This document shows positions 1-64,000 of a DNA stretch of 64,000 bases, in pieces. The DNA is taken from NCBI GenBank assembly GCA_902780135.1, contig CACZEK010000001.1, positions 64,663 to 128,662 on the forward strand, written 5' to 3'. How positions within the stretch are numbered: position 1 is the stretch's first letter; each line of letters starts with the position of its first letter. Under the pieces are notes generated by a model. The model was not told the DNA's origin. It was given only the letters and a program-made list of their open reading frames with translations, and searched no databases. The stretch comes from an uncultured bacterium (GTDB lineage: Bacteria; Verrucomicrobiota; Lentisphaeria; Victivallales; UBA1829). The position numbers and the translations under genes are program-made.

Positions 1-4
1 CCTG

Positions 5-496
5 GTGGCGCGGGCGCTGGCGGACACCCCCGGCACCGATCTGGACGAGGCGTTCCGGCGCTACCGCCACGAATACGACACGCACCTCATCGACGAAACG
101 CGCCTGTACCCCGGCGTCCCGGAGGGACTGGAGGAGCTGGAGGCCGCCGGGTTCCGGCTCGCCGTCTTCACCAACAAGCCCTACAAGTCTACGCTCTTCA
201 TTCTGAAAGGACTCGGCATCGACCGCTTTTTCCCGGTCGTCGTCGGCGCGGATTCCGGATTCCCTCTGAAACCCGCTCCCGAAGCATTATATCATATACT
301 GGAAGCCGCGGGGACGGACGCCGCGTGCTCGTGGATGGTCGGGGACAACTGGACGGACATCGATTCCGGCAGAGCCGCCGGGTTCCGCACCGCGTACTGC
401 ACATGGGGATACGGCGCGCCGGACAAATATCAGCCGGATGCCGTCTGCGATTCGTTTGACGCCGTAAAAAGGACTATCATAGATGCAAATAAGTGA
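5..496 (+). CDS. HAD-superfamily hydrolase (phosphoglycolate phosphatase-like), 5' end outside window
   Basis: Motifs LAVFTNK, KPAP and WMVGDNWTDI (HAD motifs II-IV); the frame is open to the window edge. Confidence 0.85.
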   Translation: MARALADTPGTDLDEAFRRYRHEYDTHLIDETRLYPGVPEGLEELEAAGFRLAVFTNKPYKSTLFILKGLGIDRFFPVVVGADSGFPLKPAPEALYHILEAAGTDAACSWMVGDNWTDIDSGRAAGFRTAYCTWGYGAPDKYQPDAVCDSFDAVKRTIIDANK

Positions 497-664
497 AAAA
501 TATGGAAAAATCGACTTTTTTTTAAAAAAATTCACGTTAATTCCCATTTTCCTCTTGTCTTTTTTCGAAAGATGAGGTATAATAATAGGTGCAATCTCGC
601 AAACCATACAATTTTCATCTAACATAATCTTGTTTCACAACCAAACCGTAAAGGACACAACACC

Positions 665-1255
665 ATGAAACAGAAAGACAAAGGCTTCACCCTGATCGAG
701 CTCCTCGTCGTCATCGCGATCATCGCCATCCTCGCCGGCATGCTCCTCCCCGCCCTCAACCAGGCCAAGGAAAAAGCCAAACAGGCAGACTGCACCAGCA
801 AGCTTTCCCAGATCGGCAAGGCTTTCTTCCAGTATGCCATGAGCTATGATGACAGCTATCCGACCTCCGACTCCTCCGCCAACATGAAGAGCCCGAAGTG
901 GAAAGCCAAACAGAGCGGCGAATCCTTCGAACTTCTCCGCGCTCAGGACCTCCTGACCGACCCGAAGGGCTATCTCTGCCCCTCCAAGTCCGGCGTCACC
1001 CAGGCCAAGCCGAACGAGACCGTCAAGGGTCACGTCTCCTACAACTGGTGCGACGGCCTCATGGGCGGCGGCGCCACCCTCTCCCCGGTCTCCTGCGACG
1101 GCGTTGACAACCATGCTTCCACCGGCCGCTTCGTCCGCGGCGACGGTTCCGTCGGTGTCGCGAACGGCGTCTCCGGCAAGAAGTGGAACAACGATGCCTC
1201 CTTCGCCGAATTCTGCAACAAGAGCGCGAAGGTCTCCGATTCCATGTCCTTCTGA
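665..1255 (+). CDS. Prepilin-type N-terminal cleavage/methylation domain protein with H-X9-DG motif (PVC family)
   Basis: KG|[24 protein letters not shown] class III signal; C-terminal [12 protein letters not shown]; AAGGA Shine-Dalgarno upstream. Confidence 0.9.
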
Positions 1256-1314
1256 TCGGCTCTGCTGATTCTGAATTCAGGCGGTGTTCCCACCGCATGA
1301 AATGAAATTCCTGT

Positions 1315-1352
1315 GGAAGACGGCGGTTTCCCCCGCTGTCTTCCATTTTTTT
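1315..1352 (+). terminator. Intrinsic terminator after pilin-like gene
   Basis: GGAAGACGGCGG / CCGCTGTCTTCC stem (one G-T pair) followed by a T-run. Confidence 0.75.
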
Positions 1353-1384
1353 CTCCGTCTCCGTCCTCGAAAAGGGGTTGATTC

Positions 1385-2221
1385 ATGCACATAGGCTGTC
1401 ATTTGTCCGTGGCGGACGGCTACCGCCGGCTCTGCGCGGACGCGCTCCATATCGGAGCCGACACGTTCCAGTTTTTCACGCGCAATCCGCGCGGCGGCTC
1501 GGGCCGCGTGCCGTCGGACGATGAACTCGCCGAACTCGGCGCATTCCTCCGCGAACACAGCTTCGCTCCGGCGGTCGCGCACGCCCCGTACACACTGAAC
1601 CCGTGCGCGGCGGCCGAGAACACTCTGCGGTTCGCGCGGGAGGTCATGCGCAGCGATCTGGAGCTGCTGGACCGGTTTCCCGTGGAGCGCATCTACTACA
1701 ATTTCCACCCCGGCAGCCATGTGGGACAGGGGATCGAACGCGGCATCGAGCTGATCGCGGAGACGCTCGACCTGGTCATGGACCGGGAATTGAAGCCGGT
1801 GGTCCTGCTGGAAACGATGTCCGGCAAGGGGTCCGAAGTCGGCTCGCGGTTCGAGGAACTGGCGGAGATCATCAGCCGTTCCAAGTACGGCGACCTGCTG
1901 GGCGTGTGCCTGGACACCTGCCACGTCTTCTGCGCCGGGTACGACATCGTGAACAAGCCGGAAGCCGTGCTGGAGGAGTTCGACCGCGTCGTCGGCCTCA
2001 GTCGTCTGAAGGCGATCCACCTGAACGACTCCATGATGCCGTTCGCATCGCACAAGGACCGTCACGCGAAGCTCGACGAGGGCGAGATCGGATTCGAGGC
2101 GCTCGCGCGGTTCGTCTCGCTGGAACCGATACGCGATCTCCCGCTCGAACTCGAAACGCCGAACGAGCTGGACGGCTACGCCGCGGAGATCACCCGGATG
2201 CGCGCCGCCGAATCCCGCTGA
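1385..2221 (+). CDS. nfo: Endonuclease IV (AP endonuclease)
   Basis: HAPY, FHPGS, LLETMSG, CLDTCH, HLNDS, KDRH and LETP metal-binding motifs. Confidence 0.95.
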   Translation: MHIGCHLSVADGYRRLCADALHIGADTFQFFTRNPRGGSGRVPSDDELAELGAFLREHSFAPAVAHAPYTLNPCAAAENTLRFAREVMRSDLELLDRFPVERIYYNFHPGSHVGQGIERGIELIAETLDLVMDRELKPVVLLETMSGKGSEVGSRFEELAEIISRSKYGDLLGVCLDTCHVFCAGYDIVNKPEAVLEEFDRVVGLSRLKAIHLNDSMMPFASHKDRHAKLDEGEIGFEALARFVSLEPIRDLPLELETPNELDGYAAEITRMRAAESR

Positions 2222-2426
2222 CAGCCCGCGTCGAAAGCGGGCGACCGCGGAAGAACTGTCTGAAGCCCGGAAATCCCCCTGCTGTCAGTAAAAACCAAGT
2301 TTTTAAGGAATTGGTTCCGGAAAAACTATAGTTTTTTGGGAATCCATTCCCCAAAAGACACCGGTTTCCCCCATTCTGTTGCCGGCCCTTTTTTCGCGTT
2401 TCTACGCGCGGGGGCGCGACGCGGGC

Positions 2427-2455
2427 TTGAAAAAAGGGGCGGGAAGCGTTATATT
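2427..2455 (+). promoter_or_regulatory. Sigma70-type promoter of pfp
   Basis: TTGAAA-N17-TATATT. Confidence 0.65.
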
Positions 2456-2512
2456 ATTTAGATTAGTCCGATTCCAAACCATAACCATTATCCGCAACAG
2501 GAGATTGCAACC

Positions 2513-4168
2513 ATGTCCAAGATGATTTCCCCGCTCCAGCAGGTCCGCAGCGAATACGCCCCGAAACTGCCCCCCGCGCTTCGTTCCGGCGCGTCCGTGA
2601 AGGTCGAAAAAGGCGCCCCGCTGGCCGCGTTCGCCGACGCTGAAAAGATCGCCGCCCTCTTCCCGTCCACCAGCAACATGCCCGACCTGAAGTTCAGCGC
2701 GGGCGGCGCGGCGGAAGGCAAGCCCGTGAACGTGGCGGTCATCCTGTCCGGCGGCCAGGCCCCCGGCGGCCACAACGTCATCGCCGGCATCTACGACGGC
2801 ATCAAGTCGCTGAACAAGGCTTCGCGCATGTTCGGCTTCAAGGGCGGCCCGAGCGGGCTCGTGGACAACGACTACGTCGAGATCACCGACGAGTTCATGG
2901 ACGCCTACCGCAACACCGGCGGGTTCGACATGATCGGCTCCGGCCGCACCAAGCTCGAACAGGTCGAACAGTTCGACAAGGGCGCGGTGAACTGCAAGGC
3001 GCTCGGCATCTCCGCCCTCGTGATCATCGGCGGCGACGACTCCAACACGAACGCCTGCCTGCTCGCCGAATACTACAAGGCGAAAAACATCCCGATCCAG
3101 GTCATCGGCTGCCCGAAGACCATCGACGGCGACCTGAAGAACAAGTTCATCGAGACGTCCTTCGGCTTCGACACCGCCAGCAAGGTCTACAGCGAGCTCA
3201 TCGGCAACATCTCCCGCGACGCCAACTCCGCCAAGAAATACTGGCATTTCATCAAGCTCATGGGCCGTTCCGCCTCCCACATCACGCTCGAATGCGCCCT
3301 GAAGACCCACGTGAACGCCGCGATCATCTCCGAGGAAGTCGCCGCGAAGAAGCAGACGCTCTCCGGCATCGTCGACGACCTCGCGAAGATCGTCGCGAAG
3401 CGCGCGGAAAACAAGGAGAACTTCGGCGTCGTGCTGGTGCCGGAAGGGCTCATCGAGTTCATCCCCGAGATGAAGGTCCTGATCGGCGAACTCAACGACG
3501 TGCTCGCCGCGAACGCCGACGAATTCAACGCCATCGCGAAGCCCGAAGACAAGATCGCGTACATCTCCGGCAAGCTCTCCGCCGCCAGCGCGTCCGTCTA
3601 CGCCCAGCTCCCGACCGCCATCCAGCTCCAGCTCTCCATGGACCGCGACCCGCACGGCAACGTCCAGGTGTCCCTCATCGAGACCGAAAAGCTCCTCGCG
3701 CAGCTCGTGAAGCAGCGCCTCGCCGCCATGAAGAAAGAAGGCAAGTACGTCGGCAAGTTCTCCAGCCAGACCCACTTCTTCGGCTACGAAGGCCGCTGCG
3801 CCGCTCCGTCCAACTTCGACGCCGACTACTGCTACAGCCTCGGCTTCAACGCCGCCGCCATCATCGGCTCCGGCGCGACCGCCTACATGTCCTACGTCGG
3901 CAACCTCGCGAAATCCGCCGACGAGTGGACCGCGGGCGCTGTGCCGCTGACCGCCATGATGAACGTCGAACACCGCCACGGCGCGGACAAGCCGGTCATC
4001 AAGAAGGCGCTTGTCGAGCTCGACGACGCCCCGTTCAAGTTCTTCGCCGCCAACCGCGACGACTGGGCGGTCAACACCTCGTTCGTCTATCCCGGCCCGA
4101 TCCAGTATTTCGGCCCGTCCGTCGTCTGCGACGCCAAGACCGAAACGATCAAGCTCGAGCACCAGTAA
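2513..4168 (+). CDS. pfp: PPi-dependent phosphofructokinase (long clade)
   Basis: [17 protein letters not shown] (Asp typical of PPi specificity), PKTIDGD, MGRSASH and FFGYEGR. Confidence 0.95.
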
Positions 4169-4198
4169 TTCAACACGGGGACAGGAAAGGCTTCCGCC

Positions 4199-4510
4199 AT
4201 GGCCGAACAGGGTAACAAAATCGATGTGGCACAGGTCGCCTCGCTGGCGCGCCTGAGCCTGCCTCAGGACATGATCCCGCGTCTGCAGTCCGAAATGGAG
4301 CAGATCGTCGGCTATGTCGAAATGCTCGCCGAACTCGACGTCTCCGGCATCGAGCCGACCGCCCACGCCGTCGCCCGCACCAACGTGCTCCGCGACGACG
4401 TGCCCTCCGATCCCTTCCCGCGCGAGGCGATGCTCGCCAACGCGCCCGACCTGATCGAAGGCGAACTCGTGAAGGTCCCGCAGGTCCTTCCCGGGGAGGG
4501 CATCGCATGA
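4199..4510 (+). CDS. gatC: Asp/Glu-tRNA amidotransferase subunit C
   Basis: VASLARL...LAELDVSGIEPTAH...LRDD; ATGA overlap with gatA. Confidence 0.92.
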   Translation: MAEQGNKIDVAQVASLARLSLPQDMIPRLQSEMEQIVGYVEMLAELDVSGIEPTAHAVARTNVLRDDVPSDPFPREAMLANAPDLIEGELVKVPQVLPGEGIA

Positions 4511-6000
4511 TGACGAACGCCGAGCTCATCTCCCTGTCCCTCCGCGATGCCGCCGCCGCGCTCCGCGACGGCCGCGTCACCTCCGTCGCGCTCTGCTCCG
4601 CCTTCCTCGAACGCATTCAGGCGGTCGAGCCGAAGGTGCGCGCGCTCCTCGCCGTGAACCCGGAATCCGTGCTGGCGCAGGCCGCCGCTTCCGACGCACG
4701 CCGCGCCGCCGGCGCTCCGCTGGGCGACTTCGACGGCATCCCGATCACGCTGAAGGACAACATCTGCACGAAGGACGAGCAGTGCTCCTGCGCCTCGAAG
4801 ATCCTGAAGGGCTTCGTCTCCCCGTACGATTCCTTCGTGACCGGCAAGCTGAAAGCCGCCGGCTGCGTCCTGCTCGGGCGCGCCAACATGGACGAGTTCG
4901 CCATGGGCTCCTCCTGCGAGAACAGCGCGTACCAGCGCACCGCGAACCCGTGGAATCTAGACTGCGTGCCGGGCGGCTCCTCGGGCGGGTCCGCGGCCTC
5001 GGTCGCCGCGCTTGAGACGGTCGCCGCGCTCGGTTCCGACACCGGCGGCTCCATCCGCCAGCCCGCGGCGTTCTGCGGCGTGGTCGGCCTGAAACCGACC
5101 TACGGACGCGTCTCCCGCAACGGCCTGGTGGCGTTCGCCTCCTCGCTGGACCAGATCGGCCCGCTGTCCCGCACCGTGTGGGACGCCGCCGCGATCCTCG
5201 ACCTGATCGCCGGACACGACGAGAAGGATTCCACGAGCCTGCCGCAGCAGCCGGAAGGATTCGCCGCCGACCTGGAGGCGTTCGAAGCGAACCCGCGCCT
5301 CGACGGCGTGAAGATCGGGCTCCCGAAGGAATACTACGAGCTGGAGGGCATGGACCCCGCCGTTAAGGCGGTCATGAACGACTCCATCGAGGTGTTCCGT
5401 TCCCTCGGCGCGAGCTTCGTCGACGTCTCGCTGCCGCACACGAAATACGCCATGGCGTGCTACTACATCATCGCCACGGCCGAGGCGAGCGCGAACCTGG
5501 CGCGGTTCGACGGCATCCGCTACGGCTACCGCAGCCCGAACGCGACCGACATCAATTCGACCTACGAGAAGTCGCGCGGCGAGGGATTCGGCAACGAAGT
5601 GCTCCGCCGCATCATGCTCGGCACCTACGTGCTCAGCAGCGGCTACTACGACGCCTACTACCTGCGCGCGCAGAAGGTCCGCACGCTGCTCCGACGCGAC
5701 TTCCAGGAAGCCTACAAGCTCTGCGACTTCCTGCTGACCCCGGTCACGCCCGCGCCCGCGTTCAAGTTCGGCGCGAAGACCGACCCGCTGCAGATGTACC
5801 TCTCCGACGTCTTCACGACCGCGCTGAACCTCTCCGGAGACTGCGGCATCAGCGTGCCCGCCGCGCTCGACGCCGGCACCGGGCTGCCCGTCGGCATCCA
5901 GCTCATCGCCCCCGCCATGGAGGAGAAACGCATCTTCCGCGCGGGCCGCGCGTTCGAGCTGGCGCGAGCTCAGAAAGATTTTACCGCCCCTCTGGCGTGA
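4507..6000 (+). CDS. gatA: Asp/Glu-tRNA amidotransferase subunit A
   Basis: KDNI, NMDEFAMGSS, PGGSSGGSA, GSDTGGSIRQPA amidase signature; RRIMLGTYVLSSGYYDAYY. Confidence 0.97.
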   Translation: MMTNAELISLSLRDAAAALRDGRVTSVALCSAFLERIQAVEPKVRALLAVNPESVLAQAAASDARRAAGAPLGDFDGIPITLKDNICTKDEQCSCASKILKGFVSPYDSFVTGKLKAAGCVLLGRANMDEFAMGSSCENSAYQRTANPWNLDCVPGGSSGGSAASVAALETVAALGSDTGGSIRQPAAFCGVVGLKPTYGRVSRNGLVAFASSLDQIGPLSRTVWDAAAILDLIAGHDEKDSTSLPQQPEGFAADLEAFEANPRLDGVKIGLPKEYYELEGMDPAVKAVMNDSIEVFRSLGASFVDVSLPHTKYAMACYYIIATAEASANLARFDGIRYGYRSPNATDINSTYEKSRGEGFGNEVLRRIMLGTYVLSSGYYDAYYLRAQKVRTLLRRDFQEAYKLCDFLLTPVTPAPAFKFGAKTDPLQMYLSDVFTTALNLSGDCGISVPAALDAGTGLPVGIQLIAPAMEEKRIFRAGRAFELARAQKDFTAPLA

Positions 6001-6083
6001 GCCGGACGGGCTTCCGATGCGGGGCGGCTGAACCGCCGGCCGCCTCAGCGACTTTGTTTTGAACAGGAAGGAGGCGTGCGGAC

Positions 6084-7475
6084 ATGAATACCGAATCTGC
6101 CGGACTTCCGGCGGCGTGCCGCGCCGCGGAAGCGTCGTTCCATGCGTTTTTCACGGGGGAATCCCCCGCGCCCGGATCGTTTGCGGGCCGCCTCGGCGCC
6201 GCGCTCTCCGCGATCGCGCTTGACCTGGACGGAGCCGCATCGGCGAACCTCTTCGCGCCCCCGGACGGCGCGTCCGATCCCGTCGACGCGCTGAACCTGC
6301 TCGCCGCCGCCTGCACCGGATTCACGTTCAGCCGCCTGCTGGACAAGATGCTGTTCGACCGCCTCGCCGCGCTGGCTCCGCACGGAGCGACGCCCGCCGC
6401 CTACGAATCCGATTCCGACGCCGCGTTTTTCTACCGTCACGCCGTGCGCCTGGCGGAACTCCTGAAGGACCTGGTCCCGGCGTACTGCGCCCTGCTCGCG
6501 GACCGTTCCGGCGAAGCGCCCGAAGGCGCGGTCTCCCGGCTCCGCCCCTCCGCGCTCAAGCTCGAATCGGCGCAGAGCGTGTTCCTGCGGATGAAGCCCG
6601 GCGCGGTCGCGCTGGAAGTCGCGCGGATGTCCTCGGACGACCCCTTCGCGCACGGCCGCGTCTTCCGGCATCAGGACGGCGCGTTCGTGCCGCTCACGCT
6701 TCCCTCGATCCGCTCCGCGGACGAATTCTACGGCTATGCGTCCGTGCGCCGGATGTTCCAAGAGCATTTCCGGGCGTTTTCCGAGGGGCGGAACAACCTG
6801 CCGCTGCTCATTTCGAGCCTGCCGGGCCTCGGCAAGACGCAGATGAGCATCGCATACAGCCTGTCGTTCCCGAACATCACGCTCATCATCCCGCAGCCGG
6901 AGGACCTGACCGCCGGGCTGGAGCCGCTGATCGCCGAACTCGCGCCCTGGACCGGGCACAAGTTCATGCTGTTCTTCGACGACATCGACGCGGCGAAGAC
7001 CGACTGGTACTATTTCCGCACGAACATCGGCGGCACGTTCTCCCTGCCGGAGAACATCACGGTCACGATCGCCTCGAACCAGCGGTTCCCGGCGAACATC
7101 TCCAGCCGCGGCCGCGGGTGCGAGTTCCCGATGTTCGACGAGATCCGGTGCCAGGAAATGATCCTGGACTTCCTCTCCGCGAAGGGCATGAAAGCCCCCT
7201 CGAAGAACCTCGTCGCCGTGATCGCGTCCGATTACGTGAGCGAGTTCGGGCAGAAGCAGTTCGAGGAGCTGTCGCCGCGCACCCTCGTGCGCTACCTCGA
7301 CCACTACCTCTCCGACCCCGCCAAGCGCAAGACGCTGATGGACGAGTCGAACAGCGAGGTGGTGCAGCAGCCCGATCCGCAGGTCTTCTACGAGGAGAAC
7401 GTGAAGCTCATGCGCTCCATCCACGGCGAGGACGCCCTGAACGAATTCCGCGAGGACGCCGTCCATGCCAAGTGA
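6084..7475 (+). CDS. P-loop ATPase, DUF815-like C-terminal domain, uncharacterised N-terminus
   Basis: SLPGLGKT Walker A variant, FMLFFDD Walker B, IASN; SPRT near the C-terminus. Confidence 0.6.
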   Translation: MNTESAGLPAACRAAEASFHAFFTGESPAPGSFAGRLGAALSAIALDLDGAASANLFAPPDGASDPVDALNLLAAACTGFTFSRLLDKMLFDRLAALAPHGATPAAYESDSDAAFFYRHAVRLAELLKDLVPAYCALLADRSGEAPEGAVSRLRPSALKLESAQSVFLRMKPGAVALEVARMSSDDPFAHGRVFRHQDGAFVPLTLPSIRSADEFYGYASVRRMFQEHFRAFSEGRNNLPLLISSLPGLGKTQMSIAYSLSFPNITLIIPQPEDLTAGLEPLIAELAPWTGHKFMLFFDDIDAAKTDWYYFRTNIGGTFSLPENITVTIASNQRFPANISSRGRGCEFPMFDEIRCQEMILDFLSAKGMKAPSKNLVAVIASDYVSEFGQKQFEELSPRTLVRYLDHYLSDPAKRKTLMDESNSEVVQQPDPQVFYEENVKLMRSIHGEDALNEFREDAVHAK

Positions 7476-8064
7476 CGACTCCGGCATCCTGTTTCCCGCC
7501 GCGCCCGGTTCGGACAGTTTTGTGTCCGGCTCCGGCGACGCCCTGTTCGACGGTCCGTTCGACGGCGCGGACGACGGCGAGCCGAAGCCCCTGCTCGGGG
7601 ACGATTACTACATGCGCGCCGCGCTCAAATGCGCGCAGCAGGCCGCCGACGCGGGCGAGGTCCCGGTCGGGGCCGTGGCGGTGAAGGACGGCCTTATCAT
7701 CGCGCGTTCGTGGAACCAGGTGGAGCTCCTGAAGGACGCGACCGCCCACGCCGAACTTATGCTGATCGCGTCGCTGCCGCAGGTCGTCGGCGACTGGCGT
7801 CTGGACGGCATCGACATCTACGTGACCAAGGAGCCGTGCGCCATGTGCGCCGGTGCCATGGTGAACTCGCGCATCCGGCGCGTGGTCTTCGGCATGCGCG
7901 ACCCGCGCTGCGGCGCGGCGGGGACCGCCCTGAACGTGACCGGATTCCCCGGCATGCTCCACAACGTCGAAGTGACCGCCGGGCTGATGGAGGAGGAATG
8001 CAGGGAGATGTTCCAGGCATTTTTCCGCACGGTCCGCGCAAACGCCAGGAAAAAGAAGTCCTGA
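7465..8064 (+). CDS. tadA: tRNA adenosine(34) deaminase
   Basis: GEVPVGAV, TAHAE, TKEPCAMC zinc motif; acidic N-terminal extension. Confidence 0.92.
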   Translation: MPSDDSGILFPAAPGSDSFVSGSGDALFDGPFDGADDGEPKPLLGDDYYMRAALKCAQQAADAGEVPVGAVAVKDGLIIARSWNQVELLKDATAHAELMLIASLPQVVGDWRLDGIDIYVTKEPCAMCAGAMVNSRIRRVVFGMRDPRCGAAGTALNVTGFPGMLHNVEVTAGLMEEECREMFQAFFRTVRANARKKKS

Positions 8065-8078
8065 TTTACGCTACTCGC

Positions 8079-8107
8079 TTGAAAAATCGGCTTTTCGGCG
8101 GTATATT
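8079..8107 (+). promoter_or_regulatory. Sigma70-type promoter of purL
   Basis: TTGAAA-N17-TATATT. Confidence 0.65.
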
Positions 8108-8154
8108 TTTCCTTGCTTTAATTTTTAAATAACCCCTCAAGCAAGGATAAGCTC

Positions 8155-11097
8155 ATGGACTATCGCATTGAAATGTCGGTGAAGCCGCAGTGGCAGGACG
8201 CCCGCGGCCAGGGCGTCGTCCGACGCCTCTCCGCCCTCCCCGGTCTGCCGCCCGTCCGCGGCATCCGCACCCGTTCCGTCTACACCGTCTCCGCGAACAT
8301 CACGCCGGAGGAAGCCGCGAAGGTCGCGCATGAACTCGCCGACCCGGTCACCCGCAGCGGCATCGTGGGCGAGACGCCGTCCGCCGGCCTGGACTACACC
8401 TGGCTGATCCGCGTCGGCTTCAAGCCGGGCGTCACGGACAACGTGGCGCGCACGGCGTGGGAAGCCATCGGCGACATCATCGGACGCAAGCTCTCCCGCG
8501 AGGAGCAGGTCTTCAGCTCGATCGAATATCTGGTCGACTCCCCCGAAATGACCCGCGAACAGGCGCAGCGCATCGCCACCGGCCTGCTCGCGAACGTCCT
8601 GATCGAATCGGTCGACGTCTTCTCCCGCGACGAACTCGCGAACAGCTCCATCCCGCTGAACAAGCCCGTCATCAAGGGGCTCGGCGAGGTCATCGTGCGC
8701 GACTACGACCTGGAAGTCTCCGACGAAAAGCTCATGGAGCTGTCCCACAAGGGCACGCTCGCCCTCAGCCTCGAGGAAATGAAGTCCATCCAGGGCTACT
8801 TCCGCAAGCTCGGGCGCAAGCCGACCGACGTGGAAATGGAAGTCCTCGCCCAGACCTGGAGCGAACACTGCAAGCACAAGATCTTCGCCGCCGACATCGA
8901 CTACACCACCCCGGACGGCAAGACCGTCACGATCTCCTCGCTCTACAAGAGCTACATCAAGAAGAGCACGAAGGAGCTTCAGGCGGAAGTGCCGTGGCTC
9001 GTCTCCGTCTTCACCGACAACGCCGGCGTGATCCGCTTCAACGACCGTTTCGACCTCGTCTACAAGGCGGAGACCCACAACAGCCCGTCCGCGCTCGATC
9101 CCTACGGCGGAGCCATGACCGGCATCGTGGGCGTGAACCGCGACCCGCTCGGGACCGGACAGGGCGCCGACCTCCTCCTGAACGTCTGGGGCTACTGCCT
9201 CGGCTCGCCGTTCACCGACCCGATCAACGTCCCCGAAGGGCTCCTGCATCCGCGCCGCCTCCGCGACGGCGTCCACAAGGGCGTCATCGACGGCGGCAAC
9301 CAGAGCGGCATCCCGTACGCCGTCGGCTGGGAATACTTCGACGACCGCTACATCGGCAAGCCGCTCGTCTACTGCGGCACGGTCGGCACGCTCCCGCGCA
9401 AGGTCGGCGACCGCAACGGCTGGGAGAAGTTCATCGAATCCGGCGACTACATCGTGATGACCGGCGGCCGCATCGGCAAGGACGGCATCCACGGCGCCAC
9501 GTTCTCCAGCGAAGAGCTGCACAAGGACAGCCCCGTGCAGGCGGTCCAGATCGGCGACCCGATCACCCAGAAGCGCATGAGCGACTTCATCCACGAGGCG
9601 CGCGAACGCCTCCTCTACCGGTTCGTCACCGACAACGGCGCGGGCGGCCTCTCCTCCAGCGTCGGCGAAATGGCGGACGTCTGCGGCGGCTGCGACATGG
9701 ACCTCGCCAAAGCCCCGCTCAAATACTCCGGCCTCCAGCCGTGGGAGATCCTCGTCTCCGAGGCGCAGGAACGCATGAGCTTCGCCGTCGCGCCGGAACG
9801 CCTCGACGAATTCCTCGCGCTCGCCGCGGCACGCGACGTGGAAGCCACCGTGCTCGGCCGTTTCAACCACTCCGGCAAGTTCCACATCACCTACGGCGAC
9901 CGCGTGGTCGCCGACATCGACATCAAGTTCATGCACGAGGGCCTGCCGAAACTCCACCTGAAAGCCGAGTGGAAGCCCCCGGTCTTCGACGAGCCGGTCA
10001 TCTCCGGCCGCGACCTCTCCGCCGACCTCGTGAAGCTCATCGGCAGCCTGAACATCTGCTCCGACGAATACAAGGCGCGCCAGTACGACCACGAGGTGAA
10101 GGGCCTCAGCATCATCAAGCCGTTCACCGGCGTATCCCGCGACGTCGCCTCCGACGCCACCGTCACGCTCGCCGAGCCCCTCGCGAAGGAAGGCATCGTG
10201 CTCTCCGCCGGCATCCTGCCGCGCTACAGCGACATCGACACCTACCACATGATGGCGTCCATCATCGACCTCGCCGTGCGGCGTTCCGTCGCCGCGGGCG
10301 CGGATCCCGACCACATCGCCGGCCTCGACAACTTCTGCTGGCCCGACCCCGTGCAGAGCGAGAAGACCCCGGACGGCGAATACAAGCTCGCGCAGCTCGT
10401 CCGCGCGAACATGGCGCTCTACGACTGCACCAAGGCGTTCAAGGTGCCCTGCATCTCCGGCAAGGACAGCATGAAGAACGACAGCACGCGCGGCGGCCGC
10501 AAGATCTCCATCCCGCCCACCGTCCTCTTCAGCACCATCGCGCGCATCGACGACGTGTCGCACGCGGTGTCCCTGGACGCCAAGTTCGCGGGCGACGCCG
10601 TGTACGTGCTCGGCGAGACCAAGCCCGAGCTCGGCGGCAGCGAATACTACGCCATGCTCGACGCCGTCGGCAACAACGTCCCGAAGGTCGACATCCCGAA
10701 GGCGTCCGCGCTCTACCACGCGCTCGCCGAAGTCATCAAGGCGGACATCCCGTCCTCCATCATTTCCCCCGCGCTCGGCGGCCTCGCCATCGCCGCCGCC
10801 AAGTCCGCCATCGGCGGCCGCCTCGGCATGACCATCGACCTCGACAAGCTCCCCGGCATCGAAAACCTGAACGACGCCGAGGCGCTTTTCTCCGAGTCGA
10901 ACTCCCGTTTCATCCTCACCTGCCGCCCCGAACGCGCCGCCGAGCTGGAAAAGATGCTCGCCGGAAACGTGTTCGCCCGCGTCGGCGCGACCACGGAGAA
11001 ACAGGAGCTGGTGTTCACGCGCGGCGGAAAGACCGTCGCGTCCGCCACGCTCGCCGACCTCATCACCGCATACAAATCCACGCTCGAAGGCATCTGA
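8155..11097 (+). CDS. purL: Phosphoribosylformylglycinamidine synthase synthetase subunit (PurS-like N-terminus; no glutaminase domain)
   Basis: QTWSEHCKHK, KAETHNSPS, GIHGATFSS, DNGAGGLSS, SEAQERM, ISGKDSM. Confidence 0.95.
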   Translation: MDYRIEMSVKPQWQDARGQGVVRRLSALPGLPPVRGIRTRSVYTVSANITPEEAAKVAHELADPVTRSGIVGETPSAGLDYTWLIRVGFKPGVTDNVARTAWEAIGDIIGRKLSREEQVFSSIEYLVDSPEMTREQAQRIATGLLANVLIESVDVFSRDELANSSIPLNKPVIKGLGEVIVRDYDLEVSDEKLMELSHKGTLALSLEEMKSIQGYFRKLGRKPTDVEMEVLAQTWSEHCKHKIFAADIDYTTPDGKTVTISSLYKSYIKKSTKELQAEVPWLVSVFTDNAGVIRFNDRFDLVYKAETHNSPSALDPYGGAMTGIVGVNRDPLGTGQGADLLLNVWGYCLGSPFTDPINVPEGLLHPRRLRDGVHKGVIDGGNQSGIPYAVGWEYFDDRYIGKPLVYCGTVGTLPRKVGDRNGWEKFIESGDYIVMTGGRIGKDGIHGATFSSEELHKDSPVQAVQIGDPITQKRMSDFIHEARERLLYRFVTDNGAGGLSSSVGEMADVCGGCDMDLAKAPLKYSGLQPWEILVSEAQERMSFAVAPERLDEFLALAAARDVEATVLGRFNHSGKFHITYGDRVVADIDIKFMHEGLPKLHLKAEWKPPVFDEPVISGRDLSADLVKLIGSLNICSDEYKARQYDHEVKGLSIIKPFTGVSRDVASDATVTLAEPLAKEGIVLSAGILPRYSDIDTYHMMASIIDLAVRRSVAAGADPDHIAGLDNFCWPDPVQSEKTPDGEYKLAQLVRANMALYDCTKAFKVPCISGKDSMKNDSTRGGRKISIPPTVLFSTIARIDDVSHAVSLDAKFAGDAVYVLGETKPELGGSEYYAMLDAVGNNVPKVDIPKASALYHALAEVIKADIPSSIISPALGGLAIAAAKSAIGGRLGMTIDLDKLPGIENLNDAEALFSESNSRFILTCRPERAAELEKMLAGNVFARVGATTEKQELVFTRGGKTVASATLADLITAYKSTLEGI

Positions 11098-11109
11098 GGA
11101 GGTTTCCGC

Positions 11110-11913
11110 ATGATCCGCACCATCATCACCGGTTCCGCCGGACGCATGGGCAAGGCGCTCGTCGCCGCCATCGCCGCCAACCCTGAATTCACGCTCGCGG
11201 GCGCCACCGAATATCCCGCCAGCCCGCTCATCGGGCAGGATGCCGGGACCGTCGCCGGAGTCGCCACGCTCAACGTGCCGGTCTCCGCCTCGCTCACGCC
11301 CGAAATGCTCGCGAACGCCGACGCCATCATCGACTTCAGCACCGGAAACGTGCTGGAGAACGCCCGCGCCGCAGCGAAGGCGGGGCTCTCCATCGTGATC
11401 GGCACGACCGCGCTCACCGACGCCGACAAGGCGGCTCTCCGCGAACTCTCCGCACAGGGCGCGCGCATCGTCCAGACGTTCAACTACAGCGTCGGCGTGA
11501 ACCTGCTCTTCTTCCTCTCCGGCAAGACCGCCTCGCTCCTCGCCGACGATTTCGACATGGAGATCATCGAGGCGCACCACAACCAGAAGAAGGACGCCCC
11601 GAGCGGGACCGCCGTCCGCCTCGCCGAAGTCCTCTGCGAAGCCGCGGACCGCACCCAGGACGACCTCGTCTACGGCAGACAGGGCATCGTCGGCGCGCGC
11701 ACCCGCCGCGAGATCGGCATCCACGCCGTGCGCGGCGGCGACATCGTGGGCGACCACACCGTGCTCTTCGCGGGCGACGGCGAACGCATCGAGCTGACGC
11801 ACCGCGCGTCCAGCCGCATGACCTTCGCGAAAGGCGCGCTCCGCGCCGCCAAGTGGCTCGCAAAGGCTTCCGCCGGGTACTACGACATGCAGGACGTGCT
11901 CGGGCTGAAGTAA
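11110..11913 (+). CDS. dapB: 4-hydroxy-tetrahydrodipicolinate reductase
   Basis: GSAGRMG, IDFS, IGTT, EAHHNQKKDAPSGTA, RGGDIVGDH. Confidence 0.97.
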   Translation: MIRTIITGSAGRMGKALVAAIAANPEFTLAGATEYPASPLIGQDAGTVAGVATLNVPVSASLTPEMLANADAIIDFSTGNVLENARAAAKAGLSIVIGTTALTDADKAALRELSAQGARIVQTFNYSVGVNLLFFLSGKTASLLADDFDMEIIEAHHNQKKDAPSGTAVRLAEVLCEAADRTQDDLVYGRQGIVGARTRREIGIHAVRGGDIVGDHTVLFAGDGERIELTHRASSRMTFAKGALRAAKWLAKASAGYYDMQDVLGLK

Positions 11914-11938
11914 GTCCGGGCGCAGCAGGGAGCCGCAC

Positions 11939-12292
11939 ATGCCGATCGACCTCAAAATCGGAAAACTCGTGAACAGGACCGTCTGGCAGCCGGACAAGAA
12001 TCAGATTGTCATCGACCAGACGCTTGAGCTCACGTGCGACTGCGGCACCACCATCATCGTCGAACAGCACATCGACGGAATGACCATGATCGAGGGCGTC
12101 CGCCATCCGATCAAAGCCGGAAAGAACACCCTCGAACTGAAGCAGATGCGCATCGTGAACCCGCGCACGGTCCGCCCCGACGGCGAGCCCGCGCTCTACG
12201 ACCTCGCGGTCCGCGTCTACGCCGTGGGGATCGACCCCATCCTCGTTTCGGAATCCGTTTCATTTCTCAACCTCGTAAAGGACCATTCATGA
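11939..12292 (+). CDS. Hypothetical protein resembling a stand-alone GH2/beta-mannosidase Ig-like domain
   Basis: Beta-strand pattern and [20 protein letters not shown] resembling NP-x-LWWP-x-G-x-x-LY; ATGA overlap with icd. Confidence 0.5.
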
Positions 12293-13539
12293 GCTATCAG
12301 AAAATCCGTCCGGTCGACGGCGACCGCATCACAGCGAATCCCGACGGCAGCCTTATCGTCCCCGACCAGCCGATCATCCCGTTCATCGAGGGCGACGGCA
12401 TCGGCCCCGACATCACGGCGGCCTCCATGCACATCTGGAACACCGCCATCGCGAAAGCCTACGGCGGCAAGCGCAAAATCGCCTGGATGGAAGTCTACGC
12501 CGGCGAGAAGTCCTGCGAAGTCTACGGCGAGGGCGTCTGGCTCCCCGACGAAACGCTCGAAGCCATCTCCGACCACCGCATCGCCATCAAGGGCCCGCTC
12601 ACGACACCCGTCGGAAAGGGCATCCGCTCGCTCAACGTGACCCTCCGCCAGAAGCTCGACCTCTACGTCTGCCTGCGCCCGGTCCGCTACTTCCAGGGCG
12701 TCCCGTCCCCGGTCAAGCACCCCGAGCTCACCGACATGGTCGTCTTCCGCGAGAACACCGAGGACATCTACGCGGGCATCGAATGGGCGTCCGGCACGCC
12801 CGAGGTGCAGAAGGTCATTGCGTTCCTTCAGAACGAAATGGGCGTCGCCAAGATCCGCTTCCCGGAAACGTCCGCCATCGGCATCAAGCCGGTCTCGAAG
12901 GAAGGCTCCGAGCGCCTCATCCGCGCCGCCATCCGCTATGCCATCGACAACCACCGCAAGAGCGTCACGTTCGTCCACAAGGGCAACATCATGAAGTTCA
13001 CCGAGGGCGGCTTCCGCGACTGGGGCTACGCGCTCGCGAAACGCGAGTTCCCGGAGCAGACCGTGACGTGGGAAGAATGCGGCGGCGTTGTGCCTGAAGG
13101 AAAGATTCTCATCAAGGACTGCATCTGCGACGCGTTCCTGCAGCAGATCCTGACCCGTCCCGCCGAATACGACGTGATCGCCACGATGAACCTGAACGGC
13201 GACTACGTGTCGGACGCGCTGGCGGCGAGCGTCGGCGGCATCGGCATCGCTCCGGGCGCGAACATCAACTACGTCGGAGGCAAGGCGATCTTCGAGGCCA
13301 CGCACGGCACCGCGCCCAAGTACAAAGGGCTCGACAAGGTCAATCCCTGCTCGCTCGCGCTCTCCGGCGAAATGCTCCTCCGCCACATCGGCTGGACCGA
13401 AGCCGCCGACCTCGTGATCCGCGGCATCGAACGCGCCATCGCGTCCAAACACGTCACCTACGACTTCGCGCGCCAGATGGAAGGCGCGACCGAGCTCCGC
13501 TGCTCCGAGTTCGCCCGCGTCATCGCGGACAACATGTAA
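12289..13539 (+). CDS. icd: NADP-dependent isocitrate dehydrogenase
   Basis: [51 protein letters not shown]; start set to MSYQ at 12289. Confidence 0.97.
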
Positions 13540-13559
13540 TATCCCCTCCCGGTGGCTTT

Positions 13560-13997
13560 ATGGATACGGACAGGCAGGATCGGCTCCGTTATTCGATCAC
13601 GAAGGACCTCCCGCGCGCGGACGTGCTCGCGCTCTACCGCGCCGCGGGCTGGTTCGGCATGTCCGATCCCGCCCCGGAGCTTGACGCCATGATCGCGAAT
13701 TCGTTCGCGGTCTCCGCGGCGTTCGATCCCGCCGGGCATCTCGTCGGCTTGGCGCGCGCGCTGTCCGACGGCGTGAGCGACGCCTACATCCTGGACGTCG
13801 TGGTCGACCCGGCGCACCGTTCGCGGGGCATCGGCCGCGAGATCGTGAAACGCCTGGCGGACCACCTGGCGTCGTGCGGCGTGGACTGGATCGTCTGCAT
13901 TGGCGTGCCCGGCACGGAGGCGTTCTACCGCGCCGCCGGAGCCGCCCCCATGGACGGACATACGCCGTTCCGGTTCGGAGGAGGAGGCAAGCCATGA
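13560..13997 (+). CDS. GNAT family acetyltransferase
   Basis: LVGLARALSDG, ILDVVVDPAHRSRGIGREIV acetyl-CoA motif A, AFY. Confidence 0.9.
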   Translation: MDTDRQDRLRYSITKDLPRADVLALYRAAGWFGMSDPAPELDAMIANSFAVSAAFDPAGHLVGLARALSDGVSDAYILDVVVDPAHRSRGIGREIVKRLADHLASCGVDWIVCIGVPGTEAFYRAAGAAPMDGHTPFRFGGGGKP

Positions 13998-14914
13998 GCG
14001 GTCCGCACGAACTCCGCCCGCCCGAGGGCTTCCGCCGCCTCGCGCTCGAAGACCGCGCGGTCCTCGAACCCTTCCTGCTCGCGTCCGGCCGCCAGAGCTG
14101 CGAATTCGCGTTCAGCAATCTTTTCCTGTGGAGCGGCACCTACCGCCCCGACTGGTGTTTCATCGGCTCCCACCTCTATCTCCTGCTCGAGACCGAGGAC
14201 ATCCTCATGTTCGCGCCGGGCGGCGCGCGCGGCCCGGACCCGGACGAGCTTCTGGCGGTGTCCGACCGCCTGATCCGGGCGGGCTACGGCGGCTCGTTCG
14301 ACCACGTGGACCAGGAGTACCTGAAGACGCACCCGGACGTCGGGACGAAGTTTTCCGCGGAACGCATGGACGACCGCTACGACGAGTACATCTACTGCGT
14401 GGACGCGCTTGTGGGCCTGCACGGGCGTCTGCTGGCGAAGAAACGCAACCTGATCGCGCAGTTCCGCGAGGACTACCCGGACGCCGTGCTGGAGCCGCTT
14501 TCCCGCGCGAATCTCGACGAGGCGCTTGCCGTCCAGCGCGACTGGTTCGCGGCGCAGGACCAGCCCGTTTCCGTCGAGGCCGCGCACGAGGCCGCCGCCA
14601 TCGGGATGCTCGCGGAGCATTTCGAGGAATTGCCCGTCGAGGGGCTTGTGCTCCGCGCCGGAGGACGCGTCGTCTCGTTCGCCGTCTACAGCCCGGTCTC
14701 GTCCGACCTCTGGACCGTCCACTTCGAGAAGACCCGCTACGAGTACAAAGGCGCTTCGCAGTACATCACGCACAGCACCGCCGCCGCGCTGCAGGGACGC
14801 GCCCGTCTGCTCAACCGCGAACAGGACCTCGGCATCCCCGGCCTGCGCCAGGCGAAAAAGTCCTACGATCCGCTCTTCATGCTCCAGAACTACAAGCTCA
14901 CCCGCCGTTCGTGA
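13994..14914 (+). CDS. DUF2156 / aminoacyl-phosphatidylglycerol synthase transferase-like domain protein
   Basis: EFAFSNLFLW, YIY...LHGRLLAKKRNLI, VHFEK, LNREQDLGIPGLRQAKKSY. Confidence 0.85.
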   Translation: MSGPHELRPPEGFRRLALEDRAVLEPFLLASGRQSCEFAFSNLFLWSGTYRPDWCFIGSHLYLLLETEDILMFAPGGARGPDPDELLAVSDRLIRAGYGGSFDHVDQEYLKTHPDVGTKFSAERMDDRYDEYIYCVDALVGLHGRLLAKKRNLIAQFREDYPDAVLEPLSRANLDEALAVQRDWFAAQDQPVSVEAAHEAAAIGMLAEHFEELPVEGLVLRAGGRVVSFAVYSPVSSDLWTVHFEKTRYEYKGASQYITHSTAAALQGRARLLNREQDLGIPGLRQAKKSYDPLFMLQNYKLTRRS

Positions 14915-15527
14915 CCGGCGTTATGACCGGTTTTGAGCCGGATCGGTTTCCGGTTTGAGTTTGTACGGGCAGAGGGTGAAACGGGATCCCGTTTTCGAGC
15001 ATGTCCGCAGTATCGGTCTTCCAGTTTTCATAGCGGCCGGTGGATACGGTCTTGCCCGGCTCGGAATCTTCGTATTCAAACATGTGAAAGCGTTCGGCAT
15101 AGTACCCCCGGCCGGGATGCAGGAAGGTCCATTCCGGCGCGGTGATGACCGCGACGCAGAGCCAGTCGCCTTCCTTTTTGACGTAGACGTGCCCGGCATA
15201 CGGCAGGTAGTGTTCCGCCCTGCCGACATGGCCGTTGACGTGTCCGGGCGAGGATGAACCGTCGGCGGCATCCGGGAGCGGGAACCCTGTTTTCAGTTCG
15301 GACGCCTGAATATAGCCGTCGGGATGATGAAAAATTTCCTCGTAAAACTCGTTCGGCTGAGCCAGCCCGATGAACCGGACCGCGTGGATCATGCGGTCTT
15401 CCGCGTTGAGTCTCCTGAATCCGTAACAGAACACTGCGGATACGGCGACCGCCGCCGCGAGGAACAGGATGCGGAAAGAGACCAGAAGAGTCTTTAAGAT
15501 CCGCCCGGTGTCCGATTTGCGTTTCAT
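14898..15527 (-). CDS. Hypothetical protein with N-terminal membrane anchor
   Basis: 209-aa ORF; basic N-terminus followed by a hydrophobic helix; no family recognised. Confidence 0.55.
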   Translation of the reverse strand: MKRKSDTGRILKTLLVSFRILFLAAAVAVSAVFCYGFRRLNAEDRMIHAVRFIGLAQPNEFYEEIFHHPDGYIQASELKTGFPLPDAADGSSSPGHVNGHVGRAEHYLPYAGHVYVKKEGDWLCVAVITAPEWTFLHPGRGYYAERFHMFEYEDSEPGKTVSTGRYENWKTDTADMLENGIPFHPLPVQTQTGNRSGSKPVITPVTNGG

Positions 15528-15543
15528 GCCGGAACGGCGGACG

Positions 15544-16413
15544 TCAGTCGAGGTTCTTGCGTCCGATCCTGATCTTGCTTTCCGGGACCTGGAAGACGTC
15601 GTCGCTGAACGTGACGTTGAGTTCGAATTCGCGCAGCAGGATGACTTCGTGGCGGTCCTCGCCGATGGTCGTCTTGGTGATGGTCGGCATCAGGACGCCG
15701 CTGCGTTTCTCGAAGCGGTCGGGCAGAGCGACGTAGAGGAGTTCCTGCCCGTCGTCGGTATACAGGATCGTTTCCATTTTGGTCGTGATGAACGTGTCGG
15801 CGTTGACATACATCACGTACGGCGCGATCTCGAGGTCGTCGACGCGGCAGACCACGCGGTAATGGCGCGCGCCGCGGAGATAGACGGTGGAGATCTCGAT
15901 GGTGCTGAACACGTCCTCAAGGTTGTTGTTCGGGTGCGAGAACGAGTTGAAGACATGGCACAGGCGGAGCTGATGCCCGGTGATCTCCGTCGCCTTGTTC
16001 TTCTTCGGGTCGATCGTCCATGCGCGCCCGCCCTTGAACAGCAGAGTGCTGAACGCCTCGCCGTTGCGGAAGGACACCTGGCGCTCGAAGTCCGGCTTGC
16101 GGAACTTGATCTCGGATTCGTACTGGTCCACCGACGTCTTCATGCGCTGCGTGAACGGGTTGTCGTCGGCGTCCACCTGGGTCTCCTCCACGATCACCTG
16201 CCGCAGGATGTAGGATTTCGCGTTCTTGAAGTTGCCTTCCGGGTCGGTCGCCGCCTCCATGTGCTTGATGAGCTGTTCGACCGTGAGGTTCGCGGGCTCG
16301 CCGGGATCGTTCAGCCCGAGGATTTCGTCGATTTCCGCTTCGGAGAGCTTGCATGCCGGGAGCATGGCGCAGAAAACGAAAACAAAAAGAACGGAAGAGA
16401 GGAATCTGGTCAT
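15544..16413 (-). CDS. Lipoprotein, LolA-like / lipoprotein-sorting fold
   Basis: Signal peptide with LPA-C lipobox; LLFKGGRAWTIDP motif; beta-rich C-terminus; start set to MTRF. Confidence 0.6.
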   Translation of the reverse strand: MTRFLSSVLFVFVFCAMLPACKLSEAEIDEILGLNDPGEPANLTVEQLIKHMEAATDPEGNFKNAKSYILRQVIVEETQVDADDNPFTQRMKTSVDQYESEIKFRKPDFERQVSFRNGEAFSTLLFKGGRAWTIDPKKNKATEITGHQLRLCHVFNSFSHPNNNLEDVFSTIEISTVYLRGARHYRVVCRVDDLEIAPYVMYVNADTFITTKMETILYTDDGQELLYVALPDRFEKRSGVLMPTITKTTIGEDRHEVILLREFELNVTFSDDVFQVPESKIRIGRKNLD

Positions 16414-16646
16414 GGGTGAGCCTTTCCGGAGAGGGTTCGCAAAAAAGAATTCAAACAGCAATATACCACAATCTTGGGGGAAATCAATAGCGGCAGGCTT
16501 TTTTTTCGGAAAAAAGACGCCTTTTGCCGGAATCGGGGAAAGACGGCAAAACGGGAAACGCCTCCGGCGGCAGGCGGCATCCCGCATCGGAGGCGTCCTT
16601 TTGCCCGCGGAGCACGCGGACGGGCGTAAAAAAGCGGAGAAACGGC

Positions 16647-18089
16647 TTACTTGAGCTTCTCCTGGAACATCTGGATCGCGAGCTTCGGGTTCGCCTTGCC
16701 GCGGCTGAGCTTCATGAGCTGGCCGACCAGGTACTGGAGCACGGCGGTCTTGCCCTCCTTGAACTGCTGGACCTGCGCCGGATTCGCGGCGATCACCTGG
16801 TCCACAAGTGCGAGGATGGCGCCCTCGTCGGACACCTGCACGAGCCCTTTCTCCTTCACGATGGAGTCGGGGTCCTTGCCCGTTTCGAACATCTCCTCGA
16901 AGACCTTCTTGGCGGTCTTGGAGTTGATGGTGGAGGCGTTCACGAGGGCGGCGAGGGCGGCGAGCGCGGCGGGCTTCACCTTGCAGCCGGCGAGCGTGCC
17001 GCCGGATTCGCCGAGCTTGCGGAGCAGCTCCGACGTGAAGAGGTTCGCGATGATCTTCGAGGCGGAGGAGCCTTTCGCCGCGGCCTCGAAGAACTCCGCG
17101 TAGGAACGGTCCGAGGTCAGGACCTGGGCGTCGTAGGGCGTCAGGCCGTAGTCGCGCACGTAGCGCTGGCGTTTGTCTGCGGGGAGCTCCGGCAGGGCGG
17201 CGCGGAAGGCGTCGAGCTCGGCGTCGGTGAACACGACCGGAAGGAGGTCGGGCTCGGGGAAGTAGCGGTAGTCGTTGGCGTTTTCCTTGGTGCGCTGGAC
17301 CACGGTCTCGCCGAGCTCGTCGTTCCAGCCGCGGGTGTCCTGTTCGATCTTCTGCCCGTTTTCAAGCTCGATGAGCTGGCGTTTGATCTCGTAGAGGATG
17401 GCGCGGTGGGCGGCGCGGAAGCTGTTCAGGTTCTTGATCTCGACCTTGGTGCCGAATTTCTCGGTGCCGCGCGGCCGCAGGGAGATGTTCACGTCGAAGC
17501 GCATCTGACCCTTTTCCATGTCGCAGTCGCTCACGTCGGCGTACTGCATGATCTCCTTGAGCGAGGAAAGGTAGGCGTACGCCTCGTCGGCGGAGCGCAT
17601 GTCCGGCTCGCTGACGATCTCGATGAGCGGCACGCCGGAGCGGTTGAAGTCGAGTCCGGTGCAGTTGGAGAAGTGCGTGGACTTGCCGGGGTCCTCCTCC
17701 AGGTGCATGCGGGTCATGCCGATCCACTTGTCGGGCAGCGGTTCGCCGGAGAAGCCCGTGCCGAAGATGTGGATGCGCCCGTTTTTGCAGATGGGCAGGT
17801 CGTACTGCGTGATCTGGTAGTCCTTCACGAGGTCCGGGTAGAAATAGCTCTTGCGGTCGAACTTGCTGAACTTCGCGATCTCGCAGCCGCACATCATGCC
17901 GGCGACGACCGCCTTGCGGACCGCCTCCTTGTTCACCACGGGCAGCACGCCGGGCATGCCCATGCAGACGGGGCAGGTATCGGTGTTCGGCGGCGCGCCG
18001 TACGTATTGGGGCAGGAACAGAACATCTTGCTTTTCGTGCGGATCTGCACGTGCGCTTCGATCCCGATCACGGGTTCATACATCGTCAT
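16647..18089 (-). CDS. gatB: Asp/Glu-tRNA amidotransferase subunit B
   Basis: VIGIEAHVQ, FDRKSYFYPDL, HLEEDPGK, DFNRSGVPLIEIVSEP, YRYFPEPDL. Confidence 0.97.
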   Translation of the reverse strand: MTMYEPVIGIEAHVQIRTKSKMFCSCPNTYGAPPNTDTCPVCMGMPGVLPVVNKEAVRKAVVAGMMCGCEIAKFSKFDRKSYFYPDLVKDYQITQYDLPICKNGRIHIFGTGFSGEPLPDKWIGMTRMHLEEDPGKSTHFSNCTGLDFNRSGVPLIEIVSEPDMRSADEAYAYLSSLKEIMQYADVSDCDMEKGQMRFDVNISLRPRGTEKFGTKVEIKNLNSFRAAHRAILYEIKRQLIELENGQKIEQDTRGWNDELGETVVQRTKENANDYRYFPEPDLLPVVFTDAELDAFRAALPELPADKRQRYVRDYGLTPYDAQVLTSDRSYAEFFEAAAKGSSASKIIANLFTSELLRKLGESGGTLAGCKVKPAALAALAALVNASTINSKTAKKVFEEMFETGKDPDSIVKEKGLVQVSDEGAILALVDQVIAANPAQVQQFKEGKTAVLQYLVGQLMKLSRGKANPKLAIQMFQEKLK

Positions 18090-18394
18090 GAGGGTTTCTC
18101 CGGAGAAGATAAGGTTTCGCGGGCCGCCTCCTGTCCGGCGGCGCGCGGTTTCAGGCATATCGTTCTAATATAGCATAAAAACAGGGATTCGTCAAGAGGA
18201 AAGGCGGTCAAAACCGCGCCATAATCCCGCCGGACCGCCGCGAATGCGTGTTTTTGGCGAAAAAAACAAGAAACGTAGTTTCTTTTTCCGGAAAATGTGA
18301 TATAGTAACTCAACAGTATTTGCAAAATCCGGGGACCCGACATGCCAAATCAGTCCGATTTTATTTGTTCCGCAGAAACGGAGGCCGTTTCGAA

Positions 18395-19729
18395 ATGAGC
18401 CGCCGCGCCATGATCATCCTGATCCTCGCGATCATCGCCGTGCACGGCATCCTGCTGTGGCTCGTCGTCGCCACAGGCTCCAACGAACAGCAGATCGCCG
18501 AAACCCGCAGGCAGATCGAGGAGGAGAACGCCCTCCGCTCCGAGATGGAAGGCGGAGAAGTCCTGCCGCCGTCCGGGCAGACGGAGCCCGCGCCGTCCGT
18601 TCAGCAGCCGGAAACGTCCGGCGTGAAACCGGACACGTCCGCGCAGACGAAGCCGCAGACCGCGACGGCGCAGACGAACACGCCGAAATCCGGCGGTTCC
18701 GCCGGGAAGGACCCGCTCGCCGATCTGCCCAAAGTGAAGGACAAGCCCGTGCCGTCCGTGCCGTCCGCGACCTACGTCCGCAAGCCGAAAAAGGCAGCCT
18801 CGATCAAGCTGGACTACTCGGGCGCCGCCCGCGACGACATCTCCGGGCTGAAGGGCATCTCGCTCGCCACGACCGGCATCCTGGTCGACATGGACAACAA
18901 CAAGGTCCTCTGGGCGAAAAACCCGTCCAAGGCGGTCCCGATCGCCTCCCTCACCAAGCTCATGACCATCATGCTCGCCTACGAGATCGCCATGGACGAC
19001 GGCTCCCCGTACACGCTCGAATCCCTGATCCCCGTCACGCCCGAGGCGATCAACACGGAAGCAAGCAAGGTCTACTTCAAAAAAGGCGAGATGTTCACCA
19101 TCCGCGAACTCCTCGTGGCGGCGTCCGTCAGGAGCGCGAACGACGCCGCGCACCTGCTGGCGGAGCACCTCGGCGGCGGCAAGGCGGACAAGTTCATCGA
19201 GGACATGAACCGCAGGGCGAAGGAAGTCGGCATGACGCACACGACCTACTTCAACGCGCACGGCCTCCCCGGAAAAAGCAAGGCGCTCGACAACCAGAGC
19301 ACGCCCGAGGACCTCGCACGCCTCTGCCTCGTCTTCCGCAACTACACCTACCTCATGGAGCTTGCCGCCCTCCGCACCGCGCCCTTCCGCGAAAAGGGGT
19401 CGCCCGACTACATGCTCCTTCAGAACCACAACAACCTGCTCCCCGGCGCGAAGACCGCCGCTCCCGGCGTGAACGGCATCAAGACCGGATTCACCAACCG
19501 CGCGGGGTTCTGCGTGGCGGCATCGTGCGAACGCAGCGGGCGGCATTTGCTTGCCATCGTGACCGGGTTCCCGTCCGCCGCCGACCGCGACAACTTCGTC
19601 CGCGTGCTGCTGGACTGGGGCTATGTGAAGATCGGCGTCGCAAAACCGAAAGCCGCTTCGTCTTCGAAAACCTCCTCGAAATCATCCTCCGCGTCCGCGA
19701 AAACCACCTCAACCAAGAAGGGCCGCTGA
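18395..19729 (+). CDS. D-alanyl-D-alanine carboxypeptidase (peptidase S11) with N-terminal anchor and low-complexity linker
   Basis: IASLTK (SxxK), SAN (SxN), IKTGFT (KTG). Confidence 0.92.
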
Positions 19730-19770
19730 ACCTCGTCGCAGGTCCGCGGCTTCATAGGAAGCTCCCTTCC

Positions 19771-20715
19771 ATGCGCAAACAAACAATCCTGGTCACCGGC
19801 GGAGGCGGATTCATCGGCTCTCATCTCTGCGAACTGCTGCTCTCCCGCGGCAACGACGTGATCTGCCTCGACAATTTCTTCACCGGCTCGAAAAACAACA
19901 TCCGCCATCTGCTCTCCAATCCGTCCTTCGAGCTCATCCGCCATGACGTCACCATCCCGATCGAGCTTGAGGTCGACGCCATCTACAACCTCGCCTGCCC
20001 CGCCTCCCCCGTCCATTACCAGCACGACCCCGTCCAGACCATCCGCACCAACATCCTCGGCGCCATGAACATGCTGGACCTCGCGCGCCGCCTCCGCATC
20101 CCGGTCCTCCAGAGCTCCACCAGCGAGATCTACGGCGACCCGCAGGAACATCCCCAGCGGGAATCCTACTGGGGCAACGTGAACCCGATCGGCGTCCGCA
20201 GCTGCTACGACGAGGGAAAACGCTGCGCCGAGACCCTTTTCTTCGACTATCACCGCCAGTACGGGATCCCGATCAAGGTCGTCCGCATCTTTAACACCTA
20301 CGGCCCGCGCATGCTCCCCAACGACGGCCGCGTCGTCAGCAACTTCATCGTGCAGGCGCTGAAGGGCAGCGACATCACCATCTACGGCGACGGCTCCCAG
20401 ACGCGCAGTTTCTGCTGCGTCTCCGACCTGGTCGCCGGGCTCGCCGCCATGATGCAGACGCCGAACCGCGTAACCGGCCCGGTCAACCTCGGCAATCCCG
20501 GCGAATTCACCGTCCGCGAACTCGCCGAGACCATCATCCGCCTCACCGGCTCGAAATCGAAGATCGTATACAAGCCGCTCCCGCAGGACGACCCCGCCCG
20601 GCGCAAGCCGGACGTCACGCTCGCCCGCGAACTGCTCGGCTGGACGCCGGAAATCGCCCTCGAGGACGGCCTCCGGCAAACCATCGACTATTTCCGCAAC
20701 CTGAAGGAATTCTGA
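19771..20715 (+). CDS. UDP-glucuronic acid decarboxylase family protein
   Basis: [46 protein letters not shown]. Confidence 0.93.
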
Positions 20716-22100
20716 TGTTCGACGTTTCATTCACGCTTCATGAGCTGCTCCGCGCCACGGAAGGCCGCCTCGTCGGCGACAATGCGCCCGCGGCGGTCGA
20801 CTCCGTTTTCACGGACACCCGCGAATCCGCGAAGAACGCCCTCTTCCTCGCGTTCTCCGGCGAACAGTTCGACGCCCACGATTACCTCGCGCAGGCCGTC
20901 GCAAACGGCGCTTCACTCCTCTGCGTCGAGGAGTCCAAGCTCGACAGGCTCCCGCCCGGCGCGCCCGCCATCGCCGTCCCCTCGACCGTGACCGCCTTCC
21001 AGCGCATCGCCAGGTTCCACCGCCTGCGCTTCCCGAACCTGAAAGTCATCCTGCTGTCCGGCTCCTGCGGCAAGACCAGCACGAAGGAATCCCTGCGCGC
21101 GGTCTTCACGCACGCCATGGACTCCATCAGCGTGCTGGCGACCGAGGGCAACACCAACAACCAGATCGGGCTGCCGCAGAACCTCCTCCGCCTCAACGCG
21201 CGCCACCGCGTCGCCATCCTGGAGGCCGGGACCAACCACCACGGCGAACTCGAACCGCTTTCCTTCTGCGCCATGCCCGACCTCGCGATCATCGTCTCCA
21301 TCGCGAACTGCCACCTCGAATTCCTCGGCTCCCTCGAGGGCGTCGCGCAGGAAAAATCCAAACTCTTCTCCCACCTCGCGCCGGACGGATTCGCCATCAT
21401 CCCGGCGCAGTGCCCCGGACAGGACATCCTCGCCCGCGCAGCCGCGCCCTTCCGCACCGCCACCTTCGGGTTCGCGGGCGCCGACGCCGACCTCACGGCA
21501 CGTTATCTCGGCGGCAATCTGCACGGGGCGAAATTCACGCTCACGCGCGAGTCGACCGGCGAGACCGTCTCCGTCCAGTGGGGCATCCCGGGACGGCATC
21601 AGGCGGGAAACGCGGCGGCCGCCGCGCTCGCCGCGCTCACCTTCGGCATCCCGTTCGAGATCATCGCCGAGGGGCTTTCCCGCACGACGCTCCCCGGACT
21701 CCGCATGCGCGTCTCCGAACACGGCGGCTCTACGTGGATCAACGACGCCTACAACGCGAACCCGGACAGCATGGCGGCCTCGCTGAACTGGCTTTCCGAA
21801 TTCGCCGACCCGGAAAAACTCGTGCTCGTGCTCGGCGACATGGGCGAACTCGGCGCATCGTCCGGCGAGGGGCACAGGTCCGTCTGCGACCTCGCGAAAC
21901 GCCTCTTCCCCGGCGCGCGGGTCCTCGCCGTCGGCCCGCACATGACCGCCGCCGCGCAGGATGCCGGACTGGACTGCACCGCGTTTCCGTCCGCGCAGGC
22001 CGCCGCCGAAGCATCCATTCAGATTGAGGCGGGCAGCCTGGTCTTCCTGAAGGCGTCCCGTTCGACGCATCTCGAGCTTCTGGAACCCGCCGGAGCCTGA
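20715..22100 (+). CDS. murF: UDP-N-acetylmuramoyl-tripeptide--D-Ala-D-Ala ligase
   Basis: SGSCGKTSTKE, NTNNQIGLP, EAGTNHHGE, INDAYNANP, LGDMGELG, KASR. Confidence 0.93.
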   Translation: MFDVSFTLHELLRATEGRLVGDNAPAAVDSVFTDTRESAKNALFLAFSGEQFDAHDYLAQAVANGASLLCVEESKLDRLPPGAPAIAVPSTVTAFQRIARFHRLRFPNLKVILLSGSCGKTSTKESLRAVFTHAMDSISVLATEGNTNNQIGLPQNLLRLNARHRVAILEAGTNHHGELEPLSFCAMPDLAIIVSIANCHLEFLGSLEGVAQEKSKLFSHLAPDGFAIIPAQCPGQDILARAAAPFRTATFGFAGADADLTARYLGGNLHGAKFTLTRESTGETVSVQWGIPGRHQAGNAAAAALAALTFGIPFEIIAEGLSRTTLPGLRMRVSEHGGSTWINDAYNANPDSMAASLNWLSEFADPEKLVLVLGDMGELGASSGEGHRSVCDLAKRLFPGARVLAVGPHMTAAAQDAGLDCTAFPSAQAAAEASIQIEAGSLVFLKASRSTHLELLEPAGA

Positions 22101-22104
22101 CGCC

Positions 22105-23622
22105 ATGCAGCCGCTGCCCCTGCCGACCTTCGCCGAAGCCCTGAAACCGCTTCTCTCCGCGCCGTACGACGCCACCTCAAATCCGCTCATCTCCTCGGTC
22201 GCGAACAACTCGGCAAAGGCCGCGCCGGGCACGCTCTTCCTCGCGATCAGGGGCGCGAAGGCGGACGGACACCGGTTCCTTCCCGACGCCGTCCGCAGGG
22301 GCGCGTCCGCGCTGGTCGTTTCGGCGGACTACGGCGGCCCCCTGCCCTCCGGCATCCCCGTCCTCCGCGTCACGGACTCCTATTTCGCCTGGTCAGTCGT
22401 CTGCGAGACGTTTTTCCGGCGGCCCGCGGACGCGTTCCGCGTACACACGGTCACCGGCACCAACGGCAAGACGTCGACCGCGTATTTCCTGCGGCACTTC
22501 CTCGACACGGCGAAACCGGGCGCGAAGACCGCGCTGGTCTCGACCGTCTGCTGCGACCTCGGCGCGGGGCCGGAGCCGTCCGAGCACACCACGCCCGACG
22601 CGTTCACGCTGCAGGAGATGTTCGCCGCGATGAAGTCCAACGGCATCACGGACGCCGTCATGGAAAGCTCCAGCCACGGCCTGCACCAGCACCGCTCCGG
22701 CACGCTCGGATTCGCCTCGGCGGCATTCACGAACCTCACGGGCGACCACCTGGACTACCACGGCGACATGGAGAACTACTACCAGGCGAAGAAGATCCTC
22801 TTCCGCGAGCTTCTCGCCGACGGCACCCCGGCGGCAGTCAACACAGACGACCCCGCGGGCGCGCGGCTTGTTTCCGAGCTGAAACGCGAACGCCCCGCGC
22901 TCCGCATCCTGCCCGTCTCCTTCGCCGGACGCCAAGGCGCGTTCTGCTCCCTGCGGGAACTCCGCCTCGGCCCGGCGTTCTCCGACCTGGAATTCACGCT
23001 CGACGGGCGCGACGTCTCCCTGCGGCTGCCCCTGCCCGGCGCGTTCAACGCCGCGAACTATCTGACCGCCCTCTCCATGGCATACGGACTCGGGCTGCCG
23101 TTCGACAGGCTGATGGAGGCCTCGGCTGCCATGCCGCACGTCCCGGGCCGGCTTCAGGCGGTGCCGCTGGCATGCGGCGCGACCGGATTCGTGGACTACG
23201 CCCACACGGACGATGCGCTGGAACGCGTTTTAAGCAGCCTGCGCGAGGTTTTGACGGCAGGGGGACGCCTGATCGCGGTCTTCGGGTGCGGCGGCGACAG
23301 GGACCGCTCCAAACGCCCCAGAATGGGCGCGGCGGCCGCACGCCTCGCCGACCTCCCGGTCCTCACCAGCGACAACCCGCGTTCCGAGGACCCGTTGGAC
23401 ATCATCCGCGAGATCGAGTCCGGCATCCCGCGCGGGACGCATTACCTCGTGGAACCCGACCGCGCAAAAGCCATTGAGCTGGCGGTGCGTGAGGCGCGCG
23501 CGGGCGACATCCTGCTGGTGGCGGGCAAGGGGCACGAAACATGGCAGGAAACGCGCGAGGGGAAACAGCCCTTCTCCGACATGGAAATCCTGAACCGAAC
23601 CGCTTCCGCGCCTGACGCTTGA
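22105..23622 (+). CDS. murE: UDP-N-acetylmuramoyl-L-Ala-D-Glu--meso-DAP ligase
   Basis: VTGTNGKTST, HTTPD, MESSSHGL, TNLTGDHLDYH, DYAHT, GCGGDRD, SDNPR (DAP-type), AGKGHE. Confidence 0.95.
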   Translation: MQPLPLPTFAEALKPLLSAPYDATSNPLISSVANNSAKAAPGTLFLAIRGAKADGHRFLPDAVRRGASALVVSADYGGPLPSGIPVLRVTDSYFAWSVVCETFFRRPADAFRVHTVTGTNGKTSTAYFLRHFLDTAKPGAKTALVSTVCCDLGAGPEPSEHTTPDAFTLQEMFAAMKSNGITDAVMESSSHGLHQHRSGTLGFASAAFTNLTGDHLDYHGDMENYYQAKKILFRELLADGTPAAVNTDDPAGARLVSELKRERPALRILPVSFAGRQGAFCSLRELRLGPAFSDLEFTLDGRDVSLRLPLPGAFNAANYLTALSMAYGLGLPFDRLMEASAAMPHVPGRLQAVPLACGATGFVDYAHTDDALERVLSSLREVLTAGGRLIAVFGCGGDRDRSKRPRMGAAAARLADLPVLTSDNPRSEDPLDIIREIESGIPRGTHYLVEPDRAKAIELAVREARAGDILLVAGKGHETWQETREGKQPFSDMEILNRTASAPDA

Positions 23623-23647
23623 AAAAGCCCGGTTCCGGGTGTAAATT
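23619..23647 (+). promoter_or_regulatory. Possible sigma70 promoter for the GT39 gene, overlapping the murE stop
   Basis: TTGAAA-N17-TAAATT. Confidence 0.45.
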
Positions 23648-23716
23648 ATCAGTCAGCTTTTTTCAACCCCTCCCCCCCCACGGCTTCCGCAGGACAAAAC
23701 GGGACCGCCCCCCATC

Positions 23717-25240
23717 ATGAATCACGACAATCACGACAGACGACTCGAACGCTATCTCCTCGTTTTCATGGCCGTCTGGCTCGTCCTTCTGACGGCCGTC
23801 CCGTCCGTTTTCTATACCGTCCTCCCGCTCGACACGATCGAGACGGTCATGTGGAGCCACCCGTTCTCCATGGGCAACGCGAAGCATCCGCCGCTGGCGG
23901 CGTGGCTGGCGGGCATCTTCACGCTGGCGTTCGCGCACACGGATTTCGCGATGTATCTGCTGAGCCAGCTGATGCTTGTGACCGGGTTCGTGTACGTGTA
24001 CCGCCTCGGGAAGGAATTCTTCAGCACGGAAAAGGCGGTCTTCTCCGTCATACTCCTGAGCACGATCATTTTCTACACCTTCGACTCGGCGAAGTTCAAC
24101 GTCAACCTCCCGCACATGGCGCTGTGGCCCATGATGACGTTCTACTGCTACCGCGGAGTCAAGAACGACCGATATGCCGACTGGATCCTGTTCGGCGCGG
24201 CGTCCGCGCTCTCCGTGCTCAGCAAGTTCTTCGGGTTCGCGCTCCTGCTCGCCCTGTTCCTGTTCATCCTGACCGGGCGCGAGACGCGGAGATTCTTCCG
24301 GCGGCCGGGGCCGTACCTGGCGTTCGCGGTCTTCCTGCTCGTGCTCGCGCCGTACATCGTGTGGCTGGTCCGGAACGACTTTCCGCCGTTCACGTACATC
24401 GTGGGCCGCGTTTCCGAGGAGCGGCTGGATCCCGCAGTCAATTTCTTCCGTGTGCTGGGCGAGTCGCTGTATCCCCTCGCGATGCCGCTTTTCTTGCTGT
24501 GGCTTACGATGGACCGCCCCGTTCAAGCCCTGCTCAGATTCCGTCCGCGCGCCCTGCTGCGTCCGTCCGATCCCGTGGCGGCGCGCCTGGCGGTCTGCAT
24601 CCAGTTCACGCCGGTCGTGCTGCTGACGCTGATGGCGGGCACGGGCATCATGATCGACTCGATGTGGGAGTATCCGGTCTACTTCATCACCGGGTTCTTC
24701 CTGATGGCGTTCTGGAAGGACGACGTGTCGCTCCGCGAGTTCAAAAAACTCTTCTGCGTGCTCATGGTCCTGTTCGTTTCCGTTCAGCTCTCCGACGTGT
24801 ACTACTGGTTCACGAAGACGCGCAGCCGCGGCCATTTCAACGCGCGCGAGTTCGCCGCGACGGCGCAGAGCTTCTACCGCGAACAGACCGGACGCGACAT
24901 CCCGCTCGCGTTCGGCGACATGTGGTACGCCGGATGCGTCATGCAGTATCTGCCGGAACACCCGTTCGCCGGTTCGTTCGAGGACCCCTACGACGAGTTC
25001 AGATTCCGTTCGGTCCTGGACCGGGAGGGCGCGCTCGGCGTCTATCACAGGGAAAGCGACGTCAAGATGCTGGCGGACGCGCTCGGCCTGAACGCCGATG
25101 AACTCAGGGCGAACGCGAAACACTTCATGTTCGACTTCAAGGCGCCTTACGGCAAGACCAAGACGCTCGACCTTCTGCTTGTGGCGATCCCGCCCCGGAA
25201 GGCGGACGCGGAGCAGGCCCCGGCCTCAGGCGGGGAATGA
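23717..25240 (+). CDS. Glycosyltransferase family 39 / ArnT-PMT-like (GT-C) membrane protein
   Basis: KHPPLAAW, many transmembrane helices, LSKF motif, C-terminal soluble domain. Confidence 0.8.
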   Translation: MNHDNHDRRLERYLLVFMAVWLVLLTAVPSVFYTVLPLDTIETVMWSHPFSMGNAKHPPLAAWLAGIFTLAFAHTDFAMYLLSQLMLVTGFVYVYRLGKEFFSTEKAVFSVILLSTIIFYTFDSAKFNVNLPHMALWPMMTFYCYRGVKNDRYADWILFGAASALSVLSKFFGFALLLALFLFILTGRETRRFFRRPGPYLAFAVFLLVLAPYIVWLVRNDFPPFTYIVGRVSEERLDPAVNFFRVLGESLYPLAMPLFLLWLTMDRPVQALLRFRPRALLRPSDPVAARLAVCIQFTPVVLLTLMAGTGIMIDSMWEYPVYFITGFFLMAFWKDDVSLREFKKLFCVLMVLFVSVQLSDVYYWFTKTRSRGHFNAREFAATAQSFYREQTGRDIPLAFGDMWYAGCVMQYLPEHPFAGSFEDPYDEFRFRSVLDREGALGVYHRESDVKMLADALGLNADELRANAKHFMFDFKAPYGKTKTLDLLLVAIPPRKADAEQAPASGGE

Positions 25241-25609
25241 AATCCGTTTGAGCTCGAAAACGGGCATGCCCGCCTCATTTTTTTCACGCCGCGCGGACAC
25301 GGGCGGCAGCCTTTCCCCGCAAGCTCAAACCGAGCTCAAATCCGGAATGAAGCCGAAGCAGCCGCCCGCCAAGTTCAAACAGAATATGCCTTGAGTTCAA
25401 AACGAGGCGAAACGAACTCTTCCTCCCCCGTTCGCCGCAAAGCATTTTTCCGCCGTCCGGCACGGCTTTCCGCGGCATGCCCGGGAACCGTCGCATCGCG
25501 TTGCCGGAGCCATCCCGTTTCATAACTCGAAAAAACGTTGAAAATGCGCCATCTTTCCGCAAAAAACGCATTTTTTTAAAGAAAATCGCATTTTTTTTCG
25601 TTTTTTCGC

Positions 25610-25638
25610 TTGACATTGCTCAATTGAGGGGGTATATT
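25610..25638 (+). promoter_or_regulatory. Near-consensus sigma70 promoter
   Basis: TTGACA-N17-TATATT; GGAGGAG Shine-Dalgarno at 25657-25663. Confidence 0.8.
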
Positions 25639-25667
25639 TGGCTAACCCTTAACCTGGAGGAGTGTCC

Positions 25668-25844
25668 ATGAAACACAATTTCTACGACGTCAAGATGAAG
25701 AAGAAAGTCTCTGCCGAAGTCACCAAAGCGGTCAAATTCGGTAAAGGCACCCGCACCCGCTATGCCTTCAAGGCTGTCACGAAAGATGGTCGTTCTCTGA
25801 CCGCCTTCGTCAAGAAGGAAGACTGGGACAAGTTCAAAGCCTGA
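25668..25844 (+). CDS. 58-aa highly basic small protein (candidate nucleoid/DNA-binding protein)
   Basis: Own promoter, strong SD and terminator; 14 Lys + 3 Arg versus 6 acidic residues. Confidence 0.8.
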   Translation: MKHNFYDVKMKKKVSAEVTKAVKFGKGTRTRYAFKAVTKDGRSLTAFVKKEDWDKFKA

Positions 25845-25863
25845 TCCCTGTTCCTTTTCGCGG

Positions 25864-25893
25864 GACGCCCTGGCGACAGGGCGTCTTTTTTTT
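25864..25893 (+). terminator. Intrinsic terminator
   Basis: GACGCCCTG-GCGA-CAGGGCGTC followed by T8. Confidence 0.9.
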
Positions 25894-25971
25894 GTCTCTT
25901 CATTTGAAGCGGCCCGGGCGCGGCGGACAACACGGCGCCGACCGGCGCGCGGACCGGAAGGAGATGTCGAA

Positions 25972-26577
25972 TTGAACGAATCCGAGCTGTACAGAAGCCT
26001 TGGCGCCCTGACCGGAAACAGGGACGAATGGGAAAAGAACATCCCGTATGTGTCTTCGCTGCTTTCCTCCGAATCCGTCAGGATCAGGGCAAAGGCGCTC
26101 TGGCTGCTGGGGGAAATGGGACTGCGGCATCCGTCTTCCATCCGGGACAGCGTTCCCGCGATCGCCTCGTTCCGCGACAGCGCGGAGCCGATTCTGCGCG
26201 AACGCGCGCTCAACGCCCTCGGCAGGACCGGCAGGGGCGACTGGCGGCTGGTCGAGCCGTACTGGGCCGACCTGTTCCGGTTTGCCCGGGACCGGGAGCC
26301 CAATGTGAGGCTGAGCTTCATCTGGGCGTCGGAGAATATCGCCTCGAATACGCCGGATCCGTACGGAAGCTTCATGCCCGTGTTTGCGGAACTGCTGCAC
26401 GACCGCGACGACAGGGTCCGGATGGAGGCGCCGGAGATCTTCCGCGTTCTCGGCAGGCGCAGGCCGGAGTTCGTACATCCCTATATCGAGCTGCTGCGCG
26501 CGATTTCGGAAACCGACGGCAACCGGGTCGTCAGGATCCATTGCGCGGGAGCGATCCGGGCGGCGTGCCGGGAATAG
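25972..26577 (+). CDS. HEAT-repeat protein
   Basis: Repeats such as VRIRAKALWLLGEMG, LRERALNALGRTG, DRVRMEAPEIFRVLG; TTG start with GAAGGAG SD. Confidence 0.75.
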   Translation: MNESELYRSLGALTGNRDEWEKNIPYVSSLLSSESVRIRAKALWLLGEMGLRHPSSIRDSVPAIASFRDSAEPILRERALNALGRTGRGDWRLVEPYWADLFRFARDREPNVRLSFIWASENIASNTPDPYGSFMPVFAELLHDRDDRVRMEAPEIFRVLGRRRPEFVHPYIELLRAISETDGNRVVRIHCAGAIRAACRE

Positions 26578-26829
26578 GGATCCCGGTTCAGCGGGAACGG
26601 ATGTCCCGCAGTCCTCCGGTCTCCCCGTTCCTCCACATTTTTCAAATGTTATCGGCATCATTGCTTGAAAAAACAAAGAAAAATGCTATAGTAGCATATA
26701 ATATACGAACAACGAAAATAATCCATGCGGGGACAGAGCCGGCCTGCCGGCTTCAGGCGAGGAAACGAATGATTGCGGATGACTTCTCCCGGCGGAATGC
26801 GATCCATGCGATAGACGCCAGGTAATACG

Positions 26830-28770
26830 ATGCAGGACTATATCTATTCCGTCATAGCCTTTCTGGCGATGGTGATCCACCTGATCATCAACTTCGACAT
26901 GCTCCCCGGCCGGAGAACGCCCGGAGGACGCAGCACGTACGAATACCGCGTCTTTTTGGGGGGCGTTTTCTTCTATTATCTGACCGATGCGGGCTGGGGC
27001 GTCTTTGCGGGTCTCGCCTGGACCCGTGTCCTGTATGCCGACACGATGCTCTACTACATCGCGATCGCCATATCGGTCCTCACGCTATGCCGTTTCATCA
27101 TCGCCTATCTGGGGATGGGCGGATGGAAGGCGCGCATGCTCGCCTGGTTCGGGTATGCGCTTCTGTCGCTGTACGTCGTGCTGCTGACGGCAAATCTCTT
27201 CAACGACTGCCTGTTTCTTTTCGATGAGAACGGCGCTTATGCCGCCGGGCCGCTGCGCCACCTCATATTCTATCCTCTGGTCGTCCTGATCGTCCTGCTG
27301 ACGGTTTTTGTGTTCATGAAGGCTCTGGCATCCCGGGATTCCATGCGCAGGCGGTACATGGCGGTCTTCCTGTTCTGCCTCACCATGGGGCTGGCGGTCT
27401 TCCTTCAGATCCTCTGGCCCCTTCTGCCGTTTTACGCGCTCGGGTGTCTCATCGGGAACTGTTTCTTCCATGTCTTCGTCCTGGAGGACGAGCGCGCCGA
27501 ACTGCGGCGTGCCACGATCGAGCGCGAACAGACGACCAAGCACATGGCTGAGCTTGAGAAGGCGCTTGAGCGCGCCCGCGCGGCGGAGAAAGCCAGGAGC
27601 CTGTTCTTCAGCACCGTGAGCCACGACATCCGCACGCCGCTCAACGCCATCATCGGCTACTCCGAGCTGCTCATCGGCGGCATCAAGGACGAACAGGAGC
27701 GCGCCAAGGCGCTGTCCGCCATTTCCACCAGCGGACACACGCTGCTCCAGCTCATCAACGACGTGCTGGACCTCTCCAAGCTCGAATCCGGCAAAATGGT
27801 CATCAAGCCCGAACCGACCGACGTCCGCAAGCTCGTTTCCTCCGTGCTCCACTCCTTCGACGTGATCGTCAAGGACGGCAATGTGGAGCTGAAAGAGGAA
27901 TACGGCGAAATGCCGCAGCTTGAGATCGACCCGCAGCGCATCCGCCAGATCCTCTTCAACCTGATCGGCAATGCCATCAAATTCACGGAGCATGGAGCGA
28001 TCCGCGTCAAGGCGTCATTCCGGGAAAAAAGCCAGGACGGCAGGAACAACGTCTTCTCGCTCATCGTATCGGATACGGGCTGCGGCATCCCTTATGAGGT
28101 CAGGGACAGGCTGATGAACCCGTTTGTGCAGGCAAACGACGTAAAAACGCAGGGAACCGGCCTGGGGCTTGCCATCTGCACACAGCTTGCGGACAGCATG
28201 GGCGGCCAGCTCTCGTTCGTCTCCGAACTGGGAAAGGGCTCCATTTTTACGATGGAGCTCTACAACGTGAAGACGGCCGAACCCGGTTCCGCCCCCGGAA
28301 GCGCCGCCTCGGAACAGGACAGGAATGCCCCGCGGGAGCAGACGCAGGGGGATGACAAAGCGCGCGAAACCCGGAAAGATCCGGCGCAAACACGCATCCT
28401 GATCGCGGATGATGTGCCGTTGAACCTCGCCGTCCTGAAAGCGCTCCTCGTCAAAACCGGAATACGCGACGTCGTGGCCGCCGTTGACGGGCGGGACGCC
28501 TGGGAAAAGCTTCAGGCTTCGGAAAAGCCGTTCGACCTGATCCTGACCGACATGTGGATGCCGGTCATGGACGGCAAAGACCTGACGGCAAAGATCCGGG
28601 CGGATGAACGCTTCGCCGGACTTCCGGTCTATGCCGTCACCGCCGACATCGAGGAACAGAAGAATTTCGCCGAACACGGATTCACGGGGGTGCTTCTGAA
28701 GCCCCTGACCATTGACAAACTTGCAGTTTTTTTCAATGAAAACGGAATCCGCGCCGAAAAACCCGTGTGA
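26830..28770 (+). CDS. Hybrid sensor histidine kinase / response regulator
   Basis: About six TM helices, SHDIRTPLN H-box, NLIGNAIKF, DTGCGI, GTGLGL, receiver LTDMWMP. Confidence 0.95.
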   Translation: MQDYIYSVIAFLAMVIHLIINFDMLPGRRTPGGRSTYEYRVFLGGVFFYYLTDAGWGVFAGLAWTRVLYADTMLYYIAIAISVLTLCRFIIAYLGMGGWKARMLAWFGYALLSLYVVLLTANLFNDCLFLFDENGAYAAGPLRHLIFYPLVVLIVLLTVFVFMKALASRDSMRRRYMAVFLFCLTMGLAVFLQILWPLLPFYALGCLIGNCFFHVFVLEDERAELRRATIEREQTTKHMAELEKALERARAAEKARSLFFSTVSHDIRTPLNAIIGYSELLIGGIKDEQERAKALSAISTSGHTLLQLINDVLDLSKLESGKMVIKPEPTDVRKLVSSVLHSFDVIVKDGNVELKEEYGEMPQLEIDPQRIRQILFNLIGNAIKFTEHGAIRVKASFREKSQDGRNNVFSLIVSDTGCGIPYEVRDRLMNPFVQANDVKTQGTGLGLAICTQLADSMGGQLSFVSELGKGSIFTMELYNVKTAEPGSAPGSAASEQDRNAPREQTQGDDKARETRKDPAQTRILIADDVPLNLAVLKALLVKTGIRDVVAAVDGRDAWEKLQASEKPFDLILTDMWMPVMDGKDLTAKIRADERFAGLPVYAVTADIEEQKNFAEHGFTGVLLKPLTIDKLAVFFNENGIRAEKPV

Positions 28771-28927
28771 CCCTGGCGCCGAACCGCCGCGACGCGGGTC
28801 CCGGACCGGCATCCCGGTTCAGAACGCGGTCTTTTCCCCCGGAACGCCCCGGCCATGCCGGCCCGAACGGCGCACCGTGCCCGCCCCGCCCGCGCCGCAC
28901 GTTTTTTCCTGATGCTCCGGCGCGGTT

Positions 28928-29131
28928 TCAGCCGACGATCGCCTTGAGTCCGTCCACGGTAACGGGTTTCAGCTGCATCCCGTCGAATCCGATCCGGCTG
29001 AATTTGCCCTGCATTTCCGTGTCCGCGGTCACCACATGGACCGGGATCTTCGCGAGTCTCTCGTCCGCCCGGATGGCACGGACGAGACCTTCACCGTCCA
29101 TGACCGGCATCCACATGTCGGTCAGGACGAG
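28928..29131 (-). pseudogene. Truncated receiver domain of a third hybrid kinase paralogue
   Basis: LVLTDMWMPVMDG...VTADTE...LKP; the N-terminal part of the receiver and the whole kinase are missing. Confidence 0.75.
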
Positions 29132-29288
29132 GGCTATAAAATAGCCGCTTGTCCGGTTTTTTCAAGCAGCAATGTTTGCAAATCACCGCAAAATTATTTC
29201 CACCCGGCAAAACAAGCAGACATTCCCCCGGCGGAGCGGCGCTCCCGCGCCTCGAAAGCGACTCCCCCCGACGCGGGGGCGGCGGACG

Positions 29289-31310
29289 TCAGTTCCGCGT
29301 TTCGTCCGCCGGAAGGTATACCCTGTAGTCCGGAGTTTCAATCAGGCGCGGATAATGCTCCCGGATCGCCCCGGGCTTTTCCCACATGCCGTCATACGGC
29401 GTCACCAGGACCGCCCTGATCTTCAGTTCCCCGGCGAGGTAGGCGATCTCACTCTCCGGAGGATCGCCGTCGAAGATGCCGCAGACCCGGTCATAACGCT
29501 GCCGGAGCTTTTCCTGCGGATAAAACTCGGAGTAGCACTTGGAGAAGATCATGTCCCCGATCGCCGTGGCGCGTTTGGAATAGAGGGAGAAAAAGACGTT
29601 GGTGGAATAATCCCGCATTTCATGCAGCATGCCCAGCTCGTAGAAGCTCTTCGGATTGCATTGCACCAGATCGTCCGCTTTTGTGTTCCGGTGAACGGCA
29701 TCCCAGCCTTTGACGGACCGGGCGAACTGCCCTCTCAGTTCCGGGTAGGTTTTCCTGAGCCCGACCTCGGCAAGTCCATCCGCGGAAATGGAGCACTCGA
29801 AAACGGCGAGCAGGGCGATCATGCCGTACCCGAACGCCTTTCTGCCTTTTCTTCCGGCACGGGCCCAGTCGATGAACCGCACCAGAAGAAACGCGGTGAA
29901 GAAACTGAGCAGATATGCCGTCGAGGTAAAGGTGCGCCAGCCGAAATCGTTGGAATAGAAACTGCTGTGGACCACGGTGACGCTCAGGAGCGAGACCAGG
30001 ATGAAAACCCGGAAAAACTGCATCATGCCGTTCCCGGGCAGGATCCGCGGCACAAGGCAGGCGATCATCCCCAGAAGGAAACTCAATCCGATATTGTTCG
30101 GAAGCTGGAATACGTACAGGGAAACAAGATAACGGATCCAGCCGGACGCGCCGCCGCGCAGGTCATAAGCCGGCATGATGCCGAATGCGAGGGGAAACGT
30201 CTCCGACTTGACCTCGGTCAAATAGCGGAAATAGGAAACGGAAAGCAGCAGAAACACGGCGGACATAAGCAGGTGCGGAACGATGTTCCGGTTGACCCTC
30301 CTGCGGAAACCGCCCCACGCCGAATAAAGGACCGCCGCGGAGACACCCGCATAGACAAGCGTGAAAGCGCCCGCATAGACCGAGGTGAAGGCCGCCGAAG
30401 CGCCCAGGATCCCGGTCAGTGCCGCGTCCCACAGTTTTTCTTTCCGCGTTTTCACCCGGAGCGTCCGGAAATAAAGGAAGAGGATCAGGACGACGACCGC
30501 GCCGGAAAACATGTGGTGCGGGGACCAGACGAAGTTGTCGAGGTTGGACCAGTACCCCAGAAACCCCGATATCGGGTTGAGGGTCCGGTCGAGCTTCTCC
30601 GGCATCATCTTCCGCACGAATTGGGAAGAACTGAAGACAAACGCCAGGGAAAAGAGAAAGGCTCCGATCCCGTATTTCCTTCTCCCCAGCCCGCAGAGCC
30701 CGGCGATCCCGGTCAGCCCGGAAAGCACGGCAAAAGCCGAAAACCCCGTCATGCAGCTCTCGGCGAAGAGCGCGGAGACCTTCGTCAGCACGGGAAGCTG
30801 CGCCGCCCAGGCGTACCAGCCGAAGTAATAAAACAGCGGGACCGGCTGTCCGTCGTCCGCAAGCCACGGATTGACCGGAGGCATTCCGAAGGTCGCGAGG
30901 GAGTTGACGATCGCACAGCGTACGTGGTCATAGACGGCGAAACTGAAATACAGGCCGCCGTCGATCTCAAACGGATAGACCAGCCGGCTTATGCATACGG
31001 AAATGGGAAAGATCACGGCGAAAACCGCGTACGGCGTCTTTTCCTTCGGCAGGAAGAGGGTCCTCCGCCGGAACACGCACCAGGCCGCCGCGAGAAGCAG
31101 GCGGATCGGCAGATTCCACGGACTGCGAGGGAACAGCCAGGACGGGCTGAGCACGACCCAGACGGCGGCGCCGAGAAGCGGAGCCAGCAAAAAACTGAAC
31201 GCCCTTTTCCCCTCCCGCCGCAAAGACGCGGGCAGCAGCGTCATTCCGAAAACCGTGTACAGGACGCAAAGCAGGAAGTGCGCCAGCGCGAAATACAACA
31301 GCTCCGTCAT
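29289..31310 (-). CDS. Polytopic membrane protein, probable GT-C-fold glycosyltransferase
   Basis: More than 12 hydrophobic helices; loop DHVRCAIVNSL...PPVNPWLA...LFYYFGWY typical of GT-C-like proteins (inference). Confidence 0.55.
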   Translation of the reverse strand: MTELLYFALAHFLLCVLYTVFGMTLLPASLRREGKRAFSFLLAPLLGAAVWVVLSPSWLFPRSPWNLPIRLLLAAAWCVFRRRTLFLPKEKTPYAVFAVIFPISVCISRLVYPFEIDGGLYFSFAVYDHVRCAIVNSLATFGMPPVNPWLADDGQPVPLFYYFGWYAWAAQLPVLTKVSALFAESCMTGFSAFAVLSGLTGIAGLCGLGRRKYGIGAFLFSLAFVFSSSQFVRKMMPEKLDRTLNPISGFLGYWSNLDNFVWSPHHMFSGAVVVLILFLYFRTLRVKTRKEKLWDAALTGILGASAAFTSVYAGAFTLVYAGVSAAVLYSAWGGFRRRVNRNIVPHLLMSAVFLLLSVSYFRYLTEVKSETFPLAFGIMPAYDLRGGASGWIRYLVSLYVFQLPNNIGLSFLLGMIACLVPRILPGNGMMQFFRVFILVSLLSVTVVHSSFYSNDFGWRTFTSTAYLLSFFTAFLLVRFIDWARAGRKGRKAFGYGMIALLAVFECSISADGLAEVGLRKTYPELRGQFARSVKGWDAVHRNTKADDLVQCNPKSFYELGMLHEMRDYSTNVFFSLYSKRATAIGDMIFSKCYSEFYPQEKLRQRYDRVCGIFDGDPPESEIAYLAGELKIRAVLVTPYDGMWEKPGAIREHYPRLIETPDYRVYLPADETRN

Positions 31311-31430
31311 GGTTCCGATGTCCTTCCCGGTTTCAAATCGCCCGCACGGACGGAGGAAGACGCGTTCAGCTTGGAAATAAGTCCGCCGCTCATCTTTCGT
31401 CGTCTCAGGCGCTCAGGCTTGAAGCTCCCG

Positions 31431-33257
31431 TTACCGGGCAAACAGGTCCACGAGCTTGTCATAGGTCAGCGGTTTGAGGAGGATCCCCGTGAAGAGACTG
31501 TTCCGGGCGTCATGCTGGAACTCCGTGTCGGCGGTCAGGGCAAAGACCGGAAGATGGCAGAAGCGGGAATCGGCGCGGAGCTTCTCGATAAATTCCATCC
31601 CGTTCATATTCGGCATCCAGAGGTCGGAGAGGACGAAATCGTGCGGACGCCCCTCCTTCACGCCGGAATCAAGCTTCGCAAGCGCTTCCCCGCCGTCGCA
31701 TGCCTGGTCGATCGAGGCGACGCCAGCCTTCTTGAGAAAAGCCGTCAGGACGGAACGGTTGACCTTGGAATCGTCGATGACAAGCACGTGTTTCGGCAGG
31801 TTCTCCGGCGCGGCGGCGGGTTTCGGCGCGGCGGCAGGCTTCGGCTTCTCCTCATCGGCTGCGATCCCCGGAATGCGCGCCCGGAACGTCGACCCCTTCC
31901 CGACTTCGCTTTCGACAACGAGTTCGCCGCCCATCGCTTCGATCAGGCTTCTGCAGATGGAGAGTCCCAGCCCCGTCCCGCGGGCCCTGTCCGCCGCATG
32001 GCTGGGGTCCTGGACCTGGACGAACGGGTCGAGGACGTGCGTCAGCATGTCGGGCGGGATGCCGCAGCCCGTGTCGGAGACGGAGACCTCAAGGGTCGAT
32101 CCGGCATAAGACGCGGCAACCGTGACGCTTCCCCTTTCCGTGAACTTGACCGCGTTCCCGATCAGATTGAAGAGGATCTGGCGGAAACGGTGTTCATCCA
32201 GGAGAACCGCCGGCACGTCCGCCGTCCGGTTGACAAGCTCAAGCCCCTTCCTGTTGGCGATCATCCTGAAAGATGCGAACACTGCGTCCGTCAGCCGATC
32301 CAGCCGCAACGGTTCCGGATGGAACGTCATCTTCCCCGAATCAAGTTTCGCAAGGTCGAGGACATCATTCACGAGCTCCAGGAGCGTCGTGCCGCTTTCC
32401 CGGATGGATTTGAGCGCATCGTCCTTCTCCGCCGCACTGCTGATCCCGCGCTGAAGAAGCTCGGCATATCCGAGTATCGCGTTGAGCGGGGTGCGGATGT
32501 CGTGGCTCACGATGCTGAAGAACATGCTCCGCGCTTTCTCCGCCGCGCGGGCGCGCTCGAGCGCCTTCTCAAGCTCGACCATGTGCCTCGCCGCCTGTTC
32601 GTCCTGGATGACGAACACATGGAAGAAGCAGTTGCAGATGAGGCAGCCGAGCGCGGTAAACGGCGTGAGCGGCCAGATGACCTGCAGAAGATTTGCCACA
32701 GCGATCGTGACCGAAAACAGGAGCACCATCATGTCCCGCCTGCGGTCGGAATCCCGGCTGCCAAGCGCCTTCGCGAACACGAAAACCGCGATCAGGACGA
32801 TGAAGGCGATCAGAAGGGAAAAGGCAAGATACCGTTTGTCGCCGAACAGATAGGTCCCCTGCTCGTCGAACGAGAAAAAGCAGCCGTTGAAGCAGTTCGC
32901 CGCCAGCATCACGACGTTGAACGCCAGAAGCGCATACCCGGACCAGGACAGGATCTGCGACGTCCGTTTGCCGAGCCCGAGGTAGGCGATGACGAACCGG
33001 CACCACATGAAGACGAATACGGGAAGGGAGAAGAAGAACAGAATGGTGTCAAGGTAAAGGAGACGCGTCCAGTCAAGTCCCGCCAGAATGCCCCATGCCC
33101 CGTCGGACACATAATAGAACAGGACCCCGAACAGGAATCCGCGGTAACGCTTCCCGCGCTCGGAAACGATCCCCCTGCCGATGAAGAAATTATAGTTGAT
33201 GATCAGGTGGATCGCTATCGCGACCAAAGAGAATATGGAGTACGAGTAGCCCTGCAT
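31431..33257 (-). CDS. Hybrid sensor histidine kinase / response regulator
   Basis: TM sensor, SHDIRTPLN, NLIGNAVKF, GTGLGL, LSDLWMP; start set to MQGY at 33257. Confidence 0.93.
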   Translation of the reverse strand: MQGYSYSIFSLVAIAIHLIINYNFFIGRGIVSERGKRYRGFLFGVLFYYVSDGAWGILAGLDWTRLLYLDTILFFFSLPVFVFMWCRFVIAYLGLGKRTSQILSWSGYALLAFNVVMLAANCFNGCFFSFDEQGTYLFGDKRYLAFSLLIAFIVLIAVFVFAKALGSRDSDRRRDMMVLLFSVTIAVANLLQVIWPLTPFTALGCLICNCFFHVFVIQDEQAARHMVELEKALERARAAEKARSMFFSIVSHDIRTPLNAILGYAELLQRGISSAAEKDDALKSIRESGTTLLELVNDVLDLAKLDSGKMTFHPEPLRLDRLTDAVFASFRMIANRKGLELVNRTADVPAVLLDEHRFRQILFNLIGNAVKFTERGSVTVAASYAGSTLEVSVSDTGCGIPPDMLTHVLDPFVQVQDPSHAADRARGTGLGLSICRSLIEAMGGELVVESEVGKGSTFRARIPGIAADEEKPKPAAAPKPAAAPENLPKHVLVIDDSKVNRSVLTAFLKKAGVASIDQACDGGEALAKLDSGVKEGRPHDFVLSDLWMPNMNGMEFIEKLRADSRFCHLPVFALTADTEFQHDARNSLFTGILLKPLTYDKLVDLFAR

Positions 33258-33484
33258 AAAAACGTTTTGTGGTTCGGAGAACGCGTTATCTGTTGATGTT
33301 TCTACATAATATATGCCGCGGGATGAAAAAATCAAGCTGCTTTTTCTTTTTTATTTTCCCTTCTTCATCCTCCCCGGGAACCGTCCCGGCGGTTTTCGCC
33401 GCCTCGCAGGAAACTCCGGCGGGCGGGCCCCTTGCCGCCCGGGGACGCGCCTCCTCCGCCGCCGGAACGCCGTTCCGTTCCGCC

Positions 33485-34168
33485 TCAATTCTTCCGGAAC
33501 TTTTTCTCCACGGAAATGATCCGGAGCACGACGCAGAAAACCGCCGGGATGAGGAATACCGCGTACGGCGAAACGTCTCTGAACGCAAACGCCCCGGTCA
33601 CCGCCCCGAGGATAAAGGAGAGGATCACGAGATAATAATGCTTGGCTTTATAGATCTCCTGGGGATCGTGGTGGAACAGCCCGGAGAACAGGGCGTTGGT
33701 CCCCTTCCGCAGGTTTCCCGTGCAGGTGGTCGAGACGAACGGCAGGCCGTGGACGTGCTGGAACGCCCGGACCTGCATGGCGCAGATGAACGAGATCATC
33801 CCGTTGGCAAGAAGATTCCAGTCTCCCGAGGGGATGAACGCCACGGGAATCAGGACGAGTATCTCCAGAAGCAGAACGAACTGCTTCCACGAGAGATTCC
33901 ACGGCAGCGGCATTTTCTCATGGATGATGTTTGCGACCAGGATCCCGGAGCCGTATGCGGAAATGGCGAACAGGTATCTGCCGCAGTTCAGCCAGTTCCC
34001 GTCGGCGAGGTTCATCCCGAGCAGGACCATGTTCCCCGTGATGGCGTTGGCGAAGACGTGCCCCCTCAGCATGTAGGAATAAATGTCAAGCAGCCCGGCC
34101 GCAAACGTCAGAAGACATGCGACCAGAAGGCTCTCGCCCTGATGCGTCTGTTCCGGCTCCGGCTTCAT
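33485..34168 (-). CDS. YoaK / DUF1275 family membrane protein
   Basis: AGLLDIYSY...VFANAITGN and TTCTGN motifs. Confidence 0.88.
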   Translation of the reverse strand: MKPEPEQTHQGESLLVACLLTFAAGLLDIYSYMLRGHVFANAITGNMVLLGMNLADGNWLNCGRYLFAISAYGSGILVANIIHEKMPLPWNLSWKQFVLLLEILVLIPVAFIPSGDWNLLANGMISFICAMQVRAFQHVHGLPFVSTTCTGNLRKGTNALFSGLFHHDPQEIYKAKHYYLVILSFILGAVTGAFAFRDVSPYAVFLIPAVFCVVLRIISVEKKFRKN

Positions 34169-34189
34169 GATTCCCCGATGCTCTCCGTC

Positions 34190-34633
34190 TTACGGCTCCT
34201 CGCCGGCGGATGCTTCCACGGACTCCGCGTCCGCGGGGGATGTGACGATCAGCACGGACTCCTGCCGGAAAAGCCGTCTGTACTGCCGGGCGATCCGCCG
34301 GACTTTCTCCTTTGCGCCGGACGGCGCCAGGACCACGATGACGCGTGTGTCCTCGCGCATGGCGGCGGGGGCATTTTCCGGCTTCCAGCTGCCGGTCGCG
34401 CGCATCGTCGTGTAGCCGTCGGGGAATTCCGCCGTCACATACCGGTCGCAGAACTGCTCCCATTCGGCGTCCGTGACGGCGCCGCCGCTTCGGGACATCC
34501 CGCAGAAGACCTTGTACTCCCGCCAGTCCTCATGCGAGGCGCAAATGCACCCCGTGAGAAGCAGGCATGCCCCCAAAAGAAGCGATACGGTCTTCGCCGC
34601 GCGTTTTATGTCGTTCCGGTCTGTCATGGTCAT
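34190..34633 (-). CDS. DUF3574 family lipoprotein
   Basis: LLTG-C lipobox; EWEQF...FPDGYT...G-W; YRRLFRQESV. Confidence 0.8.
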   Translation of the reverse strand: MTMTDRNDIKRAAKTVSLLLGACLLLTGCICASHEDWREYKVFCGMSRSGGAVTDAEWEQFCDRYVTAEFPDGYTTMRATGSWKPENAPAAMREDTRVIVVLAPSGAKEKVRRIARQYRRLFRQESVLIVTSPADAESVEASAGEEP

Positions 34634-34679
34634 GGTCAGCCTCGATTTCCTTTCTTTCCTCCTCAAACGGCACGGCCGC

Positions 34680-35645
34680 TCACCGCCCCGCGGAATCGAA
34701 CTCCTCCTGCGTCACGTTCACGACCTCGCCCTGCTCCGGCCGGATGCCGGACCTGACGCCGCGTTTCTGAGAGAAGAGCCAGTCCCAGACCTCGGGGTTC
34801 CGGTAGGTCCGCGTCCAGCAATCGTGCGGGCAATCCGGATACTCTTCGTAGAACACGTCGTCGCTGCCCGCTTCCTTCAGCGCGGCATACATGCGCCGGG
34901 ACAGCATCACGGGCAGAGTCCGGTCGGCTCCGCCGTGGAAGATGCGGATCGGCAGGTCTTTCATCTTTTCCGCCTGGGCGGGATCCCCGCCGCCGCTGCA
35001 CGTCACGCCCGCCGCGAAAAGGCCGGTCCCGTAACGCTCCATCAGCTCCCATGCGCCGTAGCCGCCCAGCGAAAGCCCGGTGATGTACACGCGGTCGGGA
35101 TCGGCGCCGAACTCCGCGATCTTCTTCTGGATAAGGACAGGGACCATGCCGAGCGCGGGTCTGGGCTTCCCGGCGAGTTTCGCCTCCGCGCCGCCGAAAT
35201 GCCGCGTGGCCCACAGCTGGTCGCCGGGACACTGCGGCGCGAGCAGGACGACTTTCTGTTTCGCGGCCTTGATCTGCTTCACGATGTCGGGGACGGCAAG
35301 GCGGATGTTGGCGAGGTTTTCGCTGCCGCGCTCGCCGATGCCGTGCAGAAAAACGAGGATCGCGGGCCTGCCGGGCTGATCTTCGTTGTAGACGCCCTGG
35401 CAGTACGAAAGGCTGCCCCGATCGTTCGAGATCGTTTCCCGCTTCATGCCGTTTTCGTCCAGGATCCGCAGTTCGTTGGCGAACTGCCGCCGGATCCGGT
35501 CGGACGGCGCTTCGTCCTCCGTGATCACGGCCGCGGCCGCCGCCGCAACGAGGGCCGGATCGGCGGGCTTGAAGGCGGAACCGGACGAGCATGCCGCCAG
35601 CACGCCGAGCATGGCACAGCCGAGCATACGGATATTCTTTTTCAT
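34680..35645 (-). CDS. Alpha/beta hydrolase lipoprotein (predicted peptidase/phospholipase-esterase)
   Basis: LAA-C lipobox, FLHGIGERG, GLSLGG nucleophile, FHGGAD, H in PHDCW. Confidence 0.85.
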   Translation of the reverse strand: MKKNIRMLGCAMLGVLAACSSGSAFKPADPALVAAAAAAVITEDEAPSDRIRRQFANELRILDENGMKRETISNDRGSLSYCQGVYNEDQPGRPAILVFLHGIGERGSENLANIRLAVPDIVKQIKAAKQKVVLLAPQCPGDQLWATRHFGGAEAKLAGKPRPALGMVPVLIQKKIAEFGADPDRVYITGLSLGGYGAWELMERYGTGLFAAGVTCSGGGDPAQAEKMKDLPIRIFHGGADRTLPVMLSRRMYAALKEAGSDDVFYEEYPDCPHDCWTRTYRNPEVWDWLFSQKRGVRSGIRPEQGEVVNVTQEEFDSAGR

Positions 35646-35871
35646 GTTCGTTCTTTTCGGAAAAATTCAGGGGTTGTATGGAACAGGATTCAGGCTCATC
35701 CCCGGTTCGTTATGCGCTCGGCGGCGGACCGCCTGCCGATTTTCAGCACAATATACACCCGTATGCGGCTGAAATCAAACCGGGAACAGAAGAAAATGCC
35801 GATCGGCAGGATAAAAAAAGAAAAAACCGCAGGAGCTTCGTAAACTCTTGCGGTCCGCATGACTTCAAAAA

Positions 35872-35948
<77 letters not shown>

Positions 35949-36119
35949 ACGGTCAAGACGCAAAATCGTTTTGCGTGTTATTACTATACTCCCGTTTCCG
36001 AAAAAATCAAGCGGATTTCTCACGAAAAAACGGGTTTTGTATGTTTTTTTGGTTCTTCGACGGCTCTCCGGCCGCACGGACGAAGGGGGGGGAGACACGG
36101 CAAGAGAGGCCGCCTCCGC

Positions 36120-36148
36120 TTGACTTTCAGGGGCTGAGGTAGTATATT
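36120..36148 (+). promoter_or_regulatory. Sigma70 promoter outside the element pointing at the integrase
   Basis: TTGACT-N17-TATATT. Confidence 0.55.
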
Positions 36149-36277
36149 TTGCTTACGATTTGCTTACGTTTTTGCGTACATTTTCCCGAAAACAGGGCTA
36201 AAACGGCCCAAAAAACAAGAAAGGAACGGCTGTAAAGCGGATGTAATAATGACTGCACAACTTCACAAAACCGAGGC

Positions 36278-36307
36278 AAAAAAAAGGACTTACGATGTCG
36301 CAAGCCC
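36278..36307 (-). terminator. Terminator downstream of the duplicated tRNA-Met 3' half
   Basis: On the minus strand, GGGCTTGCG...CGTAAGTCC stem followed by T8. Confidence 0.7.
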
Positions 36308-36363
36308 TGAAAAATCTTTGGTAGCGGGGGTTGGAATCGAACCAACGGCCTCCAGGTTATGAG
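36308..36363. repeat. att direct repeat (left junction): 3' half of initiator tRNA-Met plus trailer
   Basis: 56/56 identical to 53852-53907; identity stops at the edge of the anticodon loop (CTCATAA). Confidence 0.97.
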
Positions 36364-36431
36364 GGTACTCATTCTGAGGTCATTTAGAAAGGTAGTTCGG
36401 TTTCTGTTAGGTTACGGGAGTAGTCTGACAG

Positions 36432-37778
36432 GTGAAAAACAAAACCACTCGCCGTACCAGAGGAACAGGGGCAATCTTCAAAAGAAACGGGAAATTCCTT
36501 TACCAGTGGAAGTGCATTACTGGAAAGATTAAGACAAAGACGCTGAGAGCAGGCACATTGGAAGAAGCGGAGAAAGAAATTGAAAGCATTCTCCAGGAAG
36601 AAATCAAGCTGTCTGCCATTGATTCAAAGATTACCTACATGCACCAGATTGCAGAAGCAAAAGCGCTTCTGCATGTGTGCCGAGTTCCTTTGACGGAATT
36701 GGAGGATGCTTTTTTCTCTCATCCCTCTGCACCGACCGTTTCTCCCAAGCATAGATCCAATTACCATTCCATTCTTACATCCTTCGCAGACTTCGCATCT
36801 CGTATGCAGGCGAAAATTGCAGCAGACGTTACGGAAGAAATCGCACAAGCGTATCTGACCTACTACTGGAACAGGGGAGTATCGCCGAAGACGTACAACA
36901 GTGTGCTGAACATGCTTCAATGCGTCTTTCGCTTGTTGTGCAAGGACAACAATCCATTTGCCGAGTTCAAAAAAAGACCGGGACAGATAGAGGAACGTGT
37001 GCCATTCACGGTTGAACAGCTTCAGAAGATCTGGGAGACGCTGAACTCCCCCACATACCACATGCTGCACAAAGAGGAAATGATCGTCCTCTACAAGCTG
37101 GCGCTTTATACTGGCGCTCGTTGTGGCGATCTCTGTCTGTTGCGCTGGTCCTCGGTCGATATGCAGAACAGAGTTATTCGGTTCATGCCCCACAAGACAG
37201 CCCACAGCAGCCACAAGATCGTGGAGATTCCCATTGGTGACGTTCTTTATGAAGCGTTGTCTTCGCTGGACCTGAGTACCGACTACGTTCTTCCGAATGT
37301 TGCATATCGGTATCAGCACAATTCAGGGGGCATATCAAGAGACACGAAAAAGCTGCTGGTAGCAGCTGGACTGAAACCGAACGATTCCGGGACTACTCGT
37401 CGTGTACTTGCTGTTTCGAGAATGGGCTTTCATGGATTCAGGCACACAGCAGCGTCTATGATGATCTGTAACGGCGTCAATCCTCTGGTCGTGCGTGATC
37501 TTCTGGGACACACCTCGGTCGATATGACGGCGCACTACACTCACGTCAACCTTGAGACGAAACGAGAAGCCCTGCAGAACCTGAACGTCCTTCCGTGTCT
37601 TCCTCAACCGAAACTCATCGGTGGAGAGAAGCCCATCTCTGAAATAATCAGGGAACTAAGTACAGAAAAGCTCGCCACTCTCGGACAATGGCTGGACGAC
37701 AACTTGACAATCAACCAAAGGGAAAGACTGCGAGAGTTACTGCCCTTTGCAGGGAACGAAGTAACCGTCGCCAGTTAA
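36432..37778 (+). CDS. Tyrosine recombinase/integrase with N-terminal arm-binding domain
   Basis: RRTRGTGAIFKR N-terminus; catalytic TGAR, FHGFRH, LLGH, TAHY. Confidence 0.95.
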   Translation: MKNKTTRRTRGTGAIFKRNGKFLYQWKCITGKIKTKTLRAGTLEEAEKEIESILQEEIKLSAIDSKITYMHQIAEAKALLHVCRVPLTELEDAFFSHPSAPTVSPKHRSNYHSILTSFADFASRMQAKIAADVTEEIAQAYLTYYWNRGVSPKTYNSVLNMLQCVFRLLCKDNNPFAEFKKRPGQIEERVPFTVEQLQKIWETLNSPTYHMLHKEEMIVLYKLALYTGARCGDLCLLRWSSVDMQNRVIRFMPHKTAHSSHKIVEIPIGDVLYEALSSLDLSTDYVLPNVAYRYQHNSGGISRDTKKLLVAAGLKPNDSGTTRRVLAVSRMGFHGFRHTAASMMICNGVNPLVVRDLLGHTSVDMTAHYTHVNLETKREALQNLNVLPCLPQPKLIGGEKPISEIIRELSTEKLATLGQWLDDNLTINQRERLRELLPFAGNEVTVAS

Positions 37779-37791
37779 TCGACAAAAGCCA

Positions 37792-40215
37792 TCATATCTC
37801 CTCCTTAACTTTCTCCTGCGCTTTTTTCAGGATTTCGAAATACTCTTTCTCATCTATCGCCCGCAGCTGTACTGCATGCTCGCAATATCTCAGCATGGCT
37901 CCGATTACCTTGTTCGAGGGTTGGGCATCGTCCTTTTCTCTGTAATGGTACACAAGGCTGCGGAACATTTCATCTCTCGTACAGACCGGCTTATAGACAG
38001 AATACATGTCTTCATCTTCTCGGACGCAATAAAAGGGAAGGTCTTCAACATCCGCATGGCTCATGCTGAATTTATCATACCTGAACCTATAAAGGTCAGT
38101 GGAAACAGTCTTCTTTTTTTTGCCCTTTTGCTTCTTGGCGCTCTGTTCGCTGGAAGAACCCAAATCGACCGTTCGGTTGATTCTTTCCATGGTCAGGACG
38201 ATGCGTGGCATTCTCTTTGGATCACCACCCCCAAGAGGTTTTCCCAATTCTGTCGTATGGTGGATGGCGAGGACTGCCATGCCGGGCATAGCTTTCATAA
38301 GCAGGCTGAGAAAACGTAAAGACCCCTCAATATTCTTCTTATTCCAGACACTGACGAGGGTGTCAACGATCAGAAGATCCAGTGGATGTCCCGGAGTTCC
38401 TTTGCTATAGGTGTATGTCGCGAGTTTGTTCCTGTAAGCTTCGACATCCGGCTTTTCGTAATACTTATCGAAAAACTCCTCTTCTGTTGGCGCGTTTTCA
38501 ATGAAGATATTCTCTTTTTGTTCTTCGCTGAGTCCACGCAAGCAGATTTTCTTCCACGACGTTTCCAGGTCAGGGATGCAGTCGAAATTCCAGTAAAGGA
38601 TTTTCATTGGAGATTCAGCGCAACAGCGAGTCCAGAAGCGCTCCTTCATATACTTCCGGTCATTCCCTTTCACGAGATACCGGATCAGCGAACGGCAGAA
38701 ACGGCTCTTCCCTGCCGCCGGAGGTCCGGCTAAAACGGTAATGGCGTTGCGATAGAGAAGCGACCGTATCAGGATACCTTCTGCCGGATTCTTTTTGACG
38801 GGTACAGTCTGTTCTTCAGGTGCCCAGAATGGCGGAGCTTCCCGTTCTTTCCGAATCTTGGCAAGCATCGTGAAAAACTCGGTTACATCCATGGGAGGGA
38901 TCATAGACTCCGGCACGATTTGAGGAGAAGTGCGATTATATTCCCTGACGAGTTCTTCAGGTGTCGCGATTGTCAACGTACTGCCTGGATACTGGACTTC
39001 CCGCTGAACAAAAACGCAGTTTTTGATTTTGACCCCTGATTTCTTAATGTACTCGAATACCCTTGCGATCTCCTCGTAAGCGTCTGCCAAGGTCCCCCCG
39101 TTATGATTGGACACAAGGAAGATGATTTTTTTCTTGATAAGCGGAGTGAAATCGATCAATTCCAGTTTTTCTCCGACATCCACGAAACTGGTGAATGCAA
39201 CAGCGTCAAGGCTCTTATTCTTGCGTTGCAAAGCTTCTGCATCCTGGATGCAGGCACAGAGCACAACAGTTTCCGTATCTGGGGACAAAACCTGTTCACT
39301 CCCCCATAATGGGAGTTGAGTTTTGTTTGGAAACCCGGTCATGACGTCGTTCGAGCATCCATCCAAATGAATAAGAATAGAAGGAATCAACGCCTCACGA
39401 AGTCCACAGGCTTCGGGATTCAAGAACAAACGGTGAAGACGCATCTCCGGATAGCCGTCCACCAGGCTGTAATCCATCGGACCAAGGGGATTATAGAAGA
39501 CCGGAGGTGGAAGGGTAACGTTATCACGGTTTATGCCAGATGCAAAAGGCGTTAATATAGTGTTGTTCGGCCTCACTTTTTCTGGATCACACAAATCGTA
39601 TCGCCGGGGAAAACCGGAATTGTACCATTTTTTTAGGGCGCGTTGATAATCTACGAACACAGCAGGATTATCATCCCGTTCAGTTGGCAAGGTGGTGGGA
39701 AACAGTTGCAAGTGGAAAGTCGTTGACAACTTAAAGGTTGAATAAGGATGATTTCCTGTTTTAAAAAAATTCAAGAGATCATTGATCCTGTCCGGGTCGG
39801 ATGGAACGGACTTTTTTCGAGTGTAATCAAATACTGAAATCTCTTCAGGACTTGCATCGGTCTTGATGGGAATCCAGGCGAGACTGTTTAAATTTCCGTC
39901 TGTTTCTGTCCCCATTTTTGAAAAAAAGAGGCGAGGAGGATCCTTCGCCAAAAAAGCAGAATACACCGTGCTTCCTTTTTTGACCGAAAACTTAGGAGCA
40001 TAAGGTTCATCATGCCCTGGATGCACAAATTCGCTGTATCTCATGTAATCATAATCTTCTCCAGCTGGGGTTGAAATGTACCTGGCATAGAGCATCAGCG
40101 ACAGTTTTTCCTTGATCACAGCTTCAGAGATGTCCAGCGGCAGGAGACCTGTTGCTCCGACTGCTGTAAAGTCGATATTCCTAACCGTCCTGATGTAATT
40201 CCAATGTCCGCTCAT
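37792..40215 (-). CDS. 807-aa protein: degenerate TOPRIM-like region plus AAA_25 (RepA/SF4-like) ATPase
   Basis: GPPAAGKS Walker A, LLIVDT Walker B, LAIHH; PLW...VVLCACIQDAEAL...DFTPL...IIFLVSNH TOPRIM-like pattern; GGAG SD. Confidence 0.65.
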   Translation of the reverse strand: MSGHWNYIRTVRNIDFTAVGATGLLPLDISEAVIKEKLSLMLYARYISTPAGEDYDYMRYSEFVHPGHDEPYAPKFSVKKGSTVYSAFLAKDPPRLFFSKMGTETDGNLNSLAWIPIKTDASPEEISVFDYTRKKSVPSDPDRINDLLNFFKTGNHPYSTFKLSTTFHLQLFPTTLPTERDDNPAVFVDYQRALKKWYNSGFPRRYDLCDPEKVRPNNTILTPFASGINRDNVTLPPPVFYNPLGPMDYSLVDGYPEMRLHRLFLNPEACGLREALIPSILIHLDGCSNDVMTGFPNKTQLPLWGSEQVLSPDTETVVLCACIQDAEALQRKNKSLDAVAFTSFVDVGEKLELIDFTPLIKKKIIFLVSNHNGGTLADAYEEIARVFEYIKKSGVKIKNCVFVQREVQYPGSTLTIATPEELVREYNRTSPQIVPESMIPPMDVTEFFTMLAKIRKEREAPPFWAPEEQTVPVKKNPAEGILIRSLLYRNAITVLAGPPAAGKSRFCRSLIRYLVKGNDRKYMKERFWTRCCAESPMKILYWNFDCIPDLETSWKKICLRGLSEEQKENIFIENAPTEEEFFDKYYEKPDVEAYRNKLATYTYSKGTPGHPLDLLIVDTLVSVWNKKNIEGSLRFLSLLMKAMPGMAVLAIHHTTELGKPLGGGDPKRMPRIVLTMERINRTVDLGSSSEQSAKKQKGKKKKTVSTDLYRFRYDKFSMSHADVEDLPFYCVREDEDMYSVYKPVCTRDEMFRSLVYHYREKDDAQPSNKVIGAMLRYCEHAVQLRAIDEKEYFEILKKAQEKVKEEI

Positions 40216-40251
40216 GTCTACTCTCCGAAAGTAAAGCAGCCGTCTTTCTGC

Positions 40252-43089
40252 TTATTCCCAGTCTTTCCTTCCGTAGACCTTCAGGACTTCGTCGCCAAGA
40301 TGGTTGATGATCTTCACAGCGATTCTGCCTGTCTCCGGGATGTCGAACGGTCGAGAAAGGTCGCTGTGGATACTTTCCCAGGCATCCTTGTCGATTTCCG
40401 TATTCAGGGTCTTTCTCAGGCTGTCATAGGGGTCTTTCTGTCCCAGGAAGTACGCATGACGCACGAAGAAGCTTTCCTCGTTGTAGTTCGTGTCGATGAA
40501 CCAGCAGGCTATATCCGAGGTGTCTCCGCTGACAACTCGCCCTTCCTGTGGCTTGAAGATGTCAACGCCCTTGATCTTCACCCGGAGCTTACCGCCTTCT
40601 TTCAGGATGTCGATGTCCGGCTCACCGAAGACGACAAAGAGGTTGGCGTTGTTCGTCGTCTTCAGGTCTTCCGCCATGTGAAGGTCCGCGTTGATACGTC
40701 CTTTCAGGATCGGCAGTCTGCCCAGTTTGTTCAGTTCGGAGGACTGTGCATCATAATTGAACGCCAAGGCGATCATCTCGTCGAAACCATTCTCCGATGC
40801 TTCTCTGGCAGCTTCGACCAAATCGGTTCGTGAGACTGTACCGAACTCAGGTCCCAGGAAAATCGCTGCTCGAATCTGTTTGTCTCCACGCATGTACTTT
40901 CCTTCCGCACAGAGCTGCGATCCGGGGAGTGCTTCCAGCGTTTCGAACTCGATTCTGTCCTTCTTATCCATCTGCTGTACACCTGCGATTCGGAGATTAT
41001 CCAGGATCATGGCGGTGAAATCAGCAGCCGGTTTGCAGTCGTAAAGAGCATTCCTCGCGGCTTTCACGTCATTCGTCTGCATCAGGACCAGCGGATCGAT
41101 CAGATTTCCGTCTTCGTCCACGCCAAGCATCCGGTGAGGATCGAGGCTTTCCACCGTGAAGGGACCAGTTACGCGAACAACGGAGTTATCCACATACGGC
41201 TTGTCGTAGAGGTATTCGAACTCTGCATGAGCTGCGATTGATTCGTCGATCTCCTTCTGTCGTTTCAGGCGAAGTTCCCACCAAGCCTCCAATTCCTTCT
41301 GCGGAAGCTTTTTCGCTTCCTTCTCATCAGGACGAGGTACTTCCCATTCCTCCAAGCCACCGAGTTTCTTCCGCAATTCATCCATCTTGGGAGCATAGTT
41401 TTCCCAAATCACATCAATCTCTGAGTTGTTTGCGATACTTTTCAGTGTAACATGAGGAATACGTTCATATACGAAACCGAACCGAATATTGCCGTAGGTT
41501 GGCTGCTCCGAAGGAAGACGGTGCATAATTTCGCCTTCTTTGATCTGACCTTCCCTTGAATCTGCCAGCAGATAGTACGGGAATCTTGCCCCCATGAGAC
41601 GGGCTCGAGCCAAAGCAAGCGCGACACGGCTCGTGTCAATCGTGATCCAACGACGCCCCCATTGTTCCGCGACGTATGCAGTCGTTCCGGAACCACAGGT
41701 CGGATCAAGAACCAAATCACCGGGGTCTGTTGTCATTAGAAGACAGCGTTGGACAATTGAAAGACCTGTTTGGACAACATATATTTTATCTCCACCAAAT
41801 TGGTTTTGTCCAACAGTATCCGTCCAAACATTTGGGATTGGCATTGCAGGAAAATCGAAATAATAACGCACATATCCTATCTTCCCATTGCCACTCACGT
41901 CAAGTCTGTGAGCTTTTTTAAGGCGTTCTATGCCTTCTGCCGAGGTTTTCCAACTTCCTTTTTCGATTGTATGTTTCTTTCCATACAAAAAAATCGGTGG
42001 GCGGGCATTGTCGCCCCCTGCTTGACTTGTAAAATTGTCTAATCCATACAGGCGCATAGAGATTTCTTTTTCTGGAACATAAGCGCGTTTTTCCTCCTTT
42101 TGCCAATTCGAGACACTTATTCTTCTGCCATCGGGGTATTCAAGCTTCTTATATGCAGATGATCCCTCAGCTCCATATACTTTTGTCCTAAAAACCTCGC
42201 GATATTTCATTTTTTCTTTTCCGGCTTTTGAATACCAAAGCACATAATTGCCAACACTGGGTGGAGCCAATAGCTTTGCAGGACTACCTGCTCCTGTGGT
42301 CGTTTGAGTAAAAAGCATTGAAACAAAATTATCGGGTCCAAAAACCTCATCCAGCAGTGCACGAACACGGTGAACATTTTCATCCCCGATCTGAACGAAG
42401 ACGGAGCCGGTATCAGCAAGAAGGTCTCGTGCTATAATCAGACGGTCTCGGAGATAGGAGAGGTAGGAGTGGATACCCTCCCTCCAAGTGTCGCGAAACG
42501 CACGGACCATTTCCGGTTCTCGGGTGATGTCAACTCCATCCTTTTGATTTGGAGACGTGGTAGACCACTGGAAGTTGGAGTTGAACTTGATGCCGTAAGG
42601 TGGATCCATGTAGATGCACTGGACCTGACCACGGAGACCTTCCTTTTCAGCAAGCGACGCCATGACCTGCAGGGAGTCGCCCAGAATCATGCGGTTGGTC
42701 CAATTCTTCTCGTAGTGATAGAAATCCGTCCTGTCGGTTCCTTCCGGAACACCGTTGAAATCGCCGAAGAGATCAGGCGCTTCATCGTTTGCTGCACGTT
42801 CCTTGGTCTCGTTCATAAGGTCGCGCACAATGGTCTGAGGGTGGATTTTCTCCTGGATGTAGATCGGATAAGCCCTGACTTCGAGGGGGTGTTCATCCTG
42901 ACGGTCTTTCCCTCTCCATACAAGCTGAGGATCAAGGTCGGGATTGCGAGGGTATTTGAGTTCAACAGGCGTCAGAGCCATTCTGTCGGCGTAGCTGGAT
43001 TCTTCAGCAGTCGGAATACCGACACGCTTGTCCGGAAACTTGTTGGATACAACGAGCTTCGATTCTGTTTTTTTTCTGCCACGGGGCAT
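40252..43089 (-). CDS. mod: Type III restriction-modification DNA methyltransferase (Mod, beta class)
   Basis: DPPY catalytic motif precedes the DPTCGSGTT SAM-binding motif; start set to MPRG with AAGGAG SD. Confidence 0.92.
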   Translation of the reverse strand: MPRGRKKTESKLVVSNKFPDKRVGIPTAEESSYADRMALTPVELKYPRNPDLDPQLVWRGKDRQDEHPLEVRAYPIYIQEKIHPQTIVRDLMNETKERAANDEAPDLFGDFNGVPEGTDRTDFYHYEKNWTNRMILGDSLQVMASLAEKEGLRGQVQCIYMDPPYGIKFNSNFQWSTTSPNQKDGVDITREPEMVRAFRDTWREGIHSYLSYLRDRLIIARDLLADTGSVFVQIGDENVHRVRALLDEVFGPDNFVSMLFTQTTTGAGSPAKLLAPPSVGNYVLWYSKAGKEKMKYREVFRTKVYGAEGSSAYKKLEYPDGRRISVSNWQKEEKRAYVPEKEISMRLYGLDNFTSQAGGDNARPPIFLYGKKHTIEKGSWKTSAEGIERLKKAHRLDVSGNGKIGYVRYYFDFPAMPIPNVWTDTVGQNQFGGDKIYVVQTGLSIVQRCLLMTTDPGDLVLDPTCGSGTTAYVAEQWGRRWITIDTSRVALALARARLMGARFPYYLLADSREGQIKEGEIMHRLPSEQPTYGNIRFGFVYERIPHVTLKSIANNSEIDVIWENYAPKMDELRKKLGGLEEWEVPRPDEKEAKKLPQKELEAWWELRLKRQKEIDESIAAHAEFEYLYDKPYVDNSVVRVTGPFTVESLDPHRMLGVDEDGNLIDPLVLMQTNDVKAARNALYDCKPAADFTAMILDNLRIAGVQQMDKKDRIEFETLEALPGSQLCAEGKYMRGDKQIRAAIFLGPEFGTVSRTDLVEAAREASENGFDEMIALAFNYDAQSSELNKLGRLPILKGRINADLHMAEDLKTTNNANLFVVFGEPDIDILKEGGKLRVKIKGVDIFKPQEGRVVSGDTSDIACWFIDTNYNEESFFVRHAYFLGQKDPYDSLRKTLNTEIDKDAWESIHSDLSRPFDIPETGRIAVKIINHLGDEVLKVYGRKDWE

Positions 43090-43157
43090 AGTGCTGACTC
43101 CTTGCGTATTTGATTCGGTTTTGTTCCAATGTAGCCTGTTGATTCCGTCTGGCGGTC

Positions 43158-46139
43158 TTATCCCTTCTCCAGAACCTCGTCGATAAATTTCCTGAAATCC
43201 GCCTCGATGTCGAAGAAAGACTCGAACTGGGCGAACCTCCACTGCCCATAACTTCCGAGGTTATTCACCGCTGGAACCCAAAGGTTCTCGGTGGTCAATC
43301 TCTTGTCGTTGACCTGTTCGTTCTTAAAGCCCTTGATCTCGACAATGAGGCGAACGTCGTTGTCGAGGACGACAATGAAATCCGGGAAATAGAGGTGCCG
43401 TTCACCGCTGACCAGATAGGGGATGGAGAATCCGAGGTTATGGTTCTTCACATACGCCTTGACGCGAGGGTGATCTTCCAGAACCCTGCACATCTCTCCT
43501 TCCCAGTCAGAATCCAGTACAGCGTAGTTAATATGGCATCGGGAAGATGTCTCCCAAAGATTGGTTTTTGAGGTCGTAAAGGAAACGTTCGAGGTTGATC
43601 CGGTCGGATTGAACGGATTGATGATGGCGACAGGCCCTCTATTTTCGCTGCCAGGAACCAAAGCATTTGTTATACGCTCACAAGCCCGGTCTGCAAGTGT
43701 TTTGTAGAGGATTTGAGCGGGGTATGCTCCGCCCTTGCAGTGAAGATGATTTTTGACCCAGTCGGAGACAATAGCCTTGGCTTGACCGAAGAGATAAAGC
43801 TCCGGGTCTTCTCCAGGCTTCTTGAAATGCCGTTCAAGAAGGCACTGCGTGAGGTTGTAGATGATGGTGTTCGTACGGACGTTCTGCAAATGTTCGACCG
43901 AAAGAGTGACGCCTTCACCGACCACCGGTTCATTTTTGACCTTGCACGGACCGACTTCTTCAGGAGAAAGCAGGAAATCATGCTCGGGTTTCCATTTCGC
44001 CACGAGCTTGCTGGACTTCATATCGACACGATAGCCGTCAATGTTCGGGAATAGGATTTCCACATCGTTGCGATCAGGTATCACCGCATGAACAGAGACC
44101 ACCTTTCGAGGAGGAACAGGTTTTACAGGGACAGCTTTGCCTGTGAAGTCGAACGGAATACCGAAAATATCCGCATATTCAGCAGGGAACAGCCCGTTTT
44201 GGTCCAGATCATAGTTGGAACGCCTGAGTGCTCGACCAATGACCTGTTCGCAGATCAGCTGTGTACCGAATGCACGAAGACCAAGGATGTGGGTGACGTT
44301 GTTTGCATCCCAGCCTTCCGTCAGCATGGAGACGGAGACAACGCAGCGAATATCTCCGCCAAGCTTGCCTTCTTTTCCAACCGTATTCATGATTTCCCGG
44401 AGGAGATCGGAGTCTGTGAGCTTGTTTGCTTCTTCCGCACTGCCTGTACGTTCGCGGATTTCACGTTTGAACCGCTCGATTTCGTCCTTTGCTGCTGCTC
44501 GGAAATCGTCGCTCAATGCTTCTCCTGATTCCAGCTGCATGCTGTCAACCAGGATGGTACGGGGTTTGGGCAGAGGATTGCCGGATGCATCATAGTTGCT
44601 GAAAAGCGGACATTGCCCTGCTCGAAACGAGGTGTTTTCAGAGAGTTTGTACCCCGAAACGTAGTCGTAAATGAGCTTGGAAATGGCTGTGTTCTGACAG
44701 ACGAAGATAAAGCACGGAGGCGTTGGCATCTTCGCTTCTTCCCATTGATCGAACGTCTTTTCGTAGTGCCCGTACAGCTGGTCAATGGCGGTACACAGTT
44801 CAGCAGGAAGCTTCGCAGGGTCAAGCACTCCTCCGTTCTCACGGTTTTTCTTCGGCATCTGTGAGCCAACATGCTTCCATAGTTCACGGAAAACCGGGAT
44901 TTTGTCTGGATGTGGGTCGTTGTCTGCGACAGGAACACGAGGCAGCTTGACGATACCACACTCGATGGCATCCATGAGAGAGAAATCCGAAACGGTCCAT
45001 GGGAAGAGTTTGCCCTCGGAATAACCGGAACCACGCAGGAAGAACGGCGTAGCGGAGAGATCGACCACACGACACTTCATCTTGCGGTTGACAGCCTCCA
45101 ACCCGGAAATCCAGAGACGTGCCATTTCCTTTCGCTGATTCAGCTCGTCGTTTTCATCCTTCGTCCCTTTGTCCTCTGCCTCATCGTGAGGCTTCTCTCG
45201 ATAGCAGTGATGAGCCTCGTCATTGATGACCAGGATATTCTTGAAGCCCATCAGCTCCGGCATGACCCGTGCAAGCATCTGGCCTTCTGTTTCCTGTGTT
45301 TCGATCTGTGGACCATGACGCCCGTTCAGCAGCGCCTTCGTTCCTTTGGAGAGTTCCAGCAGGTCCTTCCGCTTGAAGACATGGTAGTTCGTGATGACGA
45401 TCTTCGCCTTCATGAGTTCGTTGGCGTAGTCCTGCGGAATAAGCTCGCGTCTCAGGTAGTAGGAATCTGGATCGTTGGGTTGCAGTACACGCAGCCTGTC
45501 CTTGATCGTCAGTCCAGGTGCAACGACCAGAAAACCCTTCGTGAAATACTTGCTGCTTGGATGTCGTACAGCATTGACCGTCTGCCAGGCGATAATCATC
45601 GCCATGACCGTTGTTTTTCCTGCTCCTGTAGCGAGCTTCAGGGCAATACGGTACAGGTCAGGGTTGGCGTCTTCATTACCGGTCTTGATGTGTTCGAGGA
45701 TGTCCTTCCATTGCTTGTTGCCGGGTGCAACCTCAGTGAGCCAGATCAGGACCTCGACAGCTTCGATTTGGCAGAAGAACGGACGTTGATTCAGGAAATC
45801 GTGTGTTCGCCAGTGATGAAGCAATCGTGCAGTCTCAGGCGTAACACCCCACTGCCGTTCCGGAAGATTGCGCCATGCAGAAACGGCGGTACGAATACGG
45901 TTGATCCACTCGTACTCTGCGTACTGTTGACCGTCTTCAACATCGTCAAGCTCGAACTCGGTCTGAACGTAATCATCTCCGGTGGAGTGCTTCGCCCTTG
46001 CCACTGGGGATGTGTACGAAGCTTTCCGTCGTCCTTCCTCAATCACGTTCGTGGGCTGGCCTGTGTCGTCCAGCATCCAATGGCGAGTTGGGATTTCATA
46101 CGGGGAGTTCAAAACCGGACTGTCGAAAAACTCTGCCAT
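43158..46139 (-). CDS. res: Type III restriction endonuclease (Res, BPTD_3080-like family)
   Basis: ATGAGKT, NDEAHH, LSATP, LTEGWD, EQVIGRALR helicase motifs; YFPDF...IVEIKG PD-(D/E)XK nuclease. Confidence 0.92.
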   Translation of the reverse strand: MAEFFDSPVLNSPYEIPTRHWMLDDTGQPTNVIEEGRRKASYTSPVARAKHSTGDDYVQTEFELDDVEDGQQYAEYEWINRIRTAVSAWRNLPERQWGVTPETARLLHHWRTHDFLNQRPFFCQIEAVEVLIWLTEVAPGNKQWKDILEHIKTGNEDANPDLYRIALKLATGAGKTTVMAMIIAWQTVNAVRHPSSKYFTKGFLVVAPGLTIKDRLRVLQPNDPDSYYLRRELIPQDYANELMKAKIVITNYHVFKRKDLLELSKGTKALLNGRHGPQIETQETEGQMLARVMPELMGFKNILVINDEAHHCYREKPHDEAEDKGTKDENDELNQRKEMARLWISGLEAVNRKMKCRVVDLSATPFFLRGSGYSEGKLFPWTVSDFSLMDAIECGIVKLPRVPVADNDPHPDKIPVFRELWKHVGSQMPKKNRENGGVLDPAKLPAELCTAIDQLYGHYEKTFDQWEEAKMPTPPCFIFVCQNTAISKLIYDYVSGYKLSENTSFRAGQCPLFSNYDASGNPLPKPRTILVDSMQLESGEALSDDFRAAAKDEIERFKREIRERTGSAEEANKLTDSDLLREIMNTVGKEGKLGGDIRCVVSVSMLTEGWDANNVTHILGLRAFGTQLICEQVIGRALRRSNYDLDQNGLFPAEYADIFGIPFDFTGKAVPVKPVPPRKVVSVHAVIPDRNDVEILFPNIDGYRVDMKSSKLVAKWKPEHDFLLSPEEVGPCKVKNEPVVGEGVTLSVEHLQNVRTNTIIYNLTQCLLERHFKKPGEDPELYLFGQAKAIVSDWVKNHLHCKGGAYPAQILYKTLADRACERITNALVPGSENRGPVAIINPFNPTGSTSNVSFTTSKTNLWETSSRCHINYAVLDSDWEGEMCRVLEDHPRVKAYVKNHNLGFSIPYLVSGERHLYFPDFIVVLDNDVRLIVEIKGFKNEQVNDKRLTTENLWVPAVNNLGSYGQWRFAQFESFFDIEADFRKFIDEVLEKG

Positions 46140-46676
46140 GGGGTGTCCTTATGCTTTCTCCGTTCGTTTGAGGTCGGAGTGTTGCCGTTCATGTTGAAGC
46201 TGATTGTGCAATACTGTACTACAATCTATATATAAAATCAAGAAAATAGTTTCGATTTTAAAGTTCTTTTTGCGATAATCGTCTGAATATAGCCGTGTGA
46301 TACGGTCCAGACAAGTGAAAACAGAGCCATCTCCAGCATGAAATATCCCGTGGGAAAGGTATTGTTAAGCTCGCAGTAATCTATCATCAAAAAAACTGTA
46401 AGCACATAGAAAGTGCATTTTCAATATATTAAATTACCGTATTTACAATATATAGTCTGTTCAGATATCTTTTGGAATTGCATATTTTGTATTTAAAAAT
46501 GCAGTTTTGACTATGAGGAATGCATAGTACATTTGTTTTAATATAAGGACATATGCGCACATGCGCGTTATTAATATCCACTCTGAAATGAAACAGGAGA
46601 GAGAGTAGATGGCACAGATACGCACAGGATACAAGCGCAGTCAACATGACCCTCATCAAAGCAATCAGGAAGGATC

Positions 46677-46716
46677 AGGGGCTGATGCAGAATCTCACAG
46701 GCATGCATCAGCCCCC
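46677..46716. repeat. Perfect 13-bp inverted repeat, 14-nt loop
   Basis: AGGGGCTGATGCA / TGCATCAGCCCCT. Confidence 0.85.
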
Positions 46717-47093
46717 TTTCCAACCTCTCCGTCCAAAAGGTTATTCGTCTTCGTAAAAGGTGCTGTCCAGCATTGCTCTGGAGATTTCAGATCCATGTGC
46801 AGAACCTTTCGAAAAACATTCCCTGGCTTTTACCCTGTCTATCTCGTATTATGTACTCGTCACAAAATATTTTAGCCAAGTGAAGTAACTGTTTTCCGGG
46901 AATGGCGTTCTATAGCATTTGGATATATATGACAATGGTGAGTCATAAAGACACGAATATTTTCGGAAGTGTCTTCTGCGTTGAATACAACAATCCGCCA
47001 AACTTGATAGGATGTCCAGATGAGGCAAACATCGCCTTTGTCTGCAATCTTTCACCAAGTTAAACATAACTTTAACCAAAAGAGAAAAACAGT

Positions 47094-47204
47094 ATGGAAA
47101 AAGAAATTGATTCGAACAGAATGCTGGAAATTGCCACAGGAACATTTATCGCTATGTTGGCGTATGGAGTCATCAAACTTATCATCAGGTCTCTGTGCGA
47201 TTAA
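47094..47204 (+). CDS. 36-aa single-TM peptide (not in the ORF track)
   Basis: MEKEIDSNRMLEIATGTFIAMLAYGVIKLIIRSLCD, followed by an 11-bp hairpin. Confidence 0.45.
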   Translation: MEKEIDSNRMLEIATGTFIAMLAYGVIKLIIRSLCD

Positions 47205-47224
47205 ACTCAAGGCAGTTCTCCACA

Positions 47225-47255
47225 GTCCTACCGGATAGAATATCTCCGGTAGGAC
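47225..47255. terminator. Hairpin between convergent small ORF and YagK-like gene
   Basis: GTCCTACCGGA / TCCGGTAGGAC perfect 11-bp inverted repeat. Confidence 0.6.
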
Positions 47256-47338
47256 ATTCCAAATATTTGGATCAGTTTTATCTTATTAACAAATGTATTT
47301 CTTTTGATAATTAATACACCAGTTCTGAATGCAAGTGA

Positions 47339-47881
47339 TTATCTTTTTATTCTGGAAGTGAAGAAAGTTTTTCCTTTAACACCTTCTTTTTGATCTGTTT
47401 TTGCCAGATAGCTTACTTGACGCTGTGCTTCATGTAAATCTGTTAAATCAGGATTATCTCGGTGAATCATAATTCCATTTCTATGTCCATCGTTACAATA
47501 ATGAACTGAACCACCTGGTCCTACAGTATTCTGAATGACTTTTTTCATGTTTTCAAAATGCGGATAAGTACTTTCTGTTTTTTCCCCATTCACGAATAAT
47601 ACCATGTGATAGTGGACTTTACCTTTTGAGCTTATTTCTCTTGCTACGATATGCGCAGGAGCATAGCCAGCATTTTTCTCTTTTTCAATATACCGTTTGT
47701 TAATTCTTATAATAGCTTCTTGCTCTGTTCCTTCTGGAAGATGTATATCCTCTCTTATTACAAGCGTTTTAGCGTGTTCGTTAATATAGTTATTCATGAG
47801 TTTGAAAGATGCTTTTAGAATCTTTTTGTTCATTGGGATATTGAGAACACTTGCAGTTGAAAGAAATTCATCATCGTTCAT
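47339..47881 (-). CDS. YagK/YfjJ (inovirus Gp2-like) HUH endonuclease domain protein
   Basis: KTLVIREDIHLP, ARE...HYH (HUH), NGIMI, SYLAK (catalytic Tyr), KTFFTS. Confidence 0.8.
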   Translation of the reverse strand: MNDDEFLSTASVLNIPMNKKILKASFKLMNNYINEHAKTLVIREDIHLPEGTEQEAIIRINKRYIEKEKNAGYAPAHIVAREISSKGKVHYHMVLFVNGEKTESTYPHFENMKKVIQNTVGPGGSVHYCNDGHRNGIMIHRDNPDLTDLHEAQRQVSYLAKTDQKEGVKGKTFFTSRIKR

Positions 47882-48137
47882 ATATTTTTCCTCATTAGAT
47901 TATTTCGATTGTTATATCTGTTGATATTTAATAGAGAAGATCGTTTAATAGAGTGTTATATAGTAATATATATTATCCTTTCCCTTAGACGGGTAAAAGC
48001 CATCTTAAAATAATTGATGTTTTGAATGAGACATCAAGTTTTAGGTGTATATGACACATCGGCATATAATAATATTAATCATGTAAAGATTTATTATCTT
48101 ATACAAGTTATCGTCACACAAAAAAGGAGCATTAAAT

Positions 48138-48611
48138 ATGGACAACAATGAATCCAACCCGTTAGAAAGAATAGGAGAACTTCTTGAACAATATCTGAAC
48201 ATGTTTGGCCAGGCCAGAGTAGCTTTTTATTCAATTCCACTTTTTGAAGATCCTGAAAGCTATTCCAATTACATGAATTCCTTCACGTCTGCTTTAAGAC
48301 GAGCGAATTGCCGCCCAGCCTATGCGATGTCCTATAATTCCAACAGAGGATGTAGAAACATTCTTTTGATTGTTCAGGGATACTTCCGGAACGATATGAA
48401 CGATGTCACGGATGCAGCTCAGAGGATTATGCAGCTGTACTCCCCATTTCCAATTCAGTTTATAGCTGATCTTCCGATGAATTATGCCACGCTAGATCAG
48501 GACAAAATGAGAGTATTCGACGCCATCAACAGAATAGGTTTTCTTCCTTCATCTCCTCAAAGGCTTCTGCCTCCGCATACACGAACTTTTGCCATTTCAA
48601 AACTCTATTAA
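48138..48611 (+). CDS. Degenerate YagK/YfjJ-like paralogue lacking HUH and Tyr
   Basis: Colinear similarity to 47339-47881 (PAY, ILLIVQG, RTFAISK); catalytic residues absent. Confidence 0.55.
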   Translation: MDNNESNPLERIGELLEQYLNMFGQARVAFYSIPLFEDPESYSNYMNSFTSALRRANCRPAYAMSYNSNRGCRNILLIVQGYFRNDMNDVTDAAQRIMQLYSPFPIQFIADLPMNYATLDQDKMRVFDAINRIGFLPSSPQRLLPPHTRTFAISKLY

Positions 48612-48802
48612 AAGTCCTAAATAGCGGAAAAACGAGTAAAATTAGACAAAAAAAGGCGTTTTTAAGCTATTTTTGAGCATATTTTTGCCATAAAAGCCTG
48701 TTTTTTACCTTAAAAACGATTATCAAGGGAATTTAAGCATATATTCCTCCACCGAATATCAAAAATTGACATTTCACCACTAACCCTATTTTGGAGGTAA
48801 CA

Positions 48803-50341
48803 ATGCAAATTCCCGTAATCAAAAACGAATTGGCCGGAGCCCTGTCGGCTCTGGGGAAGCTGGTCTCCCGGACGTCTCTCATCAAGGCGTATCAGGGGAT
48901 CGAAATCGAAGGCAAAGCGAACATGCTTTACTTCAGGACCCGAAACGTGATTGAGCAGATCGAATTCCGGCTGTTTGCCGACCTGGAAAATGATTTCCCG
49001 GCAATTCTCGTGGAGTTCGAGCAGTTCCGTCAAGCGGTTCGTAACTGCAAGAACAAAACGCTGAAGTTTGAGATTGACTGTCGCGAGGTCTTCATCGACG
49101 ATGTCAAAATGGCTCCTGTCAAAGGGAGTTTTCCACAGAAGGAACAAGTCCCGGATCAAGATATCTGCGTCATGGAGCTTCCTTCTGACACGCTTTCTGC
49201 GCTGTCTTTGCTCGCTCCTATCACCGACCGTGACACGAATGCCAACAAACGGGCAGATACCCGTAGGATTCTCACGGGAATCAACATCAGCGGAGATGGA
49301 TTCACCGCCACAGACGGCAAAGAACTCTCGAACATCCCTCTCAAGCTCGGAACGAATGGAAGCATCACGATTCCATTTCCCCTTGCCTTGCTTGCGACCA
49401 AAGCCTTTGGCGAATCCGGTCGTCTTTGCACATGGCAGAAGAATGAAGACACGCATTTCGATCTTACTCTCGGCGAATGGACGTGGTCTGGCAAGGCTCT
49501 CAACGGAAATTATCCAAAATGGAAACAGATCGTGTCTGAACGAACAGATGCGACGCATTATGTGAACATTCAAGATGACCAAGCTGAACATTTGATGCGT
49601 TATTTGAAAAGCATCCCGGATGATCCGAGGAACTTCAACAGCGTTAAGGTCAGCCGTCTTCCTGATGCTCCGGGCAATCTCCACCTCGAAAGCTCCAACG
49701 GCATGCTGTTCAATATCCATGCCGAGTTCGATCCGAACTGGAACGGTTTAGCGTTCAGGGTCAGAAAAGAATTCCTTCTGCATCTGCTGGATGCTGGACA
49801 TCGGAAGATTGAACTCAACGATGAGTTAAGTCCGATTGTCGGAACAGGTGGCTGTGGCAAATATATCACAATGCCCATTCGTTCCGCAAAACCGAAACAG
49901 GAAGCGTCCAATCAAATGGAAACACAGACCAATATCCATCCTGAACAGGACGAGCCTCAGACCATCCGAGAAGAAGAGGAAACTGTTTCCGTGCAGAATC
50001 CACCTCACCCGCAGGAAAGCACCCCTCAAACCCCCATTCCCAATACCAACCTCAACAAGGAGAACCCCACTATGGAAACCAACAACATCACCCACGTCGA
50101 GTCTGCTCCCGTTCAGACTTTCACCCCGAATCATGAATCTGCAAAGGCGTTGCCTTCGATTGACGAGCTGATTGCCGGCATTGAAGCGTTCAAGTCCACA
50201 CTGAAAACGCTGTCGGATGAATCCGCCGTCATGAGCCGCAGAATTCGCGAGTTCGCTCTTGCGCAGAGACAGAAAGACCGCGAATACAAGCAGACCAAAC
50301 GCACACTTGATCGTGTTCGTGTTGCAAGCGGAGCTGCCTGA
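48803..50341 (+). CDS. DNA polymerase III beta-clamp (DnaN)-like protein with C-terminal extension
   Basis: TRRILTGI, TATDGKEL, KALNGNYPKWKQIV, KEFLLHLL, KYITMPIR ending at residue 360; GGAGG SD. Confidence 0.8.
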   Translation: MQIPVIKNELAGALSALGKLVSRTSLIKAYQGIEIEGKANMLYFRTRNVIEQIEFRLFADLENDFPAILVEFEQFRQAVRNCKNKTLKFEIDCREVFIDDVKMAPVKGSFPQKEQVPDQDICVMELPSDTLSALSLLAPITDRDTNANKRADTRRILTGINISGDGFTATDGKELSNIPLKLGTNGSITIPFPLALLATKAFGESGRLCTWQKNEDTHFDLTLGEWTWSGKALNGNYPKWKQIVSERTDATHYVNIQDDQAEHLMRYLKSIPDDPRNFNSVKVSRLPDAPGNLHLESSNGMLFNIHAEFDPNWNGLAFRVRKEFLLHLLDAGHRKIELNDELSPIVGTGGCGKYITMPIRSAKPKQEASNQMETQTNIHPEQDEPQTIREEEETVSVQNPPHPQESTPQTPIPNTNLNKENPTMETNNITHVESAPVQTFTPNHESAKALPSIDELIAGIEAFKSTLKTLSDESAVMSRRIREFALAQRQKDREYKQTKRTLDRVRVASGAA

Positions 50342-50484
50342 TTCATCCCTGCATCGTCTCCTCCCGACATGGATTTGAACTTAAATTTAGGCTACAATTT
50401 TTATTGTAATAGTTATTATACATTATATAGTCAGAGCTATTTTGCTTCGAATACATTAACCACAACCAACACAGGAGAAATGCC

Positions 50485-50913
50485 ATGGCAAAAACTCTCG
50501 AATTATTCTATGCAATCAAAAACGGTCAGCCATCTGTCCAGATCCATGTCACAGAGATCGTCGAAGGAAACATCAAGGACAAGCTCCAGGAGATGATGAA
50601 CGATCTGCCTGGGCCAATCGCCGAGTCATTGAAAGGAGTCCCACCAGCACGCCTTATATCGGACGATGAGGTGAATGTGCAGGATGTTTCTGTTCCGAGC
50701 AAGAAGACGTCAACGCCAAAAAAACAACCATTCCAAGCAGGGATCGGTGAAACAATTACCGAACGGCAATTATATTGCATCAAGAAACACCTGGAAAAGC
50801 AAAACCTTGACGAAACCGCTTATTGTCAGTCGTTTGGCGTGAATCGACTGGAAGACCTCCCCAAAAGTATTGCTACTGACATTGTTAGCGAGATTAAAAG
50901 TAAGAAGTACTAA
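50485..50913 (+). CDS. Hypothetical protein, paralogue of 51208-51672
   Basis: AGGAG SD; C-terminal ITERQL...FGVNRLEDL...IVSEI helical domain. Confidence 0.75.
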   Translation: MAKTLELFYAIKNGQPSVQIHVTEIVEGNIKDKLQEMMNDLPGPIAESLKGVPPARLISDDEVNVQDVSVPSKKTSTPKKQPFQAGIGETITERQLYCIKKHLEKQNLDETAYCQSFGVNRLEDLPKSIATDIVSEIKSKKY

Positions 50914-50939
50914 CCTCACCATTCAACATAGAGGATTTA

Positions 50940-51110
50940 ATGATGCAAGCTAAAATTAACGTATCGATCCCGCTGGAACACTGCGAGATCATGTTCGGTC
51001 TGGTGGATACACTCGAGCAAAAAAACGAAAACGATCCAAAACTTGTGGCGATGATCGACCTGATCCAAAAAATCGTTGAGCGGTATATGAACGCCAAAGA
51101 AAAACACTGA
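50940..51110 (+). CDS. 56-aa hypothetical protein (not in the ORF track)
   Basis: GAGGA SD; MMQAKINVSIPLEHCEIMFGLVDTLEQKNENDPKLVAMIDLIQKIVERYMNAKEKH. Confidence 0.6.
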   Translation: MMQAKINVSIPLEHCEIMFGLVDTLEQKNENDPKLVAMIDLIQKIVERYMNAKEKH

Positions 51111-51146
51111 AACCAATAAACCAAAATTCATCGAATAACCTCCCGA

Positions 51147-51177
51147 ATGACCACGACGGCCTGCCCGTCGTGGTCAT
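51147..51177. repeat. Perfect 13-bp intergenic hairpin
   Basis: ATGACCACGACGG-CCTGC-CCGTCGTGGTCAT; no T-tract. Confidence 0.85.
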
Positions 51178-51207
51178 GCTTTAACCTCAAATCGAAAGGA
51201 AATCACT

Positions 51208-51672
51208 ATGCTCAAACTCAACACCGCATATGCAAAGAAAGTCCCAGCCGATGCTGACTATTCCAGCCAGTCGTACCACGTCTCCATGGAAATCGAACTT
51301 CCAGACGGACTCACGCCTGACCAGATCAATGCGAAAATCCACGAAACCTTCGATCAGCTCCGAAACAGCGTGGAGGCCGAATTAAAAGGAAATCCTGTGC
51401 CTTATCAGACGGCTTCTCTTCCGATGGAAAACGCCCAGAACTCCCAGCAGGTGGCTTCTGCACTGCAGCAGAAAAATTACGGTAAGAGGAACGGCACGAC
51501 CTCTGATGCTCCGGCATCTCCCAAACAGATCAAGTATCTCCTCGACCTCGCAAAGATGTACGGCGTTTCGCCCGATCAGATCAAGGTCAAGTTCAACGTA
51601 TCCTCAGTCGAAAGCCTGACCAAAATTCAGTGTTCCAAAGCCATCGACGAGCTCAACGGAAAGGCGGCGTGA
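51208..51672 (+). CDS. Hypothetical protein, paralogue of 50485-50913
   Basis: AAGGA SD; C-terminal ASPKQI...FNVSSVESL...AIDEL domain. Confidence 0.8.
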   Translation: MLKLNTAYAKKVPADADYSSQSYHVSMEIELPDGLTPDQINAKIHETFDQLRNSVEAELKGNPVPYQTASLPMENAQNSQQVASALQQKNYGKRNGTTSDAPASPKQIKYLLDLAKMYGVSPDQIKVKFNVSSVESLTKIQCSKAIDELNGKAA

Positions 51673-51674
51673 AC

Positions 51675-52466
51675 ATGGAACGTGAAATTGAATCCATCCG
51701 CGATACGCCTCACTGGTCATACAGCGCGTTTCAGACCTATCTCGCCTGTCCCATGCGATATTACTTCCGGTACATCGAACATGCCGAGGTGGAGCGTACT
51801 AACGTCAGTATGCCGTTCGGAAGAGCGTTTCATGCGATCTTGAGCATCCGCGCGAAGAAGGGCATCTGTTACACGCTGGAAGACGCAAAGGAGGATTTTG
51901 CAGTCTATTTCCGAGGTGAAACTGAAGCAAGCGAAAACATTTCGTACAAGCCTGATGAGGACTACTGGTTCTGGAATCAGCGTGGCTGCGACATGCTGGA
52001 CGTGGCTCTCGCAGAATGGCCCGACGACTACAGCGTGAAGTCTGTTGCCGAAGCTTTCAGCGTGGAAGTGCCTAGTCTCAGCAAGCCCCTGGTCGGAGAA
52101 TTTGACCTTGTTACTGTTGACGGTGGAGACGAGACCATTTGCGACTGGAAGACTGCTTCTATGAAGTGGCCGAACGGAAAGGCAGATCGTGATCTTCAAG
52201 CGACCGTTTTCACCTACGCCTATCAGAAGAAGTATGGAGAGAACCCTCTGTTCCGGTTTGACGTGTTCACAAAGGCAAAAACGCCTGCTCATCACCAGTT
52301 CTACACGCTCAGAACTCAGGACGATTTCGACCGTTTTGTTTACCTCGCCGGGAAGATCGAGAAGGCCGTCAACACTGGTATCTTCCTTCCGGTCGAATCC
52401 TGCATCAACTGTGCCGAATGTGCTTACAGCAGCCGCTGTAAAGCTGCTCACAGGAAGGCAGCGTGA
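51675..52466 (+). CDS. PD-(D/E)XK nuclease, Cas4/AddB-like with Fe-S cysteines
   Basis: WSYS...LACP, GEFDLV, ICDWKT, Q...Y, C-terminal CINCAECAYSSRC. Confidence 0.88.
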   Translation: MEREIESIRDTPHWSYSAFQTYLACPMRYYFRYIEHAEVERTNVSMPFGRAFHAILSIRAKKGICYTLEDAKEDFAVYFRGETEASENISYKPDEDYWFWNQRGCDMLDVALAEWPDDYSVKSVAEAFSVEVPSLSKPLVGEFDLVTVDGGDETICDWKTASMKWPNGKADRDLQATVFTYAYQKKYGENPLFRFDVFTKAKTPAHHQFYTLRTQDDFDRFVYLAGKIEKAVNTGIFLPVESCINCAECAYSSRCKAAHRKAA

Positions 52467-52469
52467 CGC

Positions 52470-53198
52470 ATGGGACTGATTATGCAAGAAGGCAAGTTTG
52501 TCAGCAGAGACGAAGTTGCTCATGTTGACACCCCCTGTTCAACCGCCACATGGCGACCAATTCCCCATATTGACGTCATCGACGCTGTGACAAAAGTCGT
52601 CCGAGCCCATGACTGGGAAATCGAGGGTGAAAAGTTTGGTCTTGCCAGAGAAGGACAGAAGATGTTCGGAGTAGTGGAAATCTCCCGTTCATCCTCACCG
52701 GAATGGCATCGTTGCATTGGGATTCGTAACAGCCACGACAAATCCTTTGCTGTTGGGCTGTCTGCTGGAATCGTCGTCTGTGTCTGCACGAACATGGCAT
52801 TCGGTGGTACAACGGTAATCAAACGTCGCCATACAAGCGGTATTGAACTCGCTGAACTCATTGACCGGGCTGTAGCCTCTCTCGAAGACGATTTCCTGAC
52901 AACCGAAACCGTATGCGAGGATATGAAGGACCTCTACCTCAAAGACGATGACGAGGCTCGGAGTTGCATCGTGCGTGCTGCCGAACTTGGCGTTATCAAT
53001 TCGTCCGACATTCTCCCAGTCTATCGTGAGTTCAAGGAACCTTCGCATGAGGAGTTCAGAGAACCGACACGCTGGAGTCTCCTGAACGCGTTTACAGAAA
53101 CCGTGAAGAAATACTCGCCTCAGCGTGTGGATCATTCCTACCTCGCTTTGAACAGAGCCTTCGGCCTGGACGGTCGTCAAGCAGCGATCTTCGCCTGA
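52470..53198 (+). CDS. DUF932 domain protein
   Basis: TATWRPIPH, IGIRNSHDKS, VCVCTNMAF, WSLLNAFTE. Confidence 0.85.
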   Translation: MGLIMQEGKFVSRDEVAHVDTPCSTATWRPIPHIDVIDAVTKVVRAHDWEIEGEKFGLAREGQKMFGVVEISRSSSPEWHRCIGIRNSHDKSFAVGLSAGIVVCVCTNMAFGGTTVIKRRHTSGIELAELIDRAVASLEDDFLTTETVCEDMKDLYLKDDDEARSCIVRAAELGVINSSDILPVYREFKEPSHEEFREPTRWSLLNAFTETVKKYSPQRVDHSYLALNRAFGLDGRQAAIFA

Positions 53199-53225
53199 AA
53201 AAAGCTCAATCTGAATTCAGAAATT

Positions 53226-53269
53226 GTTCAGTCGGGGTAGAGGCTTTGTTGCCTCTACCTCGATTGAAC
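53226..53269. repeat. 19-bp imperfect hairpin ending the clamp operon
   Basis: GTTCAGTCGGGGTAGAGGC / GCCTCTACCTCGATTGAAC (two G-T pairs). Confidence 0.75.
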
Positions 53270-53354
53270 TCAAATTGAACACAAATCTTTTTGGAGGGGA
53301 AAAATGTTCACCAGAAAAAACAGCTTCATCCCACAAGAACCACCCGCTGACGCT

Positions 53355-53447
53355 ATGAAATGGATTGGACGGCTTCTGCTGACAGTAGTTGCCGGGATCA
53401 TCCTCGCCAAGTTCGGCGTTCGTCTTCCTGATAACATGAAGCTGTAA
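53355..53447 (+). CDS. 30-aa hydrophobic peptide (not in the ORF track)
   Basis: MKWIGRLLLTVVAGIILAKFGVRLPDNMKL; no obvious SD. Confidence 0.4.
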   Translation: MKWIGRLLLTVVAGIILAKFGVRLPDNMKL

Positions 53448-53822
53448 TACCTTGGAGAAGTCGTAATCGGCTTCTCTTTTTTGGTCAGGTAGCGGTTGTT
53501 GGTTTTTGTCTTGTGAATTTGGGTGATGATCTGTCCACACCCGTTATAATCGAAGTGAAAACGCAAGGTAGCAGGTCCCGTATAAACCGATGGCGGGTTG
53601 ACCCGTCTTGCAAATAACCGCGCGGATCCATCCTGTCGTTTGTTGCGGGGGAGAGAAAAGGTAGCTCGTCAGGGCAAAACCTGCTTGACTTTTCCTGAAA
53701 ACGTGTTAGGTTATTGTTAGGTTATCGTTAGCCTAACAAGGGCCAAACTGCCGTTTGGAACGGTTCCAAGCGGTAAAAAAATACCTACAATAGCGTTCTT
53801 CCCAACTTCGCAAAACTGAGGC

Positions 53823-53850
53823 AAAAAAAGGCCATCCGTGACGGACAGCC
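53823..53850 (-). terminator. Element-supplied terminator for tRNA-Met
   Basis: Minus strand GGCTGTCCG-TCA-CGGATGGCC followed by T7. Confidence 0.75.
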
Positions 53851-53851
53851 A

Positions 53852-53907
53852 TGAAAAATCTTTGGTAGCGGGGGTTGGAATCGAACCAACGGCCTCCAGG
53901 TTATGAG
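53852..53907. repeat. att direct repeat (right junction)
   Basis: Identical to 36308-36363; overlaps the intact tRNA. Confidence 0.97.
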
Positions 53908-53937
53908 CCTGACGAGCTACCTCTGCTCTACCCCGCA
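53863..53937 (-). tRNA. Initiator tRNA-fMet(CAT)
   Basis: 75 nt, CAT anticodon, unpaired 1:72, A11-U24 pair (initiator hallmarks), encoded CCA. Confidence 0.9.
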
Positions 53938-54296
53938 ATAACGTGTATCATATACTATATTCCGTTTTCCGGAAAATACAAGCCGGAAACCGAAAAAAAA
54001 GCGTTTTCTGCCTGAAAAAAGGTTCCGTGTATCGTATTGTCCAGGTGACATCTCCTTCCGATTCCGAGGTGCGGGGGGTGTTTTCTGCCGGGATCGAGGG
54101 GCGGCGATTTGATTTTTCCGCGCTTCGCGGTATATTATAGCGGCGGCGTGGAATGCGCTCCGCGTTTGCAGCCGGGCGCGGCGCGACCCTGTCTCGCGGC
54201 ATACGCCTGCGGGACCGCTGCCGAACGGAAAGCGGTTTTGCCGTGAAGCCGTCCGTTTCAGCCTGGGCGCGATGCCCTCGGGAAAGGAGATATGAC

Positions 54297-54695
54297 ATGA
54301 AGATCCTGCACTGCATATTCGTGTGGAGCTGTGCGGCGGCCGCTGTCTGCGGATGCGGCTGCGGGGCCCCTGAAACAGCCGCGGACGGCGTCCCGGCGGA
54401 ACAGCCATCCAAACCGGATTTGAACGGCGCGGTCCTGCTGGATGTCCGTTCGCCGGAGGAATTCGACGCGGGGCACCTGCGGGGAGCGGTCAACATCCCG
54501 CACGACCGGATCGCCGGAGAGATCGCCGCCCTCGTGCCGGACAAAACGGCGCCGGTCATTCTGTACTGCCGGTCCGGACGCCGCGCCGACACCGCGTTGC
54601 AGGCCTTGCGCGCGATGGGGTATGAACGCATTCAGAACCTCGGCGGGCTGGAAGACGCGCAGGAACGCCTCGGCCTGCCCGTGGCAAAGGAATGA
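54297..54695 (+). CDS. Rhodanese-like domain lipoprotein
   Basis: LLDVRSPEEF...GH...AVNIP, LYCRSGRRA; Cys-rich signal peptide; AAGGAG SD. Confidence 0.88.
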   Translation: MKILHCIFVWSCAAAAVCGCGCGAPETAADGVPAEQPSKPDLNGAVLLDVRSPEEFDAGHLRGAVNIPHDRIAGEIAALVPDKTAPVILYCRSGRRADTALQALRAMGYERIQNLGGLEDAQERLGLPVAKE

Positions 54696-54872
54696 TCCCG
54701 CCCTTCCCGCGTCTTTTTTCCGTGCGGGACCCTCAGCGTGCGTGAAGCCGCTGGCGGAAACGGATCCGTTTCCGAGCGCCCGGGATTCATTTTGGACTTT
54801 TTTCGGACTTTTTTCCCATTTGAGTTTGACTTTCCGCGAATCGATGATATATTAGATGAACACACCTGATGT

Positions 54873-54949
54873 GGGGTATTAGCTCAGTTGGCTAGAGCGC
54901 CTCGCTGGCAGCGAGGAGGTCATGAGTTCAAGTCTCATATACTCCACCA
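54873..54949 (+). tRNA. tRNA-Ala(GGC)
   Basis: 77 nt, G3-U70 identity pair, CCTCG-CTGGCAG-CGAGG anticodon arm, CCA; upstream TTGACT-N16-TATATT. Confidence 0.95.
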
Positions 54950-54951
54950 TT

Positions 54952-56262
54952 TGATATGCATAGGGTTTTTTGGACAGTTCCGGATGGAATTCCAAAATGC
55001 CCTTTACTTTTTTTCGGCCTCGAACTTTCGCTCCGCCTCGCATGGGGTCATCATCCCCAACCTCTGATGAGGTCGCATGTTGTTGAAAAACTCCACGAAG
55101 TCCAAAACATCTCGCCGCAAATCCTCCAGAGTGTCGTAGTAGTTGTGGGAAAGTTCTTCCCTCTTCAGACATGCAAAGAAGGATTCCATAACTGCATTGT
55201 CCAAAGGTGTTCCCGGATTTGAAAACGACTGTTTAACTCCAAGGTCCCGCAAATGCTTGCGGAATGCGTATGCGGTATACTCCGTTCCCTGATCGGAATG
55301 AAAGGTCAAGTGATTTGGTCGATTCCGTTTTTCGTATGCAGAATCAAAAAGCCTTATCATGAAACTGGCACTGGTATTTTCCGTGACATCACAGGCTACC
55401 ACCACGCGAGCAAACAGGTCAATGATGACGGCGACGGAGCACAAGACATCTTTGACATAAACATTGGAGAAATCGCTCACCCAAACGAGATTCGGAGCCG
55501 CTGTCTGAAACTTGCGTTGGACTTTGTTACGATAATACTTGTACTTCCGATTAGTCGTTGAATAATAACGGAGTCGCACTTGCTTGCAGACCAGCCCCAT
55601 TTCTTTCATGAGTCGGGAGATATGTGCTTCGCTGACCTTATATCCTTTTCGTTTGAGTTCATGTTTGATTTTCCGTGCCCCAAATCGTTCTCGGCTATCG
55701 AAAAAGATTTGCTTCACGATGGGACGAATCTTGTCATCATTGAGTTCATACCATTTTCGAACAGGAGCGCGTAGTTTGTGATGATAGTATGTCGATCTTA
55801 AAACGCCTAAAGAATTGCACAGGATATAAACGGAATAATCGGATTGCATCTGGTCAATCGCTGCAATTTTATACTCCAGAGGAACTTTTTGTAACAATCC
55901 ACTGCGATGAATAATTTCATTTTCCGTCCTGAGAGTTTGTATTTCCCGTTCAAGACGGTAAACATCCTCCGGAGTAACAGTGCGACGACATTTTCGCTTG
56001 ATTGGGGTATATTTCTGGATCCAGTTATACGCAGTGCTTTTACAAACACCAAACTTTTTACATAGAGCTGTGACTGGTGTCCCCGCACGGTACAACGCAA
56101 CAAGTTTCGCTTTTTTCTTATCAGTTTTCATGCTTGTTTAACCATTCATGATGAAGACTATGTCAAAAGCACTTATCATACAGAAACCTTTTCTTGTTCG
56201 TTTTTGTTGAGTTCAATGGTCATGTCTATTATTGTAATATATCCAAAATCCCGTTGATTACA
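54952..56262 (-). mobile_element. IS3-family insertion sequence (far end uncertain)
   Basis: TG-N18-GGACA IS3-type end at 54952; weaker candidate partner ends finishing at 56182 or 56262. Confidence 0.7.
55004..56131 (-). CDS. IS3-family transposase (OrfA-OrfB in one frame)
   Basis: HTH N-terminus; WVSD, FHSDQG, DNAVMESFF...KRE DDE triad. Confidence 0.93.
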   Translation of the reverse strand: MKTDKKKAKLVALYRAGTPVTALCKKFGVCKSTAYNWIQKYTPIKRKCRRTVTPEDVYRLEREIQTLRTENEIIHRSGLLQKVPLEYKIAAIDQMQSDYSVYILCNSLGVLRSTYYHHKLRAPVRKWYELNDDKIRPIVKQIFFDSRERFGARKIKHELKRKGYKVSEAHISRLMKEMGLVCKQVRLRYYSTTNRKYKYYRNKVQRKFQTAAPNLVWVSDFSNVYVKDVLCSVAVIIDLFARVVVACDVTENTSASFMIRLFDSAYEKRNRPNHLTFHSDQGTEYTAYAFRKHLRDLGVKQSFSNPGTPLDNAVMESFFACLKREELSHNYYDTLEDLRRDVLDFVEFFNNMRPHQRLGMMTPCEAERKFEAEKK

Positions 56263-56760
56263 AGAAAAATGAACATATAGTGGTATCTTATATTTTTTCC
56301 CCGTAAGAGTCAAGTGTTTTTCTGAAAAAAGAGGATGTTAGGATCAATGATCACGGTCGCTGAAGGCATAGACGGCGGCTTCGAGCTGGGCTTTTGCGTT
56401 GGAGGCGTTGATGACGGCTGCAAGAAGACTTATAACATAGCGCAGGAACGCCGCTTTGTCAAGGGGAAACCGGCATCATTTCCCGAACAGAACTTTTTTC
56501 TGACTTTTTTGATAAAACGATTTGATTTTTGCGAGAAACATACTATATTAATTATTGTACTTCATTTGGGGTATGGGGAATTACTGTTTTGTTGACGAGA
56601 GTCAGCATAAAGAATTCTCAGTTCTTTTTCAAATCACGAGAGAAATTATTTGAGGTTGACGCCGTTTTGGGTTTTGGTCCCTAACAAACTCGCTTCTTCC
56701 TCGGAATAACTGGTCTGCTTTTTTCGGTGTTTCTTCGCAGGAATTGACCGAAAAGCACAG

Positions 56761-56822
56761 TCTGAGCTCAGACCGGATAAAGATAGGAGGACGGTAGTCC
56801 GAATCTCGGGTACTCCACCATT
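56761..56822 (+). pseudogene. Decayed tRNA-Ala-like copy / att relic
   Basis: AGCTCAG, GGAGG, GTCCGAATCTC and TACTCCACCATT are colinear with tRNA-Ala(GGC); the anticodon arm is missing. Confidence 0.45.
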
Positions 56823-56938
56823 GAATTCTCCGCCGGTCACATTAGACCGGCTTATTTTTTGCCTTTCTCCCCCACAAATCCGAGTTCAGCGGGACTTTGA
56901 GGGAGCTTTCGGAGGAGGTCTTTCGAGGACATTTCGTT

Positions 56939-57006
56939 CTCAAAACGCCCCTGATTCTCAGTTTTTGAGAATCCCGGAGCAGGTCAGTCCTGCTCGGCGT
57001 TTTGAG
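56939..57006. other. Perfectly paired three-way-junction structure (candidate ncRNA or ssDNA site)
   Basis: 11-bp outer stem with 8-bp and 7-bp inner hairpins. Confidence 0.6.
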
Positions 57007-57386
57007 GTTAAATCGCACTCGGAGTTAACTTAACGATAGGGTTTGAGGTCAAATATGCGTTTTTTCTCAAACTTTTCCTCTAAATGACCTGCTCGCAAGC
57101 TCAAAAAGGGGTAGTGCTTGAGAGAACGCTTTCGCGGGCTATCCCCAAATTAATAGGTTATGGGATAGAATCTCCAAAAAGATTTGATTCATCATATATC
57201 TTGTTCGTTCCCAAAACACATAATGACACCACGTTCTTCGCGCTTACAACGTGTCTGCAAATCACGTTTTTGGCGCGAATAACGTGAATATTCTTCGCAA
57301 AAAGCGCATGAACGGCACGTTTTCCACTTGCAATTCAGCTTTCTTGTGGTATAGTATGGTCAGAACAGCAACACCGGAGGTGCGAC

Positions 57387-58721
57387 ATGCAGATTTCCAG
57401 ATTCCTCTTTCATGACCTGATGCAATGGAAACGCTCCAAAGACAGAAAACCGCTTATCCTGAACGGGGTCAGACAGTGTGGCAAGACCTGGCTTCTTAAA
57501 GAGTTCGGCGACAAGGAGTTCAAGTCACATTTGTATTTCAACTTTGAAAAAGACGCCAGACTTGCGTCTTTCTTCGGAGACAACCTCGACCCCAAAAACA
57601 TCATTCAGCGTCTTGAAGCTTTTACCGCCACAAAGATTGTTCCGGACAAGACGCTCCTGATATTCGATGAGATTCAGACGTGTCCGCGGGCTTTGACGTC
57701 ATTGAAATACTTCTGTGAAGATGCACCGGAATACATGATTGCCGCTGCCGGTTCTTTGCTTGGGCTTTCCCTGACGAAAAAGACAAGCTTTCCAGTTGGC
57801 AAGGTTAAGATTCTCGACTTGAGACCATGTTCGTTCAAAGAGTTCCTGAATGCCGTGGAACCTATGCTCAACGAATTCATAGAGAACGTTCCCCTTGAAC
57901 CGATTCCCGAAGCTTTTTCCGATAAGCTCGCCAACTATCTCCGGGAGTATCTTGCGTTTGGAGGAATGCCGGAACCCCTTTCGACATGGATCGAAACTCA
58001 TGATGTGGAAAAGACCGATGATAAACTCGACATCGTTTTGAGAACATATGAATCCGACTTTTCCAAACACATTCCGATCAGTGACACGCCGAAGTTGTTC
58101 GGCATTTGGAACTCCATTCCCGCCCAATTCGCCCGCGAAAACAAACGCTTCTTCTACAGCGAAGTGCGCGAAGGAGCAAGAGCCAGAGAGTTTGAAGACG
58201 CACTGCAATGGCTTCTTAATGCGTCAATGGTTCACAAAGTTCAGATGGTCAATCATCCGGAATTGCCGCTTCTTGCATATGTCGACCGGAAGATCTTCAA
58301 ATTGTATCTTGCGGACGTCGGTGTGCTTCGCAGACTTGCCGCTCTCCCGTCAGGACCGATTCTGAACAGTCAGGATGTTTTCAGCGAGTTCAATGGGCGT
58401 CTTGTGGAGAACTATGTCGTGGAACAGCTTCAATCCATGCGGATTTCCCCGATATGCTATTGGACCAGCGAAACCGGAAGAGCAGAGGTCGATTTCCTGA
58501 TTCAGGACTCCGAGCGGATTGTTCCCATTGAAGTGAAATCCGGAACCAATGTCAAAGCCAAGTCGCTTCATGTTTATCGCGAGAAATACAAACCGGAGGT
58601 GTCGGTTCGGACATCCATGCAGAATCTCAGACTTGATGCCGGTCTGCTGAATGTTCCGCTCTACCTTATGGGGGAATTCCCCAGGCTCATGGAACTTGCT
58701 AAGGAACGAGTGCGGGCCTGA
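57387..58721 (+). CDS. AAA_14 ATPase + DUF4143 protein
   Basis: GVRQCGKT, IFDEIQ, AAGS, FGGMPE, YLADVG, AEVDF...IEVKSG. Confidence 0.9.
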   Translation: MQISRFLFHDLMQWKRSKDRKPLILNGVRQCGKTWLLKEFGDKEFKSHLYFNFEKDARLASFFGDNLDPKNIIQRLEAFTATKIVPDKTLLIFDEIQTCPRALTSLKYFCEDAPEYMIAAAGSLLGLSLTKKTSFPVGKVKILDLRPCSFKEFLNAVEPMLNEFIENVPLEPIPEAFSDKLANYLREYLAFGGMPEPLSTWIETHDVEKTDDKLDIVLRTYESDFSKHIPISDTPKLFGIWNSIPAQFARENKRFFYSEVREGARAREFEDALQWLLNASMVHKVQMVNHPELPLLAYVDRKIFKLYLADVGVLRRLAALPSGPILNSQDVFSEFNGRLVENYVVEQLQSMRISPICYWTSETGRAEVDFLIQDSERIVPIEVKSGTNVKAKSLHVYREKYKPEVSVRTSMQNLRLDAGLLNVPLYLMGEFPRLMELAKERVRA

Positions 58722-58993
58722 TTTGCCCGCGCGACAAACGCGATTTGTGTCGCGTCCTGCCTATGCGCTTCAACCCGGCAAATGCCCGAAACCCCGTCAA
58801 ATCGTGATCTATAACAATAATCGACAACTCAAAAAAAGTAGCAACTGGAAATCTGCCTTTTTTATGACTTTTCGCCATTCCCCTCTTGCATTTTTCCACA
58901 AAATGCGGTATAATATAGCCTAAACGAAATTCGAAGTTTTTTGTGATAAGTCATCATTTGAAAAAGAAACGCACGGGGCGGAAAGCAAGAGGG

Positions 58994-59064
58994 TGCGTTT
59001 AGTCTGACAAAGGGGGTACATGCGTTTAGTCTGACAAACAGAGAAGGTGCATTTAGTTTGACAC
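58994..59064. repeat. Three direct repeats at an exact 27-bp period
   Basis: TGCGTTTAGTCTGACAAA at 58994 and 59021; TGCATTTAGTTTGACAC at 59048. Confidence 0.85.
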
Positions 59065-59356
59065 TTATCCAACAACAGCCGAACACTCTCTCGAAAACGA
59101 ATTGACAGAGGTTCCCTTGACAGGCAAACGGGAAACAATTCCCCGTGAAGCCTCCCTTTTCTTCACGGAATGATTTTTCTTTCTGAAGGGTAACTCTAAA
59201 AATATGATCGGATGGATTTTCAGCGGATGGGCAAAAAGGCCAATGCTGGAAGATTTGAGCGTGGCGGCCTGAAGGCAACCACCGAAAAACTTACCAATTG
59301 GAATTTGCCCGGACGCGAAAAGCCGCGGAAAACCAATTTTTAGGGGTGCCCTGAAT

Positions 59357-60514
59357 TTACTTCAGACCTTTCCCTGAGGTCAGGATTTCAAGCATGGGCT
59401 TGTCGGACACTTGTTTTGACCAGGAATTCCAGAATCCAAACCCTGAATCGTAATTCCATGTAGTCCAGCCGATGTCAAACTCATCGAACACGGATATCAT
59501 ATCGCGGTACCAATTATAAGCGGGCTCACGCGGAGACGAGGAAATCACACCCCACTCGCCGCAGAAGAGGGGCAGACCGAGTTTCTTTGCCACCGTTACC
59601 GCCTGAAGAATCTGTTCTCTCAGCACACTGCGATCCCAGTTCGTTGTAAAAGACCGGAATGTTTCTTTTTGCGCTTCGGGCAGTTTGTCGAAATCAGCCT
59701 GTGCAATCACAATGCCGGGATAGTGAATTGGACCGTAATACCTGCCCACGGGGTCCCAGCTTGCACGGTAATGCGTTACTGCCATCGGCTTATAATAATG
59801 GAAGCTGAGCAGAATATTTTTGTCTCCCTCCGGAATCTTCAGGTCTTTGAATGTATCCACACTCTGCCACATATTGGACCCGATCACCAGTACGCGTTCG
59901 GGTTCCAGCTGACGCAACGTCTTATGTACTTTCGCGATGAGATCGTTCCATTGTTCCGGATCGTCCGCGACCGGTTCATTCAGAAATTCGTATGCCACCC
60001 AGTCTGTCGAGAATCCTTTCAGCGCCGCGGAAAGCTCTCTCCACAGATTCAGGAATTGTTCCTGTGATTTTTCTTCTGTGAAAAGTGTATTCGTTTTGTT
60101 GCCTTCGATGGATGCATTGAAATAAAAACTGCGGATGATATGCAAATCCACGATCACGCGCAGTTCATGCTTGAGTGCGAGCTTGATGGACGCATCCAGC
60201 AGTTCCCAGGCATCCGTCAGTTTGTTCCCGTTGCTGTCCCAGAATTGTTCTTCATCAATCGGGATTCTGACATGGTCGAATCCAAATTCTTTCAAGCGGA
60301 TGAAATCATCTTCCTTTACTCTGGCTGCGCGTGCGGTCCCTCGCACTCCGGTTTGTGAAAACCAGTGGCTGAGGTTTGTTCCTCGCTTGACTTTGAAGTC
60401 GGAAACTCGCACTCCGTTTCCTCTGTCTACGGAACTGCATCCTGCCGGAATGAACAGCGCGAATACAGCGAGTCCCATCAAAAAACATTTCCAATGCTTC
60501 ATTGCGTTTTTCAT
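59357..60514 (-). CDS. Glycoside hydrolase family 5 lipoprotein
   Basis: PAG-C lipobox, DHVRIPI, DLH, FLNEP (acid/base), FHYY, CGEWG (nucleophile). Confidence 0.92.
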   Translation of the reverse strand: MKNAMKHWKCFLMGLAVFALFIPAGCSSVDRGNGVRVSDFKVKRGTNLSHWFSQTGVRGTARAARVKEDDFIRLKEFGFDHVRIPIDEEQFWDSNGNKLTDAWELLDASIKLALKHELRVIVDLHIIRSFYFNASIEGNKTNTLFTEEKSQEQFLNLWRELSAALKGFSTDWVAYEFLNEPVADDPEQWNDLIAKVHKTLRQLEPERVLVIGSNMWQSVDTFKDLKIPEGDKNILLSFHYYKPMAVTHYRASWDPVGRYYGPIHYPGIVIAQADFDKLPEAQKETFRSFTTNWDRSVLREQILQAVTVAKKLGLPLFCGEWGVISSSPREPAYNWYRDMISVFDEFDIGWTTWNYDSGFGFWNSWSKQVSDKPMLEILTSGKGLK

Positions 60515-60739
60515 GTCAGAGCTTTCCTTGAATGGAGAATACGGAGGGAGTTTTGCGGATTTGCCTGAATGATATTAACAAATCCTTTTGTTTTGCAGAG
60601 GCAATATACACCATTCCGAATCGCTTTTCAAATGAATTTTATGATATTTGCCGAAAATAATTCAGGGCATCTTATTGGATGGCGTTTTTATGAAAATCGT
60701 TTCTCCTGTCAAGGCTTGACTTCCCACACGGACCTGACA

Positions 60740-61978
60740 TCAAATGTACCAGACGGGAATTTGAAGCACGTTTTCCTGAAGCCGTCCAGGCTGCGGGCAG
60801 TTGCAGACAATTGCGCCGGAACCTCGCTTCGAGGATTTGACTTTGTCCAGGATCTGGAATGCCGCCGTTTCCGACGCTTTCACATTTGTGCCCTGCTTGA
60901 TCTCGATCGGGTACAGGATACCGTTCTCCTCGATGATCAGGTCTATCTCGGATTCCTTGTCTTCCGAGCTGCCGTGCCCCCGGTAGAACGATACGAAGTG
61001 CCTGTAGTCCAGTCCGGCGTTCGCGAATGATTTCAGGATTTCGGAGACGGCGAATGTCTCGAAGATGTGTCCGCTCATCGCGCCATAGGCAAGCGTTTCC
61101 GGGGTCAGCCAGCGGGTAAGGTAGCAAACCAGCCCCGTGTCGCGGAAATAAAGCTTCGGGGTCTTGATCGTCCGTTTGAGGGCGCTGTTGGCGAATGGTT
61201 CCAGAAGATAAACAAGGCCGGATGCTTCGAGGATGGAGATCCAGCGTTTGACCGTGACGGAATCCCGTCCGATCTCATCGGCGATGTTGGAGTAGTTCAA
61301 AAGCTGTCCGGTCCTTGCGGCGGCAGCGACCAGGAACCGCCTGAAACAGTCCAGATCCTGAACAGCGGAAAGATCGCGGACATCCCGTTCCAGGTAGGTC
61401 TTGACGTAATCGGCGTAGTACGCGGACCATTCGAGAGATTTGTCCTGAACAGCCGGGTAGCCGCCGCGATGAATGATCTCCCAGATGTTCTGCGGAGCGG
61501 AAGCCGTTTTGATTCGGGCGGTGATATAATCCATCGTCGGCAGGAAACGTTCGTTGAACGCATCATGCTGGATCTCACGCAGGGAGAGCCCGTTCAATTC
61601 CACGATGTGAACCCGCCCGGAGAGCGTTTCCGAGATCTTCTTCATCAGGTGGAACGGCTGGGAGCCGGAAAGAAAGAACAATCCCTTTGCGTCTGCCTCG
61701 TCGCAGCGGATTTTGATATAACGGAAGAGTTCGGGCGCATGTTGGACCTCGTCCACGATGACCGGAGGCGGATTGAGCGTCAGAAACATGTTCCCGTCGT
61801 TTTTTGCCTGCTCCTCCAGAAACGGGTCGTCAAGCGAGATGCACTTATAGTCTTTCTGGAACAGGTGTTTCAGGAGCGTCGACTTTCCGACCTGTCTGGC
61901 TCCGGTGAGCAAAACGGCTTTGTATGTTTTGGATGCCTGTCGGAGATTCGACTCCAGAGCCCGTTTGATGTATTTCAT
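60740..61978 (-). CDS. AAA_14 ATPase + DUF4143 protein
   Basis: GARQVGKS, IVDEVQ, LSGSQ, GGYP, KLYFRDTG, EIDL...IEIK. Confidence 0.9.
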   Translation of the reverse strand: MKYIKRALESNLRQASKTYKAVLLTGARQVGKSTLLKHLFQKDYKCISLDDPFLEEQAKNDGNMFLTLNPPPVIVDEVQHAPELFRYIKIRCDEADAKGLFFLSGSQPFHLMKKISETLSGRVHIVELNGLSLREIQHDAFNERFLPTMDYITARIKTASAPQNIWEIIHRGGYPAVQDKSLEWSAYYADYVKTYLERDVRDLSAVQDLDCFRRFLVAAAARTGQLLNYSNIADEIGRDSVTVKRWISILEASGLVYLLEPFANSALKRTIKTPKLYFRDTGLVCYLTRWLTPETLAYGAMSGHIFETFAVSEILKSFANAGLDYRHFVSFYRGHGSSEDKESEIDLIIEENGILYPIEIKQGTNVKASETAAFQILDKVKSSKRGSGAIVCNCPQPGRLQENVLQIPVWYI

Positions 61979-62318
61979 GATCTTCTCCTCGGAATGCGAA
62001 ATCTTGAATCTGATTCAGAATTTCTCACAATATACCATCAAATCCTCTGTTTTTCAAGCTTTTTCCCTGTTTTTTTCGAAAAATCGCAGCGACGCTTCGC
62101 CCCGCAGGCACAAATCCGGCTGACGTTTGTCCGCGTGTTCGTTACTTTATAACAAGTCCTCGATGTTTTGAGGTCACGGTTGTAACACGATCATGGTCGT
62201 GCTTATGCTTTTCAGCGCATAATCCACCTGACCTCACGCGAGGCAAAGTGAGCTCGCGGAGAAACGGAGAAAGCTGCTGATGCCGCACCCTCCAGAATCA
62301 ATGTAGAGCGTCGGAATC

Positions 62319-63140
62319 TCACGAATGGATTCCGCGCGACTTGCAAATCGCCTCGTATGCGTTGTTGATTTTCTGCATCCGCATTTTTGCTTGTTCGATG
62401 AAGGAGGCGGACAGACCTTTTCCAATGACCTTATCCGGATGAAATTCCTTCGCTTTGGCCCGCCAGCAGCGTTTGAGCTCCTCGTTTGACGCATCTTTCG
62501 TGCAGCCGAGCGTTGCATAGCACTGGTCCAGCGTCATGCCGTCCGCCATGACGTCATCAGCGAAGCGGCTCCGTCCGCCGGCATTGTCCGAATCACGTCC
62601 GGACGAGGACGCGTATTCGGCGTTTCCGGAAAATTCGGACGAACTGCCCGCAAAGAAATGCTGCAGGAAACCAGGCAGATTCAGCTCCGATTCCGCGATT
62701 GTCAGCAGAATGCGTTCATCCTGCGTGAGTGAATGATCCACGATGGCGAGCGAGCAGAGGACTTCCAGCAGGGAACGGCGGGCATTCATGTCTTTGATTC
62801 GTGCCGCGATCTTACGGATTGCCATGGTGAAGTCGTGCACGGTCTGTGTTTTTCCGGCGTTGAATGCCTGTTTCATGCCGGACTTGCCGTCTTTCGGGAT
62901 GTCCAGCTCTTTAATCAGAGTGGACACAAGTTCAGCTTCGTCCTGCGTCACGCGACCATCGCATTTTGCGAGCTGCCCCAAACAGCGAAAGATATCGCAA
63001 TACGTCTCCGGCGGTTGTTTATCCTGATCCGTGTCGGAATTGCCGATTGATGCGCCGATCCATGCGCCGATTGCGGCACCCCACCAGCCGCCGAACATTC
63101 CTCCGAGAATGCCGCCGATGATACCTCCGCCTATGCCCAT
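62319..63140 (-). CDS. djlA: DjlA-like co-chaperone (TM anchor, TerB-like domain, J domain)
   Basis: Gly-rich TM start, LAKCDGRVTQDE, C-terminal FHPD J-domain motif. Confidence 0.8.
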   Translation of the reverse strand: MGIGGGIIGGILGGMFGGWWGAAIGAWIGASIGNSDTDQDKQPPETYCDIFRCLGQLAKCDGRVTQDEAELVSTLIKELDIPKDGKSGMKQAFNAGKTQTVHDFTMAIRKIAARIKDMNARRSLLEVLCSLAIVDHSLTQDERILLTIAESELNLPGFLQHFFAGSSSEFSGNAEYASSSGRDSDNAGGRSRFADDVMADGMTLDQCYATLGCTKDASNEELKRCWRAKAKEFHPDKVIGKGLSASFIEQAKMRMQKINNAYEAICKSRGIHS

Positions 63141-63278
63141 GATCTTCTACCTCCAATTCCGTTCAAAAAAAAGTGAAACAATCTTAATATAATCTCCTGA
63201 CATTGCAAAAAAGTTCGCTCACCTGTTGATAGATACCAGGCTCATTCGCGCCAAGATGACTTTTTTCATTGCTCCAGC

Positions 63279-63431
63279 TCATTTCTTCGTCCCGACCGTC
63301 TTCCCGGCGGCATCGCGATGCGTGGTCCCGTTCCCGGAGCTTGTCGCCGTGCCAGCGGTCTTGCCGGTGGCATCCCGGTACGTCGTCCGGTTGCCGTCTT
63401 TGGTCGCGGTTCCCGGTCCTTTATGCGGTTC
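63279..63431 (-). pseudogene. Fragment of a tandem-repeat protein (T-x-RDA-x-GKT-x-GT repeats)
   Basis: GTATKDGNRTTYRDATGKTAGTATSSGNGTTHRDAAGKTVGTKK; in-frame stop upstream and no start codon. Confidence 0.5.
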
Positions 63432-63434
63432 TTT

Positions 63435-64000
63435 TTATTGGAAAACGAGCTGGAAGAACTGATACAGATGGGGCTTCACGCTCGTTTCGTTGTGGTCGGC
63501 GTTGGGCAGATAGCTCCAGAGGTGTTTCACGCCGTTCGAGACCATGGTATTGTGGTATCCCACGGGCGTGTCGCGGACCGTGCGGTCGGACTGGCCGGCC
63601 GTGAGGAGGAAGAACCGCGGAGCGAAGCCATCCTTGAACTTCATTTCGGCATCCTTCATCTGGCCGGGATGCGCAGCCGAATTTGCGAGCGGGGTGAGCC
63701 CGGGCGCGGGGCAGACGGCTCCGAGATACCCGAATTCCTCCGGACGCCGGAACCCGATGAACAGGGATTCGCGGCCGCCCATGGAGAATCCGGTGATGGC
63801 TGTGTTCATTCTGCCTTTCTTCACCGAGAAGGTCTTTTCGATGTAGGGCTTCAGGTCGGTGAACAGGTCGTTGATGAAATTGTCGTATGCCAGGCTGTTT
63901 TCCAGGTTCATTCCGGTGCAGCGGGGAAGCTCTTTGCTGGTGAAGATGTAGGGGCAGACCACGATCATTTCCTTCGCCTTGTTTTCGGCATAGAACTTGG
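63435..64000 (-). CDS. Alpha/beta hydrolase esterase (CE1/feruloyl-esterase-like), 5' end outside window
   Basis: DLKPYIE, AITGFSMGG nucleophile elbow, ADH near the C-terminus. Confidence 0.85.
   Translation of the reverse strand, partial: KFYAENKAKEMIVVCPYIFTSKELPRCTGMNLENSLAYDNFINDLFTDLKPYIEKTFSVKKGRMNTAITGFSMGGRESLFIGFRRPEEFGYLGAVCPAPGLTPLANSAAHPGQMKDAEMKFKDGFAPRFFLLTAGQSDRTVRDTPVGYHNTMVSNGVKHLWSYLPNADHNETSVKPHLYQFFQLVFQ

Follow-up and report, generated by a model that had tools for sequence, protein, structure and literature searches.

Island layout and gene content

Six co-oriented ORFs were found between 48803 and 53198 of the window (the whole 64,000-nt stretch of DNA that was analysed), at the attR/tRNA-Met end of an integrative island (Table 1). 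Number, orientation and distal position of the genes were as proposed in a sequence-only reading of the stretch. That reading had listed both supposed paralogues before the 56-aa ORF; the order is clamp homologue, p142, p56, p154, nuclease and DUF932. Gaps of 143 nt and 97 nt follow the clamp gene and p56, respectively. The last three genes are separated by 2 nt (p154-nuclease) and 3 nt (nuclease-DUF932), the spacing noted earlier, and are predicted to be translationally coupled. The four genes of the conserved core (see below) form one transcription unit, judging from these 2-3 nt gaps and from the hairpin after DUF932, which is likely the operon end. In most related loci DUF932 is followed by a GC-rich hairpin of differing sequence, and in many of these by a T-run.

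Table 1. Features of the island, with coordinates in the window.
Feature	Position	Strand	Evidence or remark
Integrative island, 17.6 kb	36319-53907		tRNA-Met-integrated, rumen Victivallales bacterium
attL, left island boundary	36319..36363	.	45-nt exact copy of 3' part of tRNA-Met
Tyrosine integrase of element	36432..37778	+	Pfam Phage_integrase, 5.3e-25
807-aa AAA_25 P-loop protein, backbone gene	37792..40215	-	AAA_25 E 3.4e-4
Type III restriction-modification cargo	40252..46139	-	Mod 40252-43242, Res 43158-46139
180-aa YagK/YfjJ_C / REP_ORF2-G2P-like protein, H-Y-H motif	47339..47881	-	PF11726 5.6e-6, PF23343 2e-5
157-aa protein	48138..48611	+	Precedes clamp gene in one subfamily of elements
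Divergent beta sliding-clamp homologue, 512 aa	48803..50341	+	TIGR00663, phrog_947, Foldseek
p142, optional small protein	50485..50913	+	Variable N-terminal domain; C-terminal ~50 aa homologous to p154 C-terminus
p56, short ORF	50940..51110	+	Not conserved
Perfect 13-bp hairpin, p56-p154 interval	51146..51180	+	RNA fold -26.7 kcal/mol, z = -5.4
p154, core small protein	51208..51672	+	Cluster counts, alignments, sub-threshold GemA matches
Cas4/RecB-family PD-(D/E)XK exonuclease, 4-Cys (Fe-S) motif	51675..52466	+	PDDEXK_1 2.1e-22
DUF932 protein, 242 aa	52470..53198	+	PF06067 2.6e-12
19-20-bp hairpin directly 3' of DUF932	53226..53269	+	-42.4 kcal/mol, z = -7.3
47-aa hydrophobic ORF, then terminator-like hairpin with T-run at 53454-53477	53304..53477	+	ORF list, terminator scan
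11-nt tandem repeat TGTTAGGTTAT, 2.5 copies plus inverted copy	53704..53748	.	~115 nt inside attR
tRNA-Met (CAT)	53863..53937	-	ARAGORN, Rfam, direct repeat; 3' 45 nt = attR, right island boundary

An exact 45-nt direct repeat marks both ends of the island; direct repeat D1 pairs 36279-36363 with 53823-53907. GC content is 0.37-0.52 inside and 0.60-0.68 outside. The 11-nt repeats near attR are candidate arm-type recombinase sites. The AAA_25 match of the 807-aa protein, a putative replicative helicase of the element, improved to 5.4e-5 when the C-terminal part was searched alone. The Type III cargo was matched in PADLOC (MTase_III, 1158 bits, and REase_III) and in Pfam (N6_N4_Mtase and ResIII). 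The 180-aa protein is a putative Rep-type initiator, and proteins of this YagK/YfjJ_C type are kept upstream of the operon across related loci (17 ORFs). No match to the 157-aa protein was found in family searches (Pfam, HMM, PHROG); its homologues (46-63% identity) lie directly upstream of the clamp gene. Homologues of the 47-aa ORF (50-62% identity) occur in two related loci, L001 and L008. Pfam scans of island ORFs of at least 120 aa yielded no polymerase, Cas1 or clamp loader, and no CRISPR-like array was found in the island, in agreement with the sequence-only reading.

Proteins of the operon

The first gene, described earlier as DnaN-like, was matched by TIGR00663 (E 6.9e-15; 54.9 bits against a family cut-off of 137.65 bits) and phrog_947 (E 2.7e-11), with HMM matches covering domains I and II. 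The clamp-family profile also matched the PDB clamp 6dj8. The protein comprises a body of ~342 residues, then a disordered linker at 343-452 and, at 453-509, a long basic helix that is conserved in the family. Its AF2 model had a pLDDT of 57.8, with domain II poorly modelled; in Foldseek the best 50 of 475 matches (E <= 0.001) were all bacterial sliding clamps, aligned at E ~1e-16 over ~400 columns. A three-domain clamp fold is thus supported by the model. The family includes more than 120 full-length clusters (61-96% identity). Two motifs are conserved, NYPxW/YKxV(V/I)P and, at the C-terminus, MP(I/M)R. In bacterial clamps such as E. coli beta, NYPxWKxVVP and MPIR line the partner-binding cleft. 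Ring formation and loading remain proposals, since the score is far below the DnaN cut-off and the model of domain II is poor.

The identification of a Cas4-like Fe-S nuclease held, with the motif C25...C246-x2-C249-x5-C255. All four cysteines were conserved at 99-100% in 69 sequences, which also kept the motifs GEfD, DwKT and QAt.f.yA. Phage exonuclease PHROGs were matched at 9e-16, and PADLOC returned generic Cas4 models only (8e-12). In DUF932, likewise named correctly as the last gene, H33, R60, RNS(H)D 86-90 and H121 are invariant, and the tail sequence FGLDG at the C-terminus is conserved. Its AF2 model (pLDDT 77.5) had no fold match in the PDB (best E 0.3) and matched only DUF932-type phage proteins in BFVD. 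With its invariant His, Asp and Arg residues, DUF932 looks more like an enzyme than an annealing protein.

The p154 family (1582 clusters; 762 representatives after clustering at 50%) has a conserved N-terminal domain of ~60 aa, a disordered Q/P-rich linker, a C-terminal GemA/DUF3072-like domain and, nearly always, a C-terminal -AA. The N-terminal domain was matched in no family search. p142 and p154 had been taken for full-length paralogues; BLASTP between them gave no match, and hhalign of p142 against the p154 family placed homology only in the C-terminal ~55 columns (97% probability, E 1.8e-11). p142-type proteins are 22-48% identical among relatives, as against 41-94% for neighbouring proteins, and are missing from many related loci; by sequence comparison p142 is optional and fast-evolving. 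For p56, jackhmmer across 97 loci found only p56 itself. Its N-terminus aligned weakly with a paralogue type of 123-128 aa in relatives (hhalign E 6e-4, probability 28%), and p56 is probably an N-terminal remnant of this third paralogue.

Conservation and context in related elements

Synteny was assessed in 95 related loci, each count being limited to loci with a sufficiently long contig. The clamp gene was upstream of p154 in 35 of 35, the nuclease downstream in 55 of 55, and DUF932 downstream in 40 of 40. Identity to the window's proteins went down to 22% (clamp) and to about 47% (linked DUF932); the range of 22-94% rules out that the loci are almost identical copies of a single element. Among the relatives the core proteins show strong conservation, not diversification, and core order is kept despite deep divergence and mosaic recombination. 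The conserved unit therefore consists of four genes (DnaN-like clamp, p154, Cas4-like 4-Cys nuclease and DUF932) and not of the six suggested at first, p142 being optional and p56 present only in this element; the expected co-occurrence in other elements was borne out by gene neighbourhood for this four-gene core.

The relatives are Victivallales/Lentisphaerae rumen MAGs, which bears out the PVC host assumed in the sequence-only reading; one genome has three diverged copies of the operon. Where the element has its Type III system, individual relatives carry Type I R-M and Thoeris; SNF2, HEPN and methylase genes; a reverse transcriptase; Card1; or Cas3 as cargo. As the operon is constant while neighbouring defence cargo varies, it is element backbone and not cargo. 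Its identified genes are strictly co-linear and linked to integrase and primase-helicase genes. The integrase is within a few kb in relatives, in which an AlpA/Vis-type HTH_17 protein is also present. L038 and L054 carry a co-directional D5_N/DUF5906/PriCT_2 primase-helicase gene just upstream, and AAA_25 homologues are encoded downstream of DUF932, in the same orientation, in L001, L005, L008 and L098, the last with a YagK/YfjJ_C protein next after it. Linkage to a dedicated helicase is not universal, since L010 has the core and integrase with no detectable Rep or AAA_25 gene.

Candidate functions and comparison with known systems

The sequence-only reading had proposed a dedicated DNA-processing module for establishment, recombination-repair or anti-defence. 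Such a module is upheld by co-inheritance and by a core order invariant down to 22-47% identity to the window's proteins. That the clamp recruits the nuclease or decoys host clamp partners, as the same reading also suggested, stays hypothetical. As to purpose, context favours replication/recombination over anti-defence, because in relatives a D5/PriCT- or AAA_25-type primase-helicase is in the same gene string and phage relatives of the nuclease are beside ERF. The closest of these immediately precede genes for ERF annealing proteins and for replication, and in Salinibacter phages DUF932 adjoins a RecE-like exonuclease, SSB and ERF. Our tentative reading is an element-encoded, clamp-centred replication/recombination module used after excision or entry. 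The element's initiator and primase-helicase would open the excised circle. The element clamp would then be loaded, with the host probably supplying the loader, and would tether host polymerase and serve as a sliding platform, and the exonuclease would resect DNA ends or flaps. DUF932 and p154, which stand where phages have an annealing protein and SSB next to an exonuclease of this kind, may assist the nuclease as accessory or mediator proteins. Optional p142-type paralogues, sharing the p154 C-terminal domain, could modulate or compete for the same partner. We infer all physical interactions of the operon proteins, as well as what p154 and DUF932 do biochemically. Counting against replication/recombination, Pfam, PHROG and HMM searches detected no annealing protein (RecT, Redbeta, ERF, Rad52-like or Sak4), SSB or polymerase in the operon, and DUF932 combines enzyme-like invariant residues with the lack of a PDB relative. 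The rapid divergence of p142 is at least equally compatible with a role in conflict.

An establishment/anti-defence module, expressed early on entry or induction and shielding element DNA from host nucleases or restriction, is unlikely. It would turn the clamp into a decoy for host clamp partners, or into a competitor for them, with the nuclease and DUF932 processing element ends, roles that we consider doubtful; equally questionable is the use of p142-type proteins as hypervariable inhibitors of host defences, for which their optional occurrence and divergence relative to their neighbours speak. The -AA end of the p154 family resembles a ClpXP degron and would suit a short-lived early protein, and in L001 the gene immediately following DUF932 is DUF4942 methyltransferase-like. 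In E. coli islands of the CP4 type, DUF932 genes presumably also neighbour genes for anti-restriction proteins and RadC, which we counted in favour. Against these points, no protein matched a known anti-defence family (Pfam, PHROG, HMM and PADLOC searches), the core is conserved rather than diversifying, the operon is linked to primase-helicase genes, and neither conjugation genes nor oriT machinery, which would mark out a leading region, can be seen. It is similarly improbable that the operon serves defence or helper-interference, as in a satellite attacking its helper phage, and we give little credence to the route this implies, in which a dedicated clamp on foreign or replicating DNA delivers the Fe-S nuclease to destroy it. 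The elements do carry defence systems, the nuclease matches Cas4 models in PADLOC, and one genome holds three diverged operon copies. A DUF932 gene on a Variovorax integrated plasmid is reported to have been under strong selection after phage exposure, and a phage-defence role was suggested for it (preprint, bioRxiv 10.1101/2025.06.20.660599). However, a constant operon beside varying true defence cargo is a backbone signature, and none of the usual defence-system components (sensor, ATPase, toxin-like effector) was recognised. PADLOC defence models matched none of clamp, p154, p142 and DUF932, and neither p154 nor the clamp (at BLAST level) had relatives among IMG/VR viral contigs, phage records or plasmid records. 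A chance neighbourhood of mobile-element genes with no common function was rejected as very improbable. Mobile elements commonly carry DUF932 genes and, likewise, solo Cas4-like nucleases, and the two longer gaps would permit separate transcription, but the order is invariant in every long-enough relative and the last three genes appear coupled.

As anticipated, no named system matches the operon, which is strictly conserved in relatives yet uncharacterised. The C-terminal ~50 residues of the p154 family resemble the second half of Mu GemA (PF06252; 8 of 28 members matched, best E 2.8e-4) and repeatedly matched DUF3072 (PF11272), in all cases under the family cut-offs, and the p154 N-terminal domain is without counterpart in either. 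The biochemical role of Mu GemA itself is poorly defined. With DnaN and phrog_947 clamps the first protein shares fold, domain I and II matches and cleft motifs; it differs in scoring well under the DnaN cut-off, in its C-terminal extension of ~170 residues (disordered linker and long conserved helix), and in being encoded on a 17.6-kb integrative element without polymerase or loader. The nuclease resembles CRISPR Cas4 in its PD-(D/E)XK fold, C-Xn-C-X2-C-X5-C cluster motif, QxxxY motif and Cas4-model matches. It reached 34.9 bits against the cas4 equivalog cut-off of 65, is always paired with DUF932 and p154 in related loci, and lies in an island without Cas1, Cas2 or CRISPR array; the module is not CRISPR-related.

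Phage exonuclease and ERF/RecT modules, often with SSB, such as Geobacillus phage TP-84 gp53-gp54 and that of Bacillus phage vB_BpsM-61, have exonucleases that align full-length with the island nuclease (23-25% identity) and head a string of recombination and replication genes. The island operon has DUF932 and p154 in place of a recognisable annealing protein or SSB, and includes a clamp gene, a linkage not seen in the phage examples examined. For the element as a whole, P4 defence hotspots and CP4-57 gene content were the basis of comparison. No clamp or Cas4-like nuclease is known from P4 or CP4-57. The present element resides in a PVC bacterium, and among its genes none for capsid redirection was recognised. 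The layout of this tRNA-integrating family of rumen Victivallales is otherwise comparable to P4 and CP4-57: the element shares with P4, CP4-57 and CP4-6 islands tRNA integration by a tyrosine integrase and YagK/YfjJ-family and DUF932 proteins, its relatives add the AlpA/Vis-type HTH_17 protein and primase-helicase, and the family has a variable defence-gene hotspot.

Layout of the operon and its island

The six open reading frames that the sequence-only reading had flagged at 48803-53198 were borne out as real and encode, in this order, a clamp homologue, small proteins of 142, 56 and 154 residues (p142, p56 and p154), a nuclease and a DUF932 protein. Gaps of 2 nt and 3 nt separate p154 from the nuclease and the nuclease from DUF932. 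The hairpin after DUF932 fits a discrete transcription unit; most related loci also have a GC-rich hairpin 3' of DUF932, differing in sequence, with a T-run behind it in many. Candidate promoters (17 sites by scan, 11.2 +/- 3.0 expected) did not clearly exceed chance. A 47-residue hydrophobic open reading frame lies 3' of the operon (53304-53447), followed by a T-run terminator; it is kept in two related loci, L001 and L008 (50-62% identity), and may encode a small membrane protein.

The operon lies on a 17.6-kb island with an exact 45-nt direct repeat at both ends (36319-36363 and 53863-53907), the repeat being the 3' part of a tRNA-Met gene (53863-53937, minus strand). GC content is 0.60-0.68 in the flanks and 0.37-0.52 in the island interior. 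The two repeats continue past the 45-nt tRNA core at 87-88% identity (36253-36318 against 53798-53862); the island therefore contains a diverged second version of the roughly 65 nt that follow the tRNA, which suggests an attP derived from a related chromosome or earlier tandem integrations. About 115 nt inside attR, at 53704-53748, lies an array of 2.5 tandem copies of the 11-nt unit TGTTAGGTTAT and, behind it, an inverted copy; these repeats are candidate arm-type binding sites for an integrase or excisionase. An Rfam search returned three tRNAs and nothing else.

Features of the island and its operon (window positions)
Feature	Position	Strand	Remark
Tyrosine integrase	36432-37778		
AAA_25 P-loop protein	37792-40215	minus	807 aa
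Type III restriction-modification, Mod	40252-43242		
Type III restriction-modification, Res	43158-46139		
YagK/YfjJ_C / REP_ORF2-G2P-like protein	47339-47881	minus	180 aa, H-Y-H motif
Protein, function not assigned	48138-48611		157 aa
Clamp homologue	48803-50341		
p142	50485-50913		
p56	50940-51110		
Hairpin, 13 bp	51146-51180		between p56 and p154
p154	51208-51672		
Nuclease	51675-52466		
DUF932	52470-53198		
Hairpin, 19-20 bp	53226-53269		directly after DUF932, z = -7.3

No family was assigned to the N-terminal half of the AAA_25 protein, and a PDB sequence search with this protein gave nothing meaningful. The listed frames of Mod and Res share 85 nt (43158-43242), which may reflect a later true Mod start or real coupling. 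A 1.2-kb AT-rich stretch (46140-47338, GC about 0.37) separates the restriction gene from the Rep-like gene. It has no convincing open reading frame, contains several short repeats, both inverted and direct, and is a possible origin or regulatory region of the element. Just outside the island, an IS3-family transposase (rve, HTH_Tnp_1) beside a tRNA-Ala and an AAA_14/DUF4143 ATPase were annotated (55004-56131 and 57387-58721), and an AAA_14/DUF4143 gene of similar type lies inside a related element (L099). In line with the sequence-only reading, Pfam scans of island open reading frames of at least 120 aa detected no polymerase, clamp loader or Cas1, and no CRISPR-like array was found.

Proteins of the operon

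The clamp homologue matched TIGR00663 over domains I-II (E 6.9e-15, 54.9 bits, far under the equivalog cut-off of 137.65) and phrog_947, a processivity factor (E 2.7e-11). With the Pfam models PF00712, PF02767 and PF02768, domains I and II reached only E 0.06-0.1, and domain I of the relative in locus L098 was found at E 5e-5. The clamp-family profile matches a solved beta clamp structure. In a Foldseek search with the AF2 model, all 50 matches listed were bacterial beta clamps (E about 1e-16), aligned over about 390-420 columns and the full length of targets of 360-395 residues. By fold, the model contains three tandem clamp domains, as predicted at a pLDDT of 57.8 with domain II poorly modelled. 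The motifs NYPxWKxVVP and MPIR, which in E. coli beta line the partner-binding cleft, are conserved in the family. Unlike DnaN, the window protein adds a variable disordered linker (residues 343-452) and a conserved long basic helix (453-509). Full-length relatives of the clamp form more than 120 clusters, at 61-96% identity. A tblastn search with the clamp against plasmid and phage records gave no match, and phage records, plasmid records and IMG/VR contain no relative of it or of p154. No small integrative element is known to encode a beta clamp of its own.

The nuclease matched PDDEXK_1 (E 2.1e-22, 80.7 bits, cut-off 22). Across 69 sequences the catalytic motifs GEfD, DwKT and QAt.f.yA are kept, and cysteines C25, C246, C249 and C255 are conserved at 100, 100, 100 and 99%, with the spacing C-Xn-C-X2-C-X5-C of a four-cysteine Fe-S site by sequence. 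From the family match, cysteines and motifs together, it is therefore classed as a Cas4/AddB-type nuclease with a predicted Fe-S cluster. The database records of its nearest phage relatives label them Cas4 or RecB-like exonucleases, and in two phage genomes examined the gene immediately precedes those for an ERF annealing protein and for replication. It scored 34.9 bits against the CRISPR Cas4 model TIGR00372, under the equivalog cut-off of 65, and differs from CRISPR Cas4 also in having no CRISPR gene linkage (Cas1 and Cas2 were absent from Pfam scans of the larger island open reading frames). A remnant of CRISPR adaptation was rejected because neither Cas1/2 nor an array is present.

The DUF932 protein matched PF06067 at 47.5 bits (cut-off 23) over profile positions 7-224 of 227, and PF06067 was present in 120/120 homologues among the matches listed. 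Invariant residues include H33, R60, R86-N87-S88, D90 and H121, H89 is nearly invariant, and the C-terminus carries a conserved FGLDG tail. The AF2 model (pLDDT 77.5, pTM 0.66) gave no significant Foldseek match in the PDB (best E 0.3), with no Rad52, Redbeta or RecT structure among the PDB matches listed; in BFVD it matched only uncharacterised DUF932, DUF945 or TIGR03299 phage proteins. The DUF932 family is large and occurs on phages, plasmids and integrative islands, as well as in cryptic prophages of E. coli K-12. Literature searches on DUF932, PF06067, YfjQ, YafZ and element-encoded clamps did not find a functional study, apart from a preprint on selection after phage exposure (cited below).

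p154 matched no family above threshold and, as a profile, found nothing meaningful among PDB sequences. It consists of a very conserved N-terminal domain of about 60 residues, a low-complexity linker and a C-terminal domain of about 50 residues. The C-terminal domain of the family gave repeated sub-threshold matches to Mu GemA (PF06252, best 22.2 bits, cut-off 27) and DUF3072 (PF11272, 13.3 bits, cut-off 27.5); as these recur consistently on that domain, kinship with GemA/DUF3072 is treated as a lead only. The family comprises 1582 clusters, with 762 representatives at the 50% clustering level. Four representatives (P0296, P0316, P0376 and P0377) are fusions or frameshift read-throughs, some of p154 with the nuclease and others of part of the clamp with p154, which is separate evidence that these genes are neighbours in other assemblies as well. 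Among 28 diverse family members, 20 end in -AA and 26 in -A (alignment A3; window p154 at 51664-51672); in the window, the clamp (…SGAA) and the nuclease (…RKAA) also have the -AA ending. Such ends resemble an ssrA-type ClpXP degron and may point to regulated proteolysis.

p142 and p154 had been described as full-length twins, and only part of this held: BLASTP detected no similarity and single-sequence hhalign a weak one, and family profiles matched p142-type proteins to the p154 family (97% probability, E 1.8e-11) over the C-terminal 55 columns only. A third small-protein type of 123-128 aa, found in L001, L006, L007 and L008, matched p142-type proteins over almost the full length (E 1.4e-13) and p154 in the C-terminal domain (E 6.5e-6). 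Since p154 is matched in its C-terminal domain only, the small proteins form a paralogous set sharing that domain. No homologue of p56 was present in any related locus; from a weak resemblance to the N-terminus of the 123-128-aa type (E 6e-4, probability 28%), p56 is probably a truncated remnant of that type.

Conservation among related elements

Loci found via the clamp (15) and via distant p154 relatives (80) were annotated, and synteny was counted only where the contig was sufficiently long. The clamp gene was upstream of p154 in 35/35 loci, and downstream of p154 the nuclease was present in 55/55 and DUF932 in 40/40, with 0-2 small paralogues between the clamp gene and p154. The conserved unit is thus a core of four genes (clamp, p154, nuclease and DUF932) with optional paralogues, not the six genes first proposed. 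Identity to the window protein was 22-76% for the clamp, 39-77% for p154, 41-87% for the nuclease and only 22-48% for p142; for DUF932 it was about 47-94% in linked loci and 29-30% in unlinked phage or plasmid copies.

Genome matches were rumen Victivallales/Lentisphaerae MAGs, and the operon family is so far mainly known from uncultured rumen Victivallales. One MAG (RUG12414) holds three diverged element copies (L005, L008 and L009), and several rumen metagenomes contain the same element. Compared with L005, the window operon is mosaic (DUF932 94% identical, clamp only 70%), which indicates recombination between co-resident elements.

Genes flanking the operon vary by element: Type III restriction-modification in the window; Type I restriction-modification with Thoeris, a SNF2/HEPN/DUF4391/methylase set, reverse transcriptase, Card1 or Cas3 in others. 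Present throughout are an integrase, a gene of replication type and the operon itself, which therefore belongs to the machinery of the element. In L098 it heads a co-directional string ending in AAA_25, YagK/YfjJ_C and AlpA-type HTH_17 proteins beside the integrase; L038 and L054, which are more remote relatives, carry a D5_N/DUF5906/PriCT_2 primase-helicase on the operon's strand, shortly before it; and several loci have the integrase as the operon's immediate neighbour.

Role of the operon and relation to known systems

The best-supported reading, held tentatively and at somewhat under even odds, is that the operon serves the replication/recombination of an integrative element resembling P4/CP4-57. 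The private clamp would work with the element helicase and the host polymerase and double as a platform for the exonuclease, with DUF932 and p154 as accessory factors and p142-type paralogues as putative modulators. A chance neighbourhood is excluded for practical purposes, because synteny is invariant. A role in establishment or anti-defence is rather unlikely; it is favoured by the hypervariability of p142 and the degron-like C-terminus of p154. Clamp-guided interference or defence, which we rate as similarly doubtful, draws on the defence-carrying lifestyle of the elements and on a preprint in which the DUF932 gene of an integrated plasmid was strongly selected after phage exposure (bioRxiv 10.1101/2025.06.20.660599).

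More speculative, and improbable by our estimate, is an unrecognised clamp-dependent DNA-processing machine, in which the private clamp with its coiled-coil tail would deliver the Fe-S nuclease and DUF932 enzyme to specific DNA through GemA-like adaptors (p154, with p142-type proteins as specificity or competitor subunits). It would serve in conflict, destroying a helper phage or rival element or disarming the host, and not in ordinary replication. If true, this would be the first function assigned to DUF932, a large family. The invariant partners of DUF932 (Fe-S exonuclease, private clamp, GemA-like protein) offer concrete partners, assays and a route to function. A functional clamp would show that an element of about 15-20 kb is able to build part of its own replisome or to employ a clamp for targeting. 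The elements move defence cargo (restriction-modification, Thoeris, Card1, Cas3, reverse transcriptase) in rumen Victivallales, and knowledge of their backbone helps to explain the spread of defence islands in an uncultured PVC lineage.

The view that the combination is not a named system was upheld, none of this composition having been found. Against PADLOC-DB v2, the clamp, p142, p56, p154 and DUF932 had no match and the nuclease hit generic Cas4 models only; the operon does not belong to the anti-phage defence systems listed there. In Salinibacter phages a DUF932 gene adjoins a RecE-like exonuclease, SSB and ERF; the window nuclease showed no similarity to that exonuclease, nor p154 to the small neighbour gp55. 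Pfam, PHROGs and NCBIfam searches of p142, p56, p154 and DUF932 found no RecT/Redbeta, ERF, Rad52-like or Sak4 protein, and no SSB is recognisable in the window operon. Unlike the phage pair of exonuclease and SSAP, the operon has no recognisable annealing protein, and a classical exonuclease/annealing-protein pair was rejected for this reason. No helper-phage hijack genes (capsid size redirection, packaging) were recognised among the proteins scanned. The island is at most a candidate P4-like satellite or PICI-type element, a class marked by a tRNA-site integrase plus a primase-helicase replication module: an integrase and att repeats are present, the window has an AAA_25 protein only on the helicase side, and relatives have D5_N/DUF5906/PriCT_2 proteins. 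In kind, the operon is best read as a mobile-element replication/recombination module. Two of its features are unusual: a beta-clamp homologue with a tail is carried by a small integrative element, and DUF932 is obligately linked to an Fe-S exonuclease.

Follow-up and report, generated by a model that had tools for sequence, protein, structure and literature searches.

The window analysed, a stretch of 64,000 nucleotides, comes from the genome of a Victivallales-type rumen bacterium and contains a 17.5-kb island flanked by tRNA-Met repeats (Table 1). The GC content is about 0.38-0.52 in the island, while it is 0.58-0.67 in the upstream flanking chromosome. The island encodes a protein related to the bacterial beta sliding clamp. 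Its gene is found between the integrase gene and tRNA-Met and not in the dnaA-dnaN-recF context, and by its surroundings it thus fails as a housekeeping dnaN. Neither a DNA polymerase nor a clamp loader was found among the ORFs of the island, and a polymerase is also absent among the conserved neighbours of the clamp; the clamp would thus have to rely on factors of the host. The 807-aa ATPase is, judged from its sequence, a possible helicase of the island, and homologues of it are found near the clamp in three related loci (L001, L004, and L080).

Table 1. Features of the island and of the clamp gene; positions are counted from the first nucleotide of the window.
Feature	Position	Strand	Basis
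Left boundary, direct repeat of the 3' part of tRNA-Met	36279..36363	.	85-nt repeat, 87% identical, long exact core
Tyrosine integrase of the island	36432..37778	+	PF00589, E=5e-25
807-aa AAA_25-type (RepA/DnaB-like) ATPase	37792..40215	-	Weak PF13481 match; Walker A GPPAAGKS
Type III restriction-modification cargo	40252..46139	-	Mod 40252-43242, Res 43158-46139; PADLOC MTase_III, REase_III; Pfam
YagK/YfjJ (inovirus gpII-type) HUH Rep-like protein	47339..47881	-	PF11726, PF23343; divergently transcribed
orf157, small conserved upstream gene	48138..48611	+	21 loci
Tailed beta-clamp gene	48803..50341 (stop included)	+	512 aa, ATG 48803 to stop 50339-50341; ORF and full-length homologue family
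Clamp body, residues 1-360, three DnaN-type domains, MPIR end	48803..49882	+	Profile, AF2, Foldseek, pocket mapping
Disordered acidic linker rich in Pro/Thr/Gln/Glu, residues 361-451	49883..50155	+	Low pLDDT, variable columns
Internal Shine-Dalgarno AAGGAG (50057-62), 9-nt spacer, in-frame ATG (50072-74, Met424)	50057..50074	+	Family conservation
Putative nested ORF, tail-only product, 89 aa, same frame	50072..50341	+	Internal start and gene-caller starts
C-terminal heptad (coiled-coil) helix, residues 452-510	50156..50332	+	AF2, periodicity, distant relatives
orf142, diverged o154 paralogue	50485..50913	+	Alignment; seen in several loci
o154, small two-domain protein	51208..51672	+	Steadiest neighbour of the clamp, 44 loci
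Cas4-like PD-(D/E)XK nuclease	51675..52466	+	PF12705, E=2.5e-22; Cas4 models; phage exonuclease PHROGs
DUF932 protein	52470..53198	+	PF06067, E=2.6e-12; conserved downstream partner
Right boundary	53823..53937	-	Repeat copy 53823-53907 overlaps tRNA-Met 53863-53937

The first residue of the family alignment coincides with the initiator Met of the clamp, and a GGAGG can be read in the sequence 6 nt 5' of this ATG, with a TTGACA hexamer still further 5'. The family profile matched the beta clamps of the PDB with E=2.4e-35, and its positions 1-354 covered the whole DnaN chain. TIGR00663 matched residues 1-255 only (E=6.9e-15), and the score of 54.9 bits against a curated cut-off of 137.65 means that the protein fails the equivalog test for a housekeeping clamp. 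PHROG 947 matched residues 1-254 (E=2.7e-11), while the Pfam clamp domains were below threshold on this protein. The AlphaFold (AF2) model, built for the monomer only from a diverse alignment of 51 sequences, has a mean pLDDT of 86, with most of the body above 92 and lower values (72-86) at residues 141-160. A Foldseek comparison of this model with solved clamps gave TM scores of 0.73-0.81 at an rmsd of 3.4-4.7 A, and phage DnaN clamps were matched as well (BFVD, e.g. those of a Nodularia phage and of Caulobacter phage Sansa). An earlier model made from 23 close homologues reached a pLDDT of only 53, yet its matches were clamps only; it is superseded by the 51-sequence model. The four motif pairings with DnaN proposed in the original prediction were reproduced (DTRRILTGI with DVRYYLNGM, TATDGKEL with VATDGHRL, NGNYPKW with DGRFPDY, and YITMPIR with YVVMPMR), and MPIR, residues 357-360, aligns with the DnaN C-terminus, in agreement with the proposed end of a three-domain clamp at residue 360. 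Judged from the end-to-end profile match and the predicted fold, the gene is, as had been proposed, a full-length sliding-clamp homologue: a real, very divergent paralogue of the bacterial beta clamp with the DnaN three-domain fold. It is distinct from housekeeping dnaN.

The peptide-binding pocket was mapped by an HMM-guided alignment with E. coli DnaN (sequence from NC_000913). The core residues R154, T170, G172, L175, P238, M357, and P358 correspond to E. coli R152, T172, G174, L177, P242, M362, and P363. They are 90-98% conserved and form the part of the clamp family that is under the tightest constraint, and the top five conserved positions of the body are all pocket residues. Only the pocket rim differs from that of E. 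coli, with H175 replaced by K/R, R176 by E/Q, and Y153/Y154 by R/K and V/I. E. coli His175 corresponds to Lys173 here, as had been noticed for the histidine of the DGHRL motif, and Lys or Arg occupies this position in 90% of the family. The earlier description of the pocket as altered is thus correct for the rim, but overstated when it comes to the core, and the alignment indicates that the pocket between domains II and III is kept, not degraded. All six helices that line the DNA channel bear at least one position that is Lys/Arg in 59-100% of the family, and K7, K19, R76, R80, K200, and K322, among others, are basic in 73-100%.

The clamp body is followed by a tail of 152 aa, which had been described as an acidic Pro/Thr/Gln linker and a coiled coil; both parts were recovered. 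The linker (residues 361-450) has a net charge of -9, and its pLDDT is mostly below 50-55 over about residues 371-450. Both its length (28-102 aa) and its sequence vary across the family, and the pooled family linkers are rich in T/P/E/K/A/N/Q. Residues 452-510 are predicted by AF2 as one single helix of 59 residues with a pLDDT of 82-96. The conserved hydrophobic positions of this helix repeat with a period of 3.5 residues (power 1.36, against 0.39 at 3.6), and the helix is acidic in its first half and basic in its second. It is followed by a conserved hydrophobic C-terminus, which is ASGAA here and ASGF or MAI in relatives. The tail helix is kept in relatives as distant as 18-26% identity. 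Comparison of the tail with Pfam and PDB gave nothing meaningful, the lone match, to Sec10_N, being a chance coiled-coil similarity. As read from the family alignment and the structure model, the tail is a conserved tether ending in a coiled coil.

The same reading frame contains an internal start site. An in-frame start codon preceded by a Shine-Dalgarno (SD) sequence is found 82-95 codons ahead of the stop in 32/32 dereplicated members, while the background is 10.7-12.5%. The SD core is present in 31/31 dereplicated members with an internal ATG, and one further member has GTG with the same SD. Within the SD, A occupies position -11 in 100% of the members, and G occupies -13, -12, and -10 in 87%. 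At the internal SD, Glu is encoded by GAG in 87% of the members compared with 45% gene-wide. Ahead of it stands AAG (Lys), CAG (Gln), or ACG (Thr), three codons with a common final G. The nucleotides of this region are conserved while the encoded residues vary. Conservation of SD and start at the nucleotide level in all 32 members implies a nested tail-only product, and a second protein consisting of the tail is probably made from the internal start. A pause site is, in principle, another possible reading of the SD-ATG. Gene callers independently begin database proteins of 87-89 aa at the internal Met; these lie on contigs of about 700 bp and show gene-caller preference only. The site had been overlooked in the original prediction.

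The clamp gene is the first of an operon with the order clamp, o154, PDDEXK (Cas4-like) nuclease, and DUF932, which is found in about 50 loci and persists at 26% and 19% clamp identity in other lineages, including a Sphaerochaeta-like one. The operon is the invariant backbone of the islands, whereas the defence genes are variable cargo. The o154 proteins are 46-47% identical across phyla, while the accompanying clamps are only 26% identical. No match to o154 was found in Pfam or PDB, and no recurrent Pfam family. The nuclease has a conserved CxxC...C cysteine tail; its start is placed at ATG 51675, and the upstream GTG at 51630 is open too. The DUF932 protein often ends in FGLDG-x4-(L/I)(W/F), which was considered as a clamp-binding motif, but is a lead only since it is absent from the most distant relative. 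In one relative, RadC is found near DUF932. None of o154, DUF932, the nuclease, and the 807-aa ATPase matched a PDB entry by sequence. The HUH Rep-like protein recurs beside the clamp and shares conserved HYH and SYLAK motifs with its counterpart in locus L097. No family match to orf157 was found among the Pfam, TIGR, and PHROG profiles, and no PADLOC model matched orf157, the Rep-like protein, the clamp, o154, or DUF932.

At 50% identity the clamp family falls into at least 661 clusters, and body, linker, and tail are present in all full-length members sampled from 661 representative clusters. Homologues of 430-540 aa in which the tail is conserved as protein number in the hundreds. The bacteria of gut, rumen, and digester that carry the islands belong to Victivallales/Lentisphaerae and to a Sphaerochaeta-like lineage, with two to three clamp copies per MAG. 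A tblastn search of 72,556 plasmids (PLSDB) and 50,697 phage records (INPHARED) gave no relative, and IMG/VR contained no family member, only ordinary phage clamps of 24-26% identity. A tail-less relative of 372 aa (P0157) lies on a 1.7-kb contig with unrelated sequence after the clamp; it is taken for a rearranged or truncated copy and not for a case of gene fission.

The most likely role of the clamp is that of an element-specific, DNA-bound platform for the replication or recombination enzymes of the island, with a coiled-coil tether and regulation by the tail peptide, and this reading is considered reasonably probable. The clamp would assemble on the DNA of the island into a dimeric ring like that of DnaN and would serve the HUH Rep-like initiator together with the co-transcribed o154, Cas4-like nuclease, and DUF932 protein, and possibly a host polymerase, with the partners docking in the pocket. 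The heptad helix at the end of the tether may form a coiled coil between both tails of one ring, from ring to ring, or with a partner. Translation from the internal SD and start could yield the tail as a free peptide of about 89 aa, which would pair with the tethered helices, or compete for them, and thereby set the assembly state of the clamp. The original term orthogonal is reasonable in the sense of element-specific, as the clamp is carried by a mobile element. The need for a polymerase and a clamp loader of the host, whose binding the altered rim may affect, and the lack of an informative match for o154 and DUF932 weigh against the platform reading. More tentatively, the clamp with its tethered helix, the free copy of the helix, o154, the Cas4-like nuclease, and DUF932 may constitute an undescribed clamp-based DNA-processing machine that defines a cross-phylum class of islands. 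Here the free tail would switch between states, for instance a tail-zipped one, locked or bridging two DNA molecules, and a capped one.

Other roles have to be weighed against the same data. The original prediction mentioned a decoy. As such a poison clamp, the protein would tie up those host proteins that bind clamps, or pair with host DnaN in mixed dimers, and replication of the host would be slowed or diverted to the benefit of the island. The rim residues unlike those of E. coli DnaN and the absence of a polymerase and a clamp loader from the island would fit such a role, in which the free tail peptide could be a regulator. However, the basic residues of the DNA channel are conserved, the pocket core is under the strongest constraint in the protein, the partners in the fixed operon are DNA-processing enzymes and not of toxin type, and the genomes tolerate two to three copies. 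The channel, the pocket, and the operon together point to a working DNA-bound clamp and not to a sink for host proteins, and the decoy is regarded as quite improbable. A role in defence or counter-defence is unlikely as well; here the Cas4-like nuclease, together with o154 and DUF932, would travel along DNA on the clamp to find and cut foreign DNA or to shield the DNA of the island when it enters a new cell. The islands do bear defence cargo (type III restriction-modification here), the nuclease is present in every case, and the RadC found close to DUF932 in one relative is a common core gene of Pseudomonas islands (10.1101/2024.08.29.610337). Still, defence genes come and go around an operon that does not change, none of clamp, o154, and DUF932 is covered by a PADLOC model, and relatives are absent from the phage and plasmid databases searched.

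That the gene is an ordinary dnaN orthologue, with its stop missed or fused by a sequencing error, was an alternative raised in the original prediction itself, as a mis-called stop. DnaN homology as such is all that favours it. The TIGR00663 score far below the cut-off, the att-bounded low-GC island away from dnaA and recF, the conservation of the tail in the long homologues, and the presence of several copies per genome make it extremely improbable.

Sliding clamps, which belong to the best-studied proteins of replication, are normally bare rings. In the literature searched, neither a tailed clamp nor DUF932 together with a clamp is described. The clamp family on these mobile islands is large and has a conserved tether and coiled coil, probably a nested tail-only product, and a fixed operon with the nuclease, o154, and DUF932. 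If the clamp serves replication or recombination of the island, it would show how polymerase-less islands recruit the host replisome or make it their own. A first way into the function of DUF932 would be opened too, and into that of the widespread YagK/Gp2-type island backbone, which occurs in enterobacterial cryptic islands as well.

The clamp resembles E. coli DnaN (beta, PDB 1MMI/2POL) in its full-length three-domain fold, the MPxR C-terminus, the basic channel helices, and the pocket core. It differs in being only about 14-16% identical and below the equivalog cut-off, in being encoded on a mobile island, and in the changed pocket rim. While canonical DnaN ends at the MPxR motif, the island clamp continues into the linker and coiled-coil tail with its nested start. 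An internal in-frame start in E. coli dnaN reportedly gives rise to the UV-induced beta*. However, beta* is a shortened clamp, while the nested product here is the tail. Other genes with two products and an internal in-frame start are those of the Tn5 transposase and its inhibitor and of RK2 TrfA-44/33. As in these, the putative N-terminally truncated isoform would share an oligomerisation segment with the long form, but it would lack the whole functional body and consist only of the end of the tether and the coiled coil.

The phage DnaN-type processivity factors of PHROG 947 are likewise divergent DnaN-fold clamps on mobile DNA. They are mostly of 340-390 aa and go together with a phage replicase, while the island clamp has a conserved tail and belongs to an element without a polymerase. 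As to the element itself, the Pseudomonas I55-type islands contain an integrase, AlpA, RadC, a YqaJ exonuclease, an inovirus Gp2-like protein, and defence cargo, and are moved by a jumbo phage (10.1101/2024.08.29.610337). The clamp islands share with them a tyrosine integrase at a t(m)RNA gene, a Gp2/YagK-type protein, an exonuclease of the PD-(D/E)XK class, and variable defence cargo, and, in one relative, RadC. The two differ in phylum and in the exonuclease, which is Cas4-like here and YqaJ in the I55 islands, and while a clamp is present here, none is reported for those islands (10.1101/2024.08.29.610337).

The 512-codon open reading frame of the tailed clamp starts at a Met that is common to all homologues in the family alignment, and inspection of the sequence shows the hexamer TTGACA upstream and, nearer to the ATG at a distance of 6 nt, GGAGG. 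Alignment with E. coli DnaN (from NC_000913) via the family HMM reproduced all the motif pairings with DnaN that had been proposed. MPIR (residues 357-360) faces the DnaN C-terminus and ends the clamp body, and the tail is thus 152 aa long. Searches with the single sequence give moderate evidence for a clamp; Pfam clamp domains score below threshold, TIGR00663 covers only residues 1-255 (E=6.9e-15, 54.9 bits, cut-off 137.65), PHROG 947 "processivity factor" matches at E=2.7e-11, and phmmer against the PDB gives E=0.28. At the family level the sequence evidence is decisive: the profile of 51 diverse members (A2) aligns from position 1 to 354 with solved beta clamps (E=2.4e-35), a span that takes in the complete DnaN chain to the MPxR end. 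The AlphaFold2 model built on A2 has a mean pLDDT of 86, with residues 1-360 mostly above 92 and a dip to 72-86 at 141-160. It superposes on solved clamps (TM 0.73-0.81, rmsd 3.4-4.7 A) and also on phage DnaN-type clamps. A previous model, based on 23 close homologues, was of low quality (pLDDT 53), but clamps were again its only structural matches. Profile and superpositions both point to a clamp fold, so that the original prediction of a clamp homologue with a tail was correct as an observation, while its interpretation was partly right. It is almost certain that the protein is a true clamp paralogue borne by a mobile element and that its conserved tail is functional.

A word-indexed search yielded at least 347 homologues; among the 120 listed, lengths are 478-526 aa and nearly all span the whole query. 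An exhaustive search of 50%-identity representatives gave 661 clusters at E<=0.001. Full-length members keep the same architecture down to 18-26% identity, namely the body (about 360 aa), then a variable, low-complexity linker (28-102 aa) and a helix at the C-terminus. In the window's protein the linker (residues 361-450) is an acidic tether with a net charge of -9, disordered in the model (pLDDT mostly <55), and residues 452-510 form a single confident helix, acidic in its first half and strongly basic in its second. The family consensus of this helix is roughly P-(L/F)-(D/E)-E-L...RK.KEA...QKQKER(D/E)(F/Y)..A.R..E(R/K)I(R/K).A(SGF or I/V). Its conserved hydrophobic residues (453, 456, 460, 463, 467, 470, 474, 477, 481, 484, 495, 498, 502, and 505) recur with a period of 3.5 rather than 3.6 (power 1.36 vs 0.39), as is characteristic of a coiled coil. 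The helix may pair with the other tail of its own ring, with a tail from a different ring, or with a protein partner. N-terminally truncated fragments account for the short database entries that align to the tail alone. A 255-aa library protein (P0244), in which an unrelated N-terminal 200 aa is joined to the last 56 residues of the helix, is probably a rearranged copy.

The linker cannot otherwise be aligned across the family, but one short motif resembling KE.K.TM is kept, which in the DNA reads as a Shine-Dalgarno (SD) sequence followed by an in-frame ATG. Dereplication left 32 members, which, being interrelated, do not count as independent events. In 31 of them an in-frame ATG lies 82-95 codons ahead of the stop, and each of these ATGs is preceded, at 6-10 nt, by an SD core. 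The remaining member (L038) has a GTG start and keeps AAGGAG, and in a relative at 19% identity AAGGAGG is separated from ATG by 5 nt. As background, an SD core precedes 10.7% of other in-frame ATGs and 12.5% of codon positions overall. Conservation is 81% for A(-14), 87% for G(-13), G(-12) and G(-10), 100% for A(-11) and 90% for A(-8). The nucleotides xxG-GAG-RAx are constant while the residues vary (Lys/Gln/Thr, then Glu, then Glu/Asn/Lys), and the Glu codon is GAG in 87% of members vs 45% of Glu codons gene-wide; since the SD nucleotides persist as residues vary and GAG is enriched, selection acts on the RNA and not on the protein. Even clamps with as little as 19-26% identity share this signal. 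It is most simply read as internal initiation, which would give a putative tail-only product of 85-90 aa, and we consider the internal start likely to be real. Gene callers also start 87-89-aa proteins at the internal Met, although the source contigs of about 700 bp give this little added weight.

The possibility that the gene is a mis-called housekeeping dnaN is refuted by its setting. It is located in a 17.5-kb stretch with a GC content of about 0.38-0.52, compared to 0.58-0.67 in the upstream chromosome, bounded by direct repeats, the left one adjoined by a tyrosine integrase; and the genome matches, which are rumen Lentisphaerae/Victivallales MAGs, carry 2-3 clamp copies each on separate contigs. 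No second clamp gene was found in the 64-kb window. The island (see the table) also carries a type III restriction-modification pair and an 807-aa ATPase that may be its helicase; homologues of the latter recur near the clamp operon in three other loci (L001, L004, and L080). The AT-rich gap contains several palindromes, e.g., 47225-47255 and 46667-46726, and may serve as a replication origin or in regulation. HYH/HUH-like and YxxK motifs are typical of rolling-circle Rep proteins, and such motifs are found in the YagK/YfjJ-type protein. The small gene orf157 aligns weakly to its HYH/SYLAK region, without the histidines, and may be a degenerate paralogue. Another lower-GC stretch (54873-64000) lies past tRNA-Ala.

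Features of the integrative island and its right flank (window positions)
Feature	Position	Strand	Remarks
Integrative island at tRNA-Met	36279-53907		17.5 kb; integrase left; type III restriction-modification cargo; GC below upstream chromosome
Direct repeat, 85 nt, island ends	36279-36363 and 53823-53907		copies 3' part of tRNA-Met
807-aa AAA_25-type ATPase	37792-40215	-	RepA/DnaB-like domain; Walker A GPPAAGKS; no further recognisable domain
AT-rich gap	46140-47338		1.2 kb; GC about 0.35-0.38; between restriction-modification cargo and Rep-like gene; without convincing genes
YagK/YfjJ (inovirus gpII-type) protein	47339-47881	-	HYH (HUH-like) and SYLAK (YxxK) tyrosine motif
orf157	48138-48611	+	
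Tailed clamp	48803-50341	+	
Internal start	SD 50057-50062; Met424 50072-50074	+	AAC AAG GAG AAC CCC ACT ATG; 89 codons before stop
tRNA-Met	53863-53937		overlapped by right repeat copy
tRNA-Ala	54873-54949		
IS3-family transposase	55004-56131		in lower-GC stretch
Two AAA_14/DUF4143 ATPases	57387-58721 and 60740-61978		in lower-GC stretch
GH5 cellulase	59357-60514		in lower-GC stretch

Near the clamp the island encodes orf157, the clamp, orf142, o154, a Cas4-like PD-(D/E)XK nuclease with a cysteine cluster, and a DUF932 protein. The order clamp, o154, nuclease, DUF932 is found across 11 loci from genomes and 80 from metagenomes; some apparent gaps in it arise because the crude ORF selection took antisense ORFs where the DNA is GC-rich. 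Upstream genes are variable, often orf157 and a YagK-type gene, and the surrounding large genes, which differ from locus to locus, look like cargo. A biogas-reactor relative (26% clamp identity) has a YagK-like gene, a small ORF, clamp, o154-like gene and PDDEXK_1, with DUF932 next in order on a sister contig, and a low-GC relative (19%) has clamp, o154, PDDEXK_1, DUF932 ... RadC. Because the gene order holds at these identities, the operon is backbone of the island and not cargo. Across lineages where the clamp is 26% identical, o154 (51208-51672) is 46-47% identical; it has no Pfam or PDB match, and orf142 (50485-50913) aligns as its diverged paralogue. The o154 N-terminus reads MLK(L/I)NASYSKKVPAE.EYSSQSYH (relatives at L096:2278-2778 and L101:2634-3095), and both proteins end in a helix-rich S.KQ..YL..L domain. 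The DUF932 C-terminus (53160-53198; homologues L002-L096) is mostly FGLDG-x4-(L/I)(W/F), beyond the Pfam domain and lacking in L101, the most distant relative; it vaguely resembles C-terminal clamp-binding motifs. One metagenome contig (L034, Ga0208297_1000185) holds two family clamp genes in opposite orientation in a 21-kb locus, which suggests adjacent or nested islands.

The proposed altered pocket holds for the rim; in the mapping onto E. coli beta, residues are exchanged (H175 to K173, R176 to E174, Y153 to R155, Y154 to I156, R246 to Q242, N320 to R321, and S346 to P344) and the His175 position is Lys/Arg in 90% of the 51 members. However, R152, L155, T172, D173, G174, L177, P242, M362, P363, and R365 are retained, and the five most conserved body positions of that alignment (M357, P238, L175, G172, and R154) all belong to the pocket, with T170, P344, and P358 close behind. 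The pocket is thus re-tuned at its rim, yet no other part of the protein is as constrained. All six modelled channel-lining helices bear family-conserved Lys/Arg (K7 92%, K19 100%, R76 92%, R80 73%, K200 73%, and K322 82%). Conservation of this kind is an argument that the clamp has kept the ability to encircle DNA and to bind a linear motif. It speaks against a dead decoy, and we consider a decoy directed at the host very unlikely.

We find it reasonably probable that the clamp would form a DnaN-like dimeric ring on island DNA and serve the enzymes of island replication or recombination as a platform. The HUH protein might, for instance, nick the DNA, after which the clamp could help the host polymerase in rolling-circle or second-strand synthesis; alternatively, it could keep the Cas4-like exonuclease, o154 and the DUF932 protein on DNA. 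The tails would pair as a coiled coil, and the free tail peptide would tune this assembly. That clamp and nuclease instead form a defence or counter-defence machine seems unlikely, though less so than the decoy.

Searches of IMG/VR, 50,697 phage records and 72,556 plasmids gave no family member, no PADLOC model matches the clamp, and a literature search found no paper describing the family; in one distant branch, NCBI applies the label "hypothetical protein" to a sequence of a Sphaerochaeta MAG. The sliding clamp, tailed and probably with two products, marks a cross-phylum family of genomic islands. A comparable core is found in Pseudomonas islands, which share integrase, AlpA, RadC, YqaJ exonuclease and an inovirus Gp2-like protein and carry variable defence cargo, and one of which, I55, is moved by a jumbo phage; no clamp is mentioned there (10.1101/2024.08.29.610337, preprint).

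Follow-up and report, generated by a model that had tools for sequence, protein, structure and literature searches.

An inverted copy of the initiator tRNA 5' half beside a predicted outward promoter in the attachment region of tRNA-fMet-targeting islands of rumen and gut Victivallales

Described systems and the island at the initiator tRNA gene

According to the usual description, an island that targets a tRNA gene carries no more of that gene than its 3' part. The class-I elements, which integrate at the anticodon loop and were reportedly set out by Williams in 2002, are said to carry just this part. The reverse-orientation elements of Zhao and Williams, also from 2002, reportedly bring the 5' part of the target gene and a promoter, co-oriented with the gene, and rebuild the gene in this way. 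A further system with some resemblance to the present locus is fimS, an invertible promoter switch driven by the tyrosine recombinases FimB and FimE. As far as the expression of int is concerned, the closest cases are ICEclc with its Pcirc promoter and ICEKp1 and ICEEc1 with a promoter at the 3' end. These are outward promoters that drive int after excision, and the int gene of ICEKp1 is located behind the adjacent tRNA gene, whose promoter drives it when the element is integrated (PMC5812530; PMC13023037). In the KplE1 system (IntS/TorI) the integrase represses its own gene through binding sites that overlap att (PMC2951348).

The locus analysed here lies in a window of 64 kb, by which we mean the whole stretch of DNA that was studied. 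A tyrosine-integrase island of 17.5 kb occupies positions 36364-53907, with a G+C content of 48% against about 62% for the host, and its cargo comprises a type III restriction-modification pair, a PD-(D/E)XK nuclease, a DUF932 protein and a YagK/YfjJ-type protein. The island abuts an intact initiator tRNA-Met(CAT) gene (tRNA-fMet, 53863-53937, minus strand), found by ARAGORN and by Rfam (RF00005, 64 bits), which has the initiator hallmarks of a 1:72 mismatch and A11:U24 in its sequence and is the single initiator-type tRNA gene in the 94%-complete genome. The att sites are exact repeats of 53 nt. One of them, attR (53855..53907), runs from the anticodon loop to the 3' end of the tRNA plus 8 nt, and the other, attL (36311..36363), holds the displaced chromosomal 3' part of the tRNA; the identity stops at the first base of the anticodon loop. 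On the other side the similarity of the two att ends runs on through the terminator as far as 36253 and 53798, which means that along with the tRNA 3' part the island supplies a terminator of its own (53850-53830, within the element-borne copy of the tRNA downstream region at 53798..53862, minus strand). The intact gene is made up of a chromosomal 5' part (53908-53937) and a 3' part supplied by the island.

The integrase gene int (36432..37778, plus strand) encodes a protein of 448 aa with a PF00589 match over residues 193-373 (E 5e-25) and a SAM-like N domain, and NCBIfam gives Xer- and integron-type matches that are under their cut-offs. It adjoins the displaced tRNA 3' fragment and not the intact tRNA, which puts the inverted half described below into the integrase-distal arm and about 180 bp from the end of the island. 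In this arm there are candidate arm-type repeats GTTAGGTTA at 53705 and 53716 (plus strand) and an inverted form, GTTAGGCTA, at 53729-53737 (minus strand), together spanning 53705..53737. The integrase-proximal arm has one GTTAGGTTA repeat at 36406..36414 (plus strand), 18 nt before the start of int. These three are the only exact copies of GTTAGGTTA in the 64 kb, all inside the att arms. A second GGTAG.TCG motif in the int-proximal arm (36389) was discarded because it is absent from other elements. The catalytic domain, the att direct repeats with an intact tRNA gene and the repeats in two arms are those of a tRNA-targeting island, and the site appears to be empty in genome G001. The contiguous arm-core-int stretches that were found are all hybrid tandem junctions, none of them a proven circle, and the element's own C' half-site has little similarity to the tRNA half-site.

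A second, smaller island of low G+C content is apparently present further along the window (54873-56822), at a tRNA-Ala(GGC) gene (54873-54949). Beside this gene is an ORF of 375 aa (55004-56131, minus strand) that is probably an integrase, and a 74%-identical copy of the tRNA-Ala 3' end lies at 56785-56822; this island has no inverted copy of the tRNA 5' half.

The layout at the initiator tRNA is like that of the class-I elements, in that the block of identity stretches from the anticodon loop to the 3' end, the tRNA is restored by the element and the core has arm-type repeats on either side. Unlike those elements, this island carries a 5' part as well, inverted and about 240 bp away. It also differs from ICEKp1, since its int is at the far end, by the displaced 3' fragment.

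The inverted half and the outward promoter

The inverted copy occupies 53640..53683 (plus strand) and reaches from about 4 nt of the 5' leader to the anticodon stem of the initiator tRNA, as delimited by a repeat search and by homologous modules. It consists of a copy of tRNA nt 1-30 (53644-53673, plus strand), a mutated loop of 6 nt, GCAAAA (53674-53679, plus strand), that replaces the 7-nt anticodon loop CTCATAA, and CCTG, the 3' strand of the anticodon stem (53680-53683, plus strand). The copy of nt 1-30 is identical to the tRNA at 27 of 30 positions, the mismatches being T8G, C13A and G15A, and all three fall outside an exact run of 15 nt, AGGTAGCTCGTCAGG (53659-53673), that adjoins the loop. 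An earlier note on this DNA had quoted the block with its exact 15-nt run, and both are borne out at 53644-53683 on the plus strand. It had also put the block in the opposite orientation to the tRNA at a distance of about 220 nt; the repeat search confirms inverted arms of 34 nt at 53640-53673 and 53908-53941, 88% complementary and 234 nt apart. Its description of a CAGG/CCTG stem that is kept and a CAT loop that is destroyed agrees with the CCTG and with the GCAAAA that stands for CTCATAA.

We compared the 5' and 3' parts of all 47 tRNAs with the whole 2.84-Mb genome by blastn-short. The region 53644-53673 is the sole 30-nt copy of a 5' half among the 47 tRNAs (90%, E 7.7e-4), and the only other long match of the initiator tRNA in the genome is the expected att copy of its 3' part. 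The remaining matches are exact 15-18-mers or a 23-nt match of 91%, with E from 7.7e-4 to 0.05, and are taken as chance. For the inverted half chance is further excluded because 22 other genomes and 26 metagenome loci have this inverted copy at the same position.

A 581-nt query from the region, anchored neither on the copy nor on TTGAC, was run by BLAST against 40 relatives. It returned extra inverted copies near the tRNA or near a displaced att copy in G005, G010, G012, G014 and G023; there were 6 of these copies, and CTTGAC follows each of them, as it does the copy of the window. Pattern searches of 251 Victivallales genomes, with the candidates checked by eye and by fetched loci, found the module (inverted half, 11-14 nt, TTGACT) in 23 genomes from 9 genera and 2 families. 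The window's family accounts for 13 of them (5 genera) and the second family for 10 (4 genera). One metagenome scan gave 71 pattern matches, 26 of which were real modules. The conservation of the copy and TTGAC as a pair is partly ascertained, because most modules came from searches anchored on both; an inverted-pair pattern that allowed 3 mismatches was as noisy as the control. The half is inverted relative to the tRNA in all modules and lies about 230-300 bp from it wherever the tRNA is within the locus. It spans a few leader bases to nt 31 and in the rumen group continues through CC(T/G)GG of the anticodon stem. In 35 of 35 unique modules the loop is not CTCATAA, and this holds also for those whose half agrees with the tRNA at all 27 scored positions. 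The earlier note had named related elements as the place to look and absence from them, together with a lack of transcription on either strand, as the outcome that would count against it; the half is present across 9 genera, which makes it a conserved feature and not a one-off scar. Judged from these comparisons, the inverted half is a conserved part of the attachment region in tRNA-fMet-targeting islands of rumen and gut Victivallales. Our literature search did not find an inverted target half in an attP arm described, and this feature of an attachment region is apparently undescribed.

Several smaller features were seen around the half. The only module with an intact CTCATAA is in L157 (G197:C19, 218-260), where the stem that follows is altered (TCGGG) and the contig ends before the tRNA. 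In several genera a second conserved motif, close to ATCGCATGGATAGAG, occurs 0-15 nt upstream of the half (for example L071 1470-1500, L064 and L060), and it resembles the start of the half itself (GGRTAGAG). With arms of the GTTAG type this motif is found again, inverted (CTATCCAT), past the arm repeats, and the window has a degenerate version, GCGGATCCATCC. In a subgroup (L068 from G005, L077, L124, L125, L126 and L130) the half is directly preceded by an A-run and by one or two GACGGGCTATCCCCGTC hairpins; an RNA reading through from the tRNA promoter would here have a U-tract straight after the long-range helix.

Beside the half lies a predicted sigma-70-type outward promoter (53685..53712, plus strand) with the -35 box TTGACT at 53685-53690, a 16-nt spacer, a TG at 53704-53705 and the -10 box TAGGTT at 53707-53712. 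It points to the att core, and the inverted half ends 11 nt before its -35 box. A simple promoter scanner missed it because it scores only 8 of 12. We aligned the 35 unique modules and scored the promoter elements against random positions. The spacing from the half to TTGACT is 11-14 nt in all 35, and the -35 box is TTGACT in 34 and TTGACA in one. TAnnnT follows 16-17 nt past TTGACT in 32 of 35, compared with 2.3% at random positions, and the three modules that lack it at this spacing are truncated or rearranged. The TG of an extended -10 (-15/-14) is present in 27 of 35. The promoter is always directed at the att core, and the arm-type direct repeats of the aligned modules start at the -10 box; in the window the distal-arm repeats (53705..53737) overlap the -10 box and the predicted transcription start. 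Taken together this is good comparative evidence that the conserved TTGACT/TAnnnT would be a regulated sigma-70-type promoter facing the att core. We counted 74 distinct real tRNA-fMet loci whose downstream sequence extends for at least 330 nt. The promoter and the copy are both present in 32 of them and both absent from 42, and no locus has the promoter without the copy. A second unit of copy and promoter is found in L091 (metagenome contig LXOW01188350.1, 1380-1481), away from any att core, so the half and the promoter stay paired even there, before a prepilin-like ORF. This ORF begins about 60 nt on and its start resembles a prepilin-type N-terminal methylation motif (MKKQVRRFTLVELFVV...).

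There is no promoter-like site between attL and the start codon of int. With int having no detectable promoter of its own, the outward promoter would, after circularisation, read about 250 nt across attP into int, and it is predicted to be of the Pcirc type, driving int only after the ends join. This is like ICEclc, ICEKp1 and ICEEc1: an outward promoter at the int-distal end that is upstream of int only once the ends join, a tRNA target and a tyrosine integrase. Unlike in those elements, the promoter activity is here predicted from sequence alone, and the portions of the two papers at hand (PMC5812530; PMC13023037) mention no inverted 5' half of the target beside the promoter.

Two other comparisons fail on the structure of the half. 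Like the reverse-orientation elements attributed to Zhao and Williams, the island carries a 5' part of the tRNA gene, but this part is inverted, its loop is altered, no promoter-like site precedes it and it is the element's 3' part that rebuilds the gene, so we reject a reverse-orientation att site. Short inverted repeats around a promoter segment of about 240 bp, with a tyrosine recombinase gene nearby, are reminiscent of fimS. Unlike fimS, however, the crossover sequences of the two arms differ (the loops do so in 35 of 35 modules; that of G197 is intact), flipping would split the only initiator tRNA gene, and the flipped state, in which the tRNA promoter region would precede the half, was seen in no module. 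An invertible promoter switch was rejected on these grounds.

Exchange between islands and copying from the host gene

The integrase of the window (36432-37778) and that of the G005 island (L067 754-2190) are 75% identical overall, a value made up of about 97% identity over the core-binding and catalytic two-thirds, from about residue 180, and a first stretch of about 60 aa that is unrelated. As arm repeats the window island and L086/L087 have GTTAGGTTA on both sides and the G005 island has TTTGCGTACA on both sides, and the L087 integrase, which is 92% identical, goes with GTTAGGTTA arms. The type of arm repeat therefore co-varies with the N-terminal domain of the integrase, and the copy with TTGACT is common to both types. 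This covariation points to a unit that can be swapped as a whole and that in the circle forms one contiguous stretch, from the arm repeats over the core and the arm repeat to the integrase N-domain; the copy with TTGACT would thus stay with the conserved core-recognition part of the integrase. The mosaic of the two integrases looks like a natural domain swap that re-targets arm binding. Additionally, one variant of copy and loop occurs with 4-5 different types of arm repeat, and the converse is also found, with the junction at TTGACTTT.

Tandem and hybrid junctions are frequent (L077/L087, L121, L122, L142, the remnants in G012 and G013, and the left flank of the island in the window). The copy-core-int stretches of L121, L122, L142 and L077/L087 were considered as true attP circles and rejected, because their arm types are mismatched, as in tandem junctions. 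The left flank of the window island holds the distal-arm remnant of an older related island (36120..36318, plus strand), with a TTGACT-17-TATATT promoter at 36120-36148, TTTGCTTACG repeats and a terminator, and without the inverted half. From CTTGAC on this remnant is about 92% like the arm of the G005 island, and before that point it is unrelated. In tandem arrays, the window included, the promoter of the old arm faces the int of the next island; the old promoter at 36120-36148 now faces attL and the resident int. Such old distal arms lie between the chromosome and the displaced tRNA 3' fragment and are cut at differing points: the G012 remnant (L065 3130-3460) retains the -35 box and the half, and in the G013 remnant (L012 1480-1715) both are gone.

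Two other insertions at the same tRNA are of different kinds. L015 (G039:C161, 1500-3077) belongs to another family and has, in order, an intact tRNA, about 45 nt, CTGCTACCG repeats and int; its integrase is full-length and 26% identical to that of the window over 384 aa, and the layout is conventional. It could serve as a model of the ancestral arrangement. In L010/L065 (G012:C87, 340-3215) the intact tRNA is separated by an insert of about 2.8 kb from a displaced fragment that is longer and begins in the D-arm; the first ORF of the insert (MSTYLYY...) is Cys/His-rich and by its looks a putative transposase.

The copies follow the tRNA genes of their hosts. The copy in G023 has the variants CAGTGG and CTTG of its host's tRNA, that in G024 has CATTGG and CTCATC of its host's, and in G089 one position is host-like and another ancestral. 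The match extends to 3-6 nt of the host-specific 5' leader, as with ACGT in G215, G217 and G208, TTAT in the window's genus and CATGT in G037. That the copies carry both the host tRNA variants and the leader shows concerted evolution at the DNA level between the half and the adjacent tRNA gene, by copying from that gene, and it argues against roles that need just the sequence of the mature tRNA. The copies of the window, of the G010 type and of G077 have several mismatches from their respective host tRNAs, and that of G077 is typical of another genus, which suggests a recent transfer. By hand count there are about 8 independent substitutions in nt 1-17 of the copies and about 9 in nt 18-31, around half of them transversions. 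Given this even spread, the bases adjacent to the loop are not visibly more constrained than the rest, and the substitution counts gave neither extra constraint on the integrase-proximal bases nor substitutions that preserve RNA pairs.

Possible roles of the half

The reading we favour, with a probability of about 0.4, is that the half is a non-recombining pseudo-attB half, that is a core-type integrase site in cis, coupled to a circle-activated promoter. The half would offer the integrase an inverted copy of that part of its chromosomal target that the island does not otherwise carry, and it would be identical, for the core-binding and catalytic domains, to the half-site on the 5' side of attB. 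This identity, together with arm-type sites about 45-60 bp away, suggests that the integrase may occupy the half. An integrase bound there (at about -50 to -80), along with the arm sites over the -10 box, could shut down or tune the circle-activated promoter, which by analogy with KplE1 IntS would amount to a tight negative autoregulation; and/or the half may help to organise or lock the attP/attR complex. The altered overlap or loop would prevent recombination at the half, so that the sole initiator tRNA gene would not be split. As in KplE1, sites for recombination proteins overlap the int promoter, which predicts negative autoregulation. Unlike in KplE1, where the promoter is in attL by int, the promoter here belongs to the opposite arm and would reach int only in a circle or a tandem array, and the extra site copies a chromosomal core half and is not of the arm type. 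The window's half, with three mismatches outside the loop-adjacent 15 nt, has the appearance of a slightly decayed example. In favour of this reading are the anatomy of the element, the conservation of the module, its coupling to the promoter, the sharing of copy and TTGACT by islands that have the conserved part of the integrase in common, the lack of a promoter-like site before int, and the altered loop.

Several results count against the pseudo-attB reading. Binding of the integrase leaves the match at the acceptor-stem end and over 3-6 leader bases unexplained, and the evenly spread substitutions, the intact loop in G197 and the dissimilar C' half-site were also weighed on this side. The persistence of the half could moreover be neutral, because a deletion could take away the half and spare the promoter only if it ended in the 11-14 nt ahead of the -35 box. 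The functional element suggested in the earlier note is plausible.

The main rival is a functionless fossil, which is possible, if doubtful in our view. The half would then go back to a single aberrant event of the distant past, such as an inverted recombination, or be what is left of a conventional junction from tRNA to arm site to int. It would be kept by its position against an essential promoter and because the tRNA gene, at a distance of about 250 bp, would refresh it through gene conversion or template switching. The host tRNA variants of G023, G024 and G089 and the local leader in the copies fit such copying at the DNA level. Even substitutions, about half of them transversions, are as expected for neutral change, and the window, G010-type and G077 copies are several mismatches off their host tRNAs. 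A full-length homologous integrase with 26% identity also exists, within the same taxonomic order, in the conventional layout of tRNA, arm repeats and int. This bears on the relic of an inverted integration that had been proposed earlier: the proposal may describe the origin; the block has the look of a fossil tRNA-to-arm-site junction, and there is this homologous integrase in the conventional layout. What speaks against a fossil is that the arm has otherwise diverged beyond recognition, with many indels between genera, yet the half and its 11-14-nt spacing are kept in every tRNA-proximal arm seen. Furthermore, a variant lineage, GAGAAAAGGTTGGTCG, is unconverted with at least 5 arm types, so conversion would be too infrequent by itself to explain the retention; and conversion requires prior homology and explains neither the origin of the half nor the lack of deletion.

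A role as an RNA duplex in cis is unlikely. Here the half and the tRNA 5' half would pair (about 30 bp) in transcripts that span the junction, by read-through from the tRNA or read-out from the island and in the integrated state only. The duplex would mark the RNA for RNase III or for pausing or termination, and so insulate the island body from the tRNA promoter or neutralise antisense tRNA. The earlier note had pointed to antisense pairing of this kind, and the fold supports it to a degree: a minus-strand RNA of 53636-53941 pairs the two arms at -120.8 kcal/mol, against -83.6 +/- 5.7 for shuffles (z = -6.5). The match also reaches into the 5' leader, which is part of the primary transcript, and the A-run of the G005-type modules gives a U-tract right after the helix. 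However, this U-tract is missing in the window and in most modules, for which reason a split terminator with the tract behind the helix was also discarded; a good terminator stands between the tRNA and the half, and the conserved promoter starts downstream of the half, so that its transcripts do not contain it. The pairing itself fares poorly in the comparison of modules, where about half of the substitutions are pair-breaking transversions and the transitions have no clear bias towards preserving G-U pairs beyond base composition.

The same partner could be used to sense integration, a reading that we rate as improbable too. The half has a partner, the chromosomal tRNA 5' half about 240 bp off, only when the island is integrated. 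Bridging by the integrase or an RNA duplex might then trap or silence the outward promoter and spare the essential gene antisense firing, and excision would free the promoter into int. We found no description of such a pseudo-substrate or decoy logic for site-specific recombination.

Less credible again is a homology linker, in which the copy and TTGACTTT, as the sole sequence common to diverged islands that stack in tandem, would allow the exchange of integration modules or the deletion of competitors by homologous recombination. The joining of the same copy-and-loop variant to 4-5 arm-repeat types, and conversely, with the junction at TTGACTTT, agrees with this, as do the common tandem and hybrid junctions and the integrase mosaic at the N-terminal domain boundary. 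The exchange points, on the other hand, fall outside the 30-nt half, in the 15 nt or so to the right of the loop. Exchange may also be an evolutionary consequence that needs no selection, and the inverted orientation would stay unexplained.

Drosophila copia primes with a 5' fragment of the initiator tRNA, and the copies here track the host tRNA sequence, both of which could be held in favour of a trans-acting tRNA-half mimic RNA, as once suggested for this block, or of a pairing site, such as a primer-binding site, for the host initiator tRNA or for its 5' half. We regard this as very improbable and have dropped the mimic RNA: ARAGORN found only the three real tRNAs and Rfam at E <= 1, over 53200-54100, only the real tRNA, so an RNA gene was rejected; a consensus scan upstream of the half gave no promoter-like site, and a terminator (53454-53477) lies about 170 nt upstream; the predicted promoter is downstream and points away; the match includes leader bases that are missing from the mature tRNA; and the D-arm changes of the variant lineages are not compensatory. 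A folded attP of the CTX type was rejected because the sole partner of the half is the chromosomal tRNA 5' half and the excised element has no complement; a native chromosomal feature, because the half is absent from G001 and from other element families at the same tRNA; and a general habit of this genome's islands, because no other tRNA of the 47 has a copy of its 5' half and the tRNA-Ala island has none.

To the usual 3' part of the target, a whole family of islands in at least 9 genera of rumen and gut Victivallales adds an inverted 5' part, with a crossover that is almost always dead, joined to a putative int promoter. The module is a useful marker with which to annotate such islands and their frequent tandem arrays in metagenomes. 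If the half binds the integrase, it would be a pseudo-substrate in cis that regulates the recombinase or its gene and a simple means of sensing integration. Should it have no function, it still offers a clear example from nature of a mobile element and an essential host gene that evolve in concert across an inverted repeat of 250 bp.
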